A stretch of DNA of 53,336 nt from contig JADFPI010000003.1 of the NCBI GenBank assembly GCA_022562395.1, positions 1-53,336 on the forward strand. Direction: 5' to 3'. Under the pieces are notes generated by a model. The model was not told where the DNA came from, did no database searches, and saw nothing but the letters and a program-made list of their open reading frames with translations. Positions within the stretch are counted from its first letter, which is position 1. Every line of letters starts with the position of its first letter. The DNA comes from Patescibacteria group bacterium. GTDB lineage: Bacteria > Patescibacteriota > Microgenomatia > UBA8517. Both the position numbers and the translations under genes were made by a program. Below, piece by piece: positions 1 through 53,336 of the stretch.

Positions 1-61
1 ACCTTACCCTCATCAGTTCAACCTGAACAATATCCTCAAATGCCTCTAAAATCTTTGACAT
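1..61 (-). CDS. 5' part of a hypothetical protein running off the left edge (MSKILEAFEDIVQVELMRVR...)
   Basis: ATG at 61-59, open to the window edge; TATAAT 7 nt upstream, as for neighbouring genes. Confidence 0.4.
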   Translation of the reverse strand, partial: MSKILEAFEDIVQVELMRVR

Positions 62-83
62 AGAACTTATTATAATTTTAGAG

Positions 84-94
84 CTGGGGAGCCA
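84..94 (+). repeat. Array repeat core only (CTGGGGAGCCA), tRNA-3'-end-like
   Basis: Matches the GGAGCCA core of the downstream repeats and lies between two genes. Confidence 0.45.
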
Positions 95-106
95 GTTGGA
101 ACTTAA

Positions 107-613
107 TTAGTCCTTTTCCAGCAGAAGCCGTACTTGTTTGTCTGTTGGGGTTTCCAGTTCAATTTTTTGCCAAATCCACTGCATATCATCCCTGGCCTCA
201 TCATTAATTTCAAACTGCAACGATTTCATGTCAACTGTGGTGGCGTTGGCCAACAGTTGCATGGAAGCCTGTTCGTCTGGTGTAAGGTTTGGGTAAATAG
301 CTACTCTGAAAATACCAATAAGATTGCTTAATCTTTGTCTGGTGTGGGGCGGAAGCTCGGGCCCAGTCTCTATACTAATGGCAAGCAACCTCTCATAGAC
401 TATCTGCTCTGTGCTGGCCTCCTCATACAAAGGGTATTGCTTAGCTCTTTCAATGTGTTCTGGGTCTAGAAATTCTGCTAACCAAAACTGATTCTCGCGC
501 TCATAGCGAGCTTCTATTCCTGTATCTCCATAAGCTTCTATTCCCTTTTCAGAAGGGTCCTCGGGGTTGTGTCTCCTGTCTGGTAAATAACATGGTCTAC
601 CCTCAATTGGCAT
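107..613 (-). CDS. Hypothetical protein (cassette cargo)
   Basis: Long ORF; ATG at 613 lies 8 nt after TAGTATAAT; no motif recognised. Confidence 0.65.
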   Translation of the reverse strand: MPIEGRPCYLPDRRHNPEDPSEKGIEAYGDTGIEARYERENQFWLAEFLDPEHIERAKQYPLYEEASTEQIVYERLLAISIETGPELPPHTRQRLSNLIGIFRVAIYPNLTPDEQASMQLLANATTVDMKSLQFEINDEARDDMQWIWQKIELETPTDKQVRLLLEKD

Positions 614-639
614 GATGCGCAATTATACTATAAGTTGGT

Positions 640-732
640 AATAAGTTCTAACATCATCCATCAGACGGAGCCACACATTTTTAGCCTCAGATTTGATATA
701 TCCCAGATGGACGTTTGAACCTTTGGTATACT
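640..732 (+). repeat. Array repeat R1: left arm + GGAGCCA core + right arm ending in an extended -10
   Basis: AATAAGTTCTAACATCATCCATCAGACGGAGCCA-CACATTTTTAGCCTCAGATTT...GAACCTTTGGTATACT; homologous to the copies at 991, 1723, 1841, 2454 and 3031. Confidence 0.9.
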
Positions 733-738
733 TCAAAT

Positions 739-996
739 ATGCTCACAATTGCTGCAGTTATTGGTTTTCTTACTGTTGCACTCTCTATTCTTGTAAAAGT
801 GATAGGATTCCCTGACCAAATTAGGAAAAACTTCAAACGTAAATCTACGGAGGGTCTTTCAACATATTTTTACGTTTTGTGGACAACGCACGGGTTTTTT
901 CAAAAAGACAGGGTATTGATTCTTGGATAAGGACTTGGGATTGTTACAACAGGAATAATCTTGTACCAAATTTTTCTTTACCGAAATAAGAAATAG
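739..996 (+). pseudogene. SemiSWEET/PQ-loop family transporter pseudogene
   Basis: GFPDQIRKNFKRKSTEGLS PQ-loop motif; in-frame TAA at 928-930, after which the frame continues as GLGIVTTGIILYQIFLYRNKK to TAG 994-996; TM2 looks shortened. Confidence 0.75.
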
Positions 997-1051
997 GTTC
1001 TAACTTCATAGTTCGGTTTCACTCACTATTTACAATCCATCAGGCGGAGCC
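991..1051 (+). repeat. Array repeat R2 with a small palindromic insertion (1008-1029)
   Basis: AAATAGGTTCTAACTTC[ATAGTTCGGTTTCACTCACTAT]TTACAATCCATCAGGCGGAGCC. Confidence 0.85.
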
Positions 1052-1665
1052 TCTATTTTGTTAGCTATGAAATCTAGTACTTTTTTAATTCCTTTTTCGG
1101 GGTAAGGAATAATAATGTCGGCATATTTTTTAGTTGGGTCTAAATAAGTATTCCATTGTTTAGATATGATTTTCCATCTATTCAAGATCCGTGTCTTTGC
1201 GGTTTCATATTCTTCAGTCCCCTTTTGTTTGGAAGCTAGATCTCGCTTTAGTCTTCTTTCTAAACAAATATTGTCAGGGACATCAATAAACACTTTTATA
1301 TCAATCAGGTCTCTGATATCTTTATCCCAGAAAGTTAAAGTACTTTCGACTAAGATAGTTGGTGCCGAACGATATGATTTTGGTGGTCTGTTTAATTTAG
1401 ATTTTCGGTAAAAATTATTAATTGGAAACACGGCCTTTTGACCTTTCTTCAATTGAGAAAGCCCGGTCTTAAGTTCTTCAATAGCTTGGGATTCCAATGT
1501 GCTTGGGTCCTTACAGTTAAAATCTGCAGAATTAACTAAGAATTTATCTATGTCTATATGTATGGATTTATTTTTACCTAATGCTTTGTGAAGTTCTTGT
1601 GCGAAAGTTGACTTTCCGCTACAGCTCCGCCCCGCTATGCCAATAATTAAAGAGTTTTCGTGCAT
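1030..1665 (-). CDS. Uridine kinase/phosphoribulokinase-family P-loop kinase
   Basis: IIGIAGRSCSGKST Walker A, DIKVFID, RRLKRD, PTKKYADIIIP; C-terminal EAPPDGL* is encoded by repeat R2. Confidence 0.8.
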   Translation of the reverse strand: MHENSLIIGIAGRSCSGKSTFAQELHKALGKNKSIHIDIDKFLVNSADFNCKDPSTLESQAIEELKTGLSQLKKGQKAVFPINNFYRKSKLNRPPKSYRSAPTILVESTLTFWDKDIRDLIDIKVFIDVPDNICLERRLKRDLASKQKGTEEYETAKTRILNRWKIISKQWNTYLDPTKKYADIIIPYPEKGIKKVLDFIANKIEAPPDGL

Positions 1666-1722
1666 AATTTATTATTAACACACATTGTTAACGTAATTCT
1701 AACAGAGCATCAATAGGCATAA

Positions 1723-1755
1723 AAATAGGTTCTAACTTTGTTCATTGTGTGGAAC
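1723..1755 (+). repeat. Array repeat R3a (degenerate)
   Basis: AAATAGGTTCTAACTTTGTTCATTGTGTGGAAC aligns without gaps to the repeat consensus. Confidence 0.7.
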
Positions 1756-1761
1756 TTTTAT

Positions 1762-1869
1762 CTAGTCATTTAGCGTGAGTAGTTCTTTGGTTTGTTGCAT
1801 GATAACTTCAGGGTAATCTATTATTTCTAACCAGTTTATAGTTCGAAAATCGTCCCATCCGCCGAGCCA
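1762..1869 (-). pseudogene. Orphan C-terminal fragment, possibly of a site-specific recombinase (WLGGWDDFRTINWLEIIDYPEVIMQQTKELLTLND*)
   Basis: Open 35-codon frame starting in the repeat core with no start codon; same register as the WLRLMDDVRT tails of other copies; recombinase identity is recollection/inference. Confidence 0.45.
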
Positions 1870-1928
1870 CACATTTTCAGCCTCAGATTTTACCGACCTC
1901 AGTAGGACGATAGAACCTTTGGTATAAT
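1841..1928 (+). repeat. Array repeat R3b: variant left arm + core + full right arm with TGGTATAAT
   Basis: GTTCGAAAATCGTCCCATCCGCCGAGCCA-CACATTTTCAGCCTCAGATTT...GGACGATAGAACCTTTGGTATAAT. Confidence 0.85.
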
Positions 1929-1935
1929 TTCTGCT

Positions 1936-2451
1936 ATGACAAAGATTAAATCCTACAGATCCCCAAAAACTGAAGTTCGGGAAGAAGCTGTTGCAGGGAA
2001 AGGATTATTTGCTAAAGAAAACATCTCAAAGGGTGAAATTGTTTTTGTAAAAAGTGGACATATAGTCAATAAGAAAGACGCACTGAGATACGACAAAGAA
2101 TTAGGTGAATATAGCTTGCAAATAACTGAAGGTCTTTTTTTGTGCCCTACTACAAAAGGAGAGGTAGAAGATACAGCTATTTTTATTAACCATTCTTGCG
2201 ATCCAAATGTTGGGCCCGATGGCCAAATTACTTTTGTGGCTCTAAGAGACATAAAGGTTGGTGAAGAGCTTTGTTATGACTACGCAATGACTACGGACTA
2301 CGATTACAAGCTGGAATGTAAAGGTGGCAACAGGTCTTGTAGAGGAGTTGTGACGGGCAAAGACTGGCAACGGAAAGATTTACAAGAGAAATATGGTAAT
2401 CATTTTACCTATCATATTCTGAAGAAAATAAAATCTAGACGGAGGAAGTGA
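1936..2451 (+). CDS. SET domain protein (lysine methyltransferase fold)
   Basis: GKGLFA, FINHSCDPN, GEELCYDY and a post-SET-like C..G...CRG. Confidence 0.9.
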   Translation: MTKIKSYRSPKTEVREEAVAGKGLFAKENISKGEIVFVKSGHIVNKKDALRYDKELGEYSLQITEGLFLCPTTKGEVEDTAIFINHSCDPNVGPDGQITFVALRDIKVGEELCYDYAMTTDYDYKLECKGGNRSCRGVVTGKDWQRKDLQEKYGNHFTYHILKKIKSRRRK

Positions 2452-2453
2452 GG

Positions 2454-2487
2454 AAATAGGTTCTAACATCGTCCATCAGGCGGAGCA
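2454..2487 (+). repeat. Array repeat R4
   Basis: AAATAGGTTCTAACATCGTCCATCAGGCGGAGCA, starting 3 nt after the SET stop codon. Confidence 0.9.
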
Positions 2488-2520
2488 AAATCTAGACCCG
2501 TTGTGGTCTATGTTTTGCTC
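2483..2520. terminator. Long hairpin directly after the R4 core (terminator-like)
   Basis: GAGCAAAA-TC-TAGACC-CGTTGT-GGTCTA-TG-TTTTGCTC. Confidence 0.5.
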
Positions 2521-2544
2521 TCTGTGGTTTGTGAGAAGTTACCT

Positions 2545-2604
2545 GTAGGTTCGGATACGCGAAGCGGAGAAAGCGGAGGAACGAGTAATCCTACCCGGGG
2601 AGCA
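2545..2604 (+). pseudogene. tRNA(Asn-like) 3' half with an insertion in the T-loop
   Basis: GTAGG-TTCG[33-nt insert]AAT-CCTAC-CCGGGGA-G-CA: T-stem, 7-nt acceptor strand and G discriminator; no D or anticodon arm found. Confidence 0.6.
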
Positions 2605-2702
2605 CTTCGATTTGCTACGCTTCACTCAGTGCAGGCGTGGCGAATTGCAGCTTTTTTGGTAGGATGAGAAATTTACACTGAGCGAGCGCAGTGAGTCGAA
2701 CG
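2605..2702. repeat. Inverted pair of REP-like elements (TTCGA..CT.CGCT..CTCAGTG family)
   Basis: 2605-2636 CTTCGATTTGCTACGCTTCACTCAGTGCAGGC versus the reverse complement of 2671-2702, CGTTCGACTCACTGCGCTCGCTCAGTGTAAAT. Confidence 0.6.
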
Positions 2703-2722
2703 TGAGTCCTATCGCCGGAGCA
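2659..2722 (+). pseudogene. Second tRNA(Asn-like) 3' remnant, T-loop disrupted by a REP-like element
   Basis: GTAGG...GAGT-CCTAT-CGCCGGA-G-CA. Confidence 0.5.
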
Positions 2723-2725
2723 ACT

Positions 2726-3001
2726 TTATTCTATGCTGAACATTAAGGCATCTGTGCCCGCACCAGTGAGTTTTGGAGTGGAAATGCTAAATCCCATTCT
2801 TACGGTGCGTCCCTGGTTTGTATCTTGAAGGTACTTTAATGCCGCCATAGCCTCTTCTACTGTTATTCTGTCCCTTTTATAGAAATTTTTTTCCCCTGCT
2901 CGTGTAACAATAACAATATCTTCTTGCCCTTCAAAAGGAGATCTCTCAAACGATAGTGACGAGATTAGTTTTTCTATATCAGGAGCGCCTTTTGATTCCA
3001 T
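2726..3001 (-). CDS. Hypothetical protein (cassette cargo)
   Basis: 91-aa ORF fills the interval between the core ending at 2722 and R5; TGGTAAAAT upstream. Confidence 0.6.
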   Translation of the reverse strand: MESKGAPDIEKLISSLSFERSPFEGQEDIVIVTRAGEKNFYKRDRITVEEAMAALKYLQDTNQGRTVRMGFSISTPKLTGAGTDALMFSIE

Positions 3002-3030
3002 TTTTTGTAAAGATGCACTATTTTACCATA

Positions 3031-3119
3031 AAACAGGTTCTAACTTCATTCATCAGGCCGAGCCAATTTCTTAACCTCAGATTTTGATAATCGGAAAAGG
3101 TAGGCTTCTTTGCTAGAAT
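3031..3119 (+). repeat. Array repeat R5 with right arm and extended -10
   Basis: AAACAGGTTCTAACTTCATTCATCAGGCCGAGCCA-ATTTCTTAACCTCAGATTTT...TGCTAGAAT. Confidence 0.85.
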
Positions 3120-3125
3120 CAAGGT

Positions 3126-3437
3126 ATGGATAAAATCATAATTTTTATAGTTGGTGTCTTGGTGGGTGGGTTTTTAGTCTGGGTAATAAAGAGAAGAAAG
3201 AGCGGCTTTGCGGCCTTCAATCTTAAAAGGCAGCAGGCAAAAAAGGAGGGAAAAAAGAAAATACTGAAATTATTGAAAGATAAAACAAGTATTTCTAACA
3301 ACGATGTCGAGAGACTACTTAGTGTTTCTGATGCAACGGCGACCAACTACCTTCAGGAGTTGGAAAACGAAGGCAAAATTGTCCAAATTGGTAAAACCGG
3401 CAGATCTGTTTCCTACAGCCTCAAAATAAACGGCTAA
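3126..3437 (+). CDS. Membrane-anchored winged HTH protein (DeoR-like HTH)
   Basis: N-terminal TM helix; ISNNDVERLLSVSDATATNYLQELENEGKIVQIG. Confidence 0.75.
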   Translation: MDKIIIFIVGVLVGGFLVWVIKRRKSGFAAFNLKRQQAKKEGKKKILKLLKDKTSISNNDVERLLSVSDATATNYLQELENEGKIVQIGKTGRSVSYSLKING

Positions 3438-3458
3438 CACTATAGTATTAGCCGTTTA
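3427..3458. repeat. 32-bp near-perfect palindrome over the HTH gene stop
   Basis: TAAACGGCTAACACTATAGTATTAGCCGTTTA, one mismatched pair. Confidence 0.8.
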
Positions 3459-3471
3459 CGGTAAAACTAAA

Positions 3472-3502
3472 CCACACATTTTTGGCCTCAATATGGTATA
3501 AG
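3472..3502 (+). repeat. Array repeat R6 (right arm only) plus -10-like element
   Basis: CCACACATTTTTGGCCTCA-ATA-TGGTATAAG, 7 nt before the aquaporin ATG. Confidence 0.65.
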
Positions 3503-3509
3503 TATCCAA

Positions 3510-4100
3510 ATGAAAAAGAAATATATTGCGGAATTTATCGGTACATTTACGTTAGCTCTTTTGATTGTACTTTCCGCAAATAATTCATTGATGCCAACGC
3601 CGTTGATTGCTGGATTGACTTTAATGCTGCTTGTCTACCTCATTGGAGCAATTTCGGGTAGCCATATTAATCCTGCGGTAACCATTGGTTTATTATCAGT
3701 TAAAAAAATCTCTGGCAAAGAGTCGCTAAAATACATAGTTTCGCAAGTATCGGGCGGTCTCACTGCACTTGCTTTAGTGTCTATGTTTGGATTTGCCGTC
3801 AGTTCTCCAGGGGCAATAAGAATGGAGCTTTATTTCTTTGAATTTCTAGGAATGGGGCTATTTACTTTTGGGATAGGGTTTATAGTTTTTAATAAAATCA
3901 ACACAGCTTTTGACGGGGTGATCATCGGCCTGTCACTTCTTTTAGGAATTCTTATTTCGGTTTATGGCGGTGCAGCTGGAATACTTAACCCTGCAGTTGG
4001 CATAGCACTTAAAACAACTTTTGTAGAGTATTATATTGTTCAGTTTCTTGGTGGCGTTGCAGGCTTTCAATCAGCAAAATACTTATATAATTCTAAATAA
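3510..4100 (+). CDS. Aquaporin/MIP family channel
   Basis: AEFIGTF, SGSHINPAVT and LNPAV (two NPA motifs). Confidence 0.9.
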   Translation: MKKKYIAEFIGTFTLALLIVLSANNSLMPTPLIAGLTLMLLVYLIGAISGSHINPAVTIGLLSVKKISGKESLKYIVSQVSGGLTALALVSMFGFAVSSPGAIRMELYFFEFLGMGLFTFGIGFIVFNKINTAFDGVIIGLSLLLGILISVYGGAAGILNPAVGIALKTTFVEYYIVQFLGGVAGFQSAKYLYNSK

Positions 4101-4259
4101 ACCAACCCACCTTCATCGCGGGCAAGATGATATTTCCTATTTGGATTTATCCGGTGATTAGAAGTTAACTTAGGCAATAAGCCTAACTCCACTTACTCAT
4201 TCCCTAATTTCAATCTCTTCATTGTATGTCGTTAAAATAGAATCTGGTAGAATTTCATT

Positions 4260-4589
4260 ATGGCTCAACCGTATTTAGACCAGCTCAAGAAATTAGTAAA
4301 GGATGCTGGGCAAGAGAAGCTAGAGTGTAAGCATTTTTTTAGCGGTGCCGCTTGCTATACAGATGGTAAAATATTTGCTTCACTCACGTCCAAAGGTTTT
4401 GCCTTAAAGCTACCTGAAAAGGCGAGAAGTAAACTTATTAGGCAGCGGGGTAAAGCCCTTCGGTATTTCCCAAAAGCTCCGGTTAAAAAAGACTACGTTG
4501 TGTTGACAAAGGAAATGGTGAAGAATGCTGAAACTTTTAAGAAGCTGATAAAAATAAGTATGAAATATGCACAAACTAGAAAAACTTAG
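4260..4589 (+). CDS. TfoX/Sxy N-terminal domain protein
   Basis: KHFFSGAACYTDGKIFA...FALKL...KKDYVVL pattern. Confidence 0.7.
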   Translation: MAQPYLDQLKKLVKDAGQEKLECKHFFSGAACYTDGKIFASLTSKGFALKLPEKARSKLIRQRGKALRYFPKAPVKKDYVVLTKEMVKNAETFKKLIKISMKYAQTRKT

Positions 4590-4607
4590 ACTAACGATAG
4601 TTTAAGG

Positions 4608-4805
4608 CTATTTTTTCTTCTTCTCTTCCTTATTTTTGCGCCAACCGCCCCAGCAGCAAAGGCATCTTTTTCCAAAAAAAGCCGAGACACCAAATGCAAT
4701 TATTAAAAGCGGCCAAAATATGCCCCAGACATTACTTGGCAAGTAGCCTAGGTTGCTAAGTAACCAGATTCCGCCTACTATTATTAAAAACAAGCCCCAA
4801 AACAT
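4608..4805 (-). CDS. Small membrane protein (DUF5668/LiaF-TM-like)
   Basis: GLFLIIVGGIWLLSNLG...WPLLIIAFG; GGGGGTGA SD upstream. Confidence 0.7.
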   Translation of the reverse strand: MFWGLFLIIVGGIWLLSNLGYLPSNVWGIFWPLLIIAFGVSAFFGKRCLCCWGGWRKNKEEKKKK

Positions 4806-4880
4806 TGTTTATCACCCCCTAATACAACTTAAGTATATTATATTAGCTCTGACTTTAATAATAACCCGCCCTGGAGGAAT

Positions 4881-5045
4881 CTAGTTTTGCCGCTTCCAGG
4901 CGAGGATGAAGCCTGCTAGCGCTCCTAAGGTGCTAAAGATAATCGAAGAGATTGAAATTAAGCCCGCACCCCACAGTTTTGGTATGTAGGCTCCGATTGT
5001 CGAACCGATAAAGATGGCGATGTAAATAACTACCTTTGAAGACAT
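4881..5045 (-). CDS. 54-aa membrane protein, absent from the ORF track
   Basis: MSSKVVIYIAIFIGSTIGAYIPKLWGAGLISISSIIFSTLGALAGFILAWKRQN*; TAGAAT 5 nt before the ATG. Confidence 0.6.
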   Translation of the reverse strand: MSSKVVIYIAIFIGSTIGAYIPKLWGAGLISISSIIFSTLGALAGFILAWKRQN

Positions 5046-5090
5046 AAGCTATTCTACATCCTTAAAACCCGTTGCGGGAGTTAAGTATTT

Positions 5091-6068
5091 CTAGCAGCCT
5101 TCGTATGTTCCCCCGCAGGAGTGACATCTGTAACCTGCTGATATGACTGAGTTTATTGGAGTTCCGCAGTTTCCGCAGCTTACAACGTGTTTTGCAGATT
5201 CAGAACTAATTATGGCTTGGGCAAAAGTCTTATCAAAAATACCCAAGTTTGCATCTTGTAGACTTTTTAAGGCTTCCTGATTGGAAATTCCACAACTTCC
5301 ACTTGCTTGGAGAAGTATTCCGGAGGCTGCTAATTCGGCCTCCATCATTGCGCCGGCCGTCATATAATCGTAAGCCCTCTCCGCTGCCAGAATTAGATTG
5401 TAATATTTTTCAACTACCGGTTTTGCTAAGCGCTTCATTTCCTCTTTTGCCCTAATATCGTCTGCCCCCCTTACTTTTTCCCAAATTTTTGGCTCGTCAA
5501 TTAGTCCTTCGAGATATTCAAACCAAGTTAAACTTTCAGGAGGGTTGAAAAAGACAGGGGAAGCCCTAAGTTTATTGGAAGAGCCAACCTCGGCAAAATT
5601 TTTGTCTGAAGTGCTAGCTATTTCTTTGGCAAGATTTGCACATTCACTTTCAGAATAAGGCAGGCAGAAGGCTCGATATAGTACTTCTGTGTTGCCGTTG
5701 TCACCTTTTGTTTCATAAACCATTAGGCGGGCTTCCGAGTAGCCAAACTCGCTGCTCGGTGGACTTATCCAGGCTAAATTTTTGGATTGCTTCTCTCTCG
5801 CCCAGCGCTCGATAATCAGAAAACCGTGGTTTTCTAAATAATCCGACTTGGTATCCCAACGCAGCTTAACTTTATTTCCCAAAGTATCGTAAAGATGCCC
5901 ATCTTCGTTAAGATAAAGAACTCCTGTGTTTATTCTTTCTTCCGGCGGAGACTCTCTTTGCTCAATTGAAGCAGCGGCAAAATCCTCAACGGTTCTTTCT
6001 ATTGCCTCGCCAATTAATTCATCTTCTTTGGGAAGCCAGTTTCTTGTATCTAGTGCAAGTCTTTCCAT
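5091..6068 (-). CDS. Hypothetical protein with C-terminal Zn-ribbon (CxxC...CxxC), riboswitch-preceded
   Basis: 325-aa ORF with AGGAG SD; SCGNC...RCHSCGGTYEGC. Confidence 0.75.
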   Translation of the reverse strand: MERLALDTRNWLPKEDELIGEAIERTVEDFAAASIEQRESPPEERINTGVLYLNEDGHLYDTLGNKVKLRWDTKSDYLENHGFLIIERWAREKQSKNLAWISPPSSEFGYSEARLMVYETKGDNGNTEVLYRAFCLPYSESECANLAKEIASTSDKNFAEVGSSNKLRASPVFFNPPESLTWFEYLEGLIDEPKIWEKVRGADDIRAKEEMKRLAKPVVEKYYNLILAAERAYDYMTAGAMMEAELAASGILLQASGSCGISNQEALKSLQDANLGIFDKTFAQAIISSESAKHVVSCGNCGTPINSVISAGYRCHSCGGTYEGC

Positions 6069-6109
6069 TTTTCTCCTGCTCGGAATATCCCGCCTAAGGC
6101 GGGAAGAGA

Positions 6110-6290
6110 TTGCTAGTTTTCTGGCTTCCGTCCTTCGCGTAAAGCTTCGGAACGGTTACAGTTGCGGCACAGCTGGGGATTTACACCCCATTCCTTTACC
6201 CCAAGAGAGATAGCTAAAGCATCTCACGGGGTAGCCCGTTTGATACTTGCTAAAGCAAGTTATCTAACCGGGCAACACAATCTCTAGCAA
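6110..6290 (-). ncRNA. Cobalamin (B12) riboswitch
   Basis: Minus strand: P1 TTGCTAG/CTAGCAA, AAAGGAATGGGGTGTAAATCCCCAGCTGTGCCGCAACTGTAA and B12-box GGAAGCCAGAAAAC. Confidence 0.85.
6197..6273. repeat. REP-like palindrome doublet, copy 1 (inside the riboswitch)
   Basis: TACCCCAAGAGAGAT..ATCTCACGGGGTA + GCCCGTTTGAT..ATCTAACCGGGC; inverted homologue of 6706-6779. Confidence 0.85.
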
Positions 6291-6367
6291 GATTATTGAC
6301 TAGATTTTCAAATATTTCAAGACTCGTCTGGCGAGTCAAGTAGCGTTTTATGATATTATGAACTAAA

Positions 6368-6436
6368 GTGGCAAGCGGGATAGCTGCATCAATTGCTTAT
6401 TTTGTTGGATTTTTGCTTGGGAAGTATGTGGTTTAG
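6368..6436 (+). pseudogene. Possible C-terminal remnant of a membrane protein (VIT1/CCC1-like end)
   Basis: VASGIAASIAYFVGFLLGKYVV*, with no upstream gene body. Confidence 0.3.
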
Positions 6437-6454
6437 CCCCGCACCAATTTTGCT

Positions 6455-6715
6455 ATGTATTATGTATATGTTTTACAAAGCAGGAAGGATAAAGGGCTAT
6501 ATACAGGTTACACGGATGACTTGGAAAAAAGATTAAAAAAGCATAAACAAGGTTTGGTCATATCGACAAGAAGTAGAAAACCTTTAAACATTATTTATTA
6601 TGAGGCTTGTTTAAATAAAAGGGATGCACTTCATCGCGAGAAGTATTTAAAAACGGCTTGGGGCAAGAAATTTATTAAAAATAGATTGAGGAATTACTTA
6701 AGAGGTCCCAGTTAG
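6455..6715 (+). CDS. Stand-alone GIY-YIG nuclease
   Basis: YYVYVL...LYTGYT.DL..RL..H...YYEA...A..RE..LK. Confidence 0.9.
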   Translation: MYYVYVLQSRKDKGLYTGYTDDLEKRLKKHKQGLVISTRSRKPLNIIYYEACLNKRDALHREKYLKTAWGKKFIKNRLRNYLRGPS

Positions 6716-6779
6716 ATAGTCCCTTTGGGACATCAAACGGGATCCCGTGAGATGCTCTAGAAGAGCTATTTCACTGGGA
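6706..6779. repeat. REP-like palindrome doublet, copy 2 (contains the GIY-YIG stop codon)
   Basis: TCCCAGTTAGAT..ATCAAACGGGA + TCCCGTGAGAT..ATTTCACTGGGA. Confidence 0.85.
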
Positions 6780-6792
6780 GGAGGTGAATGAA

Positions 6793-6969
6793 ATGAAGAA
6801 AAAGGACATAAGGACTCTTTCTCAAGTTCTAATAGGGGGTGCTGTTATTTCTGTGCTTTTGTCAGGGATTGGCTACACGGGGGCAGACATCTGGCTTGCT
6901 TCAACCCAATGGCTTTTGGTAGCGGCCGTTTTGGCATTATTTGGGGTGTACACCAGGCTTGAGTCGTAA
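6793..6969 (+). CDS. Small two-TM membrane protein
   Basis: GGAGGAGGTG SD; hydrophobic ORF. Confidence 0.65.
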   Translation: MKKKDIRTLSQVLIGGAVISVLLSGIGYTGADIWLASTQWLLVAAVLALFGVYTRLES

Positions 6970-6974
6970 GCGGG

Positions 6975-7006
6975 GCGGAAAATACGCGGAAAATACGCGG
7001 AAAATA
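6975..7006 (+). repeat. Tandem 11-mer GCGGAAAATAC x~3
   Basis: Read directly from the sequence. Confidence 0.8.
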
Positions 7007-7013
7007 AGGAAAC

Positions 7014-7042
7014 TTGACACATAGTATGGTATCTGTTAACCT
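7014..7042 (+). promoter_or_regulatory. Sigma70 promoter, leaderless configuration
   Basis: TTGACA-17 bp-TAACCT (with TG extension), 6 nt before ATG 7049. Confidence 0.6.
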
Positions 7043-7048
7043 GGCGCA

Positions 7049-7525
7049 ATGAAAAGAAGAGATATAGTAATAGGCCTCATTGTATTGGCCGTGCTTGCAG
7101 GAATTATTTTTCTAGCCAGAAGACAAAGGGAGCAACCTGAACTTCAGACAACTCCATCAGTTGAAGAAAGACTGGAAGAATCTTTTAACTTAGAGATTCC
7201 AGAAGACGTTGAAAAGATAGAACTTGCTGATGTATCAGGCGGTGATTCTTCGGGTATCGCAACTAGAAAGTTTGAAGATGCAACATTTACACACGTAGTA
7301 TTAGCCGACCTTCCAGAACCGGAGGAAGGTAAATTTTATGAGGGCTGGTTAGTCAAGGGAGAGGAAGTTGTTTCGACAGGAAGACTTAGAGTTGCCAAGG
7401 GCGGTTATCTTTTAGAATTTGAATCCTCAACCGATTATTCTGACTACAAAACTGTGGTAGTTTCAGAAGAAGAGGTAGCTGACGCTACTCCAGAAAAACA
7501 TATATTAGAAGGCTCCTTCGAATAA
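7049..7525 (+). CDS. Membrane-anchored protein with anti-sigma-K (RskA C-terminal)-like domain
   Basis: N-terminal TM; LPEPEEGKFYEGWLV...VVVSEE...PEKHILEG. Confidence 0.6.
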   Translation: MKRRDIVIGLIVLAVLAGIIFLARRQREQPELQTTPSVEERLEESFNLEIPEDVEKIELADVSGGDSSGIATRKFEDATFTHVVLADLPEPEEGKFYEGWLVKGEEVVSTGRLRVAKGGYLLEFESSTDYSDYKTVVVSEEEVADATPEKHILEGSFE

Positions 7526-7570
7526 TTCTTGCCACTTCATTTAAGATCTGCTCTGGGTTAAGATTTTACT

Positions 7571-8311
7571 ATGAGTTTTCTTAAGGTTTTTGCTTCTTTT
7601 ATCCTTGCTTTTTTGTTTTTATCGCTGGCAAGCGACAAAGCTTTGGCTTCACTTGTCGTGGTCCAAAAAGATGGCAAGGTTGTCTTAAATGTTTTATCAA
7701 TCGAAAATACTGTTGAGCTTGAAATTCCAAGAAGAGATTATTTAGAGATTAAAAATATAGCTCAAGAGATTCCTGACCCGGGCTCTAAAATTTCATTAAC
7801 CAGAAAAGACGGCAGAGTTACGCTGAATGTTTCTACAAAAAGCGGGGAAAAAAGTTTGGATGTTACAAACTATAAAGATGAAATTGTCGAGATTGAAGAA
7901 AGACCGGCCCTTGAAACAGTGAAGATAGGGGTTTCTGATAATCAATTTACCATCGAGCAAAGGGGAGTAGTTGCCAGGACCGATTACGAGATAAATATTG
8001 ACCCGGAGAGTGCCGGAATTACTTTGACAACTCCTTCCGGTCTTAGATTTTTATCGATCTTGCCTTATGAGGCAGTTGAAACGGCCTTGCGAGCCAAGAT
8101 AATAAATAGACTTACAAACCAGAATAACGTGGCAATAATAGAGGAAGGAAGAGAATTATCTTACGAGTTAGCTGGAGAGCGAGTTCTTAACTTTTTCGAT
8201 GTATTTAAATACCCAGTGCCGGTTAAAACCAAGATTTCGGCTTCAACCGGCGAAGTTTTATCTATCGAGCAACCTACTTGGCTAAGAATTCTAGGCTTCC
8301 TGTTTGTCTAA
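7571..8311 (+). CDS. Exported hypothetical protein
   Basis: Signal peptide ending ALA; C-terminal ISASTGEVL...W motif. Confidence 0.7.
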   Translation: MSFLKVFASFILAFLFLSLASDKALASLVVVQKDGKVVLNVLSIENTVELEIPRRDYLEIKNIAQEIPDPGSKISLTRKDGRVTLNVSTKSGEKSLDVTNYKDEIVEIEERPALETVKIGVSDNQFTIEQRGVVARTDYEINIDPESAGITLTTPSGLRFLSILPYEAVETALRAKIINRLTNQNNVAIIEEGRELSYELAGERVLNFFDVFKYPVPVKTKISASTGEVLSIEQPTWLRILGFLFV

Positions 8312-8347
8312 TTGGTTACTCCGTAGGAGCGCTGTGCTTGACCCCCT

Positions 8348-8378
8348 TGATATACTGAATATACCCCCAGGGGGTATA
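8348..8378 (+). promoter_or_regulatory. Extended -10 (TGATATACT) followed by a CsoR/RcnR-type operator
   Basis: Palindrome TATACCCCC-A-GGGGGTATA (8360-8378) directly before the CsoR-family ATG; C/G tracts flanked by AT are typical of this family's operators. Confidence 0.8.
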
Positions 8379-8379
8379 C

Positions 8380-8616
8380 ATGCAAGACCCTGTTATTTCT
8401 CGCCTTCACAGGATAAAAGGACAAATCGAGGCAGTCGAGAGGATGTACAAAGCTCGAAAGGCCTGTATTGAAGTAGTACGACAGGTTCAAGCGGCAAGAG
8501 CCGCGCTAGGTAGACTTGCGGGCATACTATTAACTGACGAAGCAAAGCGCTGTGTAGATGCTGGAGATTTGAAAGAATTAGAAAAGATTGTCAATAAAAC
8601 TTTTAAAATAGTTTAA
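8380..8616 (+). CDS. CsoR/RcnR family transcriptional repressor
   Basis: RLHRIKGQIEAVERM...C.EVV.QV.AARAAL...C. Confidence 0.9.
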   Translation: MQDPVISRLHRIKGQIEAVERMYKARKACIEVVRQVQAARAALGRLAGILLTDEAKRCVDAGDLKELEKIVNKTFKIV

Positions 8617-8621
8617 GAAAG

Positions 8622-9362
8622 ATGTTTGACATCAATTTTCCAGTTGCATTCGGCGCAGGAGTAGTTTCTTTCTTTGCCCCTTGCGTTGTCCCGCTTTTGC
8701 CGGCTTATGTAGGTTATGTTACTGGAGTTTCTGCAAAAGACTTGAAGGCTTCTAATTTCGGTAAATACAGAACCCAACTTATTGTTTCAAGCCTCTTTTA
8801 TATCATCGGGTTTTCAATTATCTTTGTTATCTTGGGAACTGCAGCAGCCGGCTTGGGACAATCACTGCGCCAATTTGACAACATAATTCGAATTGCAGGA
8901 GGAGCGTTAATTCTTGTGCTCGGCCTTAATTTTGCCGGCTTTTTGCCGATACCTGCACTAGCGAAGGAACGCAAATTTAAAGTACCAACGTGGGTCAATA
9001 AACTTGGGTATGGCCGTGCTTTTTTAGTGGGCGTCGTTTTTGCCGTTGCCTGGACGCCTTGCGTCGGAGCAGTTTTGGGTTCAATTTTGGCCCTGGCAGC
9101 GATTTCGGGAACAGCAACAACCGGAGCGTCTCTGCTTTTGGTTTATTCGCTTGGCATATCCATCCCTTTTATGCTCGTTTCCTTAACCCTTGCCCAGGCT
9201 CCCAAATACATTCCCGCCATCTCCCGTTATATCGGCCCAATATCAAAAATTGCCGGACTAATTCTTGCCGCCTTAGGGCTTTTGCTCTTGACCAACACAT
9301 ACCGTTTTGTCAACGCTTGGCTTTTTGAGATTGCATTTAGCCTGGGATATCAGATAAAGTAA
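8622..9362 (+). CDS. ccdA: CcdA/DsbD-TM thiol-disulfide transporter
   Basis: SFFAPCVVPLLPAY and AWTPCVGAVL. Confidence 0.9.
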   Translation: MFDINFPVAFGAGVVSFFAPCVVPLLPAYVGYVTGVSAKDLKASNFGKYRTQLIVSSLFYIIGFSIIFVILGTAAAGLGQSLRQFDNIIRIAGGALILVLGLNFAGFLPIPALAKERKFKVPTWVNKLGYGRAFLVGVVFAVAWTPCVGAVLGSILALAAISGTATTGASLLLVYSLGISIPFMLVSLTLAQAPKYIPAISRYIGPISKIAGLILAALGLLLLTNTYRFVNAWLFEIAFSLGYQIK

Positions 9363-9365
9363 ATA

Positions 9366-9429
9366 GCCACAGTTAGATAGTTTGTACATCTAACGTGGCC
9401 CCGTGAGATCTGAAAGTATCTCACTGGGG
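9366..9429. repeat. REP-like palindrome doublet, copy 3 (intergenic, no nuclease)
   Basis: GCCACAGTTAGAT..ATCTAACGTGGC + CCCGTGAGAT..ATCTCACTGGGG. Confidence 0.8.
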
Positions 9430-9440
9430 GGGGTGAGAAC

Positions 9441-10022
9441 ATGAATAAAAACTTAATTGTAGCAATAGCAGTAATTTTAGTCTTAGGTGTTGGTGGTTTC
9501 CTTGTATTCCGTGGTAGTGGACAAGATTCTACAACTCCTGGGGCTTCTCAAACAACCAAGTCTAGGCCTGTCCCTGCCGAGGTTTCTGGTTCATTTACAA
9601 AAGGGCAGGAAGCGCCTGATGTTAGTTTTACCGACTTTGACGGCAATACTCACAACCTTTCTGACTTTGCCGGCCAGGCTGTAATTTTGGATTATTGGGC
9701 AGATTGGTGTCCCTTTTGCAGAGCAGAAATGCCGGAATTGCAGGCGGCTCAAGATAAATATGGCGACGACCTGGTTATGGTTGGAGTGCACAGAACTGGT
9801 ACAGAATCTAAAGAGGTTGGTCAGCGCTTTGCCGACAAGATTGGAATAACCTATCTTTTGGTAGTAGATCCGGACGACTCGCTTTATCGGGCAGCAGGAG
9901 GTTTCGGAATGCCAGTTGCCGTTTTTATCGACAAGGATGGCGTGGTAACCGAGATTAAATCTGGTCCGAAAACTAAAGAGGAGATTGAAGAAAAGGTAAG
10001 TAGGTTAATAAGTAGTCAATAG
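9441..10022 (+). CDS. TlpA/ResA-like membrane-anchored thioredoxin
   Basis: YWADWCPFCRAEMPEL, GMP cis-Pro loop, N-terminal TM. Confidence 0.9.
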   Translation: MNKNLIVAIAVILVLGVGGFLVFRGSGQDSTTPGASQTTKSRPVPAEVSGSFTKGQEAPDVSFTDFDGNTHNLSDFAGQAVILDYWADWCPFCRAEMPELQAAQDKYGDDLVMVGVHRTGTESKEVGQRFADKIGITYLLVVDPDDSLYRAAGGFGMPVAVFIDKDGVVTEIKSGPKTKEEIEEKVSRLISSQ

Positions 10023-10032
10023 CAAATAACTA

Positions 10033-11040
10033 ATGGATATTCGTGGGATTACATTGAGCAAGGTTTTGATTATTGCTGCTATTGCTTCAGTGGTGGTTAT
10101 CAGTGTGATATCAAGAATTAGGGGGAGGGCAAACCCAGTGACAGAAATAACAAAAAGAGCAACGCAGGCAATAACAGGAGGAGGTGGGTTTGATTTTGAC
10201 GAGAACACCCCCGGTTATGAAAATTACACGAAGCTTCTACAAGGTTGTCCGTTCAAAGATTGTATCCCTTCAATTGATAATCCGGTTTTTGAGTCGGTTG
10301 GTGCGGCTGACAAATGGCTTGAGGCGAACGACGTTGTTTTTGCACTGGACTACAAGGGGGAGGCAAGAGCGTATGCTCAAAGAATTCTCAATTTGCACGA
10401 AATTGTTAATGATGTAGTTGCGGGCGATCCTTTGGCAGTAACATTTTGTCCCCTTTGCGGTTCGGCGCTTGCATTTGATCGGCGCATTAACGGTCAAACT
10501 CTCGAATTTGGAGTGTCTGGCAAGCTTCACGATAACGACTTGATTATGTATGATAGACAGACAGAAAGCCTTTGGCAACAAATTACGGGCGAAGCTATAG
10601 TAGGAGAACTTTTTGAAAAGAAGCTGAAACAGGTTCCTATGAGTGGAATGCGCTGGAGCCAGTTTAAGGAGGAGTTTCCCCAGGGACAAGTTCTTTCCCG
10701 CGATACTGGTTTTTCCAGAAACTATGACCGCTATCCATATGGAAACTACGAACAAGACAGCTCTCCGCTTTTCCCTGTCGAGGGAGGGGTAGACCAAACG
10801 ATTCATCCCAAAACGGTTGTGTACGGTGTTGAGGTTAATGGTAAGTTTAAGGCATATGAACAAGACAAAATCGAAGTCCAAGGGACTATCAAGGATAAAA
10901 TTGGAGGAGTTGAGATTGAAATTTCGTATAATAATGGAGACGTGACAGTTAAAAATCTTGACACAGGAGATGAGGTTGTTGCGACAAGGCTATTCTGGTT
11001 TGCCTGGAAAGCGTTCCGTCCGGAGACGGATTTATACTAG
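10033..11040 (+). CDS. DUF3179 family protein
   Basis: DCIPSIDNP, HEIVND, TFCPLCGS, FGVSGKL, MYDRQTESLWQQ, FWFAW. Confidence 0.85.
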   Translation: MDIRGITLSKVLIIAAIASVVVISVISRIRGRANPVTEITKRATQAITGGGGFDFDENTPGYENYTKLLQGCPFKDCIPSIDNPVFESVGAADKWLEANDVVFALDYKGEARAYAQRILNLHEIVNDVVAGDPLAVTFCPLCGSALAFDRRINGQTLEFGVSGKLHDNDLIMYDRQTESLWQQITGEAIVGELFEKKLKQVPMSGMRWSQFKEEFPQGQVLSRDTGFSRNYDRYPYGNYEQDSSPLFPVEGGVDQTIHPKTVVYGVEVNGKFKAYEQDKIEVQGTIKDKIGGVEIEISYNNGDVTVKNLDTGDEVVATRLFWFAWKAFRPETDLY

Positions 11041-11069
11041 GCGTGACTTTAGGGAGGCTTGTCACTCGC

Positions 11070-11148
11070 CACGTCGCGCAAAGCTATGCGGCGTGCGACC
11101 GTAGCCAGGTGTACAGAGGACCCTCCTTCGCTAAGGCTTCGGAAGGGT
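11070..11148. repeat. Two GC-rich hairpins with a GC(T)AA(A/G)GCT core (REP-like)
   Basis: CACGTCGCGCAAAGCTATGCGGCGTG and ACCCTCCTTCGCTAAGGCTTCGGAAGGGT; similar to 6128-6155. Confidence 0.55.
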
Positions 11149-11207
11149 TAGGGTTCGCTCATAATTTATAATAAAAATAAAGGAGGGCGAAGGGTGGTGA
11201 GTAAAAT

Positions 11208-11654
11208 ATGAATAAAAACTTACTTATAGGCTTGGCCGTGTTAGTTGTCCTTGGTGGAGGTTATCTTTTGCTTTCCAGAGGAGCAGGCTATCAAACGCCT
11301 GAGACCGCAACACCTACTCGGCAGGAACCTCAAGCTACTGAGCCGGCGAAGGAAGAGGAGGAGGGAGAAGTTACGGAGGCACGCGAAATAGTTGTGGAGG
11401 GAAGCGAATTTTCTTTTTCCCCATCAAGCATTACCGTAAATGCTGGAGAAAAGGTAAAGTTAACGTTTAATAACGTAGGCTCTTTTCCCCACAACCTTAC
11501 GGTCGAAGGACTCGGAATAGCAACAAAGACAATAGGTGGAGGGCAATCAGACACAATAGAGTTTACAGTTGAAGAAGGTGGAACTTATACCACTTTCTGC
11601 AGCGTTGGCAATCATAGAGCTCAAGGAATGGAGGGAACACTCGAAGTCGAGTGA
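11208..11654 (+). CDS. Membrane-anchored cupredoxin (type 1 copper)
   Basis: PHNL and FCSVGNHRAQGM supply the H, C, H, M ligands. Confidence 0.85.
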   Translation: MNKNLLIGLAVLVVLGGGYLLLSRGAGYQTPETATPTRQEPQATEPAKEEEEGEVTEAREIVVEGSEFSFSPSSITVNAGEKVKLTFNNVGSFPHNLTVEGLGIATKTIGGGQSDTIEFTVEEGGTYTTFCSVGNHRAQGMEGTLEVE

Positions 11655-11805
11655 ATTTCTAATTTCTAATTCCTAATTTCTAAACAATATCAAATTTCTA
11701 AATTCAAATTCTAAAACTTTTGAATTTTGTTATTTGGATTTTGGATTTATTTTGAGCTTGCGAAAAACAAGCTTTGCTTATTTAGAATTGGGTGCTTAGG
11801 ATTTC
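11654..11805. repeat. AT-rich inverted repeat built of heptamers (AATTTCT)n
   Basis: AATTTCT AATTTCT AATTCCT AATTTCT... mirrored by TTTGAATTT..TTGGATTT..TTAGAATT..TTAGGATTT. Confidence 0.65.
11748..11783 (+). repeat. ~30-bp dispersed repeat (GAAAACAAGCTTTGCTTAT family)
   Basis: Also at 16514-16567 (minus strand, 2 units) and 28917-28982 (2 units). Confidence 0.75.
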
Positions 11806-11853
11806 TCCGCCCAAATATTCAATTTTTGGCGGGGCGAAAGGTGGTGAGAAAAG

Positions 11854-12105
11854 ATGACTGTTACAGTTTATTCAACAACAACTTGCCCATACTGCAAAAT
11901 GCTCAAAAAGTATTTGGAAGAGAAAAACGTTAAATATACGGAAAAGCTTGTGGATCAAGATGATGCCGCCCAGAAAGAGATGGCGGAAGCATCAGGCGGA
12001 TTTATGGGAGTACCTTTTACCGTGGTCACCAAAGACGATGGAACAAAGGAAACAATAATAGGGTTTGACAAGGGGGAAGTAGACAAGGTTTTGGGCCTTA
12101 ACTAG
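11854..12105 (+). CDS. Glutaredoxin-like protein (NrdH/YruB type)
   Basis: VYSTTTCPYC...GVP...IIGFD. Confidence 0.9.
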   Translation: MTVTVYSTTTCPYCKMLKKYLEEKNVKYTEKLVDQDDAAQKEMAEASGGFMGVPFTVVTKDDGTKETIIGFDKGEVDKVLGLN

Positions 12106-12139
12106 TGGGCCAGTTCGTTGATAAACTAGTGCTAGAATT

Positions 12140-12790
12140 ATGATTTTCGTTAACTTCAAGACTTACAAGGAAGCTTCAGGCAAAAACACACTCTCCTTAA
12201 CCCAGACAATTTGCGACTTAGCCAGCGAGACGAAGGTTGAAATTATTGCTTGCCCGCAGGCCGTTGATTTAAGGCAGGTAATTGAAGTGTCTAATCGCCC
12301 AGTATGGACTCAACATGTTGACGCCGTCGAGCGGGGGAGGGCAACGGGTTGGTTCCCGCCTGAGGTTGCAAAAGAAGCAGGGGCCGAAGGCACGTTTCTT
12401 AATCATTCCGAGCACAAATTGTCAATTGGCCAGCTTGGGGAAATAATGGCCCGTTGCAGGCAAGCTGGTCTAAAGACTTTAGTTTTTGCAGATTCTGTCG
12501 AAGAAGCAAAAGTCGTTTCCAAATTTAAACCGGATTATATTGGCTATGAACCCCAAGAGCTTATTGCCAGCAAAACTACTTCAGTTTCCCAAGAAAAACC
12601 GGAAATTATAAGAAGTGTTGTTAAGGAAGTTCCCAAGACAGCGATATTAATTGGTGCAGGAGTAAAGGGAAGAAAGGATGTTCAAGTGGGGATAAAACTA
12701 GGTGCAACAGGAATTGTGTTATCCTCGGCGGTTGTTTTGGCAAAAAATCCCAAAGAGGTTTTAAAAGATTTAGTAAAAGGGTTTAAATGA
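12140..12790 (+). CDS. tpiA: Triosephosphate isomerase (archaeal-type, short)
   Basis: VNFKTY, LNHSE, YEP, GAGV. Confidence 0.9.
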   Translation: MIFVNFKTYKEASGKNTLSLTQTICDLASETKVEIIACPQAVDLRQVIEVSNRPVWTQHVDAVERGRATGWFPPEVAKEAGAEGTFLNHSEHKLSIGQLGEIMARCRQAGLKTLVFADSVEEAKVVSKFKPDYIGYEPQELIASKTTSVSQEKPEIIRSVVKEVPKTAILIGAGVKGRKDVQVGIKLGATGIVLSSAVVLAKNPKEVLKDLVKGFK

Positions 12791-13236
12791 CAATTTATAT
12801 AGCAGCTGACCATGGAGGTTATTGGTTAAAAGAACAGATAAAGCAGGATTTAAGGCAAAAAGGAAACGAAGTTAAGGATTTAGGAAATAGCAAGTTTGAT
12901 TCAGGCGACGATTATCCTGATTTTGTCATCCCGGCTGCCGAGTCTGTGGCACAAGACCCAAAGGGTTTCGGTATTGTTATCGGGCGGTCTGGAAATGGAG
13001 AAGCAATTGCTGCCAATAAAGTAAAAGGTGTCCGGGCCGTACTTTGTTTAAATCCCGAGATGGCCAAAAAAGCGAGAGAGGATAATAATGCTAATGTATT
13101 AGCTCTAGGCGCCGATTTCGTCGATGTTTCCAAAGCAGGCAAGATAGTGGAAGTTTTTTTAGACACTCCATTTCCGGAGGAGGACAGACACGTTAGGCGC
13201 CTAGCTAAGATTACCTCTTATGAAGGATCTTCCTAA
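12787..13236 (+). CDS. rpiB: Ribose-5-phosphate isomerase B
   Basis: AADHGG, DYPD, SGNGEAIAANKVKGVRA, NNANVL, RHVRR. Confidence 0.92.
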   Translation: MTIYIAADHGGYWLKEQIKQDLRQKGNEVKDLGNSKFDSGDDYPDFVIPAAESVAQDPKGFGIVIGRSGNGEAIAANKVKGVRAVLCLNPEMAKKAREDNNANVLALGADFVDVSKAGKIVEVFLDTPFPEEDRHVRRLAKITSYEGSS

Positions 13237-14239
13237 AATAAGCGATTTAGATATTCAGGGAAAGAAAGTATTGGTTAGGGTGGATTTGGACTACAAAGAC
13301 CTGCCTGCTCGCGCAGGTGATGTAAGTGGTACAAAAAGGCAAGAGGCGCTTTTGGCAACTTTAGAATATTTGGTCGAAAGAGCCTCCGAGATAATACTTT
13401 TAAGCCATAGAGGTAGACCCGGTGGTAAAACTGATGATTCTTTGAGTACCAAACCTGTCGCCGATAGACTGGAGGATTTTTTAAGAAAAAAATGGGGAGA
13501 AGAAAAAATTAAAAGATTTAATATGTTTATAATGGAGAATCTGCGTTTCAATCCTGGGGAGTCCCTCGACTACACTCGGGATAAAGAGGCAAAAGAATTC
13601 GCGGAGCACCTAGCCGAAGAAGGAAACGCATATGTGAATGAAGCTTTTGCCTCAAGCCACAGAAAACACGCATCAATTGTCGCTCTGCCAGGTTTATTGC
13701 CGCATGCAGCAGGGTTTCATTTTGTTAAGGAAGTAGAAAATCTGGGTAGGGTATTGGAGAATCCCCGAAGGCCGGTTGTAGTAATTATTGGCGGGGTGAA
13801 AGAGGATAAGCTAACTTATGTTGAACCTTTTAAAAAGTTTGCGGATAGGATTTTAATAGGAGGAAGACTGCCCACGTTTTTACCGGAAGATTACAAGGAA
13901 GAAAAGGTAGTTGTGGCTAAACTAAATCAAGACAGGCAAGATATAACGCTAAACTCAATTGAAGAGTTTGAGAAAGAGATTGCTAAAGCAAAAACTTTAG
14001 TGGTTTCGGGTCCGATGGGGAAGTTTGAGGACGAGGGCCAAAGGTTGGGGACAGAAAGAGTATTAAAGGTAGCGTCAGAATCGTCCGCTTTTAAAGTTGT
14101 AGGAGGCGGAGATACCCAGCGTGCACTCTCTACTTTTGGATTATCTGATAAATTTGACTGGGTATCGGTAGGGGGAGGTGCAATGCTTGAATTTTTAGCA
14201 AAAGGAACTTTACCAGGAATAGAGGCGCTGCTAAACTGA
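13220..14239 (+). CDS. pgk: Phosphoglycerate kinase (shortened)
   Basis: SHRGRP, ENLRF, YVNEAF..SHR.HAS, GPMGKFE, GGGDT, SVGGGAMLEFL.G.LPG. Confidence 0.9.
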   Translation: MKDLPKISDLDIQGKKVLVRVDLDYKDLPARAGDVSGTKRQEALLATLEYLVERASEIILLSHRGRPGGKTDDSLSTKPVADRLEDFLRKKWGEEKIKRFNMFIMENLRFNPGESLDYTRDKEAKEFAEHLAEEGNAYVNEAFASSHRKHASIVALPGLLPHAAGFHFVKEVENLGRVLENPRRPVVVIIGGVKEDKLTYVEPFKKFADRILIGGRLPTFLPEDYKEEKVVVAKLNQDRQDITLNSIEEFEKEIAKAKTLVVSGPMGKFEDEGQRLGTERVLKVASESSAFKVVGGGDTQRALSTFGLSDKFDWVSVGGGAMLEFLAKGTLPGIEALLN

Positions 14240-14248
14240 AATACTATC

Positions 14249-15349
14249 ATGATTAAAGTTGGAATTAATGGATTTGGAAGAATTGGAAGGTTAGCCTTCA
14301 GAGTCGGGCTTCTCAAGCATAAAAATCAGTTGGAATTTAGCGCAATAAACACTTCGGGAAGCATGTCGCCTTCAGGCTGGGCTCACCTCGTCAACTACGA
14401 CACAATGTACAGGAAGTTTGAGAAGGTGGTTAAGGCAGATGATTTAAAGGACTCAAAAGACGCAACCGATAAAGACCCCTTAATTGGCTATCTTAAAGTC
14501 GAGGGAAATAGGATTCCGGTTTTGGCCCAGAGGGATCCTGCCAAGATTCCTTGGGGAAAATATGGAGTCGAGGTTGTTATTGAGTCAACAGGGAGGTTTG
14601 CCAGCGAGGAAGATGCCAAAAAACATGCATTGGGTGGAGCAAAGCGAGTTGTTATTTCTGCTCCTTCAAAGGGTGGAAATGTGGGAACTTACGTTTTGGG
14701 CGTAAACGAAGTAAAAGGGGATGTTGAAGTTATCTCAAATGCATCTTGTACTACTAACTGTGTTGCGCCGATTGCGGCGGTTATGCATTCTAAGTTTGGT
14801 ATAAAAAGGGCTGCTATGGTTACAATTCATGGATACACGGATGACCAACGGCTTCAAGATAATTCCCACAAAGATTTGCGGCGTGCTCGCGCAGCGGCTG
14901 AAAATATCGTGCCCACCACGACAGGTGCTGCAAAAGCAACAACAGAAACCATCCCCGAGCTTAAAGGCCTTTTTGATGGAGTAGCTTTAAGGGTGCCCGT
15001 TGCCACCGGTTCGATTACCGACTTTACGGTAGTTACAAAAAGGGACGTTACGGTTAAGGAGATAAACGACGCTTTCGTGGAGGCCTCAAAAAACTTTCTT
15101 TATAAAGGTATCTTGGCAGTGACAGACGAACCTCTTGTTTCATCAGATATTATTGGCAGGAGCGAGTCGGCGATTGTTGATTTGTCTTTAACGCAAGTGA
15201 TTGACGGTAATTTAGTTAAAGTTTTTGCTTGGTACGATAACGAGTGGGGTTATTCGAATAGGCTGATAGAGCAAGTTATTAGAGTAGGCAAGGCGCTAGA
15301 CAGCAATAAAGCACCCACAGATCCAATATCTTTATCATTTAAGAAGTAG
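14249..15349 (+). CDS. gap: Type I glyceraldehyde-3-phosphate dehydrogenase
   Basis: GINGFGRIGR, SNASCTTNC, WYDNEWGY. Confidence 0.97.
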   Translation: MIKVGINGFGRIGRLAFRVGLLKHKNQLEFSAINTSGSMSPSGWAHLVNYDTMYRKFEKVVKADDLKDSKDATDKDPLIGYLKVEGNRIPVLAQRDPAKIPWGKYGVEVVIESTGRFASEEDAKKHALGGAKRVVISAPSKGGNVGTYVLGVNEVKGDVEVISNASCTTNCVAPIAAVMHSKFGIKRAAMVTIHGYTDDQRLQDNSHKDLRRARAAAENIVPTTTGAAKATTETIPELKGLFDGVALRVPVATGSITDFTVVTKRDVTVKEINDAFVEASKNFLYKGILAVTDEPLVSSDIIGRSESAIVDLSLTQVIDGNLVKVFAWYDNEWGYSNRLIEQVIRVGKALDSNKAPTDPISLSFKK

Positions 15350-15360
15350 GCAGCAATTGC

Positions 15361-15846
15361 ATGAAGCTCGAACCCAAAGGACGAGACGATAGCCACGTTT
15401 TTGATTATTCTAAAATAACCGAGAAAATTTATGTAGGCAGTGATTTTTGCAAAGGGGGAGTTTGTTTGATACACGGTGAGGAATTTAAATCTTTGGGCAT
15501 AAGCGTTGAACTAAATTTGAGCCATGAGGAGAATGAATTGCCCCCGAATAATCTTGAAATATACACTTGGATTCCTGTTGTCGATGGCTATGCGCCAAGC
15601 CAAAACCAGCTAGATGTTGGAACCGCTATCATTAATGAGGCGGTTAAGGATGATAAAGTGGTATATGTCCATTGCAGAAATGGCCACGGAAGGAGCCCGA
15701 CAGTGGTTGCTGCCTATTTTATTCGCTATGAAGGCTTAGGGGTTGACGAAATAATAGGTGTTATAAAGGGTAAACGGCCGGAGATTCATATAGAAAAGGT
15801 GCAGCGCGTTGCGCTTAAGAAATTTAAAAAGCGATGGTTGAGATAA
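15361..15846 (+). CDS. Dual-specificity (Cys-based) phosphatase
   Basis: VYVHCRNGHGRS (CX5R) and a general-acid Asp loop PVVDG. Confidence 0.88.
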   Translation: MKLEPKGRDDSHVFDYSKITEKIYVGSDFCKGGVCLIHGEEFKSLGISVELNLSHEENELPPNNLEIYTWIPVVDGYAPSQNQLDVGTAIINEAVKDDKVVYVHCRNGHGRSPTVVAAYFIRYEGLGVDEIIGVIKGKRPEIHIEKVQRVALKKFKKRWLR

Positions 15847-16502
15847 TTCCATCGATACTCACCAATGACTCAAAAGAGCTTGCCGAGTTGATGGCAAGAG
15901 CAGAAGGAGTGGTTGAGCGGGTCCATATCGATATCATCGACGGCAAGTTTGCTAACAATAGAACGATTGACCCGTCTGCCTTAGTAGAAATTGACACAAA
16001 CTTAAAGCTGGATTATCACCTTATGGTCAAAGAGCCGATAAATTGGGTAGAAAGATGTGCTCGGGCTTTTGCTGACAGAATAATTTCTCAAGTTGAGCTT
16101 ATGGAAAACCAAGCGGATTATGTTGGAAAAGTTGAAGAAGTAGGCGCCAAAGTCGGGCTAGGAGTTGACCTTGATACACCGGTATCGAAACTCGACCCGG
16201 TAATTCTTAATAACCTTGATGTTGTTTTAGTCATGAGTGTTAAGGCCGGTTTTGGAGGCCAAGAGTTTGACAAAAGGGCGATTGATAAAATAAAAAAACT
16301 AGATGAGATTAGAGCAAAAGACGACACCTCTTTTAGAATCTGCGACGACGGCGGAATAACATTTGAGTTCATAGACGATGTCCACTACACTGGGGCAGAT
16401 GAGGTATCAATCGGTCGAGCATTATTCAAAGGAGATATGGCCAAGAACCTGGAGAGATATCAGAGAGCAGCTCACAATTTAAAATTAAACGATAGACAAT
16501 GA
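15834..16502 (+). CDS. rpe: Ribulose-phosphate 3-epimerase
   Basis: IIPSIL, HIDIIDG, HLMV, MSVKAGFGGQ, DGGI. Confidence 0.92.
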   Translation: MVEIIPSILTNDSKELAELMARAEGVVERVHIDIIDGKFANNRTIDPSALVEIDTNLKLDYHLMVKEPINWVERCARAFADRIISQVELMENQADYVGKVEEVGAKVGLGVDLDTPVSKLDPVILNNLDVVLVMSVKAGFGGQEFDKRAIDKIKKLDEIRAKDDTSFRICDDGGITFEFIDDVHYTGADEVSIGRALFKGDMAKNLERYQRAAHNLKLNDRQ

Positions 16503-16513
16503 TAGCATGCGTA

Positions 16514-16567
16514 AGATAAGTAGAGCTTGTTTCTCGTAAACTCGAGATAAGCATAGCTTGTTTTTTC
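16514..16567 (-). repeat. Two tandem units of the ~30-bp dispersed repeat
   Basis: GATAAGTAGAGCTTGTTTCTCG..GATAAGCATAGCTTGTTTTTTC. Confidence 0.65.
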
Positions 16568-16575
16568 CATCTACG

Positions 16576-17178
16576 ATGAAAAAAATCAAACAAATTGCCT
16601 ACTTTGGCTTTGCCTCTGCGGCGCCCAACGACCCTTTATATAAAGAGGCATTTGAATGTGCAAAGTACCTTACAGGAAAGGGTTTTATTGCCATAAACGG
16701 GGGCGGACCAGGAATCATGAAGGCGGTTTCCGAAGGGGCTAAGGCAGCGAAAGGTAGGGTAATTGGCGTTACTTTTTATCCAAAAGATATAACCACCTAT
16801 GAAGGGAGTGACCCAGAAAACCCCCTTGACCAAGTAGTTGTAACCAAAAACTATTTAGAGCGAACTTTAAAACTTTTAGAATTGGGTGATGTTTATGTAA
16901 TCTTTAGAGGAGGGACAGGCACGATTAGCGAGTTTGGCATGGCTTGGGGGCTGGCGAAGCTTTACTTTGGACACCACAAGCCGTTAATTTTATATGGGGA
17001 GTTTTGGAACGAAATTATGAAAACTTTAAAAGAGCACATGAGAATTAGGCCCCAAGCCCTTAAGGTGTATAAGATAGTCAGTACCCCCGAGGAGGCGTAT
17101 CAAGCAATCCTACTTTTTGAAAAGCTAGTAAAACAGCAGGAACATAAACATGGGGAGGAAAAAGCTTTTCAGCTTTAA
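16576..17178 (+). CDS. LOG/SLOG family nucleotide-processing protein
   Basis: NGGGPGIMKAVSEGA, FRGGTGTISE, KPLIL; ATG 16576 preferred as start. Confidence 0.85.
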   Translation: MKKIKQIAYFGFASAAPNDPLYKEAFECAKYLTGKGFIAINGGGPGIMKAVSEGAKAAKGRVIGVTFYPKDITTYEGSDPENPLDQVVVTKNYLERTLKLLELGDVYVIFRGGTGTISEFGMAWGLAKLYFGHHKPLILYGEFWNEIMKTLKEHMRIRPQALKVYKIVSTPEEAYQAILLFEKLVKQQEHKHGEEKAFQL

Positions 17179-17196
17179 TATAGTCATCTCAATTCA

Positions 17197-17298
17197 AAAT
17201 GACAGTTTGACATTCTGTCATTTGATATAAATGTATTCCTATATATCAAGTTCAAAAATAGTATGAAATACGATATTTTGTTTTGAACTTGCTATATA
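17197..17298. repeat. Two inverted repeats upstream of transketolase
   Basis: AAATGACAG/CTGTCATTT (17197-17223); TATATATCAAGTTCAAAA/TTTTGAACTTGCTATATA (17240-17298). Confidence 0.55.
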
Positions 17299-17318
17299 AT
17301 TTAGATTGACGCCTTACT

Positions 17319-18161
17319 ATGGAGTTTGAGGAATTAAGAAAAAAAGCCAATTTAATTCGCAAGGACCTTATCAAGATGTTGCTTGAGGCCGGGTCCGGAC
17401 ATTCTGCGGGGCCCCTTGGCATGGCTGATATTTTTACTGCCCTTTACTTTGATATCCTTAACCACGATCCTAAAAACCCAGCCTGGGAAGAAAGAGACAG
17501 ACTGTTTTTGTCAAACGGCCATATTGTTCCCATACGCTACGTTACCATGGCTCACGCAGGATATTTTCCCAAGGCTAAGTTAAAAACTCTCAGGAAGCTC
17601 GGCTCAGATTTGCAAGGACACCCGGAGCGTGTTCGTATGCCCGCCCTTGAGACAACCTCGGGTCCGCTAGGAAGCGGACTTGCACAGGCCTCGGGATATG
17701 CCTATGCGGCCAGGATGGACAATAAACGCTTCAGAGTATTTTGTATATGCTCCGACGGCGAGCACGATGCTGGCAATCATTGGGAAGCAGTTTTATTTGC
17801 TGCAAAAAACAGGCTTTCAAACTTAACGGTTTTTGTTGATAGAAACAACATTCAAATTGACGGGCATACCGAAGATATTATGCCGCTTGAGCCCCTGGAG
17901 GACAAATATAAAGCGTTTAACTGGCACACGCTACATATCAACGGCCACAACATGGAAGAAATAATTGACGCGGTTAACCACGCAAGGGCGGTTTATGAGA
18001 AGCCAACGGTGATTATTGCTCATACAATTCCAGGAAAAGGAGTTGACTTTATGGAAAATATGCCCGAATGGCACGGAAAGCCACCAGATACAGCCCAAGC
18101 TAAAGAAGCATTGCACGAATTGCGTACTCTTGGCGGCAAGATAGTGGGAGAGCATGAGTAG
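17319..18161 (+). CDS. tkt: Transketolase N-terminal (TPP-binding) subunit
   Basis: GSGH, RDRLFLSNGH, LQGHP, SGPLGSG, SDGE, HTIPGKG, WHG. Confidence 0.95.
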   Translation: MEFEELRKKANLIRKDLIKMLLEAGSGHSAGPLGMADIFTALYFDILNHDPKNPAWEERDRLFLSNGHIVPIRYVTMAHAGYFPKAKLKTLRKLGSDLQGHPERVRMPALETTSGPLGSGLAQASGYAYAARMDNKRFRVFCICSDGEHDAGNHWEAVLFAAKNRLSNLTVFVDRNNIQIDGHTEDIMPLEPLEDKYKAFNWHTLHINGHNMEEIIDAVNHARAVYEKPTVIIAHTIPGKGVDFMENMPEWHGKPPDTAQAKEALHELRTLGGKIVGEHE

Positions 18162-18183
18162 TCGAAATTAAAAATTAAATTTT

Positions 18184-19176
18184 ATGATAAATCCTAAGGC
18201 GAAACTAAGTAAGAAGATTTTTTCGAAGGAGATAGATATGATTCCCACCCGTAATGGATATGGAGAAGGATTGGTTATTGCTGGAGAGAAAAATGAGAAT
18301 GTTGTTGTTTTGTGTGCTGATTTAACAGATTCCACAAGGAGTAATTATTTTAAAGAAAAATTTCCAGACAGATTTATAGAAATTGGGGTTGCCGAGCAGC
18401 TTTTGGCGACCGTTGCCGCTGGAATGGCAAATTACGGAAAAATTCCTTTTATCTCAAGCTATGCCGCCTTCTCTCCGGGTAGAAATTGGGAACAAATTAG
18501 AACAACAATTGCCATAAATGACGTTCCTGTAAAAATTGGGGGAGCGCATGCTGGAATTTCTGTAGGGCCTGATGGTGCAACCCATCAGCAACTCGAAGAT
18601 ATTGCCATTATGAGGGCAATGCCCAATATAATTGTGGTAGCTCCAGCCGATTCGGTCGAGACCAAGAAAGCTACAATTGAAGCGGCAGAAAACGGCAAGC
18701 CAACCTATATAAGATTTGCCAGAGAAGAAACGCCTGTTTTTACTACAGAAGATACACCATTTAAGATTGGTCGTGCTGAAACTCTCTGGGAATCAAAAGA
18801 CCCGCAAGTAGCCATTATGGGGTGTGGCCCACTTGTTTATGAAGCACTAATGGCTGCTAAAAGGCTCGAAAGAGTAAAGATAGGCTGTATTGTGATTAAT
18901 GGCCATACAGTCGACCCGATTGACGAGCAGACCATAATTAGAGCCGCAAAACTAGCAGGTGCGGTCGTTACAGTCGAAGAGCACCAAATAAACGGGGGTT
19001 TCGGCTCGGCCGTTGCAGAAGTCTTAAGCCGAAATTATCCTGTCCCAATGGAGTATGTCGGAATGCCAAATTCATTCGGAGAATCAGGAACACCAGATGA
19101 GCTTCTTGAGAAATATGGTATGAAATCAAAGCACATTGTAAGTGCTGTAAAGCGGGTCTTGAAAAGAAAAGCTTAA
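18184..19176 (+). CDS. tkt: Transketolase C-terminal subunit
   Basis: GVAEQ, GPDGATHQ, TVEEH, FGESG. Confidence 0.95.
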   Translation: MINPKAKLSKKIFSKEIDMIPTRNGYGEGLVIAGEKNENVVVLCADLTDSTRSNYFKEKFPDRFIEIGVAEQLLATVAAGMANYGKIPFISSYAAFSPGRNWEQIRTTIAINDVPVKIGGAHAGISVGPDGATHQQLEDIAIMRAMPNIIVVAPADSVETKKATIEAAENGKPTYIRFAREETPVFTTEDTPFKIGRAETLWESKDPQVAIMGCGPLVYEALMAAKRLERVKIGCIVINGHTVDPIDEQTIIRAAKLAGAVVTVEEHQINGGFGSAVAEVLSRNYPVPMEYVGMPNSFGESGTPDELLEKYGMKSKHIVSAVKRVLKRKA

Positions 19177-19607
19177 TTTACCTCTTCTCCACAATCTTGA
19201 GGACAATAAAGAGGACCGCAGTCGTTTGTTGTGAATTCTTCGGTTATCGTAGATGCCGTGCATGATTCGTAGGGCTCACATAGCCCATTTCCACAAACAG
19301 CACAAGCCGTTATTTCTTTGCCAAAGCGTTTATAAAGTCCACAACTTACCTCTGTATCAATATCCTCGTCAAGGTTTAGCTCAAATTTTTCCTCTTCTGT
19401 CAATTCGCGGGTAAAACGCTCGCCGTTTTTTGTAACGCAGACTTCAGGATAAGACTCTTGAATTACACTACCGGGCAGCTTAACACATTCTGCAAAGGAG
19501 GCGGCAGCTTGTCGAACACTCCCGGATGAGCGTCCAATTAATATGGCTGAAAGAAGAATGAAAGCGGTGGAGGCGGCCAGAAATAGTAGTCCTTTTGATT
19601 TTCTCAC
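19173..19607 (-). CDS. Membrane-anchored Cys-rich exported protein
   Basis: N-terminal TM; FAECV..ESYPEVC..G..F module; CGNGLCEPYESC...CPQDC. Confidence 0.7.
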   Translation of the reverse strand: MRKSKGLLFLAASTAFILLSAILIGRSSGSVRQAAASFAECVKLPGSVIQESYPEVCVTKNGERFTRELTEEEKFELNLDEDIDTEVSCGLYKRFGKEITACAVCGNGLCEPYESCTASTITEEFTTNDCGPLYCPQDCGEEVN

Positions 19608-19638
19608 TGTTTAAAGAATAACGCTTTTGTCCAAAAGT

Positions 19639-19815
19639 TTAAAGCTTTAAAAGAGAGCCTTGGTAAACGAAATATCCGATTGATACCAAAAATATAATCC
19701 AGATTAATATTACTGCAGATAGTCAAGGTTTAGGCTTTTTCTTTAGCGGGGCTTCGGGCTTTGCTTCTTCGCCGGCACTTTCAGGGTGAATAATATGAAT
19801 TGCTTCCGGATCCAT
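19639..19815 (-). pseudogene. Truncated paralog of the MDPEAIH membrane protein
   Basis: MDPEAIHIIHPE...KKKPKP*(TGA 19725-19723)LSAVILIWIIFLVSIGYFVYQ...; 5' end nearly identical to 21093-21129. Confidence 0.65.
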
Positions 19816-19889
19816 AATTTTAGTTTGCACCAATTGCCCTTTCTTGACAAGAGAAAATTCTCGGACTAGGCTTAATTTAATCGACTAAA

Positions 19890-20372
19890 GTGAAAAAAAT
19901 TTTCTTTTTGACAGTTTTATCTCTTTTTCTTTTTGCGCAAACTTCTTTTGCCGGCGGATTTTATTTAAAGACAATTGGAGAACTTGACGTTGAAGGAAGC
20001 GCCCTAACGCAGTATTGGTATACAGGTACAAACGTAACCTTTACGGGCGTCGCTGCTGCTAGTGCCACAATTACCGTAACAATAGACGGAGTTTCTGGCA
20101 CAACAATTTCGGACTCTTCCGGAAACTGGAATTACTCTACTAACTTTACTCAAGGAGACCATACAATTACCTTCTCAACAGAAGGAGTTAGTCCTTATAC
20201 TTTCACTCTGACAATAGGCGAAGTGCCTGAGGGAGTCGGTTCTATCTCAAAATCGGATCTCCCTCAAGCGGGAGTGGCTACTCCTACGCTAATAATGTTT
20301 TTTGTAGGGGTGTTACTAATCTCTGCCCCATTTTTAGTTAAAAAGGCTCTTAGTTTTCGTACTTCTTCCTAG
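19890..20372 (+). CDS. Secreted Ig-like protein with LPxAG-TM-basic C-terminus
   Basis: Signal peptide, TFTG..DSSGNW..GDHTI Ig-like strands, LPQAG + TM + KK. Confidence 0.7.
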   Translation: MKKIFFLTVLSLFLFAQTSFAGGFYLKTIGELDVEGSALTQYWYTGTNVTFTGVAAASATITVTIDGVSGTTISDSSGNWNYSTNFTQGDHTITFSTEGVSPYTFTLTIGEVPEGVGSISKSDLPQAGVATPTLIMFFVGVLLISAPFLVKKALSFRTSS

Positions 20373-20423
20373 TTTTCTCCTTCAACGTAGGTTTTTTGGC
20401 CACCATAAAGATTGTATTACGAT

Positions 20424-21115
20424 TCAATCAAGAAATTGGAAAGTGGAGAGGATTTGGTCGACTGCAGGTTTTAGTGGGCCTGCGCTCAAGAGAAATACCT
20501 TTTCTCCGTGGGGAAGGAAGTAGTACACCCATTCGAGTTTGTTGTCGTCAACTGTTATGAGTTTTTTGCCTCTGAACGAGCTAACTATAATTTGGCTTTC
20601 TTCAATAATCTGTGGCCCGTCATATTCTCCCTGGGCATATCTTCCCAAAAAGTTTTGTTTTGCCCACTCGGTTAAATCTTGATTACTGTCATAAGGTGTT
20701 GGGTGGTAGCCGAACTCGAAAGCGATATTGCCTTTTAGGTACCCTTGCCGGTTTCGTCTGGATCGGCTGTAACGGTATCATAGTTTGTCAGAATGGTGTG
20801 ACTGCCAAAGCCTTCAGGAGAGGCGGGATACAAGTACCAGCCAGGCGGATAGCGGATGGAGAAGTTGAGAACTCGGTCGGTATGCTGGATCCAATTATCA
20901 ACGGTAGGGTTGATGGAAGAAGCTGGGGTTTCTTTTTTCAATTTATTTACCTGATTTGCAAAGTAAAAAGTGGTGGCAAGGGCAATGGCCGCAATTAGAA
21001 CTAAAATTACAATCAAAAGACTTGGTTTTTTAGGTTTAGGCAGATTGCTGAAGGGCTTTAGATTTTCTTCAGGAGTTTGTTGGGGAGAAACTATATGTAT
21101 TGCTTCCGGATCCAT
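20424..21115 (-). pseudogene. Frameshifted membrane-anchored protein (PsbP-like extracellular domain)
   Basis: ORF 21115-20735 (TM, FSIRYPPGW) continues in another frame as LKGNIAFEFGYHP...FLGRYAQ into ORF 20648-20424 ending DQILSTFQFLD; one frameshift near 20740. Confidence 0.7.
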
Positions 21116-21173
21116 AATTTTAGTGTGCATCATGTTGGTTGTTCACGCAAGTAAAAGGTGGTAAATTGGATTG

Positions 21174-22196
21174 ATGATGGATAAAAACAAACTCGCCGAA
21201 ATTGCCAAGAAATTGGTCGCTCCAGGAAAGGGAATTTTCGCGGCAGATTGGAGCCTTCGCAGTAGCGAAAAGCATTTCGAAAAAAACGACATTGAACACA
21301 ATGAAGAGAGTCGTCGTCAATACCGCCAAATGTTGTTTGCCACCCAGGGGATAGAAGAATTTATTAGCGGCGTAATATTTTTTGACGAGACAATAAGGCA
21401 AAAAAGTGACAAAGGTAAACCTTTCCCCCAACTTCTTAAGGAACGAGGCATAATTCCCGGTATTAAAGTAGATAAGGGCACGGTTGATATGGAGGGTTTC
21501 CCGGGCGAGAAAGTAACAGAGGGTTTGGATGGCCTGAGTGAGCGACTAAAAGAATATTTTGAGCTAGGGGCACGGTTTGCTAAATGGAGAGCCGTCTTTG
21601 GCGTCGGTGAAGGTAGGCCTACTAGTCAATGTATTGAGTCAAATTCAGAGTCTATGGCTCGCTTTGCTGCCTTAAGCCAGGAAGCTGGTCTTGTTCCAAT
21701 TGTGGAGCCTGAAGTGTTAATGGCCGGTATTCATGATATTGCCAGAGACGAGGAGGTTACCATAAAAGTGTTGGCGGAAACTTTTTCGTATTTAGAAAAG
21801 CACAAGGTATTTATTGAAGGAACCATTCTAAAAACTAATTATGTTCATCCTGGTAAAGAAAGCGGAGATAAAGTCGATTATCAGTTGATAGCCGAGGAGA
21901 CTTTTCAAACTCTAGAAAGGACTGTTCCGCCTAACTTGCCCGGCGTAGTTTTCCTTTCCGGCGGCGATAGTCCAGAAGAGTCGACGGCCCACCTAAACGC
22001 GATTGCCAAATTAAAAAAGGATGTTCCCTGGGAATTGAGTTTTTCTTATGCCCGAGCGCTTCAATATCCGGCAATCGAAATTTGGCAAGGTAAAAATGAA
22101 AACAAAGAGGCAGCCCAAAAAGCTTTTTATCATAGAGCGAAGCTGAACTCCTTGGCGCGCATGGGTAAATACTTGCCCGGTATGGAAAATGATTAA
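21174..22196 (+). CDS. fba: Class I fructose-bisphosphate aldolase
   Basis: GKGIFAAD, GIKVDKG, ARFAKWR, VPIVEPEV, Schiff-base LK, FLSGG, SFSYARALQ. Confidence 0.93.
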   Translation: MMDKNKLAEIAKKLVAPGKGIFAADWSLRSSEKHFEKNDIEHNEESRRQYRQMLFATQGIEEFISGVIFFDETIRQKSDKGKPFPQLLKERGIIPGIKVDKGTVDMEGFPGEKVTEGLDGLSERLKEYFELGARFAKWRAVFGVGEGRPTSQCIESNSESMARFAALSQEAGLVPIVEPEVLMAGIHDIARDEEVTIKVLAETFSYLEKHKVFIEGTILKTNYVHPGKESGDKVDYQLIAEETFQTLERTVPPNLPGVVFLSGGDSPEESTAHLNAIAKLKKDVPWELSFSYARALQYPAIEIWQGKNENKEAAQKAFYHRAKLNSLARMGKYLPGMEND

Positions 22197-23184
22197 CAAT
22201 ATCGAGTTGCTATCAATTGGAGATGCATCCTTGGATGTTTTTATAACTCCGACAGAATCTGACACACTTTGCCAGCTCAACGACAAAGAAAGTTTTGTCT
22301 GCTTTTCTTACGGCGACAAAATTCCTGTTAAGACTTTAGAGATATCAATTGGAGGTAACGCAGCCAACAATGCGGTTGGGGCAAGAAGGTTGGGGGTCAA
22401 AGCTGCGGTCGTTCTTAGTTTGGGCAACGATGAAATCGGTAATCAAATAGTAGATAAACTGAAAAGCGAGAAGGTTAATACTACTTATGTTGTTCAACAG
22501 CCATCGACTTCCTCAAACTATTCAAACATAATAAGTTATGCAGGCGAGCGGACAATTTTTACTTACAAGGCCCCGAGAAGCTATGCTTTCCCAGTTCAGT
22601 TACCGGGAACTCCTTGGTTATATTTGACCTCAATGGGGGACTCATTTAGGCCTTTTTACAACCGTTTTGTTGAGTGGTTAAAAGACAACCCCGAGACAAA
22701 GCTTGTTTTTAACCCCGGAAGCCGCCAGTTAAGAGCCGGTCTGGATTCAATCCGAGAGGTACTTTCCAAGTCATATATTATTTATGTTAATAGAAAAGAG
22801 GCGGAGACACTTACTGGGATGGAGAGTTCGCAGGGAAAGGAGAAAGAGCTACTTTCAGCTTTATCTGGCCTGGGGCCGAAGATTCCAATCGTGACCGATG
22901 GAGGGAGCGGTTCCTTTGTTTTTGATGGCCAGCGGTATCTTATGGCAGGAATTTTGCCGGTGGATCCCTATGAGCGAACTGGTTCAGGAGATTCTTTTGG
23001 GTCGGGGTGTTTGGCAGCCTTGATTCGCGGAAAGCCCTTGGAGGAAGCACTTATCTGGGGAACTGTTAACGCAGCAAGCGTGATAGGCTATACCGGTTCG
23101 CAGCGGGGTTTGTTGAGAGAGAATGAGTTAGAAGTGTGGCTTGAGAGAGCAAGAAGTAGTGAGGTTAAGGTGAAGGAGTTTTAG
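22189..23184 (+). CDS. PfkB family carbohydrate kinase
   Basis: GGNAANNAVG..RLG, NPGS, N..EA, RTGSGDSFGSG. Confidence 0.9.
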   Translation: MINNIELLSIGDASLDVFITPTESDTLCQLNDKESFVCFSYGDKIPVKTLEISIGGNAANNAVGARRLGVKAAVVLSLGNDEIGNQIVDKLKSEKVNTTYVVQQPSTSSNYSNIISYAGERTIFTYKAPRSYAFPVQLPGTPWLYLTSMGDSFRPFYNRFVEWLKDNPETKLVFNPGSRQLRAGLDSIREVLSKSYIIYVNRKEAETLTGMESSQGKEKELLSALSGLGPKIPIVTDGGSGSFVFDGQRYLMAGILPVDPYERTGSGDSFGSGCLAALIRGKPLEEALIWGTVNAASVIGYTGSQRGLLRENELEVWLERARSSEVKVKEF

Positions 23185-23387
23185 GTTGCCGTATAGCCGA
23201 TGGTATTGATGTTTTGTATTATTTGTTCTTTGGTAACTTTGGCCGGGTCAAACTCTATCGTTCCCTTCTTTCCTTCGTAGTCCACAAAAGCCGATTTTAC
23301 CCCATCCATTTGGGTAACCAGCATCTGAATTCCGGTAGCACAAGCTCCGCAATGCATTCCTTCTATGTTAAAGTCAACTTTTTGCAT
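23181..23387 (-). CDS. copZ: Copper chaperone (HMA domain)
   Basis: IEGMHCGAC...IGY; real start is ATG 23387. Confidence 0.88.
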   Translation of the reverse strand: MQKVDFNIEGMHCGACATGIQMLVTQMDGVKSAFVDYEGKKGTIEFDPAKVTKEQIIQNINTIGYTAT

Positions 23388-23433
23388 TAGCCATTTAATA
23401 ATAACACAGCAAAAAAAGATATGTCTAGTTAAA

Positions 23434-25956
23434 TTAGGCGGTAGCGCCCTCCTTGGTGGGCGCGGAAATAGCAGAAGCAGCCTTGGCAGCCTGCTTCTCA
23501 ATAGGTGGAGTATACCGTCTCAAAAGCAAGGAGTTGGCAACAACCGAAACCGAGCTAAAGGCCATCGCAAACCCTGCTATCTCGGGTCTTAAAGTGGCCT
23601 GGCTAAAGTTGAAAAATATCCGCCCGGTTATGCCGTAGTTCTCGGCAATACTAACCACCCAAGGAGCCGCCACGCCGAGGGAACTTTGGGTAACTAAAAG
23701 ATGTATGCCTCCCGCGATTGGTATTGCGGCGACATTGTAGACAAAGGCCCAGAAAAGATTTTGCCAGACCTTTTTTATTGTTTTTCCGGAAAGCTGAATG
23801 GCGCTGGCTACATCGCGTAAGTCGTCTTTTACCAAAATTACCTCGCCCGTCTCAATTGCAACATCAGTGCCTGAACCAATTGCAATACCGATATCGGCCT
23901 GGGCCAGAGCAGGGGAGTCGTTAATACCGTCTCCCACCATTGCTACCGACTTACCCTCCGCTTGCAACTTTTTAATCTCCTGGGCTTTCTGCTCTGGCAA
24001 GACTTCAGCCAAGGCCCGGTCAATCCCAACCTGTTTTGCAATCGCCTCTGCGGTTTTGGGGTTATCCCCTGTAATCATAATAATCTCCTTACCCATTTTC
24101 TTGAGCTCGGCGATAGCTTCTTTTGCGAACGGCTTTAACGTATCTGCCATAGCAATGACTGCCACCAGTTTCTTATCCACCGCCGCGTATACTACCGTTT
24201 TGGCCTCATTCTGCAGTTTTTCCGTAGTTTCTTCCTGCCCTTCAATCGAAATTCCCAGGGATTCAAAATAGCCTGTATTACCAATAACTACTTCGTGCTC
24301 CTCAACCTTGCCGTAAACTCCCAGCCCGGCTTCGGCTTTAAAGTCGGTTACTTTTGGTAAGGTTTTAAATTGCGACTCTCCTTTTTCAACTATTGCGCGG
24401 GCCAAAGGATGCTCTGACCCGACCTCAACTGCGGCAGAAAGTTTTAGCGCTTCATCCTCGCTCATATCTCCTACCTTGACAAAATTTGTTACCACCGGTT
24501 TACCAATAGTTAAAGTGCCAGTTTTATCAAAGACGATAACTTGGGTCTTATACGCCTTCTCTAGAGCCTCTCCTCCTTTTAAAATTATCCCGAATTTCGT
24601 CGCTCGGCCGATTCCTACCATCAAGGCGGTGGGTGTTGCCAGCCCCATTGCACAAGGGCAAGAAATGACCAAAACCGCAATCATTCGCAAGAGCCCTGCC
24701 CTGAAAGGAAGGGCTGCAACAAAGTACCAACCAACAAATACGGCAATAGAGAGAATAATCACCGCCGGGACAAAGTATTCACTTATATTGTCAACCAGGT
24801 TTTGTATCGGGGCTCTTGAGGCTTGTGCGTCCTCCACCATTTTTACAATTTGGTTAAGGAGGGTATCTTTACCAACCTTGGTAGCTTTGAATTTTATTAA
24901 GCCCTCCTGATTTACTGTTGCGCCAATTACTTCATCCCCCACGCTTTTTTTGACTGGAAACGATTCTCCGGTTACTACCTTCTCGTCGATATGGCTTGTT
25001 CCTTCGATGATTTCCCCGTCAACAGGAAACTTCTCTCCAGGACGAACCACAACCGTATCTCCTACCGCGAGCTGGTCAATGGGGACAGTTACCTCGCGGC
25101 CGTCGCGCAAAACGTGTGCTTCTTTAGCCCCGAGTTTCAGAAGTTCTTTTATGGCGGTTGACGCCCTGCCTTTGGCCCTGGCCTCAAAGTATCGCCCTAA
25201 AAGGATAAAAAATAGAAGTGCTGCGGACGATTCCCAAAACGGATGGTCGATATTAAAGAATAGAAATCCAATGGCACTGTAAAAATAGGCTGCAGAAGTG
25301 CCAAGTGCTACCAAAACATCCATATTTGCAGAACCGACCCGAATAGCAGTATAGGAGTTTCGGTAAAACTGCCAGGCGATAACAAACTGGATTGGAGTGG
25401 AAAGAACCCAGTAGATGTAGTTAAGGTCAATGCGAAGTGGCGGGTTGGAAATATCGACAAAAATCCCTACCAATAACTTCATCGGTTGGGCAACGAACCA
25501 GAAAAAATAATTAGATAAATACGATCCGTAGGCAAAAAATCCGCTTCCGGAAAGGGCTGGGATTTGTCGATTGATAAAGTCAAAAAACTCATGGACATGA
25601 GTGACATTAAACATGTGAATGAGCATGTAGTAGACAATGATGGGGAAAGCCAGGATGAATGCGGCAATTACCCGCCTCTTAGCTTCTTCGATTTTTCTTA
25701 GCTCGGACTTCTCTTCGTCTTCGGGGTTTGTTCTTCCGGCCTCATCCGGGCGAATCAAGTCGTAGCCGATTTTATTCATCAACTCGTCAATTTTCTCAAG
25801 CGAGGTTTTTTTCTCGTCGAACTCGATTGCCGTCTTTTCAGCCCCGTAGTTGGTCTTAATAGCAATAACGCCTTCCTCTTTGCCTATCAGCTTGTCAATC
25901 AGAGTGGAACAGGATGAACAGTGCATCCCTTTTACTTTATATATTTGTTTAGTCAT
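23434..25956 (-). CDS. copA: Cu(I)-translocating P1B-1 ATPase
   Basis: GMHCSSC, TGES, CPC, DKTGT, SEHPL, GDGIND, YN and MAFSS. Confidence 0.95.
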
Positions 25957-25960
25957 ACTA

Positions 25961-26395
25961 TTATTCTGTCTCTACAGCACTTCTTACCTGAATTTTGCCC
26001 AACATATCAAAATGCGTGCGTTTCTCCCCGTCTATTATTCCTTCTCCACAGGGGACAGAACAATAAAAGGGAAATTCGCCTTCCTGTGTTACCACAAAGT
26101 CGAGTGTTATAGTCTCTCCTGCGGGCATTCTTTGGGCTACACCGAATGCGTCAATTGCAATTCCGTGGTCGTAGTCGTCTTCATTTATGAGAGTGAGTAT
26201 GACTTTATCTCCTCGGTTGACCTCGATAACATCCGGATTAAATTCCCAGTGGTTTTTGCTAGCAACTATTGTAATCTCAAGTATTTCGCCCGTGACTACA
26301 GGCCTTAACTCCTCTGGCAACAAAAAAGTACGATAGGCAACTCCGCCAATCATAATTAATATAATAATGCCGATAATAATATAGTACTTGTTCAC
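25961..26395 (-). CDS. Membrane-anchored cupredoxin (CuA-like)
   Basis: DHGI and YCSVPCGEG...HFDM. Confidence 0.8.
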
Positions 26396-28668
26396 GTTGA
26401 CGTTTCTGGCTCTTTTTCCGGGGACTTTTCAGTACTGGCTGGAGGAGTTTCTACTTTAGGCTCAACACCTTTTTTGACAGGCGCTTTTACTTGGAGATAC
26501 TTGTGGACCCCTAAACTCAAAAGGGTCATCAAAATCAAAGACGCTATCAAAAGCCCCCACCATTGAGCAGATTTTGAGATTACTTTTTCTTCTTCTTCAA
26601 CGCCGACGGCAACACCTGGATCAACCCTTATCCAAAAGCCAGCGGTTAGCGCCTCGTCTTCAGAAAACTCCGCGTCTTTTGGTCTAAATTGCGCAAAGGC
26701 TTTGTAGGCCCCAGATTCAGGAAATGTAACGTGGAACGAGATTCCTTTATGAACTTCATCCACCTGGTCGTCATCGTGAACATCTTCTCCATTAGCATAG
26801 GCGACAGGTATAAAAGATGCTGGGTTTTGCTCTTGAGGTTTTTCCTGTTCTGGGCGCAGATTCATAAGCCATTTAAGGTCCTCTTTGATAATCGTAAGTT
26901 GCATTTCTTCTCCCAAAAAAGGGGCTAACTCCGCAGTCCCGGTTGTGGTGTTTACGCTAAATACAAGGTCGGCTTTCCGTCCTGGCACAATGGGCTCGTC
27001 GTATTCAATCAGTACTTGATATTTACCCAGCTCATCATTTCCCACAACGAGACTTTTGACAAACGACATCTCCTCTTCAGTTTGTGTTGACCCTTCTCCT
27101 TTAACAGATATTTCCGGGTGACTAAAAGTATAAGTCATGCCGCCCCGCTTAACATCGGTCCAGAGTTTGTAAGTTCCTGGATTTTCAAATTGGCGCTCGA
27201 TACTCCAGAGCTCGGGGGATTCAGCGTCGGCTTCGGGATGAAGGTGGAAAAACTCTTCCAGGTCATCGCGCATACCAATTACGTGTATAAACTTCTCATC
27301 GGTAATCTCAAGGTCTGTTACCGGTTTATTGCCCGGTTTTTCATTGACGAAGAAATCAAGCCTCGTAGTTTGGCCAGTCGATGCAGGAAGCGGTGAATAA
27401 TTGAGATTTACGACCAAACCTTCGCGTACACTTCCTTCCTCGACAACTAATTGTCTGGCCTCAACACTCTTTTCGCCAACTGCTTTCGTACTGTCCAGCT
27501 GCCCATCTTTAGTTTCAGAGGGTGCCCCTTCTTCCCCTAAATGTACTCCCTTTCCTGTCATAAATGTCCACCCGGTGGCTACTCCGACTATTCCCAAGAT
27601 TATGGTAAATATTGCAACTAGTATTGCGACAGTTTTTCTTCCCGGCTTTTGTTTGATGAAATACCAAATCATGGTCAATGCGATAAGCCCCAGCATGAAG
27701 AGATTGCCGTATTTGATAAATCCTGGAATATCGATTAGTTTGTGCTCATGCTTTAGGACTATTTCCCCAAATTGCGCACCCCCTACGTTGGCGACAAATT
27801 GCTCCCAGAGGTTATGAATGCCTCCGGCAATAAACCAATCGTGGCCAAATAAGCCGAAAGTCAAAATGAAGGCACCGATAACTATTAGCATCCAGCCAGT
27901 GTATTTCTCTATTACCTCTTTTTTCTTGGCTATAGTGCCCGTGGCATTGACACCCAGAATGCCTAGTATCGCAAGAAATATTAAGGGTACCGCGCGCCCT
28001 GCACCGTGGACAAAGCCCAAAAACCAGCCGTTGAACAAATCTCCTACGCTTGCTATATAGCCAAGAAGGACATAAAAGGCAGGGTTAGGGCAACCAACCC
28101 CGGCGTTACCGAGAAAAAGTCCCAAAAGAAATGTTTTTACATAATCTCCTCGCTTTTGAATAAAAGCCGGAAAATTCCCGCTATAGCTGGGTATTCTAAA
28201 TTTAAGTAGACGTATTTCTGATAACCCAAAAAGGAATGCCGCGCCTCCACCGATCATAAGCATTCCCTGGGTGGCGGCAGTTAAGCCCAAAATTTTCCCC
28301 AAAGCAGCAATAAATACTCCGTAGAAGCTTAAGGTTAAAGTGAGACCAAGTCCAAAAAAAAGTGCCATGAGGAACCCCTTTTTAGGATTTTTGCCCATGG
28401 CCATTGGAACTATCACAAACGCCATGGGTAAGGTGCAGGGGAGAAATATCATCGAAAGACCAGCGGCGAAGGCTAGAGTCAAGCCTACTGTTTGCTCAGG
28501 AGTAGTTGCCAGCCAAAAAAGCCCGACAACAAATATCAAAAAGAGAACAAAACCAAGAGCTGCAAGGCGAACTTTAACTTTTCGCCCGCCGCCGAGTTCC
28601 TGGCTCACTGGGGCACCCTCGGGCAGTTCCACTTGCTGATGTATAGGTTTAGCTAATTGTTCTTCCAT
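26392..28668 (-). CDS. CcdA-like TM domain fused to extracytoplasmic His-motif (metal-binding) domains
   Basis: FLPCTLP and GVGCPNP; IHVIG..DL..FFHLHP, GTYKLW, GAYKAFAQF; C-terminal TM. Confidence 0.75.
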   Translation of the reverse strand: MEEQLAKPIHQQVELPEGAPVSQELGGGRKVKVRLAALGFVLFLIFVVGLFWLATTPEQTVGLTLAFAAGLSMIFLPCTLPMAFVIVPMAMGKNPKKGFLMALFFGLGLTLTLSFYGVFIAALGKILGLTAATQGMLMIGGGAAFLFGLSEIRLLKFRIPSYSGNFPAFIQKRGDYVKTFLLGLFLGNAGVGCPNPAFYVLLGYIASVGDLFNGWFLGFVHGAGRAVPLIFLAILGILGVNATGTIAKKKEVIEKYTGWMLIVIGAFILTFGLFGHDWFIAGGIHNLWEQFVANVGGAQFGEIVLKHEHKLIDIPGFIKYGNLFMLGLIALTMIWYFIKQKPGRKTVAILVAIFTIILGIVGVATGWTFMTGKGVHLGEEGAPSETKDGQLDSTKAVGEKSVEARQLVVEEGSVREGLVVNLNYSPLPASTGQTTRLDFFVNEKPGNKPVTDLEITDEKFIHVIGMRDDLEEFFHLHPEADAESPELWSIERQFENPGTYKLWTDVKRGGMTYTFSHPEISVKGEGSTQTEEEMSFVKSLVVGNDELGKYQVLIEYDEPIVPGRKADLVFSVNTTTGTAELAPFLGEEMQLTIIKEDLKWLMNLRPEQEKPQEQNPASFIPVAYANGEDVHDDDQVDEVHKGISFHVTFPESGAYKAFAQFRPKDAEFSEDEALTAGFWIRVDPGVAVGVEEEEKVISKSAQWWGLLIASLILMTLLSLGVHKYLQVKAPVKKGVEPKVETPPASTEKSPEKEPETST

Positions 28669-28916
28669 AGGTTTAATTCACGGCTAGTCCACAATATTCT
28701 CGTGTGGGATACAAAACAATCAAGCGTTTCGGGAAGACAATATTAGAAGAACTTTGGTTGAACATGGGCAGGCAACACATGTCTTAGCTGTTTTTAGTGT
28801 ATCACTTTTTCTGTTAGCTGTGTCAAAACTTTAAAAATAACATCTTCCCCGCCCCGGGTGGCGGGGTTTTTATCTCTACAGCAAAGCTGTACGTCTTCGT
28901 CGTAAAGAAAGATGTT

Positions 28917-28982
28917 TTATTCGAGCTGGCGAAAACAAGCTTTGCTTATTCGAACGATAGTGAAAACAAGCTTTGCTTATCT
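28917..28982 (+). repeat. Two tandem units of the ~30-bp dispersed repeat
   Basis: GAAAACAAGCTTTGCTTAT at 28931 and 28962. Confidence 0.8.
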
Positions 28983-28989
28983 AATTGGG

Positions 28990-29262
28990 CTAAGAAAGGT
29001 CTCTGTGGGTTTTATACATAAATCCGGCGTCTGTATTAATTTTTTCAAGCGATTTTGTAATTTCTTCAAATAGTTGATTTGAATCAACTTCCGCCTTTTC
29101 TGAAATCCAATCTTTTATTTCTTCTGCAACGGTTGCAGCTATCTTTTCTGCCGCCTCTTTCGGAATATGGGTGTTAAGGCAGGCCGCATAAGTGGATGCG
29201 TAAACCTTCCTTTCGTCAAACTCTTCCTTGCGACCGCCCCTTTTTATTATTTGATTGTCCAT
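28990..29262 (-). CDS. Stand-alone ATP-cone domain protein
   Basis: IIKRGGRKEEFDERKV...A..IA..V...I; start at ATG 29262. Confidence 0.8.
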   Translation of the reverse strand: MDNQIIKRGGRKEEFDERKVYASTYAACLNTHIPKEAAEKIAATVAEEIKDWISEKAEVDSNQLFEEITKSLEKINTDAGFMYKTHRDLS

Positions 29263-29269
29263 ATCAAAA

Positions 29270-29986
29270 TTAACCAAGATTAATAATACCATTTGCGATA
29301 AATATCAAAAGCCAGCCTAAAGCAACCAGCAAAAGCCCCACCATCAACCTCATTCTACCGCGGTTGACCTGCTTCCAAAGTTTTATATTCTGAAGTTTTA
29401 CTCCCGAGACTACTAAACCCAAGATTATTAAGAGGGGAGAGACGAAAATTATGTTATACAAAACCAAAAGCAAAAAAGCATTGAAATCAAAGTTTTGAGA
29501 AAGCAAGGCGATAATCGCAAGGTAAGGTGCCCCGGTGCAGGGAAGCTCGACTGCCGAAACGAAAACTCCCAAGAGAGCAATCCCTAAAAAGGTAGTTTTT
29601 GAGGACATTTTGTGAAGCTTTTTTGAAAAGTAAGTCGGAATTGCCAGTGAGAAACCTTTCCCGTACCAAAAATAATCTTTAATCTCAACAACCCCAGCCG
29701 CAATTATTATGGTTCCAACCAAGATAGATAGATACGCTGTAACATAAAGTGGTATCGCGGAGAAAAAGTATAAAAGTCCAAGTCCGGCTAAAAGATAAGT
29801 TAGAAATATTGAAAAGATATAGGTTAACCCTAAAAATATTAGGCGTTTTACTGATCGGCCGCTTACAAGGACGGCGCTTACCATCAAAATCATGACGCCT
29901 ATTGCACAAGGGTTAATAGCGTCAATAGCCGCAGTTGTAACGACAGTAATGATTGTTGGCAGCTGGCCTGCAACAGATGGATTCAT
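29270..29986 (-). CDS. CcdA/DsbD-like membrane protein
   Basis: DAINPCA and ELPCTGAPY. Confidence 0.85.
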   Translation of the reverse strand: MNPSVAGQLPTIITVVTTAAIDAINPCAIGVMILMVSAVLVSGRSVKRLIFLGLTYIFSIFLTYLLAGLGLLYFFSAIPLYVTAYLSILVGTIIIAAGVVEIKDYFWYGKGFSLAIPTYFSKKLHKMSSKTTFLGIALLGVFVSAVELPCTGAPYLAIIALLSQNFDFNAFLLLVLYNIIFVSPLLIILGLVVSGVKLQNIKLWKQVNRGRMRLMVGLLLVALGWLLIFIANGIINLG

Positions 29987-29988
29987 GT

Positions 29989-30828
29989 TTACCTTATCTC
30001 TAAGTCTCCCTTATCCCGCTCAATTTCATAAAATCTACAAAGGTATCCAGTTTTGTCTTTTGGCGAATCAAATTCAAAGATTATACAGTCTCCGGGAGGA
30101 ACGTTTACTTCTGGCGAAGGAACGTAATCTGTGTAATTCTCAAGCTTAGTTTGCGTAGCAACTGCCCCGTCTGTTTTATAAAGAAATACCTGCCACTCGC
30201 CCTCGCTACCGTCAGGACATGAGTCGTGATTATTTATTTCTAGTAGCCCACCTTCTGCCGGTATAGAAAAACTTGACTGACTAAGGTTTCCTCCAACTAC
30301 TCTAAAAAAAGATGAAAGTGAAACATCAGAATGGTTTACAACTGCACCCTCAATGTGTATTCGGGCGTCGTCATGGTGATGAAAAACAGGAGTCCCAACG
30401 CGGTTAGACAAAAAGCCATCCGGTCCTTTTAGCCTAATCTCCTCCCCACACACGAAGATTCGAAAATCGGCGTGCCGATGCACAGGACCACGAGTATAAG
30501 ATACAAAGTTAAGATATAAAGTCGAGAGCACAAAATATAAAGTAGGTAAAACTATTGCTGTTGTCATTAAACCGAACAATATTTTCTTAGCCGGTTCGCT
30601 TTTCTCCTTAATTACAGAACTTATAATAACTAAGACTATTAGGATTAATCCCGCCGCAATTGCAATCCTTATAGAGCTGGTTCTAATAAATTCGTCAATG
30701 GCGAAAGCGGCGACTTTTTCAACTTCCTCTGCGTGCTCGTCGTCCCCATTTGCAAGTACCGTTTGGACCTTATTAAGGAATAGAAGAATGGATACTGAGC
30801 TGAGGTAGGCAGGCATTTTAAAATTCAT
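29989..30828 (-). CDS. Membrane protein with His/Cys-rich extracytoplasmic domain
   Basis: Three hydrophobic segments; HRHADF, FHHHDDARIHIEG, several Cys. Confidence 0.7.
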   Translation of the reverse strand: MNFKMPAYLSSVSILLFLNKVQTVLANGDDEHAEEVEKVAAFAIDEFIRTSSIRIAIAAGLILIVLVIISSVIKEKSEPAKKILFGLMTTAIVLPTLYFVLSTLYLNFVSYTRGPVHRHADFRIFVCGEEIRLKGPDGFLSNRVGTPVFHHHDDARIHIEGAVVNHSDVSLSSFFRVVGGNLSQSSFSIPAEGGLLEINNHDSCPDGSEGEWQVFLYKTDGAVATQTKLENYTDYVPSPEVNVPPGDCIIFEFDSPKDKTGYLCRFYEIERDKGDLEIR

Positions 30829-30873
30829 CGGGCTAAGATATGTTAGTACATATTAGGGGATTTCTCCAAGCCC

Positions 30874-31053
30874 TTAGCAAAACTCGCAGAAGTTATCTTT
30901 AGTTTGTTTATGCTCTCCTTTTGCCGGATCACCGCAACACTCCTTGCAGCAATATTTCGAGTCACCCAAGACAAAAACTCCTTCCTTCTTAGCCTTGAAC
31001 TTCCCGCACTTTACGCATTTGTATCTTTTTTCTTTAGTCAAAACTTGTACCAT
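30874..31053 (-). CDS. 59-aa Cys-rich metal-binding peptide, absent from the ORF track
   Basis: MVQVLTKEKRYKCVKCGKFKAKKEGVFVLGDSKYCCKECCGDPAKGEHKQTKDNFCEFC*; co-oriented with the copper island. Confidence 0.7.
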   Translation of the reverse strand: MVQVLTKEKRYKCVKCGKFKAKKEGVFVLGDSKYCCKECCGDPAKGEHKQTKDNFCEFC

Positions 31054-31225
31054 ACTGAGCTATCCTAATATTACTCATAATCATACAGAGGATGCAATAG
31101 TCAGCCCTAACGCCTTTCTTCTAAAAACCACCACTTTGCCATCTCGACCCCAAGTATCTCGATCACTCCAAGAATTAGAATCACTCCCCAATTTCCTAAA
31201 GATTAGGAGAAGGAAGCTATTAAGT

Positions 31226-31489
31226 TCAGGAAGAAAGTTCTTTTAATTTTGCTACGAATTTTTCTCGGTCAAATCCTCCGGTGGCCCAAAGCTCTCCATT
31301 GAGAATGATTCCCGGAGAGGCAAGAATCATGTACTTTTGGGCCATCTCTTGACCTTCAGGAGTCGAGACATCAGATTTGCGAAACTTCACATTGGGCCAA
31401 TCGGTTTCAATTGAGTGCCAAAACTCTTCAAATGCTTTACAAATCGTGCACCCAGGAGAAGTAAGCTCGGTTAAGGTAACTTGTTTCAT
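31226..31489 (-). CDS. Small thioredoxin/glutaredoxin-like protein
   Basis: TSPGCTIC, ASPGIILNG. Confidence 0.82.
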   Translation of the reverse strand: MKQVTLTELTSPGCTICKAFEEFWHSIETDWPNVKFRKSDVSTPEGQEMAQKYMILASPGIILNGELWATGGFDREKFVAKLKELSS

Positions 31490-31533
31490 ACGATTTCATT
31501 ATATGTTAGACTCAAAAAAAAGCCAAAAGATAT

Positions 31534-32523
31534 ATGGCGAAAATTTTTGTCACTAGAAAAATTCCGGGAGACGCATTGGATAAGCTGACTAATTCGGGCC
31601 ACGAGGTGAAAGTTTCTGAATTTGACAGACCCTTGGCCGAGGAAGAGTTGGTCGAGAGAGTAAAAGGGGTGGATGCAATCTTTTCCCTTCTGACAGATAG
31701 AATAGACGGTGATTTAATAGACGCTGCCGGTCCTCAGCTTAAGATTATCTCAAATTACGCTGTCGGTTTTGACAATGTAAGCGTTAAAGAGGCAACGGAC
31801 AGGGGAGTAGTGGTAACAAATACTCCGTCAGACGAAGTTAATGAATCAGTTGCCGAGCACGCATGGGCGTTGATGTTGGTTTTGGCCCGTCGAATTGTTG
31901 AAGCAGACGAGGCAACCCGTAAGGGTGCCTATAAGGGTTGGGAGCCTAACATATTTTTGGGAGTTAATATGGTTGGAAAGACTTTGGGGATTGTCGGTCT
32001 TGGAAGAATTGGCAGCAAAGTAGTTCTTAGGGCTAAGGGGTGGGGAATGAGGGTTTTGTATAACAAAAGGACAAGAGACGAAAAGGCGGAGAAAGAACTT
32101 GGCGTTGAATATGCGCAACTTAATGATTTGTTTGCAAGAAGTGATTTTGTGACCTTACATGTGCCGTTGACTGATAAAACGCGTCATATGATTAACAAAG
32201 ACGCTTTGGCTAAAATGAAAAAAGGGGCTTATCTAATAAATACTTCAAGGGGCCCGGTGGTCGACGAACATGACTTGGTTGATGCACTAAGAAGCGGGCA
32301 CTTGGCCGGAGCAGCCCTGGATGTTTTTGACAATGAGCCGAATATCAATCCAGAGTTAATTGGTATGGAAAATGTTGTCTTGACACCGCATATTGCCTCG
32401 GCCACCTGGGAGGCCAGAGATAAAATGGGTGAGCAAGCAGTTGAGGCAATTTTAGATACTTTTGCGGGCAAAAAACCACAGAATTTAGTGAATGAAGAAG
32501 TTTGGGAGAAAAGGAGAAAATAG
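31534..32523 (+). CDS. D-2-hydroxyacid dehydrogenase (glyoxylate/D-glycerate reductase type)
   Basis: AVGFDN, GIVGLGRIG, LINTSRG, LDVFDNEP, TPHIAS. Confidence 0.92.
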   Translation: MAKIFVTRKIPGDALDKLTNSGHEVKVSEFDRPLAEEELVERVKGVDAIFSLLTDRIDGDLIDAAGPQLKIISNYAVGFDNVSVKEATDRGVVVTNTPSDEVNESVAEHAWALMLVLARRIVEADEATRKGAYKGWEPNIFLGVNMVGKTLGIVGLGRIGSKVVLRAKGWGMRVLYNKRTRDEKAEKELGVEYAQLNDLFARSDFVTLHVPLTDKTRHMINKDALAKMKKGAYLINTSRGPVVDEHDLVDALRSGHLAGAALDVFDNEPNINPELIGMENVVLTPHIASATWEARDKMGEQAVEAILDTFAGKKPQNLVNEEVWEKRRK

Positions 32524-32653
32524 ACTATATTGAGTAAAATAATTTGTTAACTTTATAAAATTTATTCCTCAGAGCCCACCCCGAAGATTATACGAAAGTT
32601 GTAAATTCTAACCCCTGTTCGTATACTGATATGGGGTAAAATAAAATATCTAC

Positions 32654-33700
32654 ATGGCCTTTCTTAAAAGAAAAAAAGACTTAACAAAAGACATAGAGGA
32701 AAAATCCACCAGTAGAAAATTAAAGAGTTTAAAAAAACCAACAGGGAAAAAAAAAGAAGAAAAAAAACCCTGGGGGAAAAAAGAGAGATATTTGGTACTT
32801 TTCGTCTTTGTCATAACCGTTGGAACTTCTGCAGTTTTGGGGCTTTCTTCTCGACAGTGGAAATTACCTGGTATTCCAAGGGTTGCCTTTCCCTCTTTTA
32901 AGACAAAAAGGATTGTGATAGAGGTAGACGAAAAGACCAGGGAGGAGAGGGAAAAGGAGGAGACAGTAGCTTCTTCTTTTAGAGAAAAAACTCGTAATTT
33001 ATCAGGAATATATGGCTTTTACGTAGTGAAACTGGGTAGTGGAAGTTCTTACGGTTACCTTGAAAGAGAAGTATTTGAGCCGGCATCGCTTAATAAACTT
33101 CCGGTAATGGTAGCAATGTACATGCAGGCGGAGCAGGGAAACCTAGATTTAGAGACAAACTATAATTTGAAACAGTCGGACAAGGTGGTTGGGTCTGGGA
33201 GTTTATCTTCGAAGCCTTCTGGATATGAGTTGACCTACCGGGATTTGGTTAGGCTAATGGGCAAAGAGTCGGACAACACTTCTTTTAATATCGCCAGAAA
33301 TATTTTGGGCAAAAGAAAAATCGTTGAGACAATCGCTGCAGCAAAAATGGTGGATACGGTTATCTTTGACGAAGAACAAAAGACGACGCCTTACGACATC
33401 GGCACTTTTTTCCAAAATCTCTGGAGAGGAAATCTGGTGAGCGAAAAATCGAGGGATGAACTTTTAGGTTTCTTAACAGATACAAATTATGAGGCTTGGT
33501 TGGCTGAGGGAATACCCGACGGTGTTGAAGTTGCCCATAAATTTGGTCGTGAACAACACGTCGTCAATGACGCAGGAATTGTCTTTGCTGATGAGGCTTT
33601 TGTTTTGGTTATTATGTCAAAGGGGGTAGTGGAAAGAGAAGCCGACGCCATATTTCCCGAACTTGCAAGGATTGTGTATGAGATTGAAATGAGTGAGTGA
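32654..33700 (+). CDS. Membrane-anchored class A beta-lactamase-like serine hydrolase
   Basis: ASLNK (SxxK), SDN, HKFG, NDAGIV. Confidence 0.85.
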   Translation: MAFLKRKKDLTKDIEEKSTSRKLKSLKKPTGKKKEEKKPWGKKERYLVLFVFVITVGTSAVLGLSSRQWKLPGIPRVAFPSFKTKRIVIEVDEKTREEREKEETVASSFREKTRNLSGIYGFYVVKLGSGSSYGYLEREVFEPASLNKLPVMVAMYMQAEQGNLDLETNYNLKQSDKVVGSGSLSSKPSGYELTYRDLVRLMGKESDNTSFNIARNILGKRKIVETIAAAKMVDTVIFDEEQKTTPYDIGTFFQNLWRGNLVSEKSRDELLGFLTDTNYEAWLAEGIPDGVEVAHKFGREQHVVNDAGIVFADEAFVLVIMSKGVVEREADAIFPELARIVYEIEMSE

Positions 33701-33751
33701 GTTTTTCTTAATCTCCTAATAACTTAATATCTTAATCACTTAGTATCTATT

Positions 33752-36409
33752 TTATCGCTCGGTGCGTGCTGCCGGCTCAAGAATTCTTCCTCTTTTTTTT
33801 AATTTTTCCTTTTCTTCTTCTATTTTAATAATCTCTTCTAATCGACAGACCGTCTTAGGTTGGTTTTCCTCCAAAAACCACTCGACTCTTGTTGGGCAGC
33901 CTTCGCAGGACAATGTGCCAGTCAGGGTGCACACGGGTACTTGAACGAGTCCTGGAGGTACTGGCCAATCGTCGTTTGGTTTCTGGGCCAAAAGAGCACT
34001 CATTATTTTATTGAATATCGGCGAGGCTCCGGTTACTCCTGAGGCAACCCTGGCCATGGGAGAATTATCGTTGTTTCCAACCCAAACTGCCACCAGGTAG
34101 TCTTGGTTAAACCCAATTGTCCAGTTATCCCGAAGGTCGTTGCTGGTGCCGGTTTTGACGGCAACCTCATTGTGGTTTGGTATGACTAATTGAGAAAAAC
34201 TTCCAAATGACGGTGCGCGTGCATCATTATCTTTTAAGATGTCAATTAAAAGGAAAGCTACTCGGCTGTCAAGAACTTGTTCGCCCTCACAATTGAGTTT
34301 AGCTACCCCAGCAGCTTCTACCTCTTCCACCAGATCTGCCTTTCCTAAAATGCATTCATTTTGGTTGAGAACTTTTCCCTTATAATTAGCAACTTTTAAA
34401 ATAGAGGACAATTCAGACTGCCTTCCGTAATTAGCTAAGGTAGTGTAAGCACGGGCTAGGTCGATTAATTTAACTTCGCCTCCTCCCAGAGTTAAGGACA
34501 GTCCATATCTTGATGGGTCATTCCAGGTGGTTATTCCCATTTTTTGTCCCATTTCAATCATGTTTTTTACGCCGTATGACGCCAAAACCTTAACAGCCGG
34601 GACATTTCTGCTTTCGGCGAGGGCGTTTCTTAAAGAAAGATTTCCGCGGAATTTTCCATCGTAGTTTTTTGGTGAGTAAGGGGGCTGTCCGGCAACGGAG
34701 AAAGTGACTGGGGTGTCGGCCAGTATTGTTGCCGGAGTGTAACCGTTTGATAGAGCATAGGCATAATTAACTATTTTGATGGCCGAGCCCGGCTGTCTTG
34801 GCCTTACAGTTACATTTACGTTTCCGTCGGCCTCAAGATCGAAATAATCTTTTGACCCCACCATTGCCAAAATCTCACCCGTTTTTGTATTCACTACCAA
34901 AGCTGCCCCATTGGTTACATTCAAATTTCTAATTTTTTTGATTTCTTCTGAAACGACCCGCTCGGCGAGCTTTTGAATCGAATAATCCAAGGTGGTAACC
35001 ACTTCCAGTCCGCCAGTCCCAACAAGCTCTTCTCCAAATTCTTCGGCCAACTTTTCTCTGACATACATAACAAAATGGGGGGCTTCAATATCAACTCTAT
35101 TTGGGGCGAATTTGAGTTCGTGATTTAAAACTTCCTCTGCCTGCTTTTTGTTAATAAAGCCATTGGCTACCATTAGACTAACAACTTCTTTTTGCCGCTG
35201 ACGAGAGAGTTCCGGATTCGGACCAAAAGGAGAATGGCGGGTTGGGCTTTTGGGAAGACCTGCTAAAAGAGAAGCCTCGGCGAGTGAGAGTTTGTTGACG
35301 TCTTTGCCAAAGTAAACGCGGGATGCTTCTTGGATTCCGTAGGCAGTTCCGCCATAAGAGACCTCATTTAGATACATTTCCAAGATTTCATCTTTGCTGA
35401 AGCTAAACTCAACCGCGATTGCTAAAACTAGTTCTCTTAATTTTCGAACTAAAGTTTTTTCTGAAGACAAAAGGGCGTTTTTTACAAGCTGTTGGGTTAT
35501 TGTTGAGCCACCGGAGAGTTCTCCGCGCCTTATATTTCGAATGGTTGCCCGCAGGATTCCTTTTATAGAAAAACCCGGATGCGTATAAAATTCTGCGTCT
35601 TCAATGGCAATGGTTGCCAGTCTTACCTCAAGAGGAATTTCTTGTAGTGGAACTAAGGTTCTATTTTTATCTTTGTAAATTTTGTAAAGCAGTTTTCCCT
35701 CTCTGTCGTAAATTTTTGTCGATACCTCAAGCTCTCTTGTTACCAGCTCGTTAGGTGACGGTAAATCGCGCAAAACAAGCCACCAGGTGGCAAACCCAAA
35801 TAAGGTAATTCCCAGGAGGAAAGTCGTAGCAAATAGTATCGGTTTTTGCCTGATTCTTGGAAGCTTTATTCTGAACTTGGAAGCCCTAATCAGCCAGAGC
35901 TTTAGTTTTAAGAGAAGAAGGAAAGCTAGCGATTTTGGTTTTTCAAGTGTAGTTAGAGGTATTTTTGGAAGAGAAATTCTTGGTGGTTTTATTTTGAGCG
36001 AGAGTACCACGCGATTTATCGCGTGGATGAGAGCGAAAAACAAATTTTTCTGCTTGCTGAATACCGCGGCTTTTAAGCCGCGGTAGTTTATTTCGGAGGC
36101 CATTTTTGCAATGAGCTTAAAGAAGTTGGCTAGAATTTGGACTAAGTTAATAGTCGTGTGGCCAATAAAAGCAATGAAGACCAGTAATAGTTTGAAAAAG
36201 TTAACGCTGAATATTCTGGTTGAGCGCCCGAGCCAATAGGAGATAGAAAGGAAAGCGATTATTATGCCCGAGAGAAGAAGGTAGAGTGGTTTGCCAATAG
36301 AAACCAGTATCCTCCCCAGAGTTTGGAGGATTTTTCTTGTTAGTTCTGGGGCAAGTTTAACATTTGGTTTTCCCTGCCTGTTGACAGACAGGTTTTGGCG
36401 GTTAGCCAC
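33752..36409 (-). CDS. Class A penicillin-binding protein (transglycosylase-transpeptidase) with long N-terminal extension
   Basis: IEDAEF, GGSTITQQLVKN, RKLRE, RQPGSAIK, SRN, KTGT. Confidence 0.93.
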   Translation of the reverse strand: MANRQNLSVNRQGKPNVKLAPELTRKILQTLGRILVSIGKPLYLLLSGIIIAFLSISYWLGRSTRIFSVNFFKLLLVFIAFIGHTTINLVQILANFFKLIAKMASEINYRGLKAAVFSKQKNLFFALIHAINRVVLSLKIKPPRISLPKIPLTTLEKPKSLAFLLLLKLKLWLIRASKFRIKLPRIRQKPILFATTFLLGITLFGFATWWLVLRDLPSPNELVTRELEVSTKIYDREGKLLYKIYKDKNRTLVPLQEIPLEVRLATIAIEDAEFYTHPGFSIKGILRATIRNIRRGELSGGSTITQQLVKNALLSSEKTLVRKLRELVLAIAVEFSFSKDEILEMYLNEVSYGGTAYGIQEASRVYFGKDVNKLSLAEASLLAGLPKSPTRHSPFGPNPELSRQRQKEVVSLMVANGFINKKQAEEVLNHELKFAPNRVDIEAPHFVMYVREKLAEEFGEELVGTGGLEVVTTLDYSIQKLAERVVSEEIKKIRNLNVTNGAALVVNTKTGEILAMVGSKDYFDLEADGNVNVTVRPRQPGSAIKIVNYAYALSNGYTPATILADTPVTFSVAGQPPYSPKNYDGKFRGNLSLRNALAESRNVPAVKVLASYGVKNMIEMGQKMGITTWNDPSRYGLSLTLGGGEVKLIDLARAYTTLANYGRQSELSSILKVANYKGKVLNQNECILGKADLVEEVEAAGVAKLNCEGEQVLDSRVAFLLIDILKDNDARAPSFGSFSQLVIPNHNEVAVKTGTSNDLRDNWTIGFNQDYLVAVWVGNNDNSPMARVASGVTGASPIFNKIMSALLAQKPNDDWPVPPGLVQVPVCTLTGTLSCEGCPTRVEWFLEENQPKTVCRLEEIIKIEEEKEKLKKRGRILEPAARTER

Positions 36410-36501
36410 TTCAGCCTATATTGTAGCAAGTGAAACAAGATTGTTGAAGGGTTATTTTATCGGCCGAGTGGGTATCTGAAAGCAGCTTGTAAGGTACTAT
36501 G

Positions 36502-38751
36502 CTAGTTTTGAATGGGGTATCTGATAGTGACAGGTTGGATGGGTAGTGCACAGTCTAGGCAATACATTGCCCCGAGTGGGTCAAAAAGGACTTTGTGGCT
36601 TTGCATTTCGGTTTGCTCCGGCGGTGTTTCTCCTGATGCCGGCGCACCGGTGGTTTTATCAATAGGAATATCTCTTTGGCCGCCTTCAATGGAAGATGCA
36701 ACTGTTCCTTTCAAAAAGTATTCAAAACGTGTTGGACATCCCGGGTCGGCAGTAGAGCTTTCTGGAAGAACCCCGGTTGTGGCGCAAACTGTTGCACCGA
36801 TAATTGTGTCCGGCTGTTTTGGCCAAGCGTGGCCCTCTTCTTTCTCATCGTAAAAACCGTCTTCGGCTTTATCCAGTGCCTCGCCAATTACACGATTCCA
36901 AATAGGAGAGGCACCAGAAACTCCAGATACGGCCCCGCTCATTGGAGCATTGTCGTTATTTCCGACCCAGGAAACAACCAGCACGTAGGGGGTAAAGCCG
37001 ATGGTCCAATTGTCGCGCCTGTCATTGGTAGTCCCGGTTTTGACGGATACTTCTGGGTGGCCGCGGACATTAAGAAGCGAACCTCCTCCAAAAGCCGCAC
37101 TCCTTGCATTATTGTCGTGCAGAATATGCGATATCAGAAATGTCACATCGGGAGTTAATACTCTGTCTCCTTCAAGTTCCTCAAAATCAACCTCCTCTAG
37201 TACTTTTCCTTTCCAATCTTCTACTTTTAGAACAGAAATTAAAGGTTGTTTTATTCCGGAGTTGGCAAATACGCCGAAGGCAACTGCCATGTCATATGGC
37301 GTTACTTCTCCGCCTCCCAGGGTAATGGAAAGTCCGTAATTTGACGGGTCGGTGAAGGTAGTTATACCTAAAAGACGGGCAAACTCGACAAAGTTTTCAA
37401 TCCCATTTAGGGCAATAACTTTTACGGCAGGAAGGTTATAAGAGTTTCCTAGGGCAAATCTCGCTTGGACAAGTCCGTGGAATTCGCCATCATAATTTCT
37501 CGGGCAATAGAGAGGCTGTCCCACTACCGAAAAGCAAGTCGGCACGTCTGCAAGAGCAGTTGAGAGTGTAATTTTTTTATCCCTAAGTGCCAGGGCATAA
37601 TTTAGAGGTTTTATGGCCGAGCCCGGCTGCCTTTTTGCTAAAGTTACATTTACTTTTCCGTCTTCGTCTTGGGCAAAGTAGTCTTTTGAACCGACCATGG
37701 CCAGAATCTCACCCGTTTTTGGCCTGGTCACCAGGGCTGCTCCGTTTCCCACATTGTACTGGTTAAGTTCTTCTACTTCTTCTGCCACCGCTTGCTGGGC
37801 AAAATCTTGTAAATCCAAATCAAGGGTGGTGGTTACTCTTAAGCCTCCTTGTTCGACCATAACCTCTCCGTATTTCTCAACTAGCTTCTCTTTCACCCAG
37901 AGGGCAAAATGAGGAGCTTTCGGTGCCTCGACTTCTGCAAATTTAAGCTCTTCTTGAAGGGCACTATCTGCCTCCTCTTGGGTTATATAGCTGTCTTCGA
38001 CCATTCGTCTTAGAACCGCCTCCTGGCGCGTTTTGGCGCTTTCAGGGCGAGCTCCGAACGGCGAATAGCGAGTGGGTGCCGCCGGTAGGCCAGCTAAAAG
38101 CGTTGCTTCTGCCAAGGTGAGGTCCTTGGCGGCTTTATCAAAGTAAAGCTCGCTTGCCGCCTCTATTCCGTAGGCAGTTGAGCCGTATGGTATTTGGTTT
38201 AGGTACATCTCTAAGATTTGATCTTTTGTATAAAGCATCTCCACTATCATTGATAAAACAAACTCTCTTATCTTTCTTCTAACTGTTCTTTGCGGAGTTA
38301 AAAGAGTATTTTTTACAAGCTGTTGTGTTAGGGTTGAACCTCCTTGCAGTTTTTGTTTAAACACAATATTGTAGGCGGCTCTGGTTATTCCGGCTAAAGA
38401 AAAACCGCGGTGTTTGTAAAAATCTTTGTCTTCAATTGCGATAGTTGCTTGAGGAGTGTAATCAGGGAGTTCTTCAATTTCAATGGGTGTTCTTCTTTTG
38501 TCTGCATATATTTCAAAAATTAATTTAGAGTTTCTGTCAAAAAGTTTAGTCGAGACTGGATATTGTTTGGAGGTAAGGGTTGTAGGCAAGGGCACTCCCC
38601 AGAAAAGCCATAAAGAAACCGATATAAGAGTTGCAAAGAAGATAAGCCCTTTAAGGGCGCGCCTTCCTTTAAAAAATTTTGGAAAAGGAAGACCTCGCTT
38701 TTTCTGTGTCTTTTTCTTGATAACTTTCTTTTTTCGCTTTTTTTTGGCCAT
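36502..38751 (-). CDS. Class A penicillin-binding protein
   Basis: IEDKDF, GGSTLTQQLVKN, RQPGSAIK, SYN, KTGT. Confidence 0.95.
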   Translation of the reverse strand: MAKKKRKKKVIKKKTQKKRGLPFPKFFKGRRALKGLIFFATLISVSLWLFWGVPLPTTLTSKQYPVSTKLFDRNSKLIFEIYADKRRTPIEIEELPDYTPQATIAIEDKDFYKHRGFSLAGITRAAYNIVFKQKLQGGSTLTQQLVKNTLLTPQRTVRRKIREFVLSMIVEMLYTKDQILEMYLNQIPYGSTAYGIEAASELYFDKAAKDLTLAEATLLAGLPAAPTRYSPFGARPESAKTRQEAVLRRMVEDSYITQEEADSALQEELKFAEVEAPKAPHFALWVKEKLVEKYGEVMVEQGGLRVTTTLDLDLQDFAQQAVAEEVEELNQYNVGNGAALVTRPKTGEILAMVGSKDYFAQDEDGKVNVTLAKRQPGSAIKPLNYALALRDKKITLSTALADVPTCFSVVGQPLYCPRNYDGEFHGLVQARFALGNSYNLPAVKVIALNGIENFVEFARLLGITTFTDPSNYGLSITLGGGEVTPYDMAVAFGVFANSGIKQPLISVLKVEDWKGKVLEEVDFEELEGDRVLTPDVTFLISHILHDNNARSAAFGGGSLLNVRGHPEVSVKTGTTNDRRDNWTIGFTPYVLVVSWVGNNDNAPMSGAVSGVSGASPIWNRVIGEALDKAEDGFYDEKEEGHAWPKQPDTIIGATVCATTGVLPESSTADPGCPTRFEYFLKGTVASSIEGGQRDIPIDKTTGAPASGETPPEQTEMQSHKVLFDPLGAMYCLDCALPIQPVTIRYPIQN

Positions 38752-38795
38752 CGGGGAATTCTATACCCATTAGTCTAAAGAGTATACTACATCAC

Positions 38796-38824
38796 TTGAC
38801 TTAATCGTGGCCAAGCAATACGAT
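38796..38824 (+). promoter_or_regulatory. Sigma70 promoter
   Basis: TTGACT-17 bp-TACGAT upstream of ATG 38842. Confidence 0.5.
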
Positions 38825-38841
38825 AATTTTAGGGTCAGGTT

Positions 38842-39366
38842 ATGGCCGCAAAAGCTAAATCGAATAAATTAATCTACACCCTGGTTGCTTTGGCCGTTTT
38901 CATCTTAGCGGCAGGATACCTTGCCGGAACTTCTTACAGAAAAACCAGGAAAGAGGAAGTTGAGACCCCAAAGGTAGTGGTGCCGGCTGAAGAGCTTCCG
39001 GAAAACGTAAGCCGTGGAAGTATTCAAGAAGCCTCCGGCGGATTTGAAATCGAGCGAGGAGGATTACGGGCATTCCCAAGAGATTTTCCAGTATACCCCG
39101 GAGCTTTGGTCGCCAGTTCTTGGAAGGTGCGAAGTGAGCCTCCTTTTGAGGGCGAAACTGTTGTTTGGGAAGCGGAGGCTTCTATTTCCGACGTTGCTAA
39201 CTTCTACAAAGACGAAATGGAGGATGCTGGTTGGAGCGCGACAGAATTAGCGGTCAATCAAACACCGGCAATGCTTGGTTTTGATAAGGCCCAAACAAAG
39301 GTTTATTTTTGGATTGGCCCCGAGGCTGGAAGCACAGTTGTTCAAGTGACTATAGCAACTAAGTAA
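38842..39366 (+). CDS. Membrane-anchored hypothetical protein
   Basis: N-terminal TM; FPRDFPVYPGA...V..FYK..M...GW pattern. Confidence 0.7.
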   Translation: MAAKAKSNKLIYTLVALAVFILAAGYLAGTSYRKTRKEEVETPKVVVPAEELPENVSRGSIQEASGGFEIERGGLRAFPRDFPVYPGALVASSWKVRSEPPFEGETVVWEAEASISDVANFYKDEMEDAGWSATELAVNQTPAMLGFDKAQTKVYFWIGPEAGSTVVQVTIATK

Positions 39367-39379
39367 GGGCCTCTAGCCA

Positions 39380-39913
39380 ATGAAACTTCAACTAGAAAAA
39401 AAGGCTTGGTGGGAGTACCTTGAGCATGATCTTCAAGAGCTACTACAGCAATCACTCTTATTATCTGAAATTGCTAAAAAGTGGGGAAGGGATCCTTCGG
39501 CCCATTCGACAAGCTCAGGACAGGAATTCCACGATTATGCATTTGTCGTTTTTCCAGCAGCTAAAGCTTACGAAGGATTTTTGAAAAAGCTTTTTTTGGA
39601 TTTGGGGTTTATTACCGAAAACGATTATTATGGAAAGCGGTTTCGTGTTGGTAAGGCACTAAATCCTTCTTTGCCTTCTAGGTTAAGGAAAAGGGAAGGT
39701 GTTTATGATAAGCTAGTTGATTTTTGCGGGAATGAAAATTTGGCAGACAAACTTTGGCACACTTGGAAAAAAGGAAGAAATTTAGTATTTCATTGGTTTC
39801 CAAATGAGAAAAATGCGGTTGACATGAATGAGGCGGTTGATAGGCTAAACATGATTGTTGACGCTATGGATTCTGCTTTTAAAGAGTGTAAAATGGACAA
39901 AGATGCCAGCTAA
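39380..39913 (+). CDS. RNase LS/RnlA-like HEPN domain protein
   Basis: DYAFVVFPAAKAYEGFLKK helix and RNLVFH (Rx4H) motif. Confidence 0.6.
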   Translation: MKLQLEKKAWWEYLEHDLQELLQQSLLLSEIAKKWGRDPSAHSTSSGQEFHDYAFVVFPAAKAYEGFLKKLFLDLGFITENDYYGKRFRVGKALNPSLPSRLRKREGVYDKLVDFCGNENLADKLWHTWKKGRNLVFHWFPNEKNAVDMNEAVDRLNMIVDAMDSAFKECKMDKDAS

Positions 39914-40562
39914 AAAGCAAATCAATTTAGAAAGATTGAAAAATGCAATAAGCCTGGCCGCGTTTTTGCTGGTTGCTTGGGGTTTTTATAGGTTTCTTTT
40001 CCAGTTTCCGGAAGAAATTGAAGAACTCATTATTAAGCCAATAGTTTGGCTCGGGGCAACTTATTATTTTGTAAAGAAAGAGCGCGCCAAGGCGTCATCG
40101 CTAGGGATAACCAGCAAAAATCTTTTTCCGGCCATTTATTTATCGCTTGCTCTTGGTGCTGTGTTTGTAATTGAAGGGTTGGTTATTAATTTTGTCAAGT
40201 ATGGAAGCTTTAATTTTGCCGCCAACATTGGCCAAAAGGCACTCTTTGCAGCCTTGGGGCTATCTTTTGCCACCGCAATATCTGAGGAGATTACCTTTAG
40301 GGGTTATATTTTCAATCGTGTTTGGAAGACGCTCAATAATGAAATTTTGGCCAATTTATCAACCAGTTTATTGTGGGCTTTAATCCATGTTCCAATTACA
40401 ATCTTTGTCTGGAAGCTTTCCCTTGGAGCAGCTTTGCTTTATCTTTTGTTAACAACCATTTTTGGGATAGGGAGTGCCTTTGTTTTTGCCAGGACAAAAA
40501 ACGTTACCTCATCAATTCTTCTTCATGTTTTATGGGAATGGCCGATAATTTTGTTTAGATAG
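39903..40562 (+). CDS. CPBP (CAAX/Abi) intramembrane metalloprotease
   Basis: EEITFRG, WALIH, ILLH; start overlaps the upstream gene. Confidence 0.88.
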   Translation: MPAKKQINLERLKNAISLAAFLLVAWGFYRFLFQFPEEIEELIIKPIVWLGATYYFVKKERAKASSLGITSKNLFPAIYLSLALGAVFVIEGLVINFVKYGSFNFAANIGQKALFAALGLSFATAISEEITFRGYIFNRVWKTLNNEILANLSTSLLWALIHVPITIFVWKLSLGAALLYLLLTTIFGIGSAFVFARTKNVTSSILLHVLWEWPIILFR

Positions 40563-40575
40563 AACTTAGCTCTTC

Positions 40576-41223
40576 TTAGCTACGCTTTTTTAGCAACTGA
40601 CGCGGTATTGATTTCAAAATTAGCGTTGCAGTTAAAACTAGGACTTTTAAATCGACAAAGAGGGACCCATTCTCGACATAGTCTATATCCAACCTCATCC
40701 ACTCATCAAAGCTTAAATTATGAGCACCTTTTACAACCCAGTTGCTTGTGATGCCTGGCTTAACAAGTTCTCTTTCCTTCTGGCTCGGAGTGAGTTTCTT
40801 TGCTTCGGGAACCGGAAGAGGTCTAGGGCCAACCAAACTCATATCACCTTTTAAGACATTTATGAGTTGCGGTAACTCATCTAGCCCAGTTCTGGCTAAG
40901 AATTTACCCACGTTGGTAAATCTAGGGTCGTCCTTAATTTTAAATACAGGGCCATCGGCCTCGTTTAAGTGACGGTATCTCCACTTAAGGCGCTCGGCTC
41001 CCAATACCATCGTTCTAAACTTTATGAATGTAAACACTCGGCCATCTTTACCAACTCTTTTTTGGGTAAAAAAAACAGGGCCCTTTGAGGTAAGTTTTAT
41101 CATAATCGAAATAACAATTAGGATTGGGGAAAGTGCAACAAGCCCAAAGACCGAAAGTATAAAGTCAAATAGTTTTTTTTCAAAAGAGAAATGGTAGGGA
41201 GATGGTATTAATTTATTTGTCAC
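40576..41223 (-). CDS. Polyprenyl-phosphate sugar phosphotransferase (priming GT)
   Basis: GPVFFTQKRVG, KFRTM, DPRFT, LDELPQL.NVL.GDMSLVGPRP. Confidence 0.95.
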   Translation of the reverse strand: MTNKLIPSPYHFSFEKKLFDFILSVFGLVALSPILIVISIMIKLTSKGPVFFTQKRVGKDGRVFTFIKFRTMVLGAERLKWRYRHLNEADGPVFKIKDDPRFTNVGKFLARTGLDELPQLINVLKGDMSLVGPRPLPVPEAKKLTPSQKERELVKPGITSNWVVKGAHNLSFDEWMRLDIDYVENGSLFVDLKVLVLTATLILKSIPRQLLKKRS

Positions 41224-41264
41224 AACGAAAGTATAACTTGATAAGCAAGCTTTGCGCGGCTGTA

Positions 41265-41942
41265 TTAATTAGAAGACAATATATCGTTAATCTCAGCTTC
41301 CCAAGTGCCGACCGGTGAAGGAGATTGTAACTTTATGTTCTGATACAAAAATTCTATGCAATGATCCCTTGGGTGCTCGAAAGTTAGACAATAATCTATA
41401 GTTGAAGTTGCTTTGTTGATATTATCCTGTGTCAGATAGAAGTTAGCTAACTCTACGTGCAGATAACTCAACTCAGGAGCTAGGTTGACACCTATTTCCC
41501 AAAAAGGAATCATTAAATCAAGCTCATTATTTTGAAAAGCTATAAGACCGAGAGAATAGAAAGGTTTAGACCATTTTGTAGCGTAAGATTCTGAAAGCTG
41601 CTCGTAATCTACGGTTTTGAGATATTCGGCAAAGTCTTTTTTCAGTTTATTGTTATCAGGCAATGGAGGTAGAACAAAAGAATCGTCTAGGTTCATGTCA
41701 GGGTACTCATATGCTATCTCAGATTTTAGTTTTATTTCAGCAGCCTTTCCGAGATTTTTGAGAGCTTTTTGCACCCTAGATTTCTGGGCGGAGTTACTTG
41801 CAATCCTAATATAATCGTCAAGCGTTGGCTCAGGTCTATTATTTATTCTGTAGACCAACTCCGATAGAAATAGAAGAAACGTAAAAGCAATAAAAAAAAG
41901 CGTTATTTTTACTATCTTGCTTTTAATTAACTTTTGTCCCAT
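41265..41942 (-). CDS. Membrane-anchored TPR-like hypothetical protein
   Basis: N-terminal TM; helical repeats (LAPE...HVELANFY). Confidence 0.6.
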   Translation of the reverse strand: MGQKLIKSKIVKITLFFIAFTFLLFLSELVYRINNRPEPTLDDYIRIASNSAQKSRVQKALKNLGKAAEIKLKSEIAYEYPDMNLDDSFVLPPLPDNNKLKKDFAEYLKTVDYEQLSESYATKWSKPFYSLGLIAFQNNELDLMIPFWEIGVNLAPELSYLHVELANFYLTQDNINKATSTIDYCLTFEHPRDHCIEFLYQNIKLQSPSPVGTWEAEINDILSSN

Positions 41943-41999
41943 TTATTACTTTCTAATCTTTTTGTCTCAAGGGTACCGAGAATTAGCTGAACCAGCCCG

Positions 42000-43118
42000 T
42001 CATTTATTTAGATTGGCCGCATAAGTTAATTTTGAGACAATGTATTCTTGGTTTCTTTTTGTGAGAAATTGGTGTAAAGGTAAAGATAACACTTCTTTTG
42101 CGGCTTTCTCAGAAAATGGGAAGTCTCCCTTTTTATATCCAAGAGATTTTAAAGAAGGTTGCAAGTGTAAGGATATTGGAAAGTGTATACCGGCTGAGAT
42201 TTTTTTCTTGGCTAAGTAATTTTTTAAAGCAGCTCTTTTTTTGACTCGGATAACATAGACATAAAGTGAAGGCAAGGTACCCGAGGGTAAAATCATTGGT
42301 TCAACTTCTGTTCCTGACAGAAGCTTGTTGTAATATAAAGCCCGCGATAACCTTTTCTTAATATTTTCTTTAATTCGTCTTAATTTTACGGCCAAGATGG
42401 CAGCTTGCAGGCTATCAAGAACAGAGGTGTTTCCAATGACCAAATGTAGGTTTTTGTTCGCGGCAGATCTGCCGTGATTTCTAAGAAGTGATATTTTTTT
42501 ATACAACTCTTTATTACTGGTGGTAATTGCACCTGCGTCACCGTATGCTCCTAAGAGTTTTGCGGCGTAAAATGAAAAACACCCGGTGTCGCCAAATGAG
42601 CCTACCTTCTTGCCTTTATAAGTCGACCCGTGTGCTTGTGCACAATCCTCAATCACATAAAGTTTGTTTTTCTTGGCAATAGCCAAGATTGGATCAATAT
42701 CACACGGTATGCCGTAAAGATGAACCGGGATTATAGCTTTGGTCTCATTGCTGATTGCTTTTCCTATTTTATTAGGATCTATATTCAAAGTTTCTCCGTC
42801 AACATCTACAAATACGGGCTTTGCACCGACTGCAATAATTGCCTCTGCTGTAGCGATGAAGGTGAGGGGAGTAGTTATAACCTCGTCACCGCGTCCAATA
42901 CCTAATGCTTGCAGTGATAGTTTTATTGAAGCGGTTCCAGAGGCAACACCCAAGGCGTGTTTTGTTCCGATAAATCTGGCAAATTCTTTTTCAAATTTCT
43001 CTAGCTCCTCGCCCAGGAAAAATGAGGCTTTGTTAAGTATACGGGCAATGGCCATGTCTATTTCTTTCTTTTGAGACAAATATTCTTGACGCAAATCGAC
43101 CAAAGGGTAAGATTTCAT
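42000..43118 (-). CDS. DegT/DnrJ/EryC1/StrS sugar aminotransferase
   Basis: IPVHLYG, IEDCAQAHG, FSFYAAKLLGAYGDAG. Confidence 0.95.
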   Translation of the reverse strand: MKSYPLVDLRQEYLSQKKEIDMAIARILNKASFFLGEELEKFEKEFARFIGTKHALGVASGTASIKLSLQALGIGRGDEVITTPLTFIATAEAIIAVGAKPVFVDVDGETLNIDPNKIGKAISNETKAIIPVHLYGIPCDIDPILAIAKKNKLYVIEDCAQAHGSTYKGKKVGSFGDTGCFSFYAAKLLGAYGDAGAITTSNKELYKKISLLRNHGRSAANKNLHLVIGNTSVLDSLQAAILAVKLRRIKENIKKRLSRALYYNKLLSGTEVEPMILPSGTLPSLYVYVIRVKKRAALKNYLAKKKISAGIHFPISLHLQPSLKSLGYKKGDFPFSEKAAKEVLSLPLHQFLTKRNQEYIVSKLTYAANLNK

Positions 43119-43122
43119 GGCT

Positions 43123-44049
43123 CTAAATTTTATCAAGAATTTTTTCTAGTGTTTTAATTTGAGTCAGTGTTGCTCTCCCACTTGATTTTGGCTCTTTTTT
43201 TAGATTAATACTTCCTAAAAACTCGGTAAGCACAGATTGTAAAGTCTTGTCTTTATCTCCAATCTCCATGCTGTCTTTGAGATTCAATTTTGAATCTTTT
43301 TCGTATTTAAATGTACTAATTTTGTCCTTGAATTCATCCTTTTTTGTCCACAAAAACACGCCTTTGGAGCCGTAAATTATCATTTCTCGTCGGGCATTGG
43401 GGGCAGTCCAGCTAAGGTGCGAGTAAGTTTTTGTTGCTCCATAATCGAGCTTTACACAAGCGTTATCCCAGTGCTTGTTTTTCAGAGCTTGGTAATCAAC
43501 CTTTATTTTTTTGGGATGCTTTTTAAAAAGTGAGTAGAACAACGACAGGTCGTGAGGAAGAAGGTCAGAAACAACATTATCCTTCGGCCTTGATATATTT
43601 GGGGAGAATCTGAAAGAGTCAATTCTTGTAAGTTTGCCTATTTCTCCCTTTTTAATTTTTTCTTTGATTGACAAGAAGCTTTTATCAAACAGAAAAGTAC
43701 TATCGACCATCAAGGTAAGTGAAGATTTTTCTGAAAGATCAACCAGCTCTTTTGCCTGTCTAAATTTAAGACTCAAAGGTTTTTCTACTAACACCTGCTT
43801 CTTTTTGAGTAAACAGAGCTTTACTATCTCGTAATGAGTGTGCTCGGGGGTGGCTATAATTACCGACTCTACTCGTGGGAGTGCAGAATTGGCGTCTTTG
43901 AAAAAATCTAGCTTATACTTTCTGGCTTCTTTCTTTTTAGTAGTATCGATATCGACGACACAAAGGTAAGAATATGAATTTTTTAGTCCGAGAAGAGACT
44001 TAACAAGTATTTCTCCCCAGTAGCCGAAACCAATTACAGCAATCTTCAT
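43123..44049 (-). CDS. Gfo/Idh/MocA oxidoreductase
   Basis: IGFGYWG, IATP..TH, VEKP, DLLPHD. Confidence 0.9.
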   Translation of the reverse strand: MKIAVIGFGYWGEILVKSLLGLKNSYSYLCVVDIDTTKKKEARKYKLDFFKDANSALPRVESVIIATPEHTHYEIVKLCLLKKKQVLVEKPLSLKFRQAKELVDLSEKSSLTLMVDSTFLFDKSFLSIKEKIKKGEIGKLTRIDSFRFSPNISRPKDNVVSDLLPHDLSLFYSLFKKHPKKIKVDYQALKNKHWDNACVKLDYGATKTYSHLSWTAPNARREMIIYGSKGVFLWTKKDEFKDKISTFKYEKDSKLNLKDSMEIGDKDKTLQSVLTEFLGSINLKKEPKSSGRATLTQIKTLEKILDKI

Positions 44050-44150
44050 ATTAGCATCTTAAGTTATCACCATTAATGGTAAACTACAAATTGTCAGTGG
44101 CAAGGAGATGATGAGCGCCCCTGGAACCACTTCGTTACATTTGAAATAAT

Positions 44151-44996
44151 TTAGCCGAGGAATTTTATCAGAGTTGCTGTGCCAGGTTTTTGAGCTATAT
44201 TTAGTTTTTTTGTAGCCTCTTTAAATATTTCTAATTTCTTTATAGCAGTAATTTCTTTTTTCTCTACCTTCTTGTATTTTTTGAGATTACGAAATAACTC
44301 GTTACTTTTTTTGTAAGTTTTTTTCCTTAATAAAAAGTGCTTTAATGTGTTTGGTTCCTTGTGGCAAACTATTATTTTAGGATTGTAGACTGCTTTTAAT
44401 CCTTTGGCTTGGATTTGAAGTCCTAAATCCGAATCCTCGCTGCCATAGACGAGTTTAGTGTCGAAGTGAATATCGTTGTCGTACAGCAATTTTGTGTTGT
44501 AAACGATGTTTCTGCTGTCCAAGATTTCATAACTTAATAGATTCCCTTTCGAGTCTAAATTTTCTTCCCGCCAAAGGTCGTTTCCGTATTGAAACGCACA
44601 AGCGTATATATTTTTATCATAATAGTTTTCCGATTTTCCTAAGATGGCGGTAATTTTGTTCTTGCTCTTGAACTTGTTAACAGCTTTATTTACTTGTTCA
44701 AACCAGTTTTTCTCGGCAACGCAGTCGTCGTCGATATAAACCACCCACTTAGTTTTGGACTCAGTAAGTCCTCTGTTATAGGCGTGTGAATATCCAATTT
44801 TTTCTTCAATAACTTCTTTTATTCTTAGTCCGTCGCTGAAACTTTTAACGACTTTACTGGTATCATCCTCAGAGTTGTTATTCACAATTAAAACTTTATC
44901 AGGAAGCTGGGTTTGATTTACCAGAGATTGAAGGCATTCGTTTAAATCTTTGGCGCGATTTCTTGTTACAATAACACCAGTAATTTTATCTTTCAT
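44151..44996 (-). CDS. GT2 glycosyltransferase
   Basis: VIVTRNR, VNNNSED, YIDDDC, EDSDL. Confidence 0.9.
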   Translation of the reverse strand: MKDKITGVIVTRNRAKDLNECLQSLVNQTQLPDKVLIVNNNSEDDTSKVVKSFSDGLRIKEVIEEKIGYSHAYNRGLTESKTKWVVYIDDDCVAEKNWFEQVNKAVNKFKSKNKITAILGKSENYYDKNIYACAFQYGNDLWREENLDSKGNLLSYEILDSRNIVYNTKLLYDNDIHFDTKLVYGSEDSDLGLQIQAKGLKAVYNPKIIVCHKEPNTLKHFLLRKKTYKKSNELFRNLKKYKKVEKKEITAIKKLEIFKEATKKLNIAQKPGTATLIKFLG

Positions 44997-46049
44997 TCAA
45001 TCCGTACTCTCATCTAGTAGTGTTTTTAATTTTTCAGCTACAATGTTTGCCACGCTAATGTTTCCCTCACGATTTAGATGCCGTGCTCCTACTGGTACTT
45101 TTTCTTCCTTTAAAAATAATTTATCTCCCCAATCGATATTTTGGTTAGCCGACGCACCTAAAACGTTAGTGTTTGTGTTAGTTTTTATCTCTTTATTGAG
45201 ATTTATATATAGAAAATGTTCTGACTTTCTTCCTTCGTACTGGGCTAATAATTGTCTGATTATCTCGTCATCCGTTTTTAAATAAGGTTCCTCAACTTCA
45301 GCGAATTGAGACTGAGAAGGTACCAAGGTAAGCATAAACAAAAACTCGTTTTCTTCTGATAATTTAATAATGTTATCAATTTCTGTAACTATTTTTTGTC
45401 TGGCCAAATTAACGCTTTGGTTATATAGAAGTCGTTGAGAAAATGGCCTGTAGCTAATTAATGCAAGGGTTAGGAGATGACTTTCATAGACTGGCTTCGG
45501 AAGATAGTTTCTCAGAACTCCTTGTAGATAGATATAGTTTATTTTTCCTGAAATACTTTTTAATTTACCGTTTTGTATTTTGTAAACAGGAATTTCTTCC
45601 GCATCAAAAATGTCATTTACATTGATATTCCATACAAGTATATTCGGTCGACCACCGACATCCTTACTTAGCATTTCAAGATGATCAAGAATAACGTTAT
45701 AGCCTTGGTCGGGCCCGTAGCCTGGTACGCCTGCATTCAAGATGCTGTACTCAGGCAAAATGCCCTTAAGGAAATATGGATAGCTTTGATCCGTCTCTGC
45801 ATTGTTCCCATACGTAAAGGAATCACCAACGAATAAAGCAATTGGTTGGTTTTTTGCCCTAGTCGGTAGTATTTCGTAACTTTGCACTGGTCGATAAATA
45901 TTTTTACTATCCAAAACATACACTGACGGGTAATTGGCAACCCAATGCCAAACTAAGGCAGATCTAGAAAAGCCTACAAATTTCAAAAAAGCCTCGAGGA
46001 CAGCCAGGGTTACTAAGATAGTTAATAAAATTAATACAAATTTTTTCAT
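44997..46049 (-). CDS. SGNH/GDSL hydrolase-like protein (polysaccharide acyl modification)
   Basis: GDSFTYG, NAGVPGYG, ND, HLN..G. Confidence 0.8.
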   Translation of the reverse strand: MKKFVLILLTILVTLAVLEAFLKFVGFSRSALVWHWVANYPSVYVLDSKNIYRPVQSYEILPTRAKNQPIALFVGDSFTYGNNAETDQSYPYFLKGILPEYSILNAGVPGYGPDQGYNVILDHLEMLSKDVGGRPNILVWNINVNDIFDAEEIPVYKIQNGKLKSISGKINYIYLQGVLRNYLPKPVYESHLLTLALISYRPFSQRLLYNQSVNLARQKIVTEIDNIIKLSEENEFLFMLTLVPSQSQFAEVEEPYLKTDDEIIRQLLAQYEGRKSEHFLYINLNKEIKTNTNTNVLGASANQNIDWGDKLFLKEEKVPVGARHLNREGNISVANIVAEKLKTLLDESTD

Positions 46050-46133
46050 AATTTTTCGTACCCTTAGTAAAACTTATCTCTAAGGCTTTAATCGGTTCCT
46101 TGTTACAATAACTATGGTAATATCGTTACCCAT

Positions 46134-46997
46134 ATGACTATATCAGTGTTGACTCCAACGCGAAATAGGGCTGACTATCTTAAGCTATGGTTGGATTGTT
46201 TGGCAAATCAAACACGAAAACCGGACGAAGTAATCATTGTCGATAACGGCTCGACAGACAATACACAAGATGTAATAAGAATGTATAAAAAGAAATTGCC
46301 AATTAAATCCAAGTTAAGTAGAGCTAAAGGCTATCCAAAAATTTATAACGAAGCAATTAAAATGGCTACCTCAGACATTATCGCCTTCTTAGACGATGAT
46401 TGCATAGCCGAGCCCGATTGGGTAGAGAATAGTATAAGTGCTCATAAAAAATATAAAAATGCTGCTATTCAAGGAAAGACAGAGAGTATCCCAAAGGGCA
46501 ATATTTATGTTGAAGTAATGGGCGACCATTATCAAAATTGGATAAAGGGTAATATTATCAAAGGCAACGAAATGGTCACTTTTGATAATAAGAATATGTC
46601 AATACCCGCAAAGATTTTGAAGAATAATCTTTTTTTAGAATCGATGAGATTGGGAGCAGAAGACATCGAACTTGGAAAAAGACTAAGAAGGAAAGGAGTA
46701 AAAATTTACTATGTACCAAGCATTAAAGCATCCCATCATGAGCGCTCAACTTTAAAAGGCTTCTTTTATCAACACTTACGGATTGCTAAAGGAGAGGCTG
46801 TTCTTGACAAAAAGCTTTCTGAAGATGAAAAAGTAGGAATGCTTGTTAATAAAAAGAATATGTTAAGCTTAGTTTCATTTTTAAAAAGAGAGCTTTCTTA
46901 TTTATCAAAGTTTGATTTCATTAGCTTTTTTTATTTACCGTTTCTTTACTTGCTGCTTCTATTTACAAGAATTTATGGGTATATGCTTAAATCATAG
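46134..46997 (+). CDS. GT2 glycosyltransferase
   Basis: PTRNR, VDNGSTD, FLDDDC, EDIEL. Confidence 0.92.
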   Translation: MTISVLTPTRNRADYLKLWLDCLANQTRKPDEVIIVDNGSTDNTQDVIRMYKKKLPIKSKLSRAKGYPKIYNEAIKMATSDIIAFLDDDCIAEPDWVENSISAHKKYKNAAIQGKTESIPKGNIYVEVMGDHYQNWIKGNIIKGNEMVTFDNKNMSIPAKILKNNLFLESMRLGAEDIELGKRLRRKGVKIYYVPSIKASHHERSTLKGFFYQHLRIAKGEAVLDKKLSEDEKVGMLVNKKNMLSLVSFLKRELSYLSKFDFISFFYLPFLYLLLLFTRIYGYMLKS

Positions 46998-47010
46998 GCT
47001 TTATATTTAA

Positions 47011-47481
47011 ATGCCCCAAAAGAGTCCAAAGCGAAAAATCGGTATTATTACCTCCAAAGGCGGCCACCTTTTCCAGATGTATCGGTTGAAAAAATGGTGG
47101 TCAAAGTACGATAGATTTTGGGTTACTTTTCCGGGGGCGGACACTAATAGTTTTTTGAGGGGCGAGCATGTTTATTTTACGTTCTATCCAGAATCAAGAA
47201 ACGCAATCAATGCAATAAGAAACACTTTCCTGGCGATCTCAATTTTAAAAAAGGAAAAGCCGGATATTTTAATCAGTTTCGGGGCAGGTATAGCGCCCCC
47301 GTTTTTTTATATAGGCAAATTAATGGGCATTAAACTGATATTTATTGAGCCTTACGATTTTGTAAAATCTCCTTGTTTATCTGGAAGAATGGTTTCACCT
47401 ATCGTTGATAAAATGCTTGTTCAACACAAAATGCAGTTATCATTTTATAAAGGGTCTGAATATTGGGGGTCGACATTGTGA
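47011..47481 (+). CDS. Alg14/PssD-like glycosyltransferase subunit
   Basis: SKGGHL, PDILISFGAGIA, IFIE, VQH. Confidence 0.88.
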   Translation: MPQKSPKRKIGIITSKGGHLFQMYRLKKWWSKYDRFWVTFPGADTNSFLRGEHVYFTFYPESRNAINAIRNTFLAISILKKEKPDILISFGAGIAPPFFYIGKLMGIKLIFIEPYDFVKSPCLSGRMVSPIVDKMLVQHKMQLSFYKGSEYWGSTL

Positions 47482-47975
47482 TTTTTGTAACTACAGGTAC
47501 AACAGAATTTCCTTTTTCTAGAATGGATAAGATTGCACATTTACTAAGTTACAAGTTTCCAAAGGAAAAAATTATCTACCAGTCTAAGTCGAGTAGCCTA
47601 AAATCGAATAAAAATCTAAAAATTATTAAGGAGTTAGAGTTCTCAGGTTTTCTGAGTCTAATAAAAAATTCGAGGGTGATTATTGCTCACGGCGGACCAG
47701 CGACTATTTACCTTGCTTTAAGTTATGCAAAAACAAAGCCTTTTGTCGTGGCAAGAGATAAAAAGTATAAAGAACACGTTATTGACCAGCAGTTGCATTT
47801 TGCACAATTTATGGCGAAAAAGGGATTAGTGAAAGTGCTACGAGATACAATTAACTTAGAGAAAGAAATACTAGTTTATTGTCTAAAGCCAGATAATAAT
47901 GTATATAAGAGTGATTCAAAAAACTTGAAGAAGTTAATAGAAGGATTAGAAAGACTAATCGATAGCATGATTTGA
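47478..47975 (+). CDS. Alg13/PssE-like glycosyltransferase subunit
   Basis: IFVTTGT..F.R, IAHGGPAT, EHVIDQQ; GTG start overlaps the upstream TGA. Confidence 0.85.
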   Translation: MIFVTTGTTEFPFSRMDKIAHLLSYKFPKEKIIYQSKSSSLKSNKNLKIIKELEFSGFLSLIKNSRVIIAHGGPATIYLALSYAKTKPFVVARDKKYKEHVIDQQLHFAQFMAKKGLVKVLRDTINLEKEILVYCLKPDNNVYKSDSKNLKKLIEGLERLIDSMI

Positions 47976-49565
47976 GCCGGGCCTGAAGATTTGGTAATAA
48001 TATTCTTCTTTTAATCTTTCTTCGCGGATAGGGTTTTTAAGGTATCCAGCTTTGCAGGCACTATTTTTAAAGTCGCCTTTTCCGAACCAAATAAAATAGT
48101 CGAAATCACTTAAGAGGTTTGTTTCTTTCTGACAAACTTTATCAATTGAAAATAGAACGAAGTGCAAGTCTTTATTTTCCTTAAAGGCATTATGTGCAAG
48201 AAGACTAGGAACGTTTAGAGAGTTAAAAAAAGGAATATCTTCTTCAAAATGAGCTCCTACACTTAGTAAGTCAGGACTATGGCTTTGTTTAATTGCCGAG
48301 AGCCCCGAAAACCCCCAGTCATAACTGACTGGAAATGAAGTTGAATTAGTGTACACGTGAGATTTGTTTTTAATAAGTGCAGCATTCAGAAGACCTTGGT
48401 TTACTAGACCAAAATTAATTGAGAAAAAGTTAAAAATACCGATAAAAAATACAACTAAGTAAGCATTAAAAAAACTCTTGTTTATATTAAATAAAGCGAT
48501 ACCAAAAAGCATAAAAATTGGAATTGTTGGGATTAAATACCGAGGATCTTTATTTGTAATAAGAAATGAGAATACTATAAGCGGAATAGCTATTGCAGGA
48601 ATAAAAAGATAAAGAGCGGTTTTGCGATAATACGCATTCTCTTTTGTACCTTTTAGAGAGAAAAACGAAAAAAGTTTCTGGTCTCGGATTGCTTTCTTGA
48701 TTATTGGAACTAATAAAGAAAACATGCCTATAAGGAAGTAAGCAAGAAAAGCCGCTGATAGATACTCATTTATGTAATAGTTTAGGTACCAAAAAAGTGA
48801 AGATATTCCCTGTGGATCTTTCTCAAGAAAACCTTGTTCGAAAGCTTGAAAGCTTAATTCGCTAAGAAGCTTATTGCTGTGTAGTAAATACCAAGGTGAA
48901 GATAGTAGAACGGTAGTAGATAAAAGCGCAGTTATAAAAATTAATGAACCCTTTTTTGTTGCTTTTAAGATTATAAAGATCAGTGGAACAAACAAAAAAA
49001 TACTGTTTGTCCATTTAATCAATAGAGCAATTGCTGAGGTTATTCCTATTAGCGACCCCTTACGTAGTGAATATTTATTACTTTTTACAGTCTCCAAAAT
49101 TACGTATAAGAGGACTGATACCATAGCCGCGGAAGGTAGCTCTAGCATCAGGACCTTTGTCGACCCTATTATTACTGGAAAAAGAAGATAGGATATGGCT
49201 AGTACTGCGGCGTAAGCTCTTTTTGTAAAGAGGAAGCTGGCTTTATATATAAAAGTAATTGTTATGAGCAAAAACAAAAAATTAAAGAAGACTTTTAATA
49301 CTTCGTCTATGCCCAGAAAAAGATACAAGAGACTCATCAGCTGATAGACCAATGGCGGGTAGTAGCTGTAATAACCGTATAAGAAATAAGCAAAGTTGCC
49401 ACTAAGTAAAAACTTAAAATATGTTAGAGAGGATGAAAGGTGAACAGCTTCGTCCCAATCTGGTGGAGTCTTGTCGGCTACAACCCACCATGCGTTGAAT
49501 ATCGAATATAATGCAACTGAGATAACAATTAAGAAAACGAATTTTTTTTTAATTTTGGTAGTCAT
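47955..49565 (-). CDS. GT-C fold membrane glycosyltransferase (ArnT/PMT-like)
   Basis: WDEAVH, YYPPL, LLIKW, PWY, KDPRYLIP; many TMs. Confidence 0.85.
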   Translation of the reverse strand: MTTKIKKKFVFLIVISVALYSIFNAWWVVADKTPPDWDEAVHLSSSLTYFKFLLSGNFAYFLYGYYSYYPPLVYQLMSLLYLFLGIDEVLKVFFNFLFLLITITFIYKASFLFTKRAYAAVLAISYLLFPVIIGSTKVLMLELPSAAMVSVLLYVILETVKSNKYSLRKGSLIGITSAIALLIKWTNSIFLFVPLIFIILKATKKGSLIFITALLSTTVLLSSPWYLLHSNKLLSELSFQAFEQGFLEKDPQGISSLFWYLNYYINEYLSAAFLAYFLIGMFSLLVPIIKKAIRDQKLFSFFSLKGTKENAYYRKTALYLFIPAIAIPLIVFSFLITNKDPRYLIPTIPIFMLFGIALFNINKSFFNAYLVVFFIGIFNFFSINFGLVNQGLLNAALIKNKSHVYTNSTSFPVSYDWGFSGLSAIKQSHSPDLLSVGAHFEEDIPFFNSLNVPSLLAHNAFKENKDLHFVLFSIDKVCQKETNLLSDFDYFIWFGKGDFKNSACKAGYLKNPIREERLKEEYYYQIFRPGSNHAID

Positions 49566-50488
49566 CTAGGCGGCAAGGTGTAATCTCTATTCAGAGAGAA
49601 TTGTATCTGCCCATATATTTTGCCAACTTTATAAAATATTGGGAATACTAATACTAGTATAAGAAAAGAAACCTTCTCAATGAGTGTATCAAGCAACCTT
49701 AAATGTCTTGGACTTAAGACTATCATTTTTCTCCACCTTTTCTTTATAAATTTTTTTTCTAAATCCACCCCCTTGTTTCTTAGCAAAAAGCTAGAGACTC
49801 CGTTGTAAAAGTTTCTATTCGCCAATCTTACTAGCGCTTGAGAATTTTTATGATAGACACGTACTTTAGGATTGAATAGCGCCCTTTTGCAATATTTACT
49901 AAGTCGGGTGCCATACTCTATATCTTCATCACCAACGTCTCCAAAAGGGACATTGTAAGAAAAAAGGGAGGGCATTTTTGCAAATACTCGAGCGCGCACA
50001 GCGCAATTTTTGAAATCAAAGAATCTCGCATTTTTCATTAAAGATTTTTTAGTTAAAGAGTCAACGTGCAATAATACCCATCTTTCATAATAAAATTGCT
50101 CTACAAGAGGAACTAGTTTTGTAAAGTAACTTCTGGTTAAGCCGACTATAGCGTCCAACTCTTTGTCGTCAACGAAGTTTGTTTGGATTGTTTTTAGCCA
50201 ATTTTTTTTGGCGATACAGTCGTCGTCTATAAAGGCAAAGGTATCTCCGCTGGCTTTTCTTATAGATTTATTTCTGGCATAAGGTATTCCTATTCTTTTT
50301 TCCAGAAAATACTTAATCGGCAATGTTTTTTTGTGTTTTTTACAAACACTGCGTGTTGAGTCTGATGAATCGTTGTCGACCACTACTACTTCGAATGGGG
50401 GAGCCGATTGATTAGAAATAGATTTAAGGCATTCGTCGAGGTCTTTGTCTTTGTTTCTGGTTATAATTAAGACTGATATTTTGAGCAC
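49562..50488 (-). CDS. GT2 glycosyltransferase
   Basis: IITRNK, VDNDSSD, ARN, FIDDDC, EDIE. Confidence 0.92.
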   Translation of the reverse strand: MLKISVLIITRNKDKDLDECLKSISNQSAPPFEVVVVDNDSSDSTRSVCKKHKKTLPIKYFLEKRIGIPYARNKSIRKASGDTFAFIDDDCIAKKNWLKTIQTNFVDDKELDAIVGLTRSYFTKLVPLVEQFYYERWVLLHVDSLTKKSLMKNARFFDFKNCAVRARVFAKMPSLFSYNVPFGDVGDEDIEYGTRLSKYCKRALFNPKVRVYHKNSQALVRLANRNFYNGVSSFLLRNKGVDLEKKFIKKRWRKMIVLSPRHLRLLDTLIEKVSFLILVLVFPIFYKVGKIYGQIQFSLNRDYTLPPR

Positions 50489-50493
50489 AGCTT

Positions 50494-51681
50494 ATGAAGG
50501 TTCTTTATCTTACTGAGATATTACCATACCCACTTGACTCTGGAGGCAAAATTAAGACCTACGCAACCCTTAAGATGCTCTCTAAAAAACACAACATAAC
50601 TTTGGTTACATTTGTTGGGGAGAAACGTCCAAAGAAAAGTTTTCTTTATGAAATCAAAAAGTTGGGGATAAAAGCACACTGTGTTTATTCGCCCAAAAGG
50701 AAAGTTGGTTACAAAAGCACTAGGAAAGAGATGATTAAAACTGCGCTTTCTTTTAGTCCGTTTTTAATCGACAACATGCGGTCTAGGTCATTTAAGGATA
50801 GAGTTCGTAAAATTTTATTTTCCGAGACATTCGACGTTATACACATCGACCACCTTGCTATATCACAGTATTTGCCAGAAGAAAAAACCTGTTTTTGGTA
50901 TTATGAGGAACACAATATAGAACACCTCATCTATTGGAATTTGGCCAAGAGTGCAGCTAGTTTTAAATCGAAGTTATTTTATTTTTATGAATTTTTGAGT
51001 CTCTATTTATACGAGAGGAAGCAAATTAAAAAATTTGACAAAATTTTTGCTATATCTTACGACGATAAAAAAGTAATAAAGGCGAAATTTAAACCAAAGG
51101 CTAAAATGGACGTTCTAGAAGTGACTATCCAAGCGCCAAGGATTACTAAGGATTCTGACTTACCGGCCAGTTCTATTATTTTTATAGGAAGTTTACTATG
51201 GCCCCCAAACCTCAGTGCAGTTACCTGGTTTTGTCAGGATATCTTACCCCGCATCCATAAAACTTATCCACGTCTAAATTTAATAATAGTTGGTCATAAA
51301 AATGAAGAGATCGAAAACAAATTATCTCAATTTCCCAAATGTAAATTGATCGGCTATGTTGACAAGATTGATCAATATTTAGATAGAAGAAGACATATAT
51401 TTATTTTGCCTTTTATATTTGGCGAAGGAGTACGGGTGAAAGCTTTGATGGCCATGGCGCACGGTGTACCCTTGGTTTCCACAGCGGCAGGAGTGAGAGG
51501 GATTGAGGCTAAAGGCGGACGGGATTACTTAGAGGCAACAGGAAGCAGAAGCTTCTCATGTCAAACAATAAAACTTATTAAAGATGCCAACTTAAGGAAG
51601 GAACTCGGCGCTAATGGCAGGAAGCTAGTAAGAAAAAATTATGCTGAGACTATTGCTTCTTCAGCCCTCGATAGATATTAA
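50494..51681 (+). CDS. GT4 glycosyltransferase
   Basis: PYPLDSGG, HNIE, FIGSL.W.PN, GVRVKAL.AMA.G.P.VST. Confidence 0.9.
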   Translation: MKVLYLTEILPYPLDSGGKIKTYATLKMLSKKHNITLVTFVGEKRPKKSFLYEIKKLGIKAHCVYSPKRKVGYKSTRKEMIKTALSFSPFLIDNMRSRSFKDRVRKILFSETFDVIHIDHLAISQYLPEEKTCFWYYEEHNIEHLIYWNLAKSAASFKSKLFYFYEFLSLYLYERKQIKKFDKIFAISYDDKKVIKAKFKPKAKMDVLEVTIQAPRITKDSDLPASSIIFIGSLLWPPNLSAVTWFCQDILPRIHKTYPRLNLIIVGHKNEEIENKLSQFPKCKLIGYVDKIDQYLDRRRHIFILPFIFGEGVRVKALMAMAHGVPLVSTAAGVRGIEAKGGRDYLEATGSRSFSCQTIKLIKDANLRKELGANGRKLVRKNYAETIASSALDRY

Positions 51682-51699
51682 GTAGTAATCGGCAATCGG

Positions 51700-52515
51700 C
51701 TACTTAATTATTTTAGATACGATCGCTTTCTTAGCTATTGTTTGGGGAAATTGGAACCAAATTTCCCCTCCAACCTTTACAGCCGCCCCGTCGATATAGT
51801 AATATGACCCGTTTTGGGGTATGGTTTTTATTTTCAATCTCAAAGTTACATCGCGTCGAGTAGGGTCTACTCCTTTAACCACAAATCTTCTCTTGGCTTC
51901 ATCAAAGAACTCATAAGATTGGGCAATTTTAACCTCGGCACTTTCAATTTCCGCCATCACTCTACCTTGAGAATCTTTTACCTGCAAGCCCTTTTTATAT
52001 GAGTCTGCCTCAAAAGGGTAGACTGCGAACAATTGTACTTCGATTTCTTTGTCGGTATAAGTTAACTCATCGCTTCCAATGTGCGTAACAAGTCCCCGGA
52101 CGTTACTTTCCCCAAAAGTTAAGTCCAATGGTTTGCCTATTTGCAGCGGTTGGAAGTTGTAAAGGTATATTTGCCGTCTTTTGTCAAAAGATGCCATAAG
52201 GGTAACATCGATAAAGCTTAATCTTCTACTGGCACCTATATCATAGATGTGAAGATCTGTAATCTCTGCAATTTTTTGGCCAAAAGTATTGTATGATTTT
52301 TGTCCTATACTCAAATTTTGTACCAGCCAGAAGTCAGGCGGATTTCCCTGCCACCACCATTCGTCATTGGAAAGTTTTATCCTGACTGTCACGAATTCTG
52401 TTTTTCTAGATAGTCTGAAGAATAGAAGAGCTCCCAATATTAATAAAAGCCCGAAAATTACCAAAATGTCAAACGCATTTAGGCGACTTCTTATTTTTCG
52501 TATAATATGGTTCAT
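51700..52515 (-). CDS. DUF4330-like membrane-anchored protein
   Basis: LNAFDILVI N-terminus, TM, duplicated beta domain (..G..LKVG..). Confidence 0.55.
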   Translation of the reverse strand: MNHIIRKIRSRLNAFDILVIFGLLLILGALLFFRLSRKTEFVTVRIKLSNDEWWWQGNPPDFWLVQNLSIGQKSYNTFGQKIAEITDLHIYDIGASRRLSFIDVTLMASFDKRRQIYLYNFQPLQIGKPLDLTFGESNVRGLVTHIGSDELTYTDKEIEVQLFAVYPFEADSYKKGLQVKDSQGRVMAEIESAEVKIAQSYEFFDEAKRRFVVKGVDPTRRDVTLRLKIKTIPQNGSYYYIDGAAVKVGGEIWFQFPQTIAKKAIVSKIIK

Positions 52516-53336
52516 GGGATTACAAAAAAACTTTTGGGATAAAATTTATTTTACCATAAAGGAAAGTTTCATATCCTCGTTGGTATCTAAACGGGCAAAA
52601 AATAAATACCCTGTTTTTATTGCCACGATAATTTTTTACTTTACCCTTTTTATAAGCACCAGCAATAGGACCTTTTTGCTTTTTGGTGTTGTTTATTTTT
52701 TGGCGCTTTATATAATGTTTTCAGATATCAAAAAAGCGCTCTTTTTAAGCTTCGTGGCAACACTGCCTTTTGCGAAGGGTAAAACCATAAATTTCTTATT
52801 GCTCCCAAAAGAATTAGTTATCCAAAACCCCTTATTCGATGTTGATTACTCCTTTCCATTTTATTTATCGCACTTATTTCTTTTCTTGTTAGCCTACGTA
52901 TATATTCGTAGAAAAAAAAGGGAGAAAAATGGGACCAAAATACATAAAAGTCTTATTTTTTTATTCCTTTTTATTTATTTGACAGCAATGGCTGCATTTT
53001 TTAGTCTTTATCCTCAAGTAATCGCTCTTTCTGCCCTACAACTTATTCTTTTGGGCTTTGTGTTTTATTTGCCCAAAGTTTTTGCAAACAAAAAGATTTT
53101 AAGAGAAATTGTGCAGGTTTTGGCTGCGTTTGTGATTTTTCAAGCTATTTGGGTTACTTTACAGCGCTTAAGTGGTGGTCCACTCGGTTTGGACTTGGAA
53201 GTTTACCTTCCCGGAGAGGAATTTGGAGTACGAGCCCGCGAGAATATTGGTATTTACCGCTCTTCTGGTACCTTTTTTGAACCAAGTATTTTGGGGACCT
53301 TCATGCTTATGCACTTTTTCTTTTTCTTGAGCTTAT
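52514..53336 (+). CDS. O-antigen ligase/Wzy-like membrane protein, 3'-truncated by the window
   Basis: Open from ATG 52514 to the edge (MGLQKNFWDKIY...); multi-TM; RSSGTFFEPSILGTF motif. Confidence 0.75.
   Translation, partial: MGLQKNFWDKIYFTIKESFISSLVSKRAKNKYPVFIATIIFYFTLFISTSNRTFLLFGVVYFLALYIMFSDIKKALFLSFVATLPFAKGKTINFLLLPKELVIQNPLFDVDYSFPFYLSHLFLFLLAYVYIRRKKREKNGTKIHKSLIFLFLFIYLTAMAAFFSLYPQVIALSALQLILLGFVFYLPKVFANKKILREIVQVLAAFVIFQAIWVTLQRLSGGPLGLDLEVYLPGEEFGVRARENIGIYRSSGTFFEPSILGTFMLMHFFFFLSL

Follow-up and report, generated by a model that had tools for sequence, protein, structure and literature searches.

The array at the left end of the window (the whole 53,336-bp stretch of a Patescibacteria contig analysed here) probably represents the distal part of a flexible island anchored at a tRNA-Asn gene and built by site-specific accretion of att-bounded micro-cassettes. 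The array would be a previously undescribed form of tRNA-site accretion, and a literature search whose reach stopped short of supplementary files returned no published description of such a system. To our knowledge, the gain and loss of accessory genes in ultra-small Patescibacteria-type genomes is poorly understood. If the accretion reading is true, a conserved, modular att site at which single genes are stacked next to tRNAs would account for the hypervariable regions and contig breaks of their assemblies, and the array site would mark the location of strain-specific genes. An initial annotation of this DNA had proposed a cassette array, and this interpretation is supported: we looked for a fixed gene order among relatives, for genome-wide scatter of the repeat and for an integron integrase (intI), and saw none of the three. 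The modular construction of the site, a constant box with a tRNA-specific end, and its wide distribution had not been recognised in that annotation.

A modular repeat at the start of the window

The repeat family is genuine, lies on the + strand only and does not extend past the initial 3.1 kb of this 53-kb contig. A motif HMM gave six matches in the 53,336-bp window, every one on the + strand and inside 638-3063, and all repeat copies listed in the initial annotation as sharing one orientation were recovered on this strand. When the window was compared with shuffled sequence, the core CCATCAGGCGGAGCC (up to three mismatches) matched four times against 0.57 expected, with at least four reached in 1 of 100 shuffles, and the right arm matched twice against 0 expected; the 12-nt arm alone is weak (nine matches against 4.98 expected, nine being reached in 6 of 100 shuffles). 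The assembly as a whole yielded 12 matches (E ≤ 0.1), seven of them on this contig, two on C36 and one each on C41, C20, C22 and C29, the last two weak. The repeat is clustered rather than scattered, as had been anticipated, and the best motif copies of C31, C20, C36 and C41 adjoin a contig end.

The site itself is modular. Its L box is a constant 21-nt element (AAATAGGTTCKAACRTCGTYC) that resembles a tRNA T arm with five extra bases and usually has a stop codon at its start, and its R box duplicates the last bases of a tRNA gene, namely the acceptor 3' strand and discriminator of the target tRNA, and ends at a fixed distance of 19 nt past GTTCNAAC; some copies also have a T box. In the window, L+R copies occur whole or split, next to one copy with an L box only, all on the + strand, and to partial copies that consist of an R box, a tRNA-like 3' end or the right arm (Table 1). 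The right arm described as following the repeat is indeed present, but stands only ahead of + strand genes.

Each gene-holding interval of the window contains one gene, in line with the initial annotation, and Pfam returned the families expected from it (PQ-loop, PRK/uridine kinase, SET, wHTH and MIP), with no family for 107-613 and 2726-3001. The frame of the PQ-loop (SemiSWEET-like) gene is interrupted by a TAA. The four + strand genes have a TGnTAnnnT-type -10 box 6-7 nt ahead of the ATG. A TfoX_N gene adjoins the array. The repeats were also considered as a MITE, a short non-coding unit with terminal inverted repeats and a target-site duplication, and rejected, since an inverted L-like partner accompanies only two window copies (3' of the copies at 640 and 1837, at 713-724 and 1909-1920, respectively) and 13 of 119 copies overall, and the copies are clustered, not dispersed.

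Table 1. Features of the array from left to right along the window
Feature	Position	Strand	Remarks
R-box-only copy (83-94), GCTGGGGAGCCA then GTTGGAACTTAAT	83..107	+	21/22 positions match tRNA-Asn 3' end and downstream flank of G024
Cassette gene A, 168 aa from ATG 613	107..613	-	No Pfam family; promoter side toward L box at 640
L box 640-659, Asn-type R box 660-673	640..673	+	
T box CACATTTTTAGCCTCAGATTT 674-694; inverted L-like box 704-724; extended -10 TGGTATACT 724-732	674..732	+	
PQ-loop (SemiSWEET-like) gene	739..996	+	Pfam; in-frame TAA 928-930; final TAG 994-996 within next L box
Split copy: L box 991-1009, 25-nt insert 1010-1034, R box 1035-1051	991..1051	+	Joints of other samples begin at 1009 and 1051
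PRK/uridine-kinase-family gene	1030..1665	-	Pfam; last codons extend into R box
L box without R box	1723..1743	+	
Variant L+R copy TATAGTTCGAAAATCGTCCCATCCGCCGAGCCA 1837-1869; T box 1870-1890; inverted L-like box 1909-1920; -10 TGGTATAAT 1920-1928	1837..1929	+	
SET-domain gene	1936..2451	+	Pfam
L box 2454-2474, R box 2475-2487	2454..2487	+	Top-scoring copy
Strong hairpin	2481..2521	+	Fold of 2450-2560: -37.6 kcal/mol, z = -3.26
Decayed tRNA-Asn 3' part: GTAGGTTCG 2545-2553, 33-nt T-loop insert 2554-2586, AATCCTACCCGGGGAGC 2587-2603	2545..2603	+	Last 17 nt identical to tRNA-Asn end of L075
Second tRNA-like 3' end GAGTCCTATCGCCGGAGCA	2704..2722	+	
Cassette gene, 91 aa	2726..3001	-	No Pfam family; first gene past tRNA in X6-type arrangement
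L box 3031-3051; R box 3052-3065; diverged T box 3064-3084; -10 TGCTAGAAT 3111-3119	3031..3119	+	
Gene with N-terminal hydrophobic stretch and winged-helix DNA-binding domain	3126..3437	+	Pfam wHTH
T box (right arm) alone 3472-3490; -10 TGGTATAAG 3494-3502	3472..3502	+	
MIP/aquaporin gene	3510..4100	+	Pfam; right-hand unit common to all four samples compared

Linkage to tRNA genes and distribution

The tRNA(Asn-like) anchor suggested earlier was confirmed in relatives and metagenome contigs (L057, L059, L066, L075 and L089), where the motif is preceded by a tRNA-Asn of the same strand. In sample X6, window position 2717 is joined directly to an intact tRNA-Asn T arm and 3' end (GGTTGTAGGTTCGAATCCTACCCGG), and the two tRNA-like 3' halves reported inside the array are present, the first of them belonging to a decayed tRNA-Asn. 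The 23 metagenome loci retrieved with the Asn-type pattern contained three tRNAs, all tRNA-Asn (two upstream on the same strand, one on the opposite strand), and in 80 genome loci all eight tRNA-Asn genes were found upstream of the motif on the same strand. Furthermore, the R box matched the local tRNA end at 5.34 of 8 positions, compared with 4.36 of 8 for tRNAs of a different amino acid specificity, and the match to the own tRNA exceeded the control in 31 of 38 loci with an upstream same-strand tRNA (Wilcoxon p = 6e-6). A tRNA-tail match of at least 5 of 6 was seen in 44 of 75 motif copies, and in 33 of these 44 it ended exactly 19 nt past GTTCNAAC, whereas 36 of 37 real tRNAs end at 13-14 nt.

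The exact L-box pattern was matched in no fewer than 120 genome stretches, most of which carry a Patescibacteria label, and the box of about 20 nt is conserved across classes. Scanning of Patescibacteria-type genomes with the repeat model, a check suggested by the initial annotation, detected same-strand motif arrays in many genomes of this order. The HMM gave 128 matches in 47 loci and 159 matches in 80 further loci, with a single orientation in 127 of 127 loci and mixed strands in none; the median spacing was 854 bp, and 42 of 81 intervals held one ORF of at least 45 aa. A chromosomal hot spot between rpoD-dnaG and homologues of window 6784-8311 carries tRNA-Asn and differing arrays in at least four genera. 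In one genome (G010), a dispersed 1,475-bp duplication, 99.8% identical, has motif copies at both ends, and one ATPase gene stands beside the motif in two others (G007 and G108) in opposite orientations relative to it.

As a tentative extension, which we consider rather doubtful, the arrays may reflect a tRNA-programmable gene-capture system that spans the phylum Patescibacteria and may reach into some neighbouring groups. The constant T-arm-like box would be recognised by a conserved recombinase, for which the universal Xer-like enzyme of the host is a possible candidate, the short exchangeable tRNA 3'-end copy would set the target, and single-gene micro-cassettes could be captured, stacked, shuffled and exchanged at any tRNA gene, with no need for a resident integrase. 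If true, the arrays would amount to an integron-like platform that arose independently, and to a main route of gene flux in these reduced genomes.

Strain variation, recombinases and alternative readings

In contigs from other samples, window cassettes are missing or reordered with breakpoints inside the motif, which bears out the expectation that content and order differ between related populations. The population data consist of assembled contigs, not reads, and the joined contigs are not chimeras of the reference sequence, because each joint includes 22-36 letters specific to these contigs. The joints connect 1051 to 3073, 686 to 3073, 1863 to 2600 and 1009 to 1790, with a back-joint from 2475 to 713 on a single contig of depth 2.3, and position 3071-3073 is the common joining point of four differing upstream contexts. 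A second contig of X1 has a full L+R copy ahead of position 3473, and in X2 the SET gene precedes the SWEET gene, a change of order relative to the window. The majority of strain differences are of presence or absence, and no circular form was seen in the assembled contigs of the population samples.

We propose that strains differ because recombination between any two direct copies would cause units to be lost or re-inserted. The units would be very small (about 0.3-1.5 kb), mostly a single gene with its own promoter, each ending in a modular recombination site, and integration beside the tRNA would displace older units outward. We infer the crossover point, the circular intermediates and the identity of the enzyme: the tRNA-end copy (R box) is the likely crossover region, and single cassettes would move as units via a circular form with a recombinase supplied in trans, either an integrase from a phage or element or a host Xer-like recombinase. 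If true, this would be a simple recombination system, composed of a 21-nt box and, at a constant distance of 19 nt, a tRNA-specific end.

The assembly (94.7% complete) encodes just two Xer-like tyrosine recombinases and no resolvase, and no recombinase is linked to the window array. The IntI integron integrase is absent from the assembly, as the best TIGR02249 match, an Xer-like gene on C40, scored 89.9 bits against a cut-off of 265, and an Rfam search at E ≤ 10, which addresses Rfam families in general and gives no attC-specific score, found nothing related to the motif. The Patescibacteria-type genomes searched have few recombinases, about two Xer-like genes each, and array-rich genomes contain no additional integrase. 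No recombinase cluster emerged among 611 ORFs of array loci, a recombinase lay within 8 kb in only 1 of 80 motif-bearing genome loci, and 16 loci around extra tyrosine recombinases contained neither motif (E ≤ 0.05) nor tRNA.

Three recombinase-bearing elements, one tyrosine and two large serine, were found between a tRNA and the motif. A provirus-like contig (L098) is bounded on one side by tRNA-His and on the other by an L+R motif (CCACCCA in both), and between them it encodes a tyrosine recombinase with 38% identity to one host Xer-like recombinase. In both L051 and L139, tRNA-Gln has a large serine recombinase gene as its neighbour (the two overlap in L051), with a Gln-type motif about 4 kb off; the L051 element also has a Rep-like gene. 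Besides the scarcity of recombinases near the motif, the single low-depth contig behind the back-joint and the lack of a circular form among the assembled contigs, three further observations count against accretion. The association of the L box with both tyrosine- and serine-recombinase elements is odd for a recombinase-binding site, the R boxes of one array have only about 4-7 bases in common (GAGC), a short stretch for copies as they now stand to exchange strands, and breakpoints fall at several positions (1009, 1051, 686/3073 and 1863/2600).

The three recombinase-bearing elements also fit an alternative that we regard as unlikely, in which the repeats are attR scars of repeated integrations at the tRNA by larger integrase-bearing elements (phages or small serine-recombinase/Rep elements), each later deleted down to the attR-adjacent gene, and the small units were never self-mobile. 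The decayed tRNA pieces within the window array and the prevalence of presence/absence differences agree with such a history, but random deletion is not expected to spare a single complete gene together with its promoter in 42 of 81 intervals, nor an intact L box with its 19-nt spacing, and the X2 gene order, the dispersed motif-bounded duplication and the same gene beside the motif in both orientations are left unexplained.

Less probable again, the motif may serve merely as short homology by which host homologous recombination swaps imported cassettes without a site-specific enzyme. The minimal mobile elements of Neisseria, whose cassettes are swapped by homologous recombination, provide a parallel. 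While this would account for neither the single orientation in all loci, nor the R box tracking the local tRNA with exact spacing, nor the 20-nt box kept across classes, it agrees with the failure to find a dedicated recombinase in the assembly, the array-rich genomes and the 16 recombinase loci, with the several breakpoint positions and with the TfoX_N gene beside the array. Finally, a purely regulatory role without recombination, as operator, insulator or terminator of an accessory regulon, e.g. via the palindrome GGTTCGAACC near promoters, is highly improbable. In its favour, two window genes have an inverted L-like box directly against their -10, an extended -10-like box comes after 40 of 119 copies, and an open frame of 40 codons or more terminates in 23 of 119, but copies occur in divergent, convergent and tandem intergenic regions alike, always on one strand, four of five folded no better than shuffles, and tRNA mimicry, tRNA adjacency and strain breakpoints would go unexplained.

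Comparison with known systems

Among streptococcal ICEs and IMEs, CIMEs are described in the relevant passages of PMC5704250 as decayed ICEs or IMEs that are att-flanked, lack integration genes, are arranged in tandem where a target gene has its 3' end and presumably depend for movement on the integrase of another element. As far as those passages go, the array shares the att-flanked units without integration genes in tandem at such an end; Pfam detected no integrase or transfer genes inside the window units, and direct repeats of the tRNA 3' end are found at the 3' end of the tRNA gene. The three recombinase-bearing elements between a tRNA and the motif lend indirect support to the idea that a cognate integrase from another element may excise or integrate the units. 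The array differs in that its units, of which up to eight stand in a row, are for the most part single genes 0.3-1.5 kb long, and its site combines a constant box conserved across classes with a tRNA-specific end.

The tycheposons of Prochlorococcus, in the portions of 10.1101/2020.12.28.424599 devoted to them, belong to a streamlined genome without classical mobile elements and form islands beside tRNA genes with scattered partial tRNAs, where newer elements push older ones inward; they have integration modules with tyrosine or large serine recombinases, replication modules and cargo of up to 10 kb or more. Within that description, a streamlined genome lacking classical mobile elements, tRNA-side flexible islands, partial tRNAs, stacking and both types of recombinase are common to the two systems. 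In contrast, nearly all array units lack both modules, and the repeat is a T-arm-like box with five extra bases, not a plain partial tRNA. Since Pfam found these hallmark modules absent from the window units, a tycheposon was rejected. The Dehalococcoides islands, according to the part of PMC3146451 concerned, integrate site-specifically at ssrA, a small RNA gene (tmRNA). To that extent, they resemble the array in site-specific integration at a small RNA gene.

IMEX and the pdif modules of Acinetobacter plasmids are small, have no recombinase of their own and rely on a housekeeping Xer-type enzyme; their dif-like sites are 28 bp, in which a 6-8-bp centre is flanked by two 11-bp arms that bind Xer, and occur as alternating inverted pairs. 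The array likewise has small units without a recombinase, in a host whose tyrosine recombinases are all Xer-like, but it targets tRNA ends, its motif copies are direct, and inspection of the motif consensus by eye showed no 11-6-11 dyad. Integrons hold same-orientation, mostly single-gene cassettes, whose end site often gives a stop codon and whose content varies between strains, on a platform of attI with a Pc promoter. The arrays described here agree in their same-orientation, mostly single-gene cassettes, site-supplied stop codon and strain-variable content, whereas they have no IntI, most cassettes have their own promoter, and the platform is the end of a tRNA gene. The attC sites of integrons are structured imperfect palindromes with R''/R' boxes; of the motif copies, four of five folded no better than shuffled sequence, and 13 of 119 have an inverted L-like partner. 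If the accretion reading is true, they would constitute a second, independent instance of integron-like cassette arrays.

Anatomy of the repeat motif and its chance controls

The assembly that holds the window (G000) amounts to 0.92 Mb in 52 contigs at 94.7% completeness, and the window is one entire contig of it (G000:C31), of which bases 1-4200 were read directly. A repeat finder recovered the repeat families of the initial annotation at the positions given there, and the gene identities in that annotation agreed with Pfam (PQ-loop, PRK/uridine kinase, SET, wHTH and MIP); three window genes had no family in this search. The core CCATCAGGCGGAGCC, searched with up to 3 mismatches, gave four matches, all on the forward strand (658, 1037, 2473 and 3050), against 0.57 expected by chance, and four were reached in 1 of 100 shuffles. 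The right arm gave two matches against 0 expected, with two looser copies at 3064 and 3472. The 12-nt left arm alone was found 9 times against 4.98 expected, without significance, and its search also located inverted copies at 713-724 and 1909-1920. Furthermore, a motif HMM run across the 53-kb window returned six matches, every one on the forward strand and within 638-3063. An RNA element was rejected, as Rfam at E<=10 returned only chance-level snoRNA/lncRNA matches, and four of the five folded copies had z from -0.8 to +0.4.

Alignment of the window copies with copies from relatives resolved the motif into three parts: a constant L box (AAATAGGTTCKAACRTCGTYC), an R box that varies between lineages, and a T box (ATTTTTAGCCTCAG) present in 12 of 119 copies. 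A stop codon (TAG 45, TGA 16, TAA 12) directly precedes GTTC in 73 of the 119, TGG is missing from the 12 commonest contexts before GTTC, and 23 of the 119 close a reading frame that stays open for at least 40 codons. The PQ-loop (SemiSWEET-like) frame of the window contains an in-frame TAA at 928-930 and runs on to a TAG in the L box; the TAA could denote a pseudogene, an assembly error or read-through.

The L box is similar to the T arm of a tRNA, with TAGGTTCGAA common to it and the tRNA-Asn of relatives, and the distance from L box to pseudo-acceptor end is 5 bases longer than in a tRNA. Over 38 loci, the R box scored 5.34 against the last 8 nt of the local tRNA versus 4.36 against the tails of other-amino-acid tRNAs, and the match to its own tRNA was higher in 31 of 38 (Wilcoxon p 6e-6, a generous value because the loci are related). 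This test supersedes an earlier, cruder one on 9 loci, which was clear for Asn alone. The last 6 nt of the tRNA were matched at 5 or more positions in 44 of 75 motif copies, and the match ended exactly 19 nt past GTTCNAAC in 33 of these 44 and at 18 nt in 3 more, while the same distance in real tRNAs is 13-14 nt in 36 of 37. The R-box match and the 19-nt spacing thus show a modular site, in which a constant box is followed at a fixed distance by a tRNA-specific end.

Distribution of arrays and their tRNA neighbours

A covariance model built from seven Asn-type copies, against which other types score low, found matches in 85 of the 139 genomes of the order at E<=0.1, with a best E<=1e-3 in 32 (counted from the result table). 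Of 89 matches from 24 fetched sources, 88 lay on the strand of their own locus, the exception having E 0.54; similarly, nhmmer gave 128 matches at 47 loci, none with both strands. The median spacing between copies was 854 bp (10-90%: 414-2531), and the 81 intervals contained one ORF of at least 45 aa in 42 cases, two in 23, three or more in 15 and none in 1, with 97 ORFs on the motif strand and 57 opposite. The exact Asn-type pattern occurred in 23 metagenome stretches, 10 of the 23 matches lying within ~310 nt of a contig end.

The exact 20-nt L-box pattern was found in at least 120 stretches of one-genome-per-species contigs, with ~9 estimated by chance. The 80 listed among them held 159 matches (28 loci with at least two, 19 with at least three, none of mixed strand), and comprised 55 labelled as Patescibacteria lineages of several classes, 17 with labels of other phyla and 8 unlabelled. 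The 17 other-phylum loci have complete motifs and similar G+C; either their labels are wrong or the system extends beyond Patescibacteria. These MAG contigs (L122, L124, L129, L132, L134, L135, L144, L150, L152, L160, L163, L170, L173, L176, L180, L182 and L189) are labelled Gammaproteobacteria, Pseudomonadales, Elusimicrobiota, Bacillota, Omnitrophota and others, and some hold arrays of 4-6.

ARAGORN detected no tRNA gene within the window; in the G000 assembly it detected 45 tRNAs, none of them an intact tRNA-Asn. Pieces of tRNA ends do lie in the window (Table). The only tRNAs at the 23 Asn-type metagenome loci were three tRNA-Asn, of which two lie upstream of the motif on its strand and the third lies on the other strand. 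In metagenome contig L075, five units of one gene each, 250-1000 bp long, come after tRNA-Asn, and four of them have a TGnTATAAT-like box. Among loci of the order, L057, L059 and L066 have a same-strand tRNA-Asn upstream, L050 has one on the opposite strand, and in L059 the 22 nt GCCAGTTGGCACTTAATATACC follow the tRNA and recur after a motif 2.3 kb off. A same-strand upstream tRNA was present in 29 of the 80 listed genome loci (of at least 120): Asn in 8, Trp, Gln, His, Leu and Gly in 3 each, Ser in 2 and four others in 1 each; all 8 tRNA-Asn present in the 80 were upstream on the same strand.

Strain variation and the flanks of the island

Parts of window 1-6000 are present in twenty marine-sediment runs. 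We placed Logan contigs (assembled contigs, not reads) of four samples, X1, X2, X4 and X6, on window 1-9000; X1 is probably the source sample of the window. From ~2700 rightwards the reference was covered in all four, and leftwards the arrangements differed. Parts of the window left of ~2700 had little or no contig cover in X2, X4 and X6, and joints alone were used, absence not being read. The initial annotation had asked whether cassette content or order differs among relatives with breakpoints at the core. Judging by the joints and loose ends, units are absent, exchanged for others or placed in another order, and the breakpoints fall in L, R or T. Because the joints have letters of their own, they argue against the contigs being chimeras of the reference.

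Joints, loose ends and other features of the window (a>b, position a fused to b; sample depth in brackets)
Feature	Position	Sample	Detail
tRNA end + flank	83-107		21/22 positions equal to G024 tRNA-Asn end + flank
Broken tRNA-Asn end	2545-2553 + 2587-2603		T arm and acceptor end, broken by 33 nt; last 17 nt identical to L075 tRNA-Asn
Decayed tRNA end	2704-2722
Joint	1051>3073	X2 (18.6), X6 (3.3)	36 own letters
Joint	686>3073	X2 (3.8)	22 own letters
Joint	730>3073	X2, X6
Joint	1863>2600	X2	4 shared letters, GAGC
Joint	1009>1790	X1
Joint	1015>3409	X1
Back-joint	2475>713	X2 (2.3)	SET placed ahead of PQ-loop gene
Loose end	before 2717	X6	intact tRNA-Asn T-arm + 3' end
Loose end	before 3473	X1	another L+R copy
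Loose end	before 3071	X4	another R box
Palindrome, near-perfect	3427-3458		3' of wHTH gene
TfoX_N-domain gene	4260-4589 (+)		competence-regulator family; immediately right of array
Gene of 325 aa	5091-6068 (-)		no Pfam family
Cobalamin riboswitch	6094-6233 (-)		37.8 bits, over gathering score; upstream of 325-aa gene
Joint	5062>6156	X2
Small GIY-YIG gene	6455-6715 (+)
Joint	6368>6775/6777	X2, X4, X6	GIY-YIG gene swapped for 39-40 other letters

Elsewhere in the order, G010 contains a 1,475-bp dispersed duplicate, 99.8% identical, with a motif copy at each end, and a homologous ATPase gene adjoins the motif in G007 and G108 in opposite relative orientation. The array loci of G108 and G109, two species of one genus, have one common 432-bp stretch outside the cassettes.

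In G118, G028 and G024, tRNA-Asn and unrelated arrays lie between genes homologous to window 6784-8311 and the rpoD-dnaG pair, which in G000 is on contig C20; in G108 the rpoD-dnaG side alone was seen. Since the same flanking genes enclose these tRNA-Asn arrays, the left end of C20, which has its own motif copy (302-340), probably represents the opposite side of the window's island. Contigs C36 and C41 have motif copies at their ends too. In G118 and G028 a GIY-YIG ORF ends 1 nt ahead of tRNA-Asn. The gene behind the riboswitch may be absent in some strains, as one X2 contig joins across it.

Other repeats accompany the array. The palindrome also occurs on contigs C39 and C18 and, in two copies, on C52; contig depth in the 3301-3600 bin is ~5-10x that of its neighbours in all four runs, and the palindrome looks like a multi-copy terminator-like repeat. 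A recurrent 22-27-nt element of the type CTTCGACAAGCTCAGGG / CACTGAG..TCGAAG has inverted copies next to the decayed tRNA (window 2604-2703), forms an insert splitting the T box in X2 contigs (joints 686>3073 and 1051>3073), and lies within G010 motif copies, at ~1400-1440 of L015, and in the Xer-like gene promoter region of G000 and G038.

Candidate recombinases and interpretation

G000 encodes two Xer-like tyrosine recombinases (contigs C40 and C15), and neither an IntI-level match nor a resolvase was found in the assembly. PF00589 averaged about two genes per genome over the 139 genomes, array-rich ones having no excess; a link between its gene number and arrays was rejected, as per-genome counts did not track them. 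No recombinase family emerged when 611 array-locus ORFs were clustered; NUDIX, GIY-YIG and small membrane proteins recurred. Extra tyrosine recombinases were likewise rejected as drivers: at the 16 loci around such genes, neither a motif (E<=0.05) nor a tRNA was present. So was a dif/Xer site next to xer: in G038 the Xer-like gene has a motif 70 nt upstream, the shared promoter alone is conserved at the same place in G000, and all other fetched loci lack xer beside the motif. This region (TTGACA, 17 nt, TAATAT in G000), the promoter of the universal Xer-like gene, is conserved across two families of the order (L015 1395-1450; L011 2940-2990, reverse strand).

Three elements link the motif to a recombinase. 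The two ends of the viral contig L098 (16.8 kb) hold tRNA-His and a His-type L+R respectively, with CCACCCA common to both, and a gene between them encodes a 351-aa tyrosine recombinase. The protein most like this integrase is the universal host Xer-like enzyme (38% identity to that on G000:C40), and 130 of the 139 genomes match it at E<=1e-20; a related-locus search with it returned only itself. The viral scan with an 18-nt L box gave 5 matches, about chance by its own estimate; L093/L098 alone was informative, the other four records having no resolvase and L096 no tyrosine recombinase. In L051 (from G024) and L139, a large serine recombinase gene lies beside tRNA-Gln with a Gln-type motif ~4 kb away, delimiting elements of ~3.8-4.3 kb. 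The L051 element (9605-13498) also carries a Rep (ORF2/G2P-like) gene and a 59-aa ORF, and the 3' end of its recombinase gene overlaps the tRNA-Gln on the opposite strand.

The best reading is that att-bounded micro-cassettes accreted site-specifically at tRNA genes, in this case at tRNA-Asn, with crossover likely to take place in the R box. A transient integrase borne by a phage or other element has about an even chance of being the acting enzyme, and the host Xer-like enzyme and something else are each unlikely, to a similar degree. Three rivals to site-specific accretion are less likely: the window repeats could be scars of larger elements, for which L098, L051 and L139 speak; exchange could go by homology only, for which the several breakpoint positions in the motif speak; or the motif could be regulatory, which would leave its tRNA-like end unexplained.

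No earlier description of such arrays was found in the literature searched, supplements not being covered, and the available part of a Patescibacteria phage paper makes no mention of motif arrays. The array works like an integron but fails its IntI feature. In concept it matches tandem accretion and CIMEs, as set out in the accessible portion of PMC5704250, and the tycheposon-shaped tRNA islands in that of preprint 10.1101/2020.12.28.424599; as far as those portions go, it differs from both by its unit size, its near-absence of integrases and its modular site.

Follow-up and report, generated by a model that had tools for sequence, protein, structure and literature searches.

Recombinase-tail repeats as candidate docking-site halves in a proposed stack of single-gene cassettes of a Patescibacteria genome

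We analyzed a 53,336-nt stretch of DNA from a Patescibacteria group bacterium (GenBank assembly GCA_022562395.1, contig JADFPI010000003.1; hereafter, the window), in which approximately 3.5 kb are split into one-gene units by six P'-type cores and two relics of tRNA ends. Read on the minus strand, the repeats translate like the final 12 to 35 codons of a large serine recombinase (LSR) that targets tRNA genes. No recombinase is attached to these tails in the genome, and the best interpretation of them is as halves of docking sites, placed where the single-gene cassettes of a variable stack meet. The repeats are probably P'-type att halves of a Patescibacteria LSR family that targets tRNA 3' ends, at which recombinase-less cassettes would have been stacked and reshuffled in trans. 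Patescibacteria have tiny genomes with few recognized mobile elements, and our literature searches found no description of such a system in this group. If one-gene cassettes are indeed stacked beside tRNAs and reshuffled at LSR sites, this would give the group a main route of accessory-gene variation.

The repeat array and its units

Re-translation reproduced exactly the five minus-strand tails listed in an earlier note on this DNA. R1 (623-742) reads ...YTKGSNVHLGYIKSEAKNVWLRLMDDVRTYYQLIV before its stop codon, R3a (core at 1722-1757) reads KFHTMNKVRTYF..., R3b (1762-1935) ends ...YTKGSIVLLRSVKSEAENVWLGGWDDFRTINWLEIIDYPEVIMQQTKELLTLND and a stop, R4 (2435-2494) reads LLRLMDDVRTYFLTSSV and a stop, and R5 (3018-3122) ends ...NWLGLMNEVRTCFMVK and a stop. 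The claim that the tail contains no indels held for these five copies but not for a sixth that had been omitted: the core of R2 (995-1051, minus strand) is split by an insert of approximately 30 nt with two stop codons (RLRLMD/CK-stop-stop-VKPNYE/VRTYF). With a position matrix of 13 copies, the window copies scored 30.5-56.4 bits and R3b 10.2 bits, and 600 kb of shuffled genome sequence gave at most 5.3. The matrix scan found the core again on contigs C20, C29, C36, and C41 of the same genome, and the core also occurred in arrays of other genera.

The units measure 0.1-1.2 kb and hold one intact gene each; the genes encode PQ-loop, uridine-kinase-like, SET, HTH, and MIP proteins and a 91-aa protein. 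The R1 core (644-672, minus strand; WLRLMDDVRTYY; 53.6 bits), a P'-type (element-side) half of a putative docking site, adjoins a right arm (673-733, plus strand; CCACACATTTTTAGCCTCAGATTT...TGGTATACT; family D1) that is 76% identical to 1840-1929 and precedes the PQ-loop gene (plus strand, ATG at 739). The uridine-kinase-like gene (1030-1665, minus strand) ends ...APPDGL and a stop within R2, in a different frame. The R3a core lies on the minus strand and scored 30.5 bits, and R3b combines the long type 3 tail (1762-1869, minus strand; WLGGWDDFRTINWLEIIDYPEVIMQQTKELLTLND and a stop) with a right arm (1870-1929, plus strand; TGGTATAAT) ahead of the SET-domain gene (plus strand, ATG at 1936). 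The R4 core (2453-2488, minus strand; LLRLMDDVRTYF) scored 56.4 bits. The R5 core (3030-3065, minus strand; WLGLMNEVRTCF; 48.3 bits) is joined by a diverged right arm (3065-3125, plus strand; family D7) ahead of the HTH gene (plus strand, ATG at 3126). The last repeat of the array, R6 (3472-3500, plus strand; family D6), is a right arm with no core on its left, ahead of the MIP-channel gene (plus strand, ATG at 3510); at this place, a sample X1 contig does have a core, ahead of position 3473.

The two relics of tRNA 3' ends lie on the plus strand. T1 (2540-2600), a putative B'-type (host-side) half-site, reads GTAGGTTCG, a 33-nt insert, AATCCTAC, CCGGGGAG, and CA, and T2 (2690-2722) reads ...GAGTCCTATCGCCGGAGCA. 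As the earlier note had observed, these copies stop early in antisense, with VLPG (approximately 2585-2605) and LLRR (approximately 2706-2726) corresponding to its LPG and LRR ends. Both comprise just a T-stem and the 3' strand of the acceptor, with inserts of 33-45 nt and no complete cloverleaf; ARAGORN predicted no tRNA gene in the window, and Rfam found no tRNA (even at E-values up to 10) or other RNA family in 400-4300. An uninterrupted T-arm was present at the T1 junction in a contig from sample X3.

The conserved right arm is common to four units and is also present in other genera. The stretch YTKGS..KSEA.NVW, previously described as a shared frame upstream of the tails, had no similarity to the recombinase end ...KPFDTILNYADSQLW, and the tblastn match begins at the W; the stretch does not encode recombinase but is the conserved right arm in antisense, and the arm is unlike the recombinase-side arm of a true LSR gene. 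The right arm appears to bear a TGnTATAAT-like box, 6-8 nt ahead of the plus-strand cassette ATG. A sigma-70 scan listed none of these right-arm boxes, that of R1 because it has no -35 hexamer, so the promoter is proposed from reading of the sequence. A plain promoter would also explain the conservation of the arm. The motif GAGGCTAA recurs in right arms at a distance from the core that varies by copy, and no convincing inverted copy of GTTAGAACC was seen by eye in the recombinase-side arm or the right arm.

Tails and recombination sites of related recombinases

The resemblance of the tails to C-termini of Patescibacteria LSRs, which had been suggested earlier, was borne out: they correspond to the extreme C-termini of the LSRs of relatives. 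The full-length enzymes comprise 485-520 aa and end ...KPFDTILNYADSQLW. The L060 enzyme and P0003 matched the Resolvase, Recombinase, and Zn-ribbon domains (PF00239, PF07508, and PF13408), and precomputed domain annotation placed these domains in most of 111 homologs. In tblastn with seven LSRs, residues 481-516 of P0003 (517 aa) matched window positions 1875-1768 (50% identity, E = 2.3e-7), which places the 35-aa tail at the C-terminus of a recombinase; a second copy of this tail was found on contig C41. No close relative of P0003 was found among viral contigs, and no sequence match among solved structures.

In these enzymes, a conserved W is followed by the antisense of a tRNA (Asn, Gln, His, or a tRNA with a group I intron). 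Among the 111 homologs, 82 have a short or tRNA-derived tail after the W (44 short, ≤4 aa; 38 tRNA read-through) and 10 a type 2 or type 3 tail (seven of type 2, ..VRTY/F; three of type 3, 35 aa), with 15 other long tails and four unplaced. Junctions with tRNAs yield WLPR, WLRR, or WLPG before a stop, as in the LPG and LRR copies of the window, and other junctions yield longer tails. Up to the W the fold of the enzyme is already complete, and short or tRNA-derived tails are all that 82 of the 111 homologs carry; the truncation that the earlier note expected from integration into a tRNA would therefore remove an add-on and not a domain.

Related genomes also supported the proposed position of the recombination site, inside the recombinase gene at its 3' end and antisense to the 3' end of a tRNA. 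Genome G050 has a complete LSR gene and an LSR fragment whose DNA is near-identical up to TTGGCTCC/TGGCTCC, beyond which one copy enters a tRNA and the other enters a core of type 2; TTGGCTCC was invariant in 5/5 aligned junctions. The divergence point of such related junctions brackets the crossover to TGG-CTCC. Of 27 type 2 copies, six still continue from the 3' coding sequence of a recombinase, and 6/6 of these keep the TGG, versus 6/21 orphan copies. A TTCGAA-like T-loop hexamer begins 18 nt from the TGG in 24/24 tRNA-type junctions (33 rows examined) and 23 nt from it in type 2 and type 3 cores; the repeat core resembles antisense tRNA, but its TTMGAAC motif lies exactly 5 bp farther out. 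The DNA motif of the zinc-ribbon domain (ZD) is described as lying 5 bp nearer the center in attB than in attP (PMC3783163). The cores are accordingly predicted to be attP-type half-sites: their distal recognition motif is also that of the host site, shifted outward by 5 bp relative to the crossover.

The tail homology, the site register, and the variable joints are established by these comparisons; the pathway of insertion, and any effect of the tail on how the enzyme is controlled, are inferred. The crossover would fall in the last recombinase codons, within or just after TGG-CTCC (the antisense of the tRNA ...GGAGCCA end), so that the sequence beyond it would be read as the enzyme tail. A tRNA beyond the crossover would give the WLPR, WLRR, or WLPG tail and a stop, and an element arm would give WLRLMDDVRTYF... 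or the 35-aa WL..WDDFRT..YPE..LL tail. In the window, the enzyme has been lost or was never present; an LSR acting in trans may have stacked the cassettes beside a tRNA and may still reshuffle them.

A recombinase carrying these tails, as supposed in the earlier note, was found neither in the window nor in the source genome (94.7% complete, 52 contigs), and the tails are orphans here. The genome gave no PF00239 match and no match to a C-terminal 114-aa LSR query, and the sole hits of the seven LSRs in tblastn were tail segments on contigs C31 and C41. With no LSR gene or fragment in the genome, nothing here is able to move the units. Since the arrays lie at contig ends of an assembly with this completeness and number of contigs, an LSR copy may be unassembled; tRNA-Asn was missing among the 45 tRNA genes predicted by ARAGORN in the 52 contigs.

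Variable joints and the origin of the array

Comparable arrays occurred elsewhere. At locus L123, single genes separate five cores, which are followed by an LSR fragment and then by tRNA-Asn, and arrays were also found in genomes G053, G100, G028, and G004. Homologues of the SET-domain protein are encoded near cores in G016, at a distance of approximately 1 kb, and in G100, where the nearest core is approximately 2 kb away. Among samples, the fraction of sampled words of window positions 1-5000 that was present was 0.84 in X1 and approximately 0.30 in X2-X12. Contigs from X2, X3, and X5 span 2717-7000 without covering 1-468, 1171-1404, and 1873-2106, where lack of coverage does not prove absence. 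Joints at cores, taken from assembled contigs placed at 90% likeness rather than from raw reads, connect 1051 to 3073 in X2 (side 61) and X3 and 3034 to 995 in X5 (side 57); further joints at cores connect 730 to 3073, 1863 to 2600, and 1863 to 2718. Some joints with short sides (24-30 nt) could stem from repeats or other organisms. The units are bounded by att-type repeats, carry no recombinase, and vary in content between samples. In X1, which is probably the source sample, the repeats are where contigs break, and the unit order of the window could therefore be one variant of several, or partly chimeric.

Full-size tandem elements occur at locus L070, where two LSR genes lie 6.5 kb apart and the arm of the next element follows each, and the arrays of relatives contain pieces of LSR 3' ends, 101-181 aa long. 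With the decayed tRNA-end look of T1 and T2, these observations agree with a decay series, in which successive full-size recombinase-bearing islands entered the tRNA and deletions then removed the recombinases and most cargo, leaving immobile units. We consider this history rather unlikely, because units as small as 0.1-1.2 kb each keep one intact gene, tblastn found no recombinase pseudogene remnant between the window units, the right arm is conserved in four units and in other genera, and samples differ in which units they have and in what order, the breakpoints falling at the cores. No B-O-P' far end of full-size elements was found in the fetched flanks of loci L060-L069. Stacking in trans, which we prefer, would itself need pairings at an occupied tRNA that canonical serine integrases do not recombine without a helper factor, and no free circular form or circle junction was seen among the assembled contigs. 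An integron-like system, in which the LSR stacks single-gene circles (right arm plus P' core) behind tRNAs, each insertion rewrites the tail of the enzyme, and junction-specific tail isoforms (tRNA tail, type 2, or type 3) bias capture or release, is unlikely. Highly improbable is an integron-type array with attC sites and a tyrosine integrase, or an array of tRNA 3' fragments displaced from tyrosine-integrase islands. One-gene units, cores resembling tRNA ends, and two tyrosine recombinases in the genome (on contigs C40 and C15) would agree with it, but both enzymes, which look Xer-like by eye from their size and the C15 sequence, are off the array contig, with none near the array. The cores, moreover, show a constant 5-nt register shift relative to the tRNA end and, in relatives, adjoin genes for serine recombinases, and as single-stranded DNA the repeats showed no folding advantage over shuffled sequence (z = 0.95, 0.11, and 0.78 for R1, R3b, and R5), by which attC-like repeats were rejected. 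A strong hairpin was present only at the R4 flank (2482-2522), outside the repeat. By eye, ATGATGTTAGAAC resembles the XerD arm of dif; a Xer/dif-like site was given up after the link to serine recombinases emerged.

The codon patterns bear on a further reading, put forward in the earlier note as a possible directionality switch, in which the tails are working protein parts, the junction-specific C-terminus sets integration versus excision, and the copies are conserved by translation. The coding-like substitution pattern noted earlier was real but modest for the short tail: in 27 distinct copies, column entropy by codon phase was 0.70/0.68/1.01 (permutation p = 0.03), and pN/pS was 0.54 in the claimed frame versus 0.83 and 0.93 in the other two, with one antisense frame also at 0.54. 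The pattern was clearer for the 35-aa tail, in which pN/pS beyond codon 12 was 0.53 versus 0.85 and 1.36, at 42-63% nucleotide identity. The motif W..F/YR...W.....Y/FPE.......L is kept in 4/4 type 3 DNA copies and in P0003, P0062, and P0087, and spans 20 codons outside any plausible half-site. The 10 homologs with type 2 or type 3 tails, together with the precedents described for Mx8 (PMC6070905) and Dehalococcoides dsiB (PMC3146451), also favor working tails. This reading is nevertheless quite improbable, as nothing in a genome without the recombinase is translated as an enzyme tail, and most homologs do with short or tRNA-derived tails. The best-kept columns of the short tail (CTCC and GTTAGAAC) are, moreover, those that the crossover and the DNA motif of the ZD would be expected to fix.

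Comparison with known systems

Like integrons, the array consists of one-gene units; unlike integrons, it has no IntI nearby and no folded attC. The SCCmec and SCC elements (CcrAB and CcrC) use LSRs and form stacked units, some of them recombinase-less, with short direct repeats that also encode a protein end. The array is like SCCmec in its recombinase-less stacked units and in repeats encoding a protein end, whereas the SCC repeat re-encodes the tail of the target protein gene rlmH and the repeat here that of a recombinase with a tRNA target.

The ssrA-specific islands of Dehalococcoides are a closer parallel. As described by McMurdie et al. (2011; PMC3146451), their CcrB-like LSR, DsiB, targets the tmRNA 3' end at the T-loop, and dsiB overlaps attP/attL, with a junction-dependent stop codon. 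Tandem islands lie within direct repeats, some without recombination genes ("cis-mobilizable", accretion), and DsiB was suggested to be fully functional perhaps only on the circle or beside an island that provides the 3' fragment. The LSR, the tRNA-like 3'-end target, the site in the gene end, and the tandem recombinase-less units are common to both systems. Against the tmRNA target and many-kilobase islands of that account, relatives of the present system use ordinary tRNAs (Asn, Gln, His, or an intron-bearing tRNA), and the units are single genes of 0.1-1.2 kb; there is no partner small recombinase or integration module here, the tails are conserved peptides common to several genera, and the hosts are Patescibacteria. 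Myxophage Mx8 (IntP/IntX) likewise has its site inside the recombinase coding sequence: attP lies within the integrase gene, and integration gives a new 3' end and modifies specificity (PMC6070905). Mx8 is, in contrast, a phage with a tyrosine integrase and no cassette arrays. The suggestion that the tail of a recombinase, and hence its behavior, is set by its location is not new, having come from Mx8 and, in 2011, from dsiB (PMC6070905; PMC3146451); the site-in-gene layout makes it directly testable, with a single enzyme family now supplying tail variants that occur in nature.

The sites are like those of the Listeria LI/A118 integrase as described in PMC3783163, in which the distal motif lies 5 bp farther from the center in the element site, and the half-site lengths agree, with the core reaching approximately 30 nt from the TGG. 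Unlike those sites, the putative site here lies in the gene of the enzyme itself. The P'/B' pairs are candidate attP/attB sites for new serine integrases. The tycheposons of Prochlorococcus also combine a streamlined genome with tRNA-anchored variable islands and partial-tRNA scars, newer arrivals pushing older ones along, and 910 of 937 are reported to use tyrosine recombinases (bioRxiv 10.1101/2020.12.28.424599).

Direct repeats at the start of the contig

The window is a complete contig of a 0.92-Mb genome (52 contigs, 94.7% complete) and carries, within its first 3.5 kb, a direct repeat composed of two parts. The first part, the core, is approximately 35 nt long (AAATAGGTTCTAACATCATCCATCAGGCGGAGCC on the plus strand) and was located at 644–672 (R1), 995–1051 (R2, split by an insert), 1722–1757 (R3a), 1834–1869 (R3b, diverged), 2453–2488 (R4), and 3030–3065 (R5). 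A matrix derived from 13 copies of the core assigned 30–56 bits to the window copies, compared with a best score of 5.3 bits in 600 kb of shuffled genome. The second part, the right arm, is approximately 60 nt long (CCACACATTTTTAGCCTCAGATTT...) and was found at 673–733 (R1), 1870–1929 (R3b), 3065–3125 (R5), and 3472–3500 (R6). The repeats enclose single genes encoding PQ-loop, uridine-kinase-like, SET, 91-aa, and HTH proteins and an MIP channel. Two further stretches, T1 (approximately 2540–2600) and T2 (2690–2722), resemble a tRNA T-stem and acceptor end with large inserts; neither ARAGORN nor Rfam reported a tRNA at these positions.

By-eye reading of the right arms revealed boxes (TGGTATACT, TGGTATAAT, TGCTAGAAT, and TGGTATAAG) 6–8 nt upstream of ATGs at 739, 1936, 3126, and 3510, which were not in the output of a sigma-70 scan that requires a −35 hexamer. 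The uridine-kinase-like gene crosses the R2 core (at 1030–1051) in another frame and ends ...IEAPPDGL*, so that this core supplies the last codons of a cargo gene, not of a recombinase. A strong hairpin outside the repeat family (2482–2522; −15.5 kcal/mol, z −3.8) directly follows the R4 core, in the interval from the SET gene to T1. A possible seventh joint at 61–100 (...GCTGGGGAGCCA) retains the acceptor-end block with left-hand sequence that is not core; its minus strand has TATAAT 8 nt upstream of an ATG at 60–58, and that gene runs off the contig. Further cores of the same genome lie on contigs C36 (166 and 1099), C41 (2752), C29 (51848), and C20 (339). The two on C36 (3.2 kb) precede tRNA-His (c1602–1677) and tRNA-Arg; ARAGORN found 45 tRNA genes in the genome, none for Asn.

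Recombinase tails encoded by the repeats

The five minus-strand tail translations of the earlier note, which took the repeats as interchangeable C-termini of a recombinase, were exact, and the two tRNA-like copies gave LPG* and LRR*, respectively. R2, omitted there, has a tail interrupted by an insert with two stops. Arrays with the core also occur elsewhere in the same family and class, in other genera, and in two relatives it terminates open frames of 116–120 aa corresponding to the C-terminal portion of large serine recombinases. The relatives' full-length enzymes (476–505 aa; Resolvase, Recombinase, and zinc-ribbon domains) end in "...KPFDTILNYADSQLW" plus LPR*, LRR*, or LPG*, and their stop codon lies in sequence antisense to a tRNA 3′ end (Asn, Gln, His, or a tRNA split by a group I intron).

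Among 111 database homologs classified by the tail after the conserved W, 44 had a short tail (≤4 aa), 38 an antisense tRNA read-through tail (..DSN..), seven the "..VRTY/F" tail of R1, R3a, R4, and R5 (type 2), three the long "W..WDDFR..YPE..LL" tail of R3b (type 3), and 15 other long tails; four could not be placed. The comparison of the 35-aa R3b tail with recombinase C-termini was positive: residues 481–516 of P0003, a 517-aa recombinase, matched window 1875–1768 with 50% identity (tblastn, E 2.3e-7), and a second copy of this tail is present on contig C41. A 388-aa protein of another locus (L133, 13049–14215, plus strand), with Recombinase and zinc-ribbon domains and without a Resolvase domain, ends in WLRLMDSIRTYY; therefore, a distinct recombinase lineage with a short N-terminus bears the same tail.

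The earlier interpretation was partly supported. The identity of the tails and the placement of the site within the gene held; an attached enzyme did not: in the window's genome, a Resolvase-domain search and a recombinase C-terminal query gave no match, and tblastn of seven enzymes returned tail pieces only. Upstream of the W, YTKGS..KSEA.NVW, earlier taken as a shared coding frame, derives from the opposite strand of the right arm and is not recombinase coding sequence.

Selection on the peptide was weighed against constraint on the DNA. In the 12-codon type 2 stretch (27 distinct copies), column entropy was 1.01 in the third phase versus 0.70 and 0.68 (permutation p 0.03), and pN/pS was 0.54; the remaining two frames gave 0.83 and 0.93, and one antisense frame likewise 0.54. 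Its most constant columns coincide with the positions predicted for the crossover and the DNA motif, so much of this conservation is accounted for by constraint at the DNA level. The 35-aa tail is a better case for peptide selection. Over 20 codons past any half-site, its four DNA copies share 42–63% of bases and retain W..F/YR...W.....Y/FPE.......L, with pN/pS of 0.53 versus 0.85 and 1.36. The implied selection must date from a state in which the arm was translated within an enzyme, and need not operate in this window.

Probable exchange point, predicted half-sites, and proposed pathway

In one related genome (G050), the final 60 nt of a full enzyme gene, up to TTGGCTCC, are nearly the same as those of a gene fragment; beyond this block one copy enters a tRNA and the other a type 2 core. 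This block was the sole invariant one across all five aligned junctions. TGG was kept in 6/6 type 2 copies fused to recombinase coding sequence versus 6/21 orphan copies, which we read as placing TGG in the left arm and the exchange point in CTCC or just beyond. The core resembles tRNA antisense sequence with an additional five bases: the T-loop hexamer starts 18 nt from TGG in 24/24 tRNA junctions (33 rows examined) and at 23 nt in type 2 and type 3 cores. In serine integrase sites, the distal DNA motif bound by the zinc-ribbon domain is 5 bp closer to the centre of attB than to that of attP (PMC3783163). Taken with this rule, the register points to the cores as predicted P′-type (element-side) half-sites and to T1 and T2 as putative B′-type (host-side) relics.

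We infer a pathway in which an enzyme of this family would recombine a site within its own gene end with a tRNA 3′ end; units with a right arm and core but no enzyme would also be integrated and swapped at this point, accumulating beside the tRNA, every joint retaining a P′ core readable as an enzyme tail. The left half-site type and the site pairing needed for stacking are likewise inferred. In a Levybacteria contig (L123), five cores are separated by single genes and followed by an enzyme fragment and tRNA-Asn, and locus L070 has a tandem pair of full elements in which the frame of each enzyme runs on into the arm of the element that follows. The full-size elements of L070 and L096 have in common a module (at 3.7–5.2 kb and 5.7–7.1 kb) that precedes the recombinase and comprises a gene of 97–98 aa, SpoVG-like as judged by eye from its N-terminus, and then a gene of ~380 aa.

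The closest precedent is the ssrA islands of Dehalococcoides, in which dsiB overlaps attP/attL with a junction-dependent stop codon and recombinase-less islands accrete in tandem; the authors of that study already raise the question of whether a complete enzyme requires the circular form or a neighbouring island (PMC3146451). In Mx8, such a tail change can modify integrase specificity (PMC6070905). The present arrays differ from these precedents in host group, in having ordinary tRNAs as targets and units of one gene, and in the conservation of the tails across genera; our literature search found no description of such a system in Patescibacteria.

Variation among samples

Sampled words of window 1–5000 were present at 0.84 in sequencing sample X1 versus approximately 0.30 in eleven other runs. 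Contigs of X2, X3, and X5 cover 2717–7000 and lack cover of the uridine-kinase unit, most of the SET unit, and 1–468. At 90% likeness, and with some sides short, they showed joints at cores (1051→3073, 730→3073, 1863→2600, 1863→2718, and 3034→995), and in one X3 contig the T2 position is occupied by a tRNA T-arm free of interruption. Because X1 contigs break at the repeats, the unit order of the window is one variant at best. SET homologues lie ~1 kb from a core in one other genome (G016) and ~2 kb from the nearest core in another (G100).

Summed contig depth at 3277–3510 was 5–10 times that of the neighbours in all four runs (75, 455, 107, and 53), so the terminal part of the HTH unit, together with the R6 arm, apparently occurs in many contigs or contexts. 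A 406–408-nt stretch at 6368–6775, including a 39-nt palindrome (6706–6779), is swapped for ~39 other letters in X2, X3, and X5 contigs, which suggests a distinct insertion/deletion polymorphism beyond the array. A cobalamin riboswitch (6094–6233, minus strand; 37.8 bits against a gathering score of 31.5) lies upstream of a 325-aa gene (5091–6068, minus strand) that had no Pfam match and bears a terminal Cys-rich motif.

Follow-up and report, generated by a model that had tools for sequence, protein, structure and literature searches.

The presence of short, paired hairpins around a miniature nuclease gene in a Patescibacteria genome raises the question of what these repeats are, and whether the gene and the repeats belong together. 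The window analysed here is the whole stretch of 53,336 nt of contig JADFPI010000003.1 (assembly GCA_022562395.1, a genome of 0.92 Mb). It contains three two-hairpin doublets, against a chance expectation of 0, and a preliminary description of this DNA had placed them correctly at 6197-6273, 6706-6779, and 9366-9429. They score 66.9, 69.6, and 73.4 bits, respectively, with R1, a covariance model made from this genome's doublets. The genome-wide count that the same description had proposed gives seven full doublet sites with R1 in 0.92 Mb. An eighth site, weak at 19.6 bits, falls within a group I intron of contig C18 (RF00028, 75.7 bits) and is not counted. The consensus previously given for the hairpin unit is matched by four units of the window (6235-6272, 6744-6778, and 9400-9428 on the plus strand, 6707-6741 on the minus strand) and by none in 100 dinucleotide shuffles; the remaining units, 6201-6230 (minus strand) and 9368-9397, depart from it by two substitutions each. 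Every doublet folds into two separate hairpins, with z-scores from -3.0 to -4.6 (eight sequences, the rejected C18 site included). The inner stems vary and still pair, as had been noticed: among the hairpin units of G000 and its relatives, the inner sequences are distinct in 131/141, and the mean inner pairing is 2.7 bp versus 1.1 bp in shuffled units, under a crude slicing. The doublets themselves have no counterpart in Rfam, even with E values of up to 1 admitted, the sole Rfam match of the window being a cobalamin riboswitch.

Copy 2 of the doublet (6706-6779, plus strand) stands 3′ of the gene for a single-domain GIY-YIG nuclease of 86 aa (6455-6715, plus strand; residues 1-68 of 86 match PF01541 at 57.2 bits) and indeed supplies its stop codon, a TAG inside the first hairpin. 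It also abuts the ribosome-binding site of a 61-aa membrane-protein ORF. Residues Y5, Y16, G18, R26, H30, and E62 are invariant in an alignment of 13 sequences, including an SRM-flanked protein of the Ssn type (see following). The ORF consists wholly of the catalytic domain, unlike homing endonucleases of the I-TevI or Seg type (about 200-250 aa, with a separate DNA-binding domain), and the NCBIfam model of group I intron endonucleases gives the protein only 18 bits, the cut-off being 56. UPF0213 / YhbQ-like proteins are not known to be accompanied by hairpin repeats. They have in common with the 86-aa protein a single GIY-YIG domain and a similar size (PDB 1zg2, 1ywl), and the UPF0213 protein 1zg2 is its best sequence match among solved structures, restricted to residues 2-67 (E = 4.9e-8).

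In the preliminary description, copies 1 and 2 flank the gene in inverted orientation; the implied picture of a single element with these copies as its ends is not supported. Copy 1 (6197-6273, scored on the minus strand; units 6201-6230 and 6235-6272) lies within the riboswitch leader of a minus-strand gene (5091-6068). The cobalamin aptamer (RF00174, 6094-6233, minus strand) scores 37.8 bits for a gathering score of 31.5, and its 5′ part in the Rfam alignment overlaps unit 6201-6230, which takes the position of stem P2. This arrangement of doublet plus riboswitch is conserved in five genera, and a predicted closing helix around both has four pairs, two of them covarying. Copy 1 thus lies in the leader of an opposite-strand riboswitch, is retained in strains where both the gene and copy 2 are absent, and is not a doublet of the GIY-YIG gene.

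Those strains come from metagenome runs of three studies (X2, X6, and X9), whose contigs lack exactly positions 6369-6776 (408 nt, plus strand). This strain-variable module begins with a leader of 86 nt, continues with the GIY-YIG gene, and stops within copy 2, 2 nt short of the doublet's end; it is present in run X1. In the contigs that lack it, 40 unrelated letters take its place, and the sequences rejoin at the ribosome-binding site. The strains are near-identical to the window (2-8 other letters per compared piece) and retain doublets 1 and 3, the latter being present in X2 and X9. The comparison shows strain-level gain or loss of the gene plus its doublet. It reveals no clear hairpin at the left end of the 408-nt module and no target duplication; at the other end, a host GG completes the last stem of copy 2.

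Copy 3 (9366-9429, plus strand) is solitary, as had been described: it has no gene and fills the spacer between ccdA and tlpA, beginning 3 nt past the ccdA stop codon, with its last hairpin running directly into the ribosome-binding site. As for empty orthologous sites, for which a search had been suggested, ccdA and tlpA overlap in G050 with no doublet in between.

The association of doublet and gene recurs in other genomes. Homologues of the window's GIY-YIG protein were examined at 15 loci among relatives, and R1 finds a doublet downstream of the gene at 8/15. The doublet abuts the end of the gene at G050, G023, G048, G029:C84, and G018:C11, and lies 7 nt past it at G027:C12, 43 nt at G018:C6, and 143 nt at G029:C41; a further doublet is found upstream at G050, and a single unit at G048. 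At 4/15 loci the gene (in G005, the gene start) is beside arms of the same core, the genes of G045, G041, and G031 being nested in one inverted repeat and only the left arm being clear in G005. Neither doublet nor arms are found at 3/15 loci (G018:C10, G029:C88, and G023:C12). Homology among the eight doublet-bearing loci extends from near the ATG to the ribosome-binding site, with different genes on either side, and the closest homologues with a doublet at the stop codon occupy at least six different gene neighbourhoods. The enrichment near short GIY-YIG genes that the preliminary description had proposed to look for is observed, as 5/53 doublets of five genomes have a small GIY-YIG gene no more than 200 nt away, versus about 0.35 expected (Poisson, 3e-5). 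Doublets are also present in 8/10 genomes with a close homologue, versus 11/51 others (Fisher, 8e-4; the relatives are not independent). The distribution is patchy, in line with mobility: doublets occur in 19/61 relatives, at about 1 to 15 sites each, versus 42/61 without any R1 match. Against the pairing, about 70/78 catalogued sites have no adjoining GIY-YIG gene, G033 has about 10 doublets, yet only a 42%-identical homologue, and R1 finds nothing in G005 and G045, both of which have close homologues. No units accompany the other small GIY-YIG genes of the genome, which are placed between tRNA genes on contigs C17 and C37.

Across phyla, the best 80 homologues of the protein show the gene between two inverted arms in 65/76 loci, and the core of the arms, CCCGT(G/T)AGAT / ATCT(C/A)ACGGG, is the core of the hairpin stem. 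In the commonest form, one long hairpin holds the nuclease gene in its loop: its left arm is 15-45 nt upstream of the ATG, and its right arm provides the final codons together with the stop. An inverted repeat of at least 12 nt is found at 66/79 loci. The cores are fully complementary in 52/66 of these, in 14 different variants, which indicates covariation between arms some 300 nt apart. The gene-less arms of the CPR family are hairpins of 30-35 nt with two conserved one-base bulges, mostly in head-to-head pairs. YhcG nuclease genes are interrupted by gene-bearing copies at profile positions 94|95, 91, and 78 with no loss of host sequence, and tyrosine-recombinase genes are likewise split without loss. 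These data show a tight linkage of gene and doublet in several neighbourhoods, identical arm and hairpin-stem sequences, arms that covary, and gene-bearing copies inserted precisely into other genes. Two large genomes have the gene and no gene-less hairpin that could be found, hence the gene does not always generate repeats; in three others hairpins are found only beside the gene.

One could also regard the hairpins as pre-existing host repeats that a free-standing homing-type GIY-YIG gene targets as landing pads. At most loci the gene does lie in the hairpin loop with both arms intact, in the clade of the window's protein it has a fixed position just 5′ of the doublet, and a number of doublet sites that have no gene are old and conserved between genera. 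However, the strains lacking the gene at 6369-6776 also lack the doublet, and so no empty hairpin is left there. Furthermore, the copies in YhcG and integrase genes bring their own arms, the uninterrupted profile having no hairpin at these positions, and the 86-aa protein is devoid of the separate DNA-binding domain that known homing GIY-YIG enzymes use. Homing into host repeats is thus an unlikely origin of the association.

The position of the doublets relative to host genes suggests another interpretation. Among the 78 sites, 41 abut a ribosome-binding site and start codon at exactly one end, and in 36/41 it is the same end (this count includes some of R1's own training sites). Sites are conserved before rpsU in three genera, before an 84-aa gene downstream of ruvC in five, and inside the cobalamin riboswitch in five, and the stems at shared sites differ between genera while keeping their pairing. 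Such placement, orientation bias, and conservation could reflect a host function rather than mobility, and the doublets would then act in cis as RNA, in 5′ leaders and operon spacers (e.g., as stabilisers or insulators), the nearness of the GIY-YIG gene being secondary. Yet there is no asymmetry between strands: the sense hairpin is the more stable in 18/41 cases, the less stable in 21/41, and equal in 2/41, and G-U pairs number 27 versus 31 among about 1070 pairs. Equal stability of both strands favours hairpins that act as DNA rather than RNA. The lack of any Rfam match to the doublets, the same ribosome-binding site and gene in strains without doublet 2, the 42/61 relatives without an R1 match, and the identical stem sequence bracketing the nuclease gene across phyla also make a purely RNA role quite improbable. 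Some old gene-less copies appear to have been taken into host transcripts, for instance at the P2 position of the riboswitch and as spacers before ribosome-binding sites.

Head-to-head hairpin pairs are reminiscent of REPINs. With REPIN-RAYT and REP-BIME systems the doublets share short imperfect palindromes, an asymmetry that gives orientation, inverted pairs, a single nuclease gene beside copies, and long persistence at some sites. Moreover, contig C11 encodes a Y1_Tnp-like protein (PF01797, 23.8 bits), and Y1 genes are common among the relatives (42/61), so that the doublets might be moved by the RAYT-like Y1 transposase of this genome, as ordinary REPINs are. However, the C11 gene has other flanks, a 55-nt direct repeat of unrelated sequence, found at the two sides of this gene and nowhere else. 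Among the listed Y1 genes of 61 relatives none adjoins a doublet, the nearest being about 1.7 kb away in G033, and Y1 does not track the doublets, being present in 14/19 genomes with them and 28/42 without. A search for a RAYT or Y1 gene flanked by the same repeats, as envisaged in the preliminary description, hence found none in these data, and its claim of an association with a GIY-YIG gene instead of a RAYT stands, the doublets being linked to one clade of minimal GIY-YIG genes. The low copy number and a GIY-YIG enzyme in place of an HUH Y1 transposase also set the system apart, and that these are ordinary REPINs is very hard to believe. Elements of the IS200/IS605 type, which are of the single-strand type, have hairpin ends and Y1 and TnpB genes. 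The module contains neither gene and has the 86-aa GIY-YIG protein as its cargo. Hairpin ends and the lack of a visible target duplication are common to both (in part following the text of PMC11893778), and insertion beside a fixed short sequence is conceivable, given the host GG at the module's last stem.

The Ssn nucleases provide a published example of a GIY-YIG enzyme paired with hairpins. According to the text of Chenal et al. (2025, Nat Commun, PMC11893778), these single-domain enzymes cut single-stranded DNA site-specifically beside hairpin repeats (NTS/SRM) that flank their own genes, and are inactive on double-stranded DNA and on RNA; the repeats, of 20-50 nt, have further copies across the genome, often in inverted pairs. 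The same text discusses the NTS-ssnA-NTS layout and its likeness to REP/RAYT. The window shares with this description the free-standing GIY-YIG protein, some 90 aa long and identical in its catalytic residues, and hairpin-forming inverted repeats at the gene (copy 2 at the stop codon, the 8/15 loci of relatives, and the arms at 65/76 loci). An analogous nuclease-plus-palindrome system had been proposed from the window alone; its linkage to a GIY-YIG gene was correctly seen, but the system is not unprecedented, the idea having been published with the Ssn layout. The hairpins and the miniature nuclease are a relative of the Ssn systems and not a wholly new kind of element.

There are clear differences between the two. 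The window's protein has 32% identity, over a 66-residue core, with the SRM-flanked protein of Azospirillum lipoferum, and its C-terminal third differs. Membership in cd10448 was judged by proxy, from the matches of this A. lipoferum protein. In Niabella drilacis, which Supplementary Data 4 of PMC11893778 lists as cd10448-positive, it matches paralogue L167 over the full length (7.6e-20), but L166, the paralogue of the window's family, only in the core (2.7e-9). By sequence, the window's protein appears to belong to a sister clade of Ssn and not to cd10448 proper. The hairpin sequence is also different: the published SRM search motif has no match at any of the three window doublets and three matches genome-wide, versus one to four in each of 10 shuffles, whereas the control locus on an A. 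lipoferum plasmid, where inverted pairs of hairpins flank the Ssn-type gene on both sides, has four. This genome has seven copies, whereas the Ssn repeats are described in hundreds, and most homologues of the window's protein lie in one split hairpin, whereas the Ssn genes lie between complete ones. Neither the text of Chenal et al. nor 12 of its 14 supplementary files mention CPR bacteria.

In conclusion, the doublets are probably copies, without the gene, of a small DNA hairpin that forms a nuclease-and-hairpin pair of the Ssn kind together with a minimal GIY-YIG nuclease of about 85 aa. By analogy with the tested Ssn enzymes, the protein would recognise the folded hairpin in DNA made single-stranded by replication, repair, or DNA uptake, and might nick beside it, an activity that may be linked to how the module of gene plus hairpin moves or is maintained. 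The earlier idea that the nuclease spreads the hairpins is not supported by these results; the nuclease, and not host recombination, may move or seed them. Only tentatively can one go further and propose a distinct and previously undescribed family of minimal autonomous mobile elements, each a hairpin of about 300 bp that carries in its loop the gene for an 85-aa GIY-YIG single-strand nuclease of its own. Such elements would insert precisely into genes and spacers in many phyla and, in one CPR family, shed gene-less pairs of 30-nt hairpins, some of them co-opted as a riboswitch stem or as spacers before ribosome-binding sites.

No family of site-specific nucleases for single-stranded DNA is known besides Ssn, whose enzymes are of practical interest as tools. 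If the 86-aa protein does cut its own hairpin in single-stranded DNA, this family would gain a second clade, with a new sequence as its target. The presence or absence of gene and hairpin among strains offers a concrete and testable case of movement, a question raised in the text of PMC11893778. Cleavage of its own hairpin by the protein would also show that nuclease-hairpin pairs shape the very small genomes of CPR bacteria, where hairpins come to lie in operons, before ribosomal-protein genes, and in a riboswitch.

The source genome (G000; 922,835 bp in 52 contigs, 41.6% G+C) holds seven sites that match R1, a covariance model of 63 positions and 23 pairs made from its own doublets. Three of these lie in the window, which is contig C31 of the genome, at 6197–6273, 6706–6779, and 9366–9429 (doublets 1, 2, and 3). 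The hairpin consensus of the preliminary description is borne out, as it matches four units of the window, and 100 shuffles gave no match; the other two units are two substitutions each away from it. The predicted fold of every doublet consists of two separate hairpins (z from −3.0 to −4.6), each with two single-base bulges. Reading toward the downstream gene, the bulges of the first hairpin are on the 5′ side and its stem is usually TTAGAT/ATCTAA, whereas those of the second are on the 3′ side and its stem is usually GTGAGAT/ATCTCAC. The inner stems do vary while remaining paired: of 141 inner sequences, 131 are distinct, and mean pairing is 2.7 bp, versus 1.1 bp in shuffles. A loose motif search (two substitutions per arm) gave 44 matches versus 31–39 in shuffles, and only paired sites are considered real. 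Rfam has no family for the doublets, either at the gathering score or at E up to 1. A weak R1 match on contig C18 was dropped as an eighth, "degenerate" doublet because it falls within a group I intron (C18:19229–19486, L003:191–448, minus strand; RF00028, 75.7 bits). The stretch surrounding this intron is ORF-poor and may be rRNA, and the intron holds one hairpin with the stem sequence of doublet units.

Doublets are associated with one type of GIY-YIG gene. PF01541 matches four loci of the source genome, and doublets occur only near the window copy (6455–6715, plus strand, 86 aa). Two other small GIY-YIG genes, at C17:3629–3829 (L007) and C37:4478–4689 (L008), lie between tRNA genes and have no hairpin units; the latter is split across two reading frames. 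Among relatives, the gene for the G050 homolog of the window protein (66% identity) is flanked by doublets on both sides. A doublet abuts the gene end in G023 (67%), G048 (66%), G029:C84 (63%), and G018:C11 (60%), and lies 7 nt past the gene in G027:C12 (59%, partial match), 43 nt past it in G018:C6 (56%), and 143 nt past it in G029:C41 (48%). In an eight-locus alignment, homology runs from about the ATG across the ORF and the doublet as far as the ribosome-binding site; the genes on either side are unlike. The stop codon is a TAG within the first hairpin at four of these eight loci, and the gene–doublet junction itself is thus inherited. More distant homologs in G045, G041, and G031 are enclosed by a single inverted repeat of 11–13 nt with the same core, and in G005 the left arm alone is clear; three homolog loci among the relatives' loci inspected have neither doublet nor arms. 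The predicted enrichment of doublets near such genes was found: of 53 doublets in five genomes, 5 are no more than 200 nt away from a small GIY-YIG gene, for 0.35 expected. Doublets are present in 8 of 10 genomes with a close homolog versus 11 of 51 others (Fisher test, 8 × 10−4, the relatives not being independent).

The alternative that a RAYT moves the doublets was tested and rejected, as none of the Y1 genes listed for the 61 genomes lies beside a doublet and the Y1/RAYT-like gene of the source genome carries another repeat. This 239-aa ORF (C11:1479–2354, L006; PF01797, 23.8 bits) has on either side one copy of a 55-nt direct repeat found nowhere else in the genome; the repeat contains a TTGACA box and a short palindrome.

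Contigs of three metagenome runs (X2, X6, and X9, each from a different study) follow the region closely, in pieces differing by 2–8 letters each, yet skip 6369–6776; a fourth run (X1) has this module. The skipped segment consists of an 86-nt leader, the GIY-YIG gene, and doublet 2 minus its last two G's. The module-less contigs carry 40 unrelated letters instead and resume the window sequence at the ribosome-binding site of the downstream gene. This site is outside the module, and the downstream gene keeps its start signals without doublet 2. Doublet 1 is present in the module-less contigs, and so is doublet 3 in two of the runs, the contigs of the third breaking within it. The gene and its 3′ doublet therefore come and go together. 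Contigs of single runs have gaps (X1 at about 7424–7931, with depth under 1 or zero; X2 and X6 at 6408–6661), and only the bridged joint was interpreted. At the left end of the module (about 6379–6396), what may be the relic of a hairpin unit was seen by eye only and set aside, as R1 at E 0.01 gives it no support. Farther downstream, at 6970–7010, an 11-nt unit stands in three tandem copies between a 61-aa ORF and a TTGACA box, itself upstream of ORF 7049–7525.

The empty orthologous site suggested for doublet 3 exists in G050: its ccdA and tlpA genes overlap, and no doublet separates them. In G046, the spacer after ccdA (L174) has no doublet, yet is similar to the window stretch formed by the final ~25 nt of doublet 3 and the ribosome-binding site, and contains a short direct repeat; it could be the remnant of a lost doublet. 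In the window, a 78-aa ORF (8380–8616), which we take to resemble a metal repressor of the CsoR/RcnR type, precedes ccdA, tlpA, and two ORFs that look like a cupredoxin and a glutaredoxin. These genes thus probably form a metal/thiol-redox cluster. A 17-nt G+C-rich palindrome stands directly ahead of the 78-aa ORF (8330–8380).

Doublets 1 and 2 had been described as inverted flanks of the GIY-YIG gene, and this reading did not hold. Rfam identifies a cobalamin riboswitch at 6094–6233 (minus strand, 37.8 bits), upstream of a 325-aa ORF (5091–6068), and the alignment extends into the hairpin 6201–6230 of doublet 1, which takes the place of stem P2. The order conserved upstream motif, doublet, aptamer core is also found in G050, G011, G033, and G021. 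Five genera, belonging to two families, have a doublet placed after the 5′ strand of the closing helix and before the aptamer core (window 6094–6300, minus strand; L018, L019, L064, and L068), and the closing helix predicted around doublet and aptamer has four pairs, two of them covarying. The inverted flanking is thus an accident of neighborhood, copy 1 being an old, fixed copy that resides within the riboswitch.

R1 matches occur in 19 of 61 genomes (the source genome and 60 relatives): in 15 of the 36 other genomes of its family, in 2 of 11 and 1 of 3 genomes of two sister families, and in none of 10 genomes from other families of the class. R1-positive genomes have about 1 to 15 doublet sites each. 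Our catalog comprises 78 sites, some of them weak and seven from the source genome; at 56 of these, the start codon of an ORF of at least 40 aa lies within 40 nt of one end. Under a stricter rule (a ribosome-binding motif plus a start), 41 of the 78 adjoin a gene start at one end and not at the other, and the GTGAGAT-hairpin end faces the gene start in 36 of the 41, a count that takes in some R1 training sites. Recurrent downstream genes are rpsU (three genera), an 84-aa gene after ruvC (five genera), and, as judged from N-termini, rplB, rplN, tsf, and rpoA. Selection on the doublets as RNA was rejected for lack of strand asymmetry: the sense strand is the more stable in 18 of the 41 sites, the less stable in 21, and equal in 2, and both strands have few G-U pairs (27 versus 31, among ~1070 pairs in all). 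Stability on both strands and rarity of G-U pairs mean that a DNA palindrome fits better than an RNA selected on one strand.

A scan of one genome per species gave 346 relatives of the window protein, of which the best 80 (55–70% identity) were kept. These 80 come from CPR groups and from records labeled Ignavibacteria, Bacteroidota, Verrucomicrobia, Anaerolineales, δ-proteobacteria, and others, and include the isolate Niabella drilacis. Among them, 65 of the 76 loci with enough flank have a left arm of the TTCACCCCGT(G/T)AGATA type 15–45 nt ahead of the ATG and a right arm overlapping the last codons and the stop. An inverted repeat of at least 12 nt is present in 66 of 79 loci of the same set, and 52 of these 66 have fully complementary arm cores, in 14 core variants; hence arms ~300 nt apart covary. 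The hairpin stems of the window are such gene-flanking arms without the gene. In other phyla, gene-bearing copies split genes of the YhcG PDDEXK nuclease (L148, L152, L160, L119, L136, L151, and L157; profile positions 94|95, 91, and 78) and, at several points, genes of tyrosine recombinases (L116, L132, L102, L112, L114, L127, L145, and L155), the host sequence being unbroken across the insertion. Continuity of the host profile over the insertion was checked with Pfam at six loci (L116, L132, L102; L148, L152, L119) and by eye at the rest. Because several gene-bearing copies lie in integrase genes and one arm variant fits GTTRRRY/RYYYAAC, a likeness to integron attC core sites was considered. 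It was rejected on inspection, since the box order is reversed relative to attC and the commonest arm variant misfits.

The closest described system is Ssn. According to the text of Chenal et al. 2025 (PMC11893778), these are single-domain GIY-YIG proteins of ~94 aa (CDD cd10448) that cleave single-stranded DNA next to NTS/SRM hairpin repeats. The repeats reach up to hundreds of copies and flank the genes of 71% of homologs at least once and of 42% on both sides, an NTS-ssnA-NTS arrangement that the authors liken to insertion sequences and REP/RAYT. As a control we used a plasmid locus of A. lipoferum between sufB and sufC, from one of the 29 seed genomes of that study and one of only 9 matches, all distant, in a tblastn search against plasmids; its gene has an inverted hairpin pair on each side, with four SRM motif matches. 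The window protein has the same catalytic residues, but is only 32% identical to the control over 66 residues, and its C-terminal third is unlike. In N. drilacis, moreover, the control prefers another paralog over the one of the window family, and the SRM motif gives no match at doublets. We thus file the window protein as one that may work like Ssn but would belong to a sister clade with its own hairpin. CPR bacteria are not mentioned in the text and 12 of the 14 supplementary files of PMC11893778, neither this hairpin nor the clade turned up for CPR bacteria in our literature search, and a search of NCBIfam returned nothing useful.

Among the best 80 of the 346 loci, only four have a full R1 doublet right after the gene, and at least one of these, L087, and G050:C25 are probably one and the same record. 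Gene-less hairpins were sought in five other gene-holding genomes: two large genomes have none, and the remaining three have hairpins only on the gene-carrying contig. Dispersed gene-less doublets thus seem to be particular to this CPR family.
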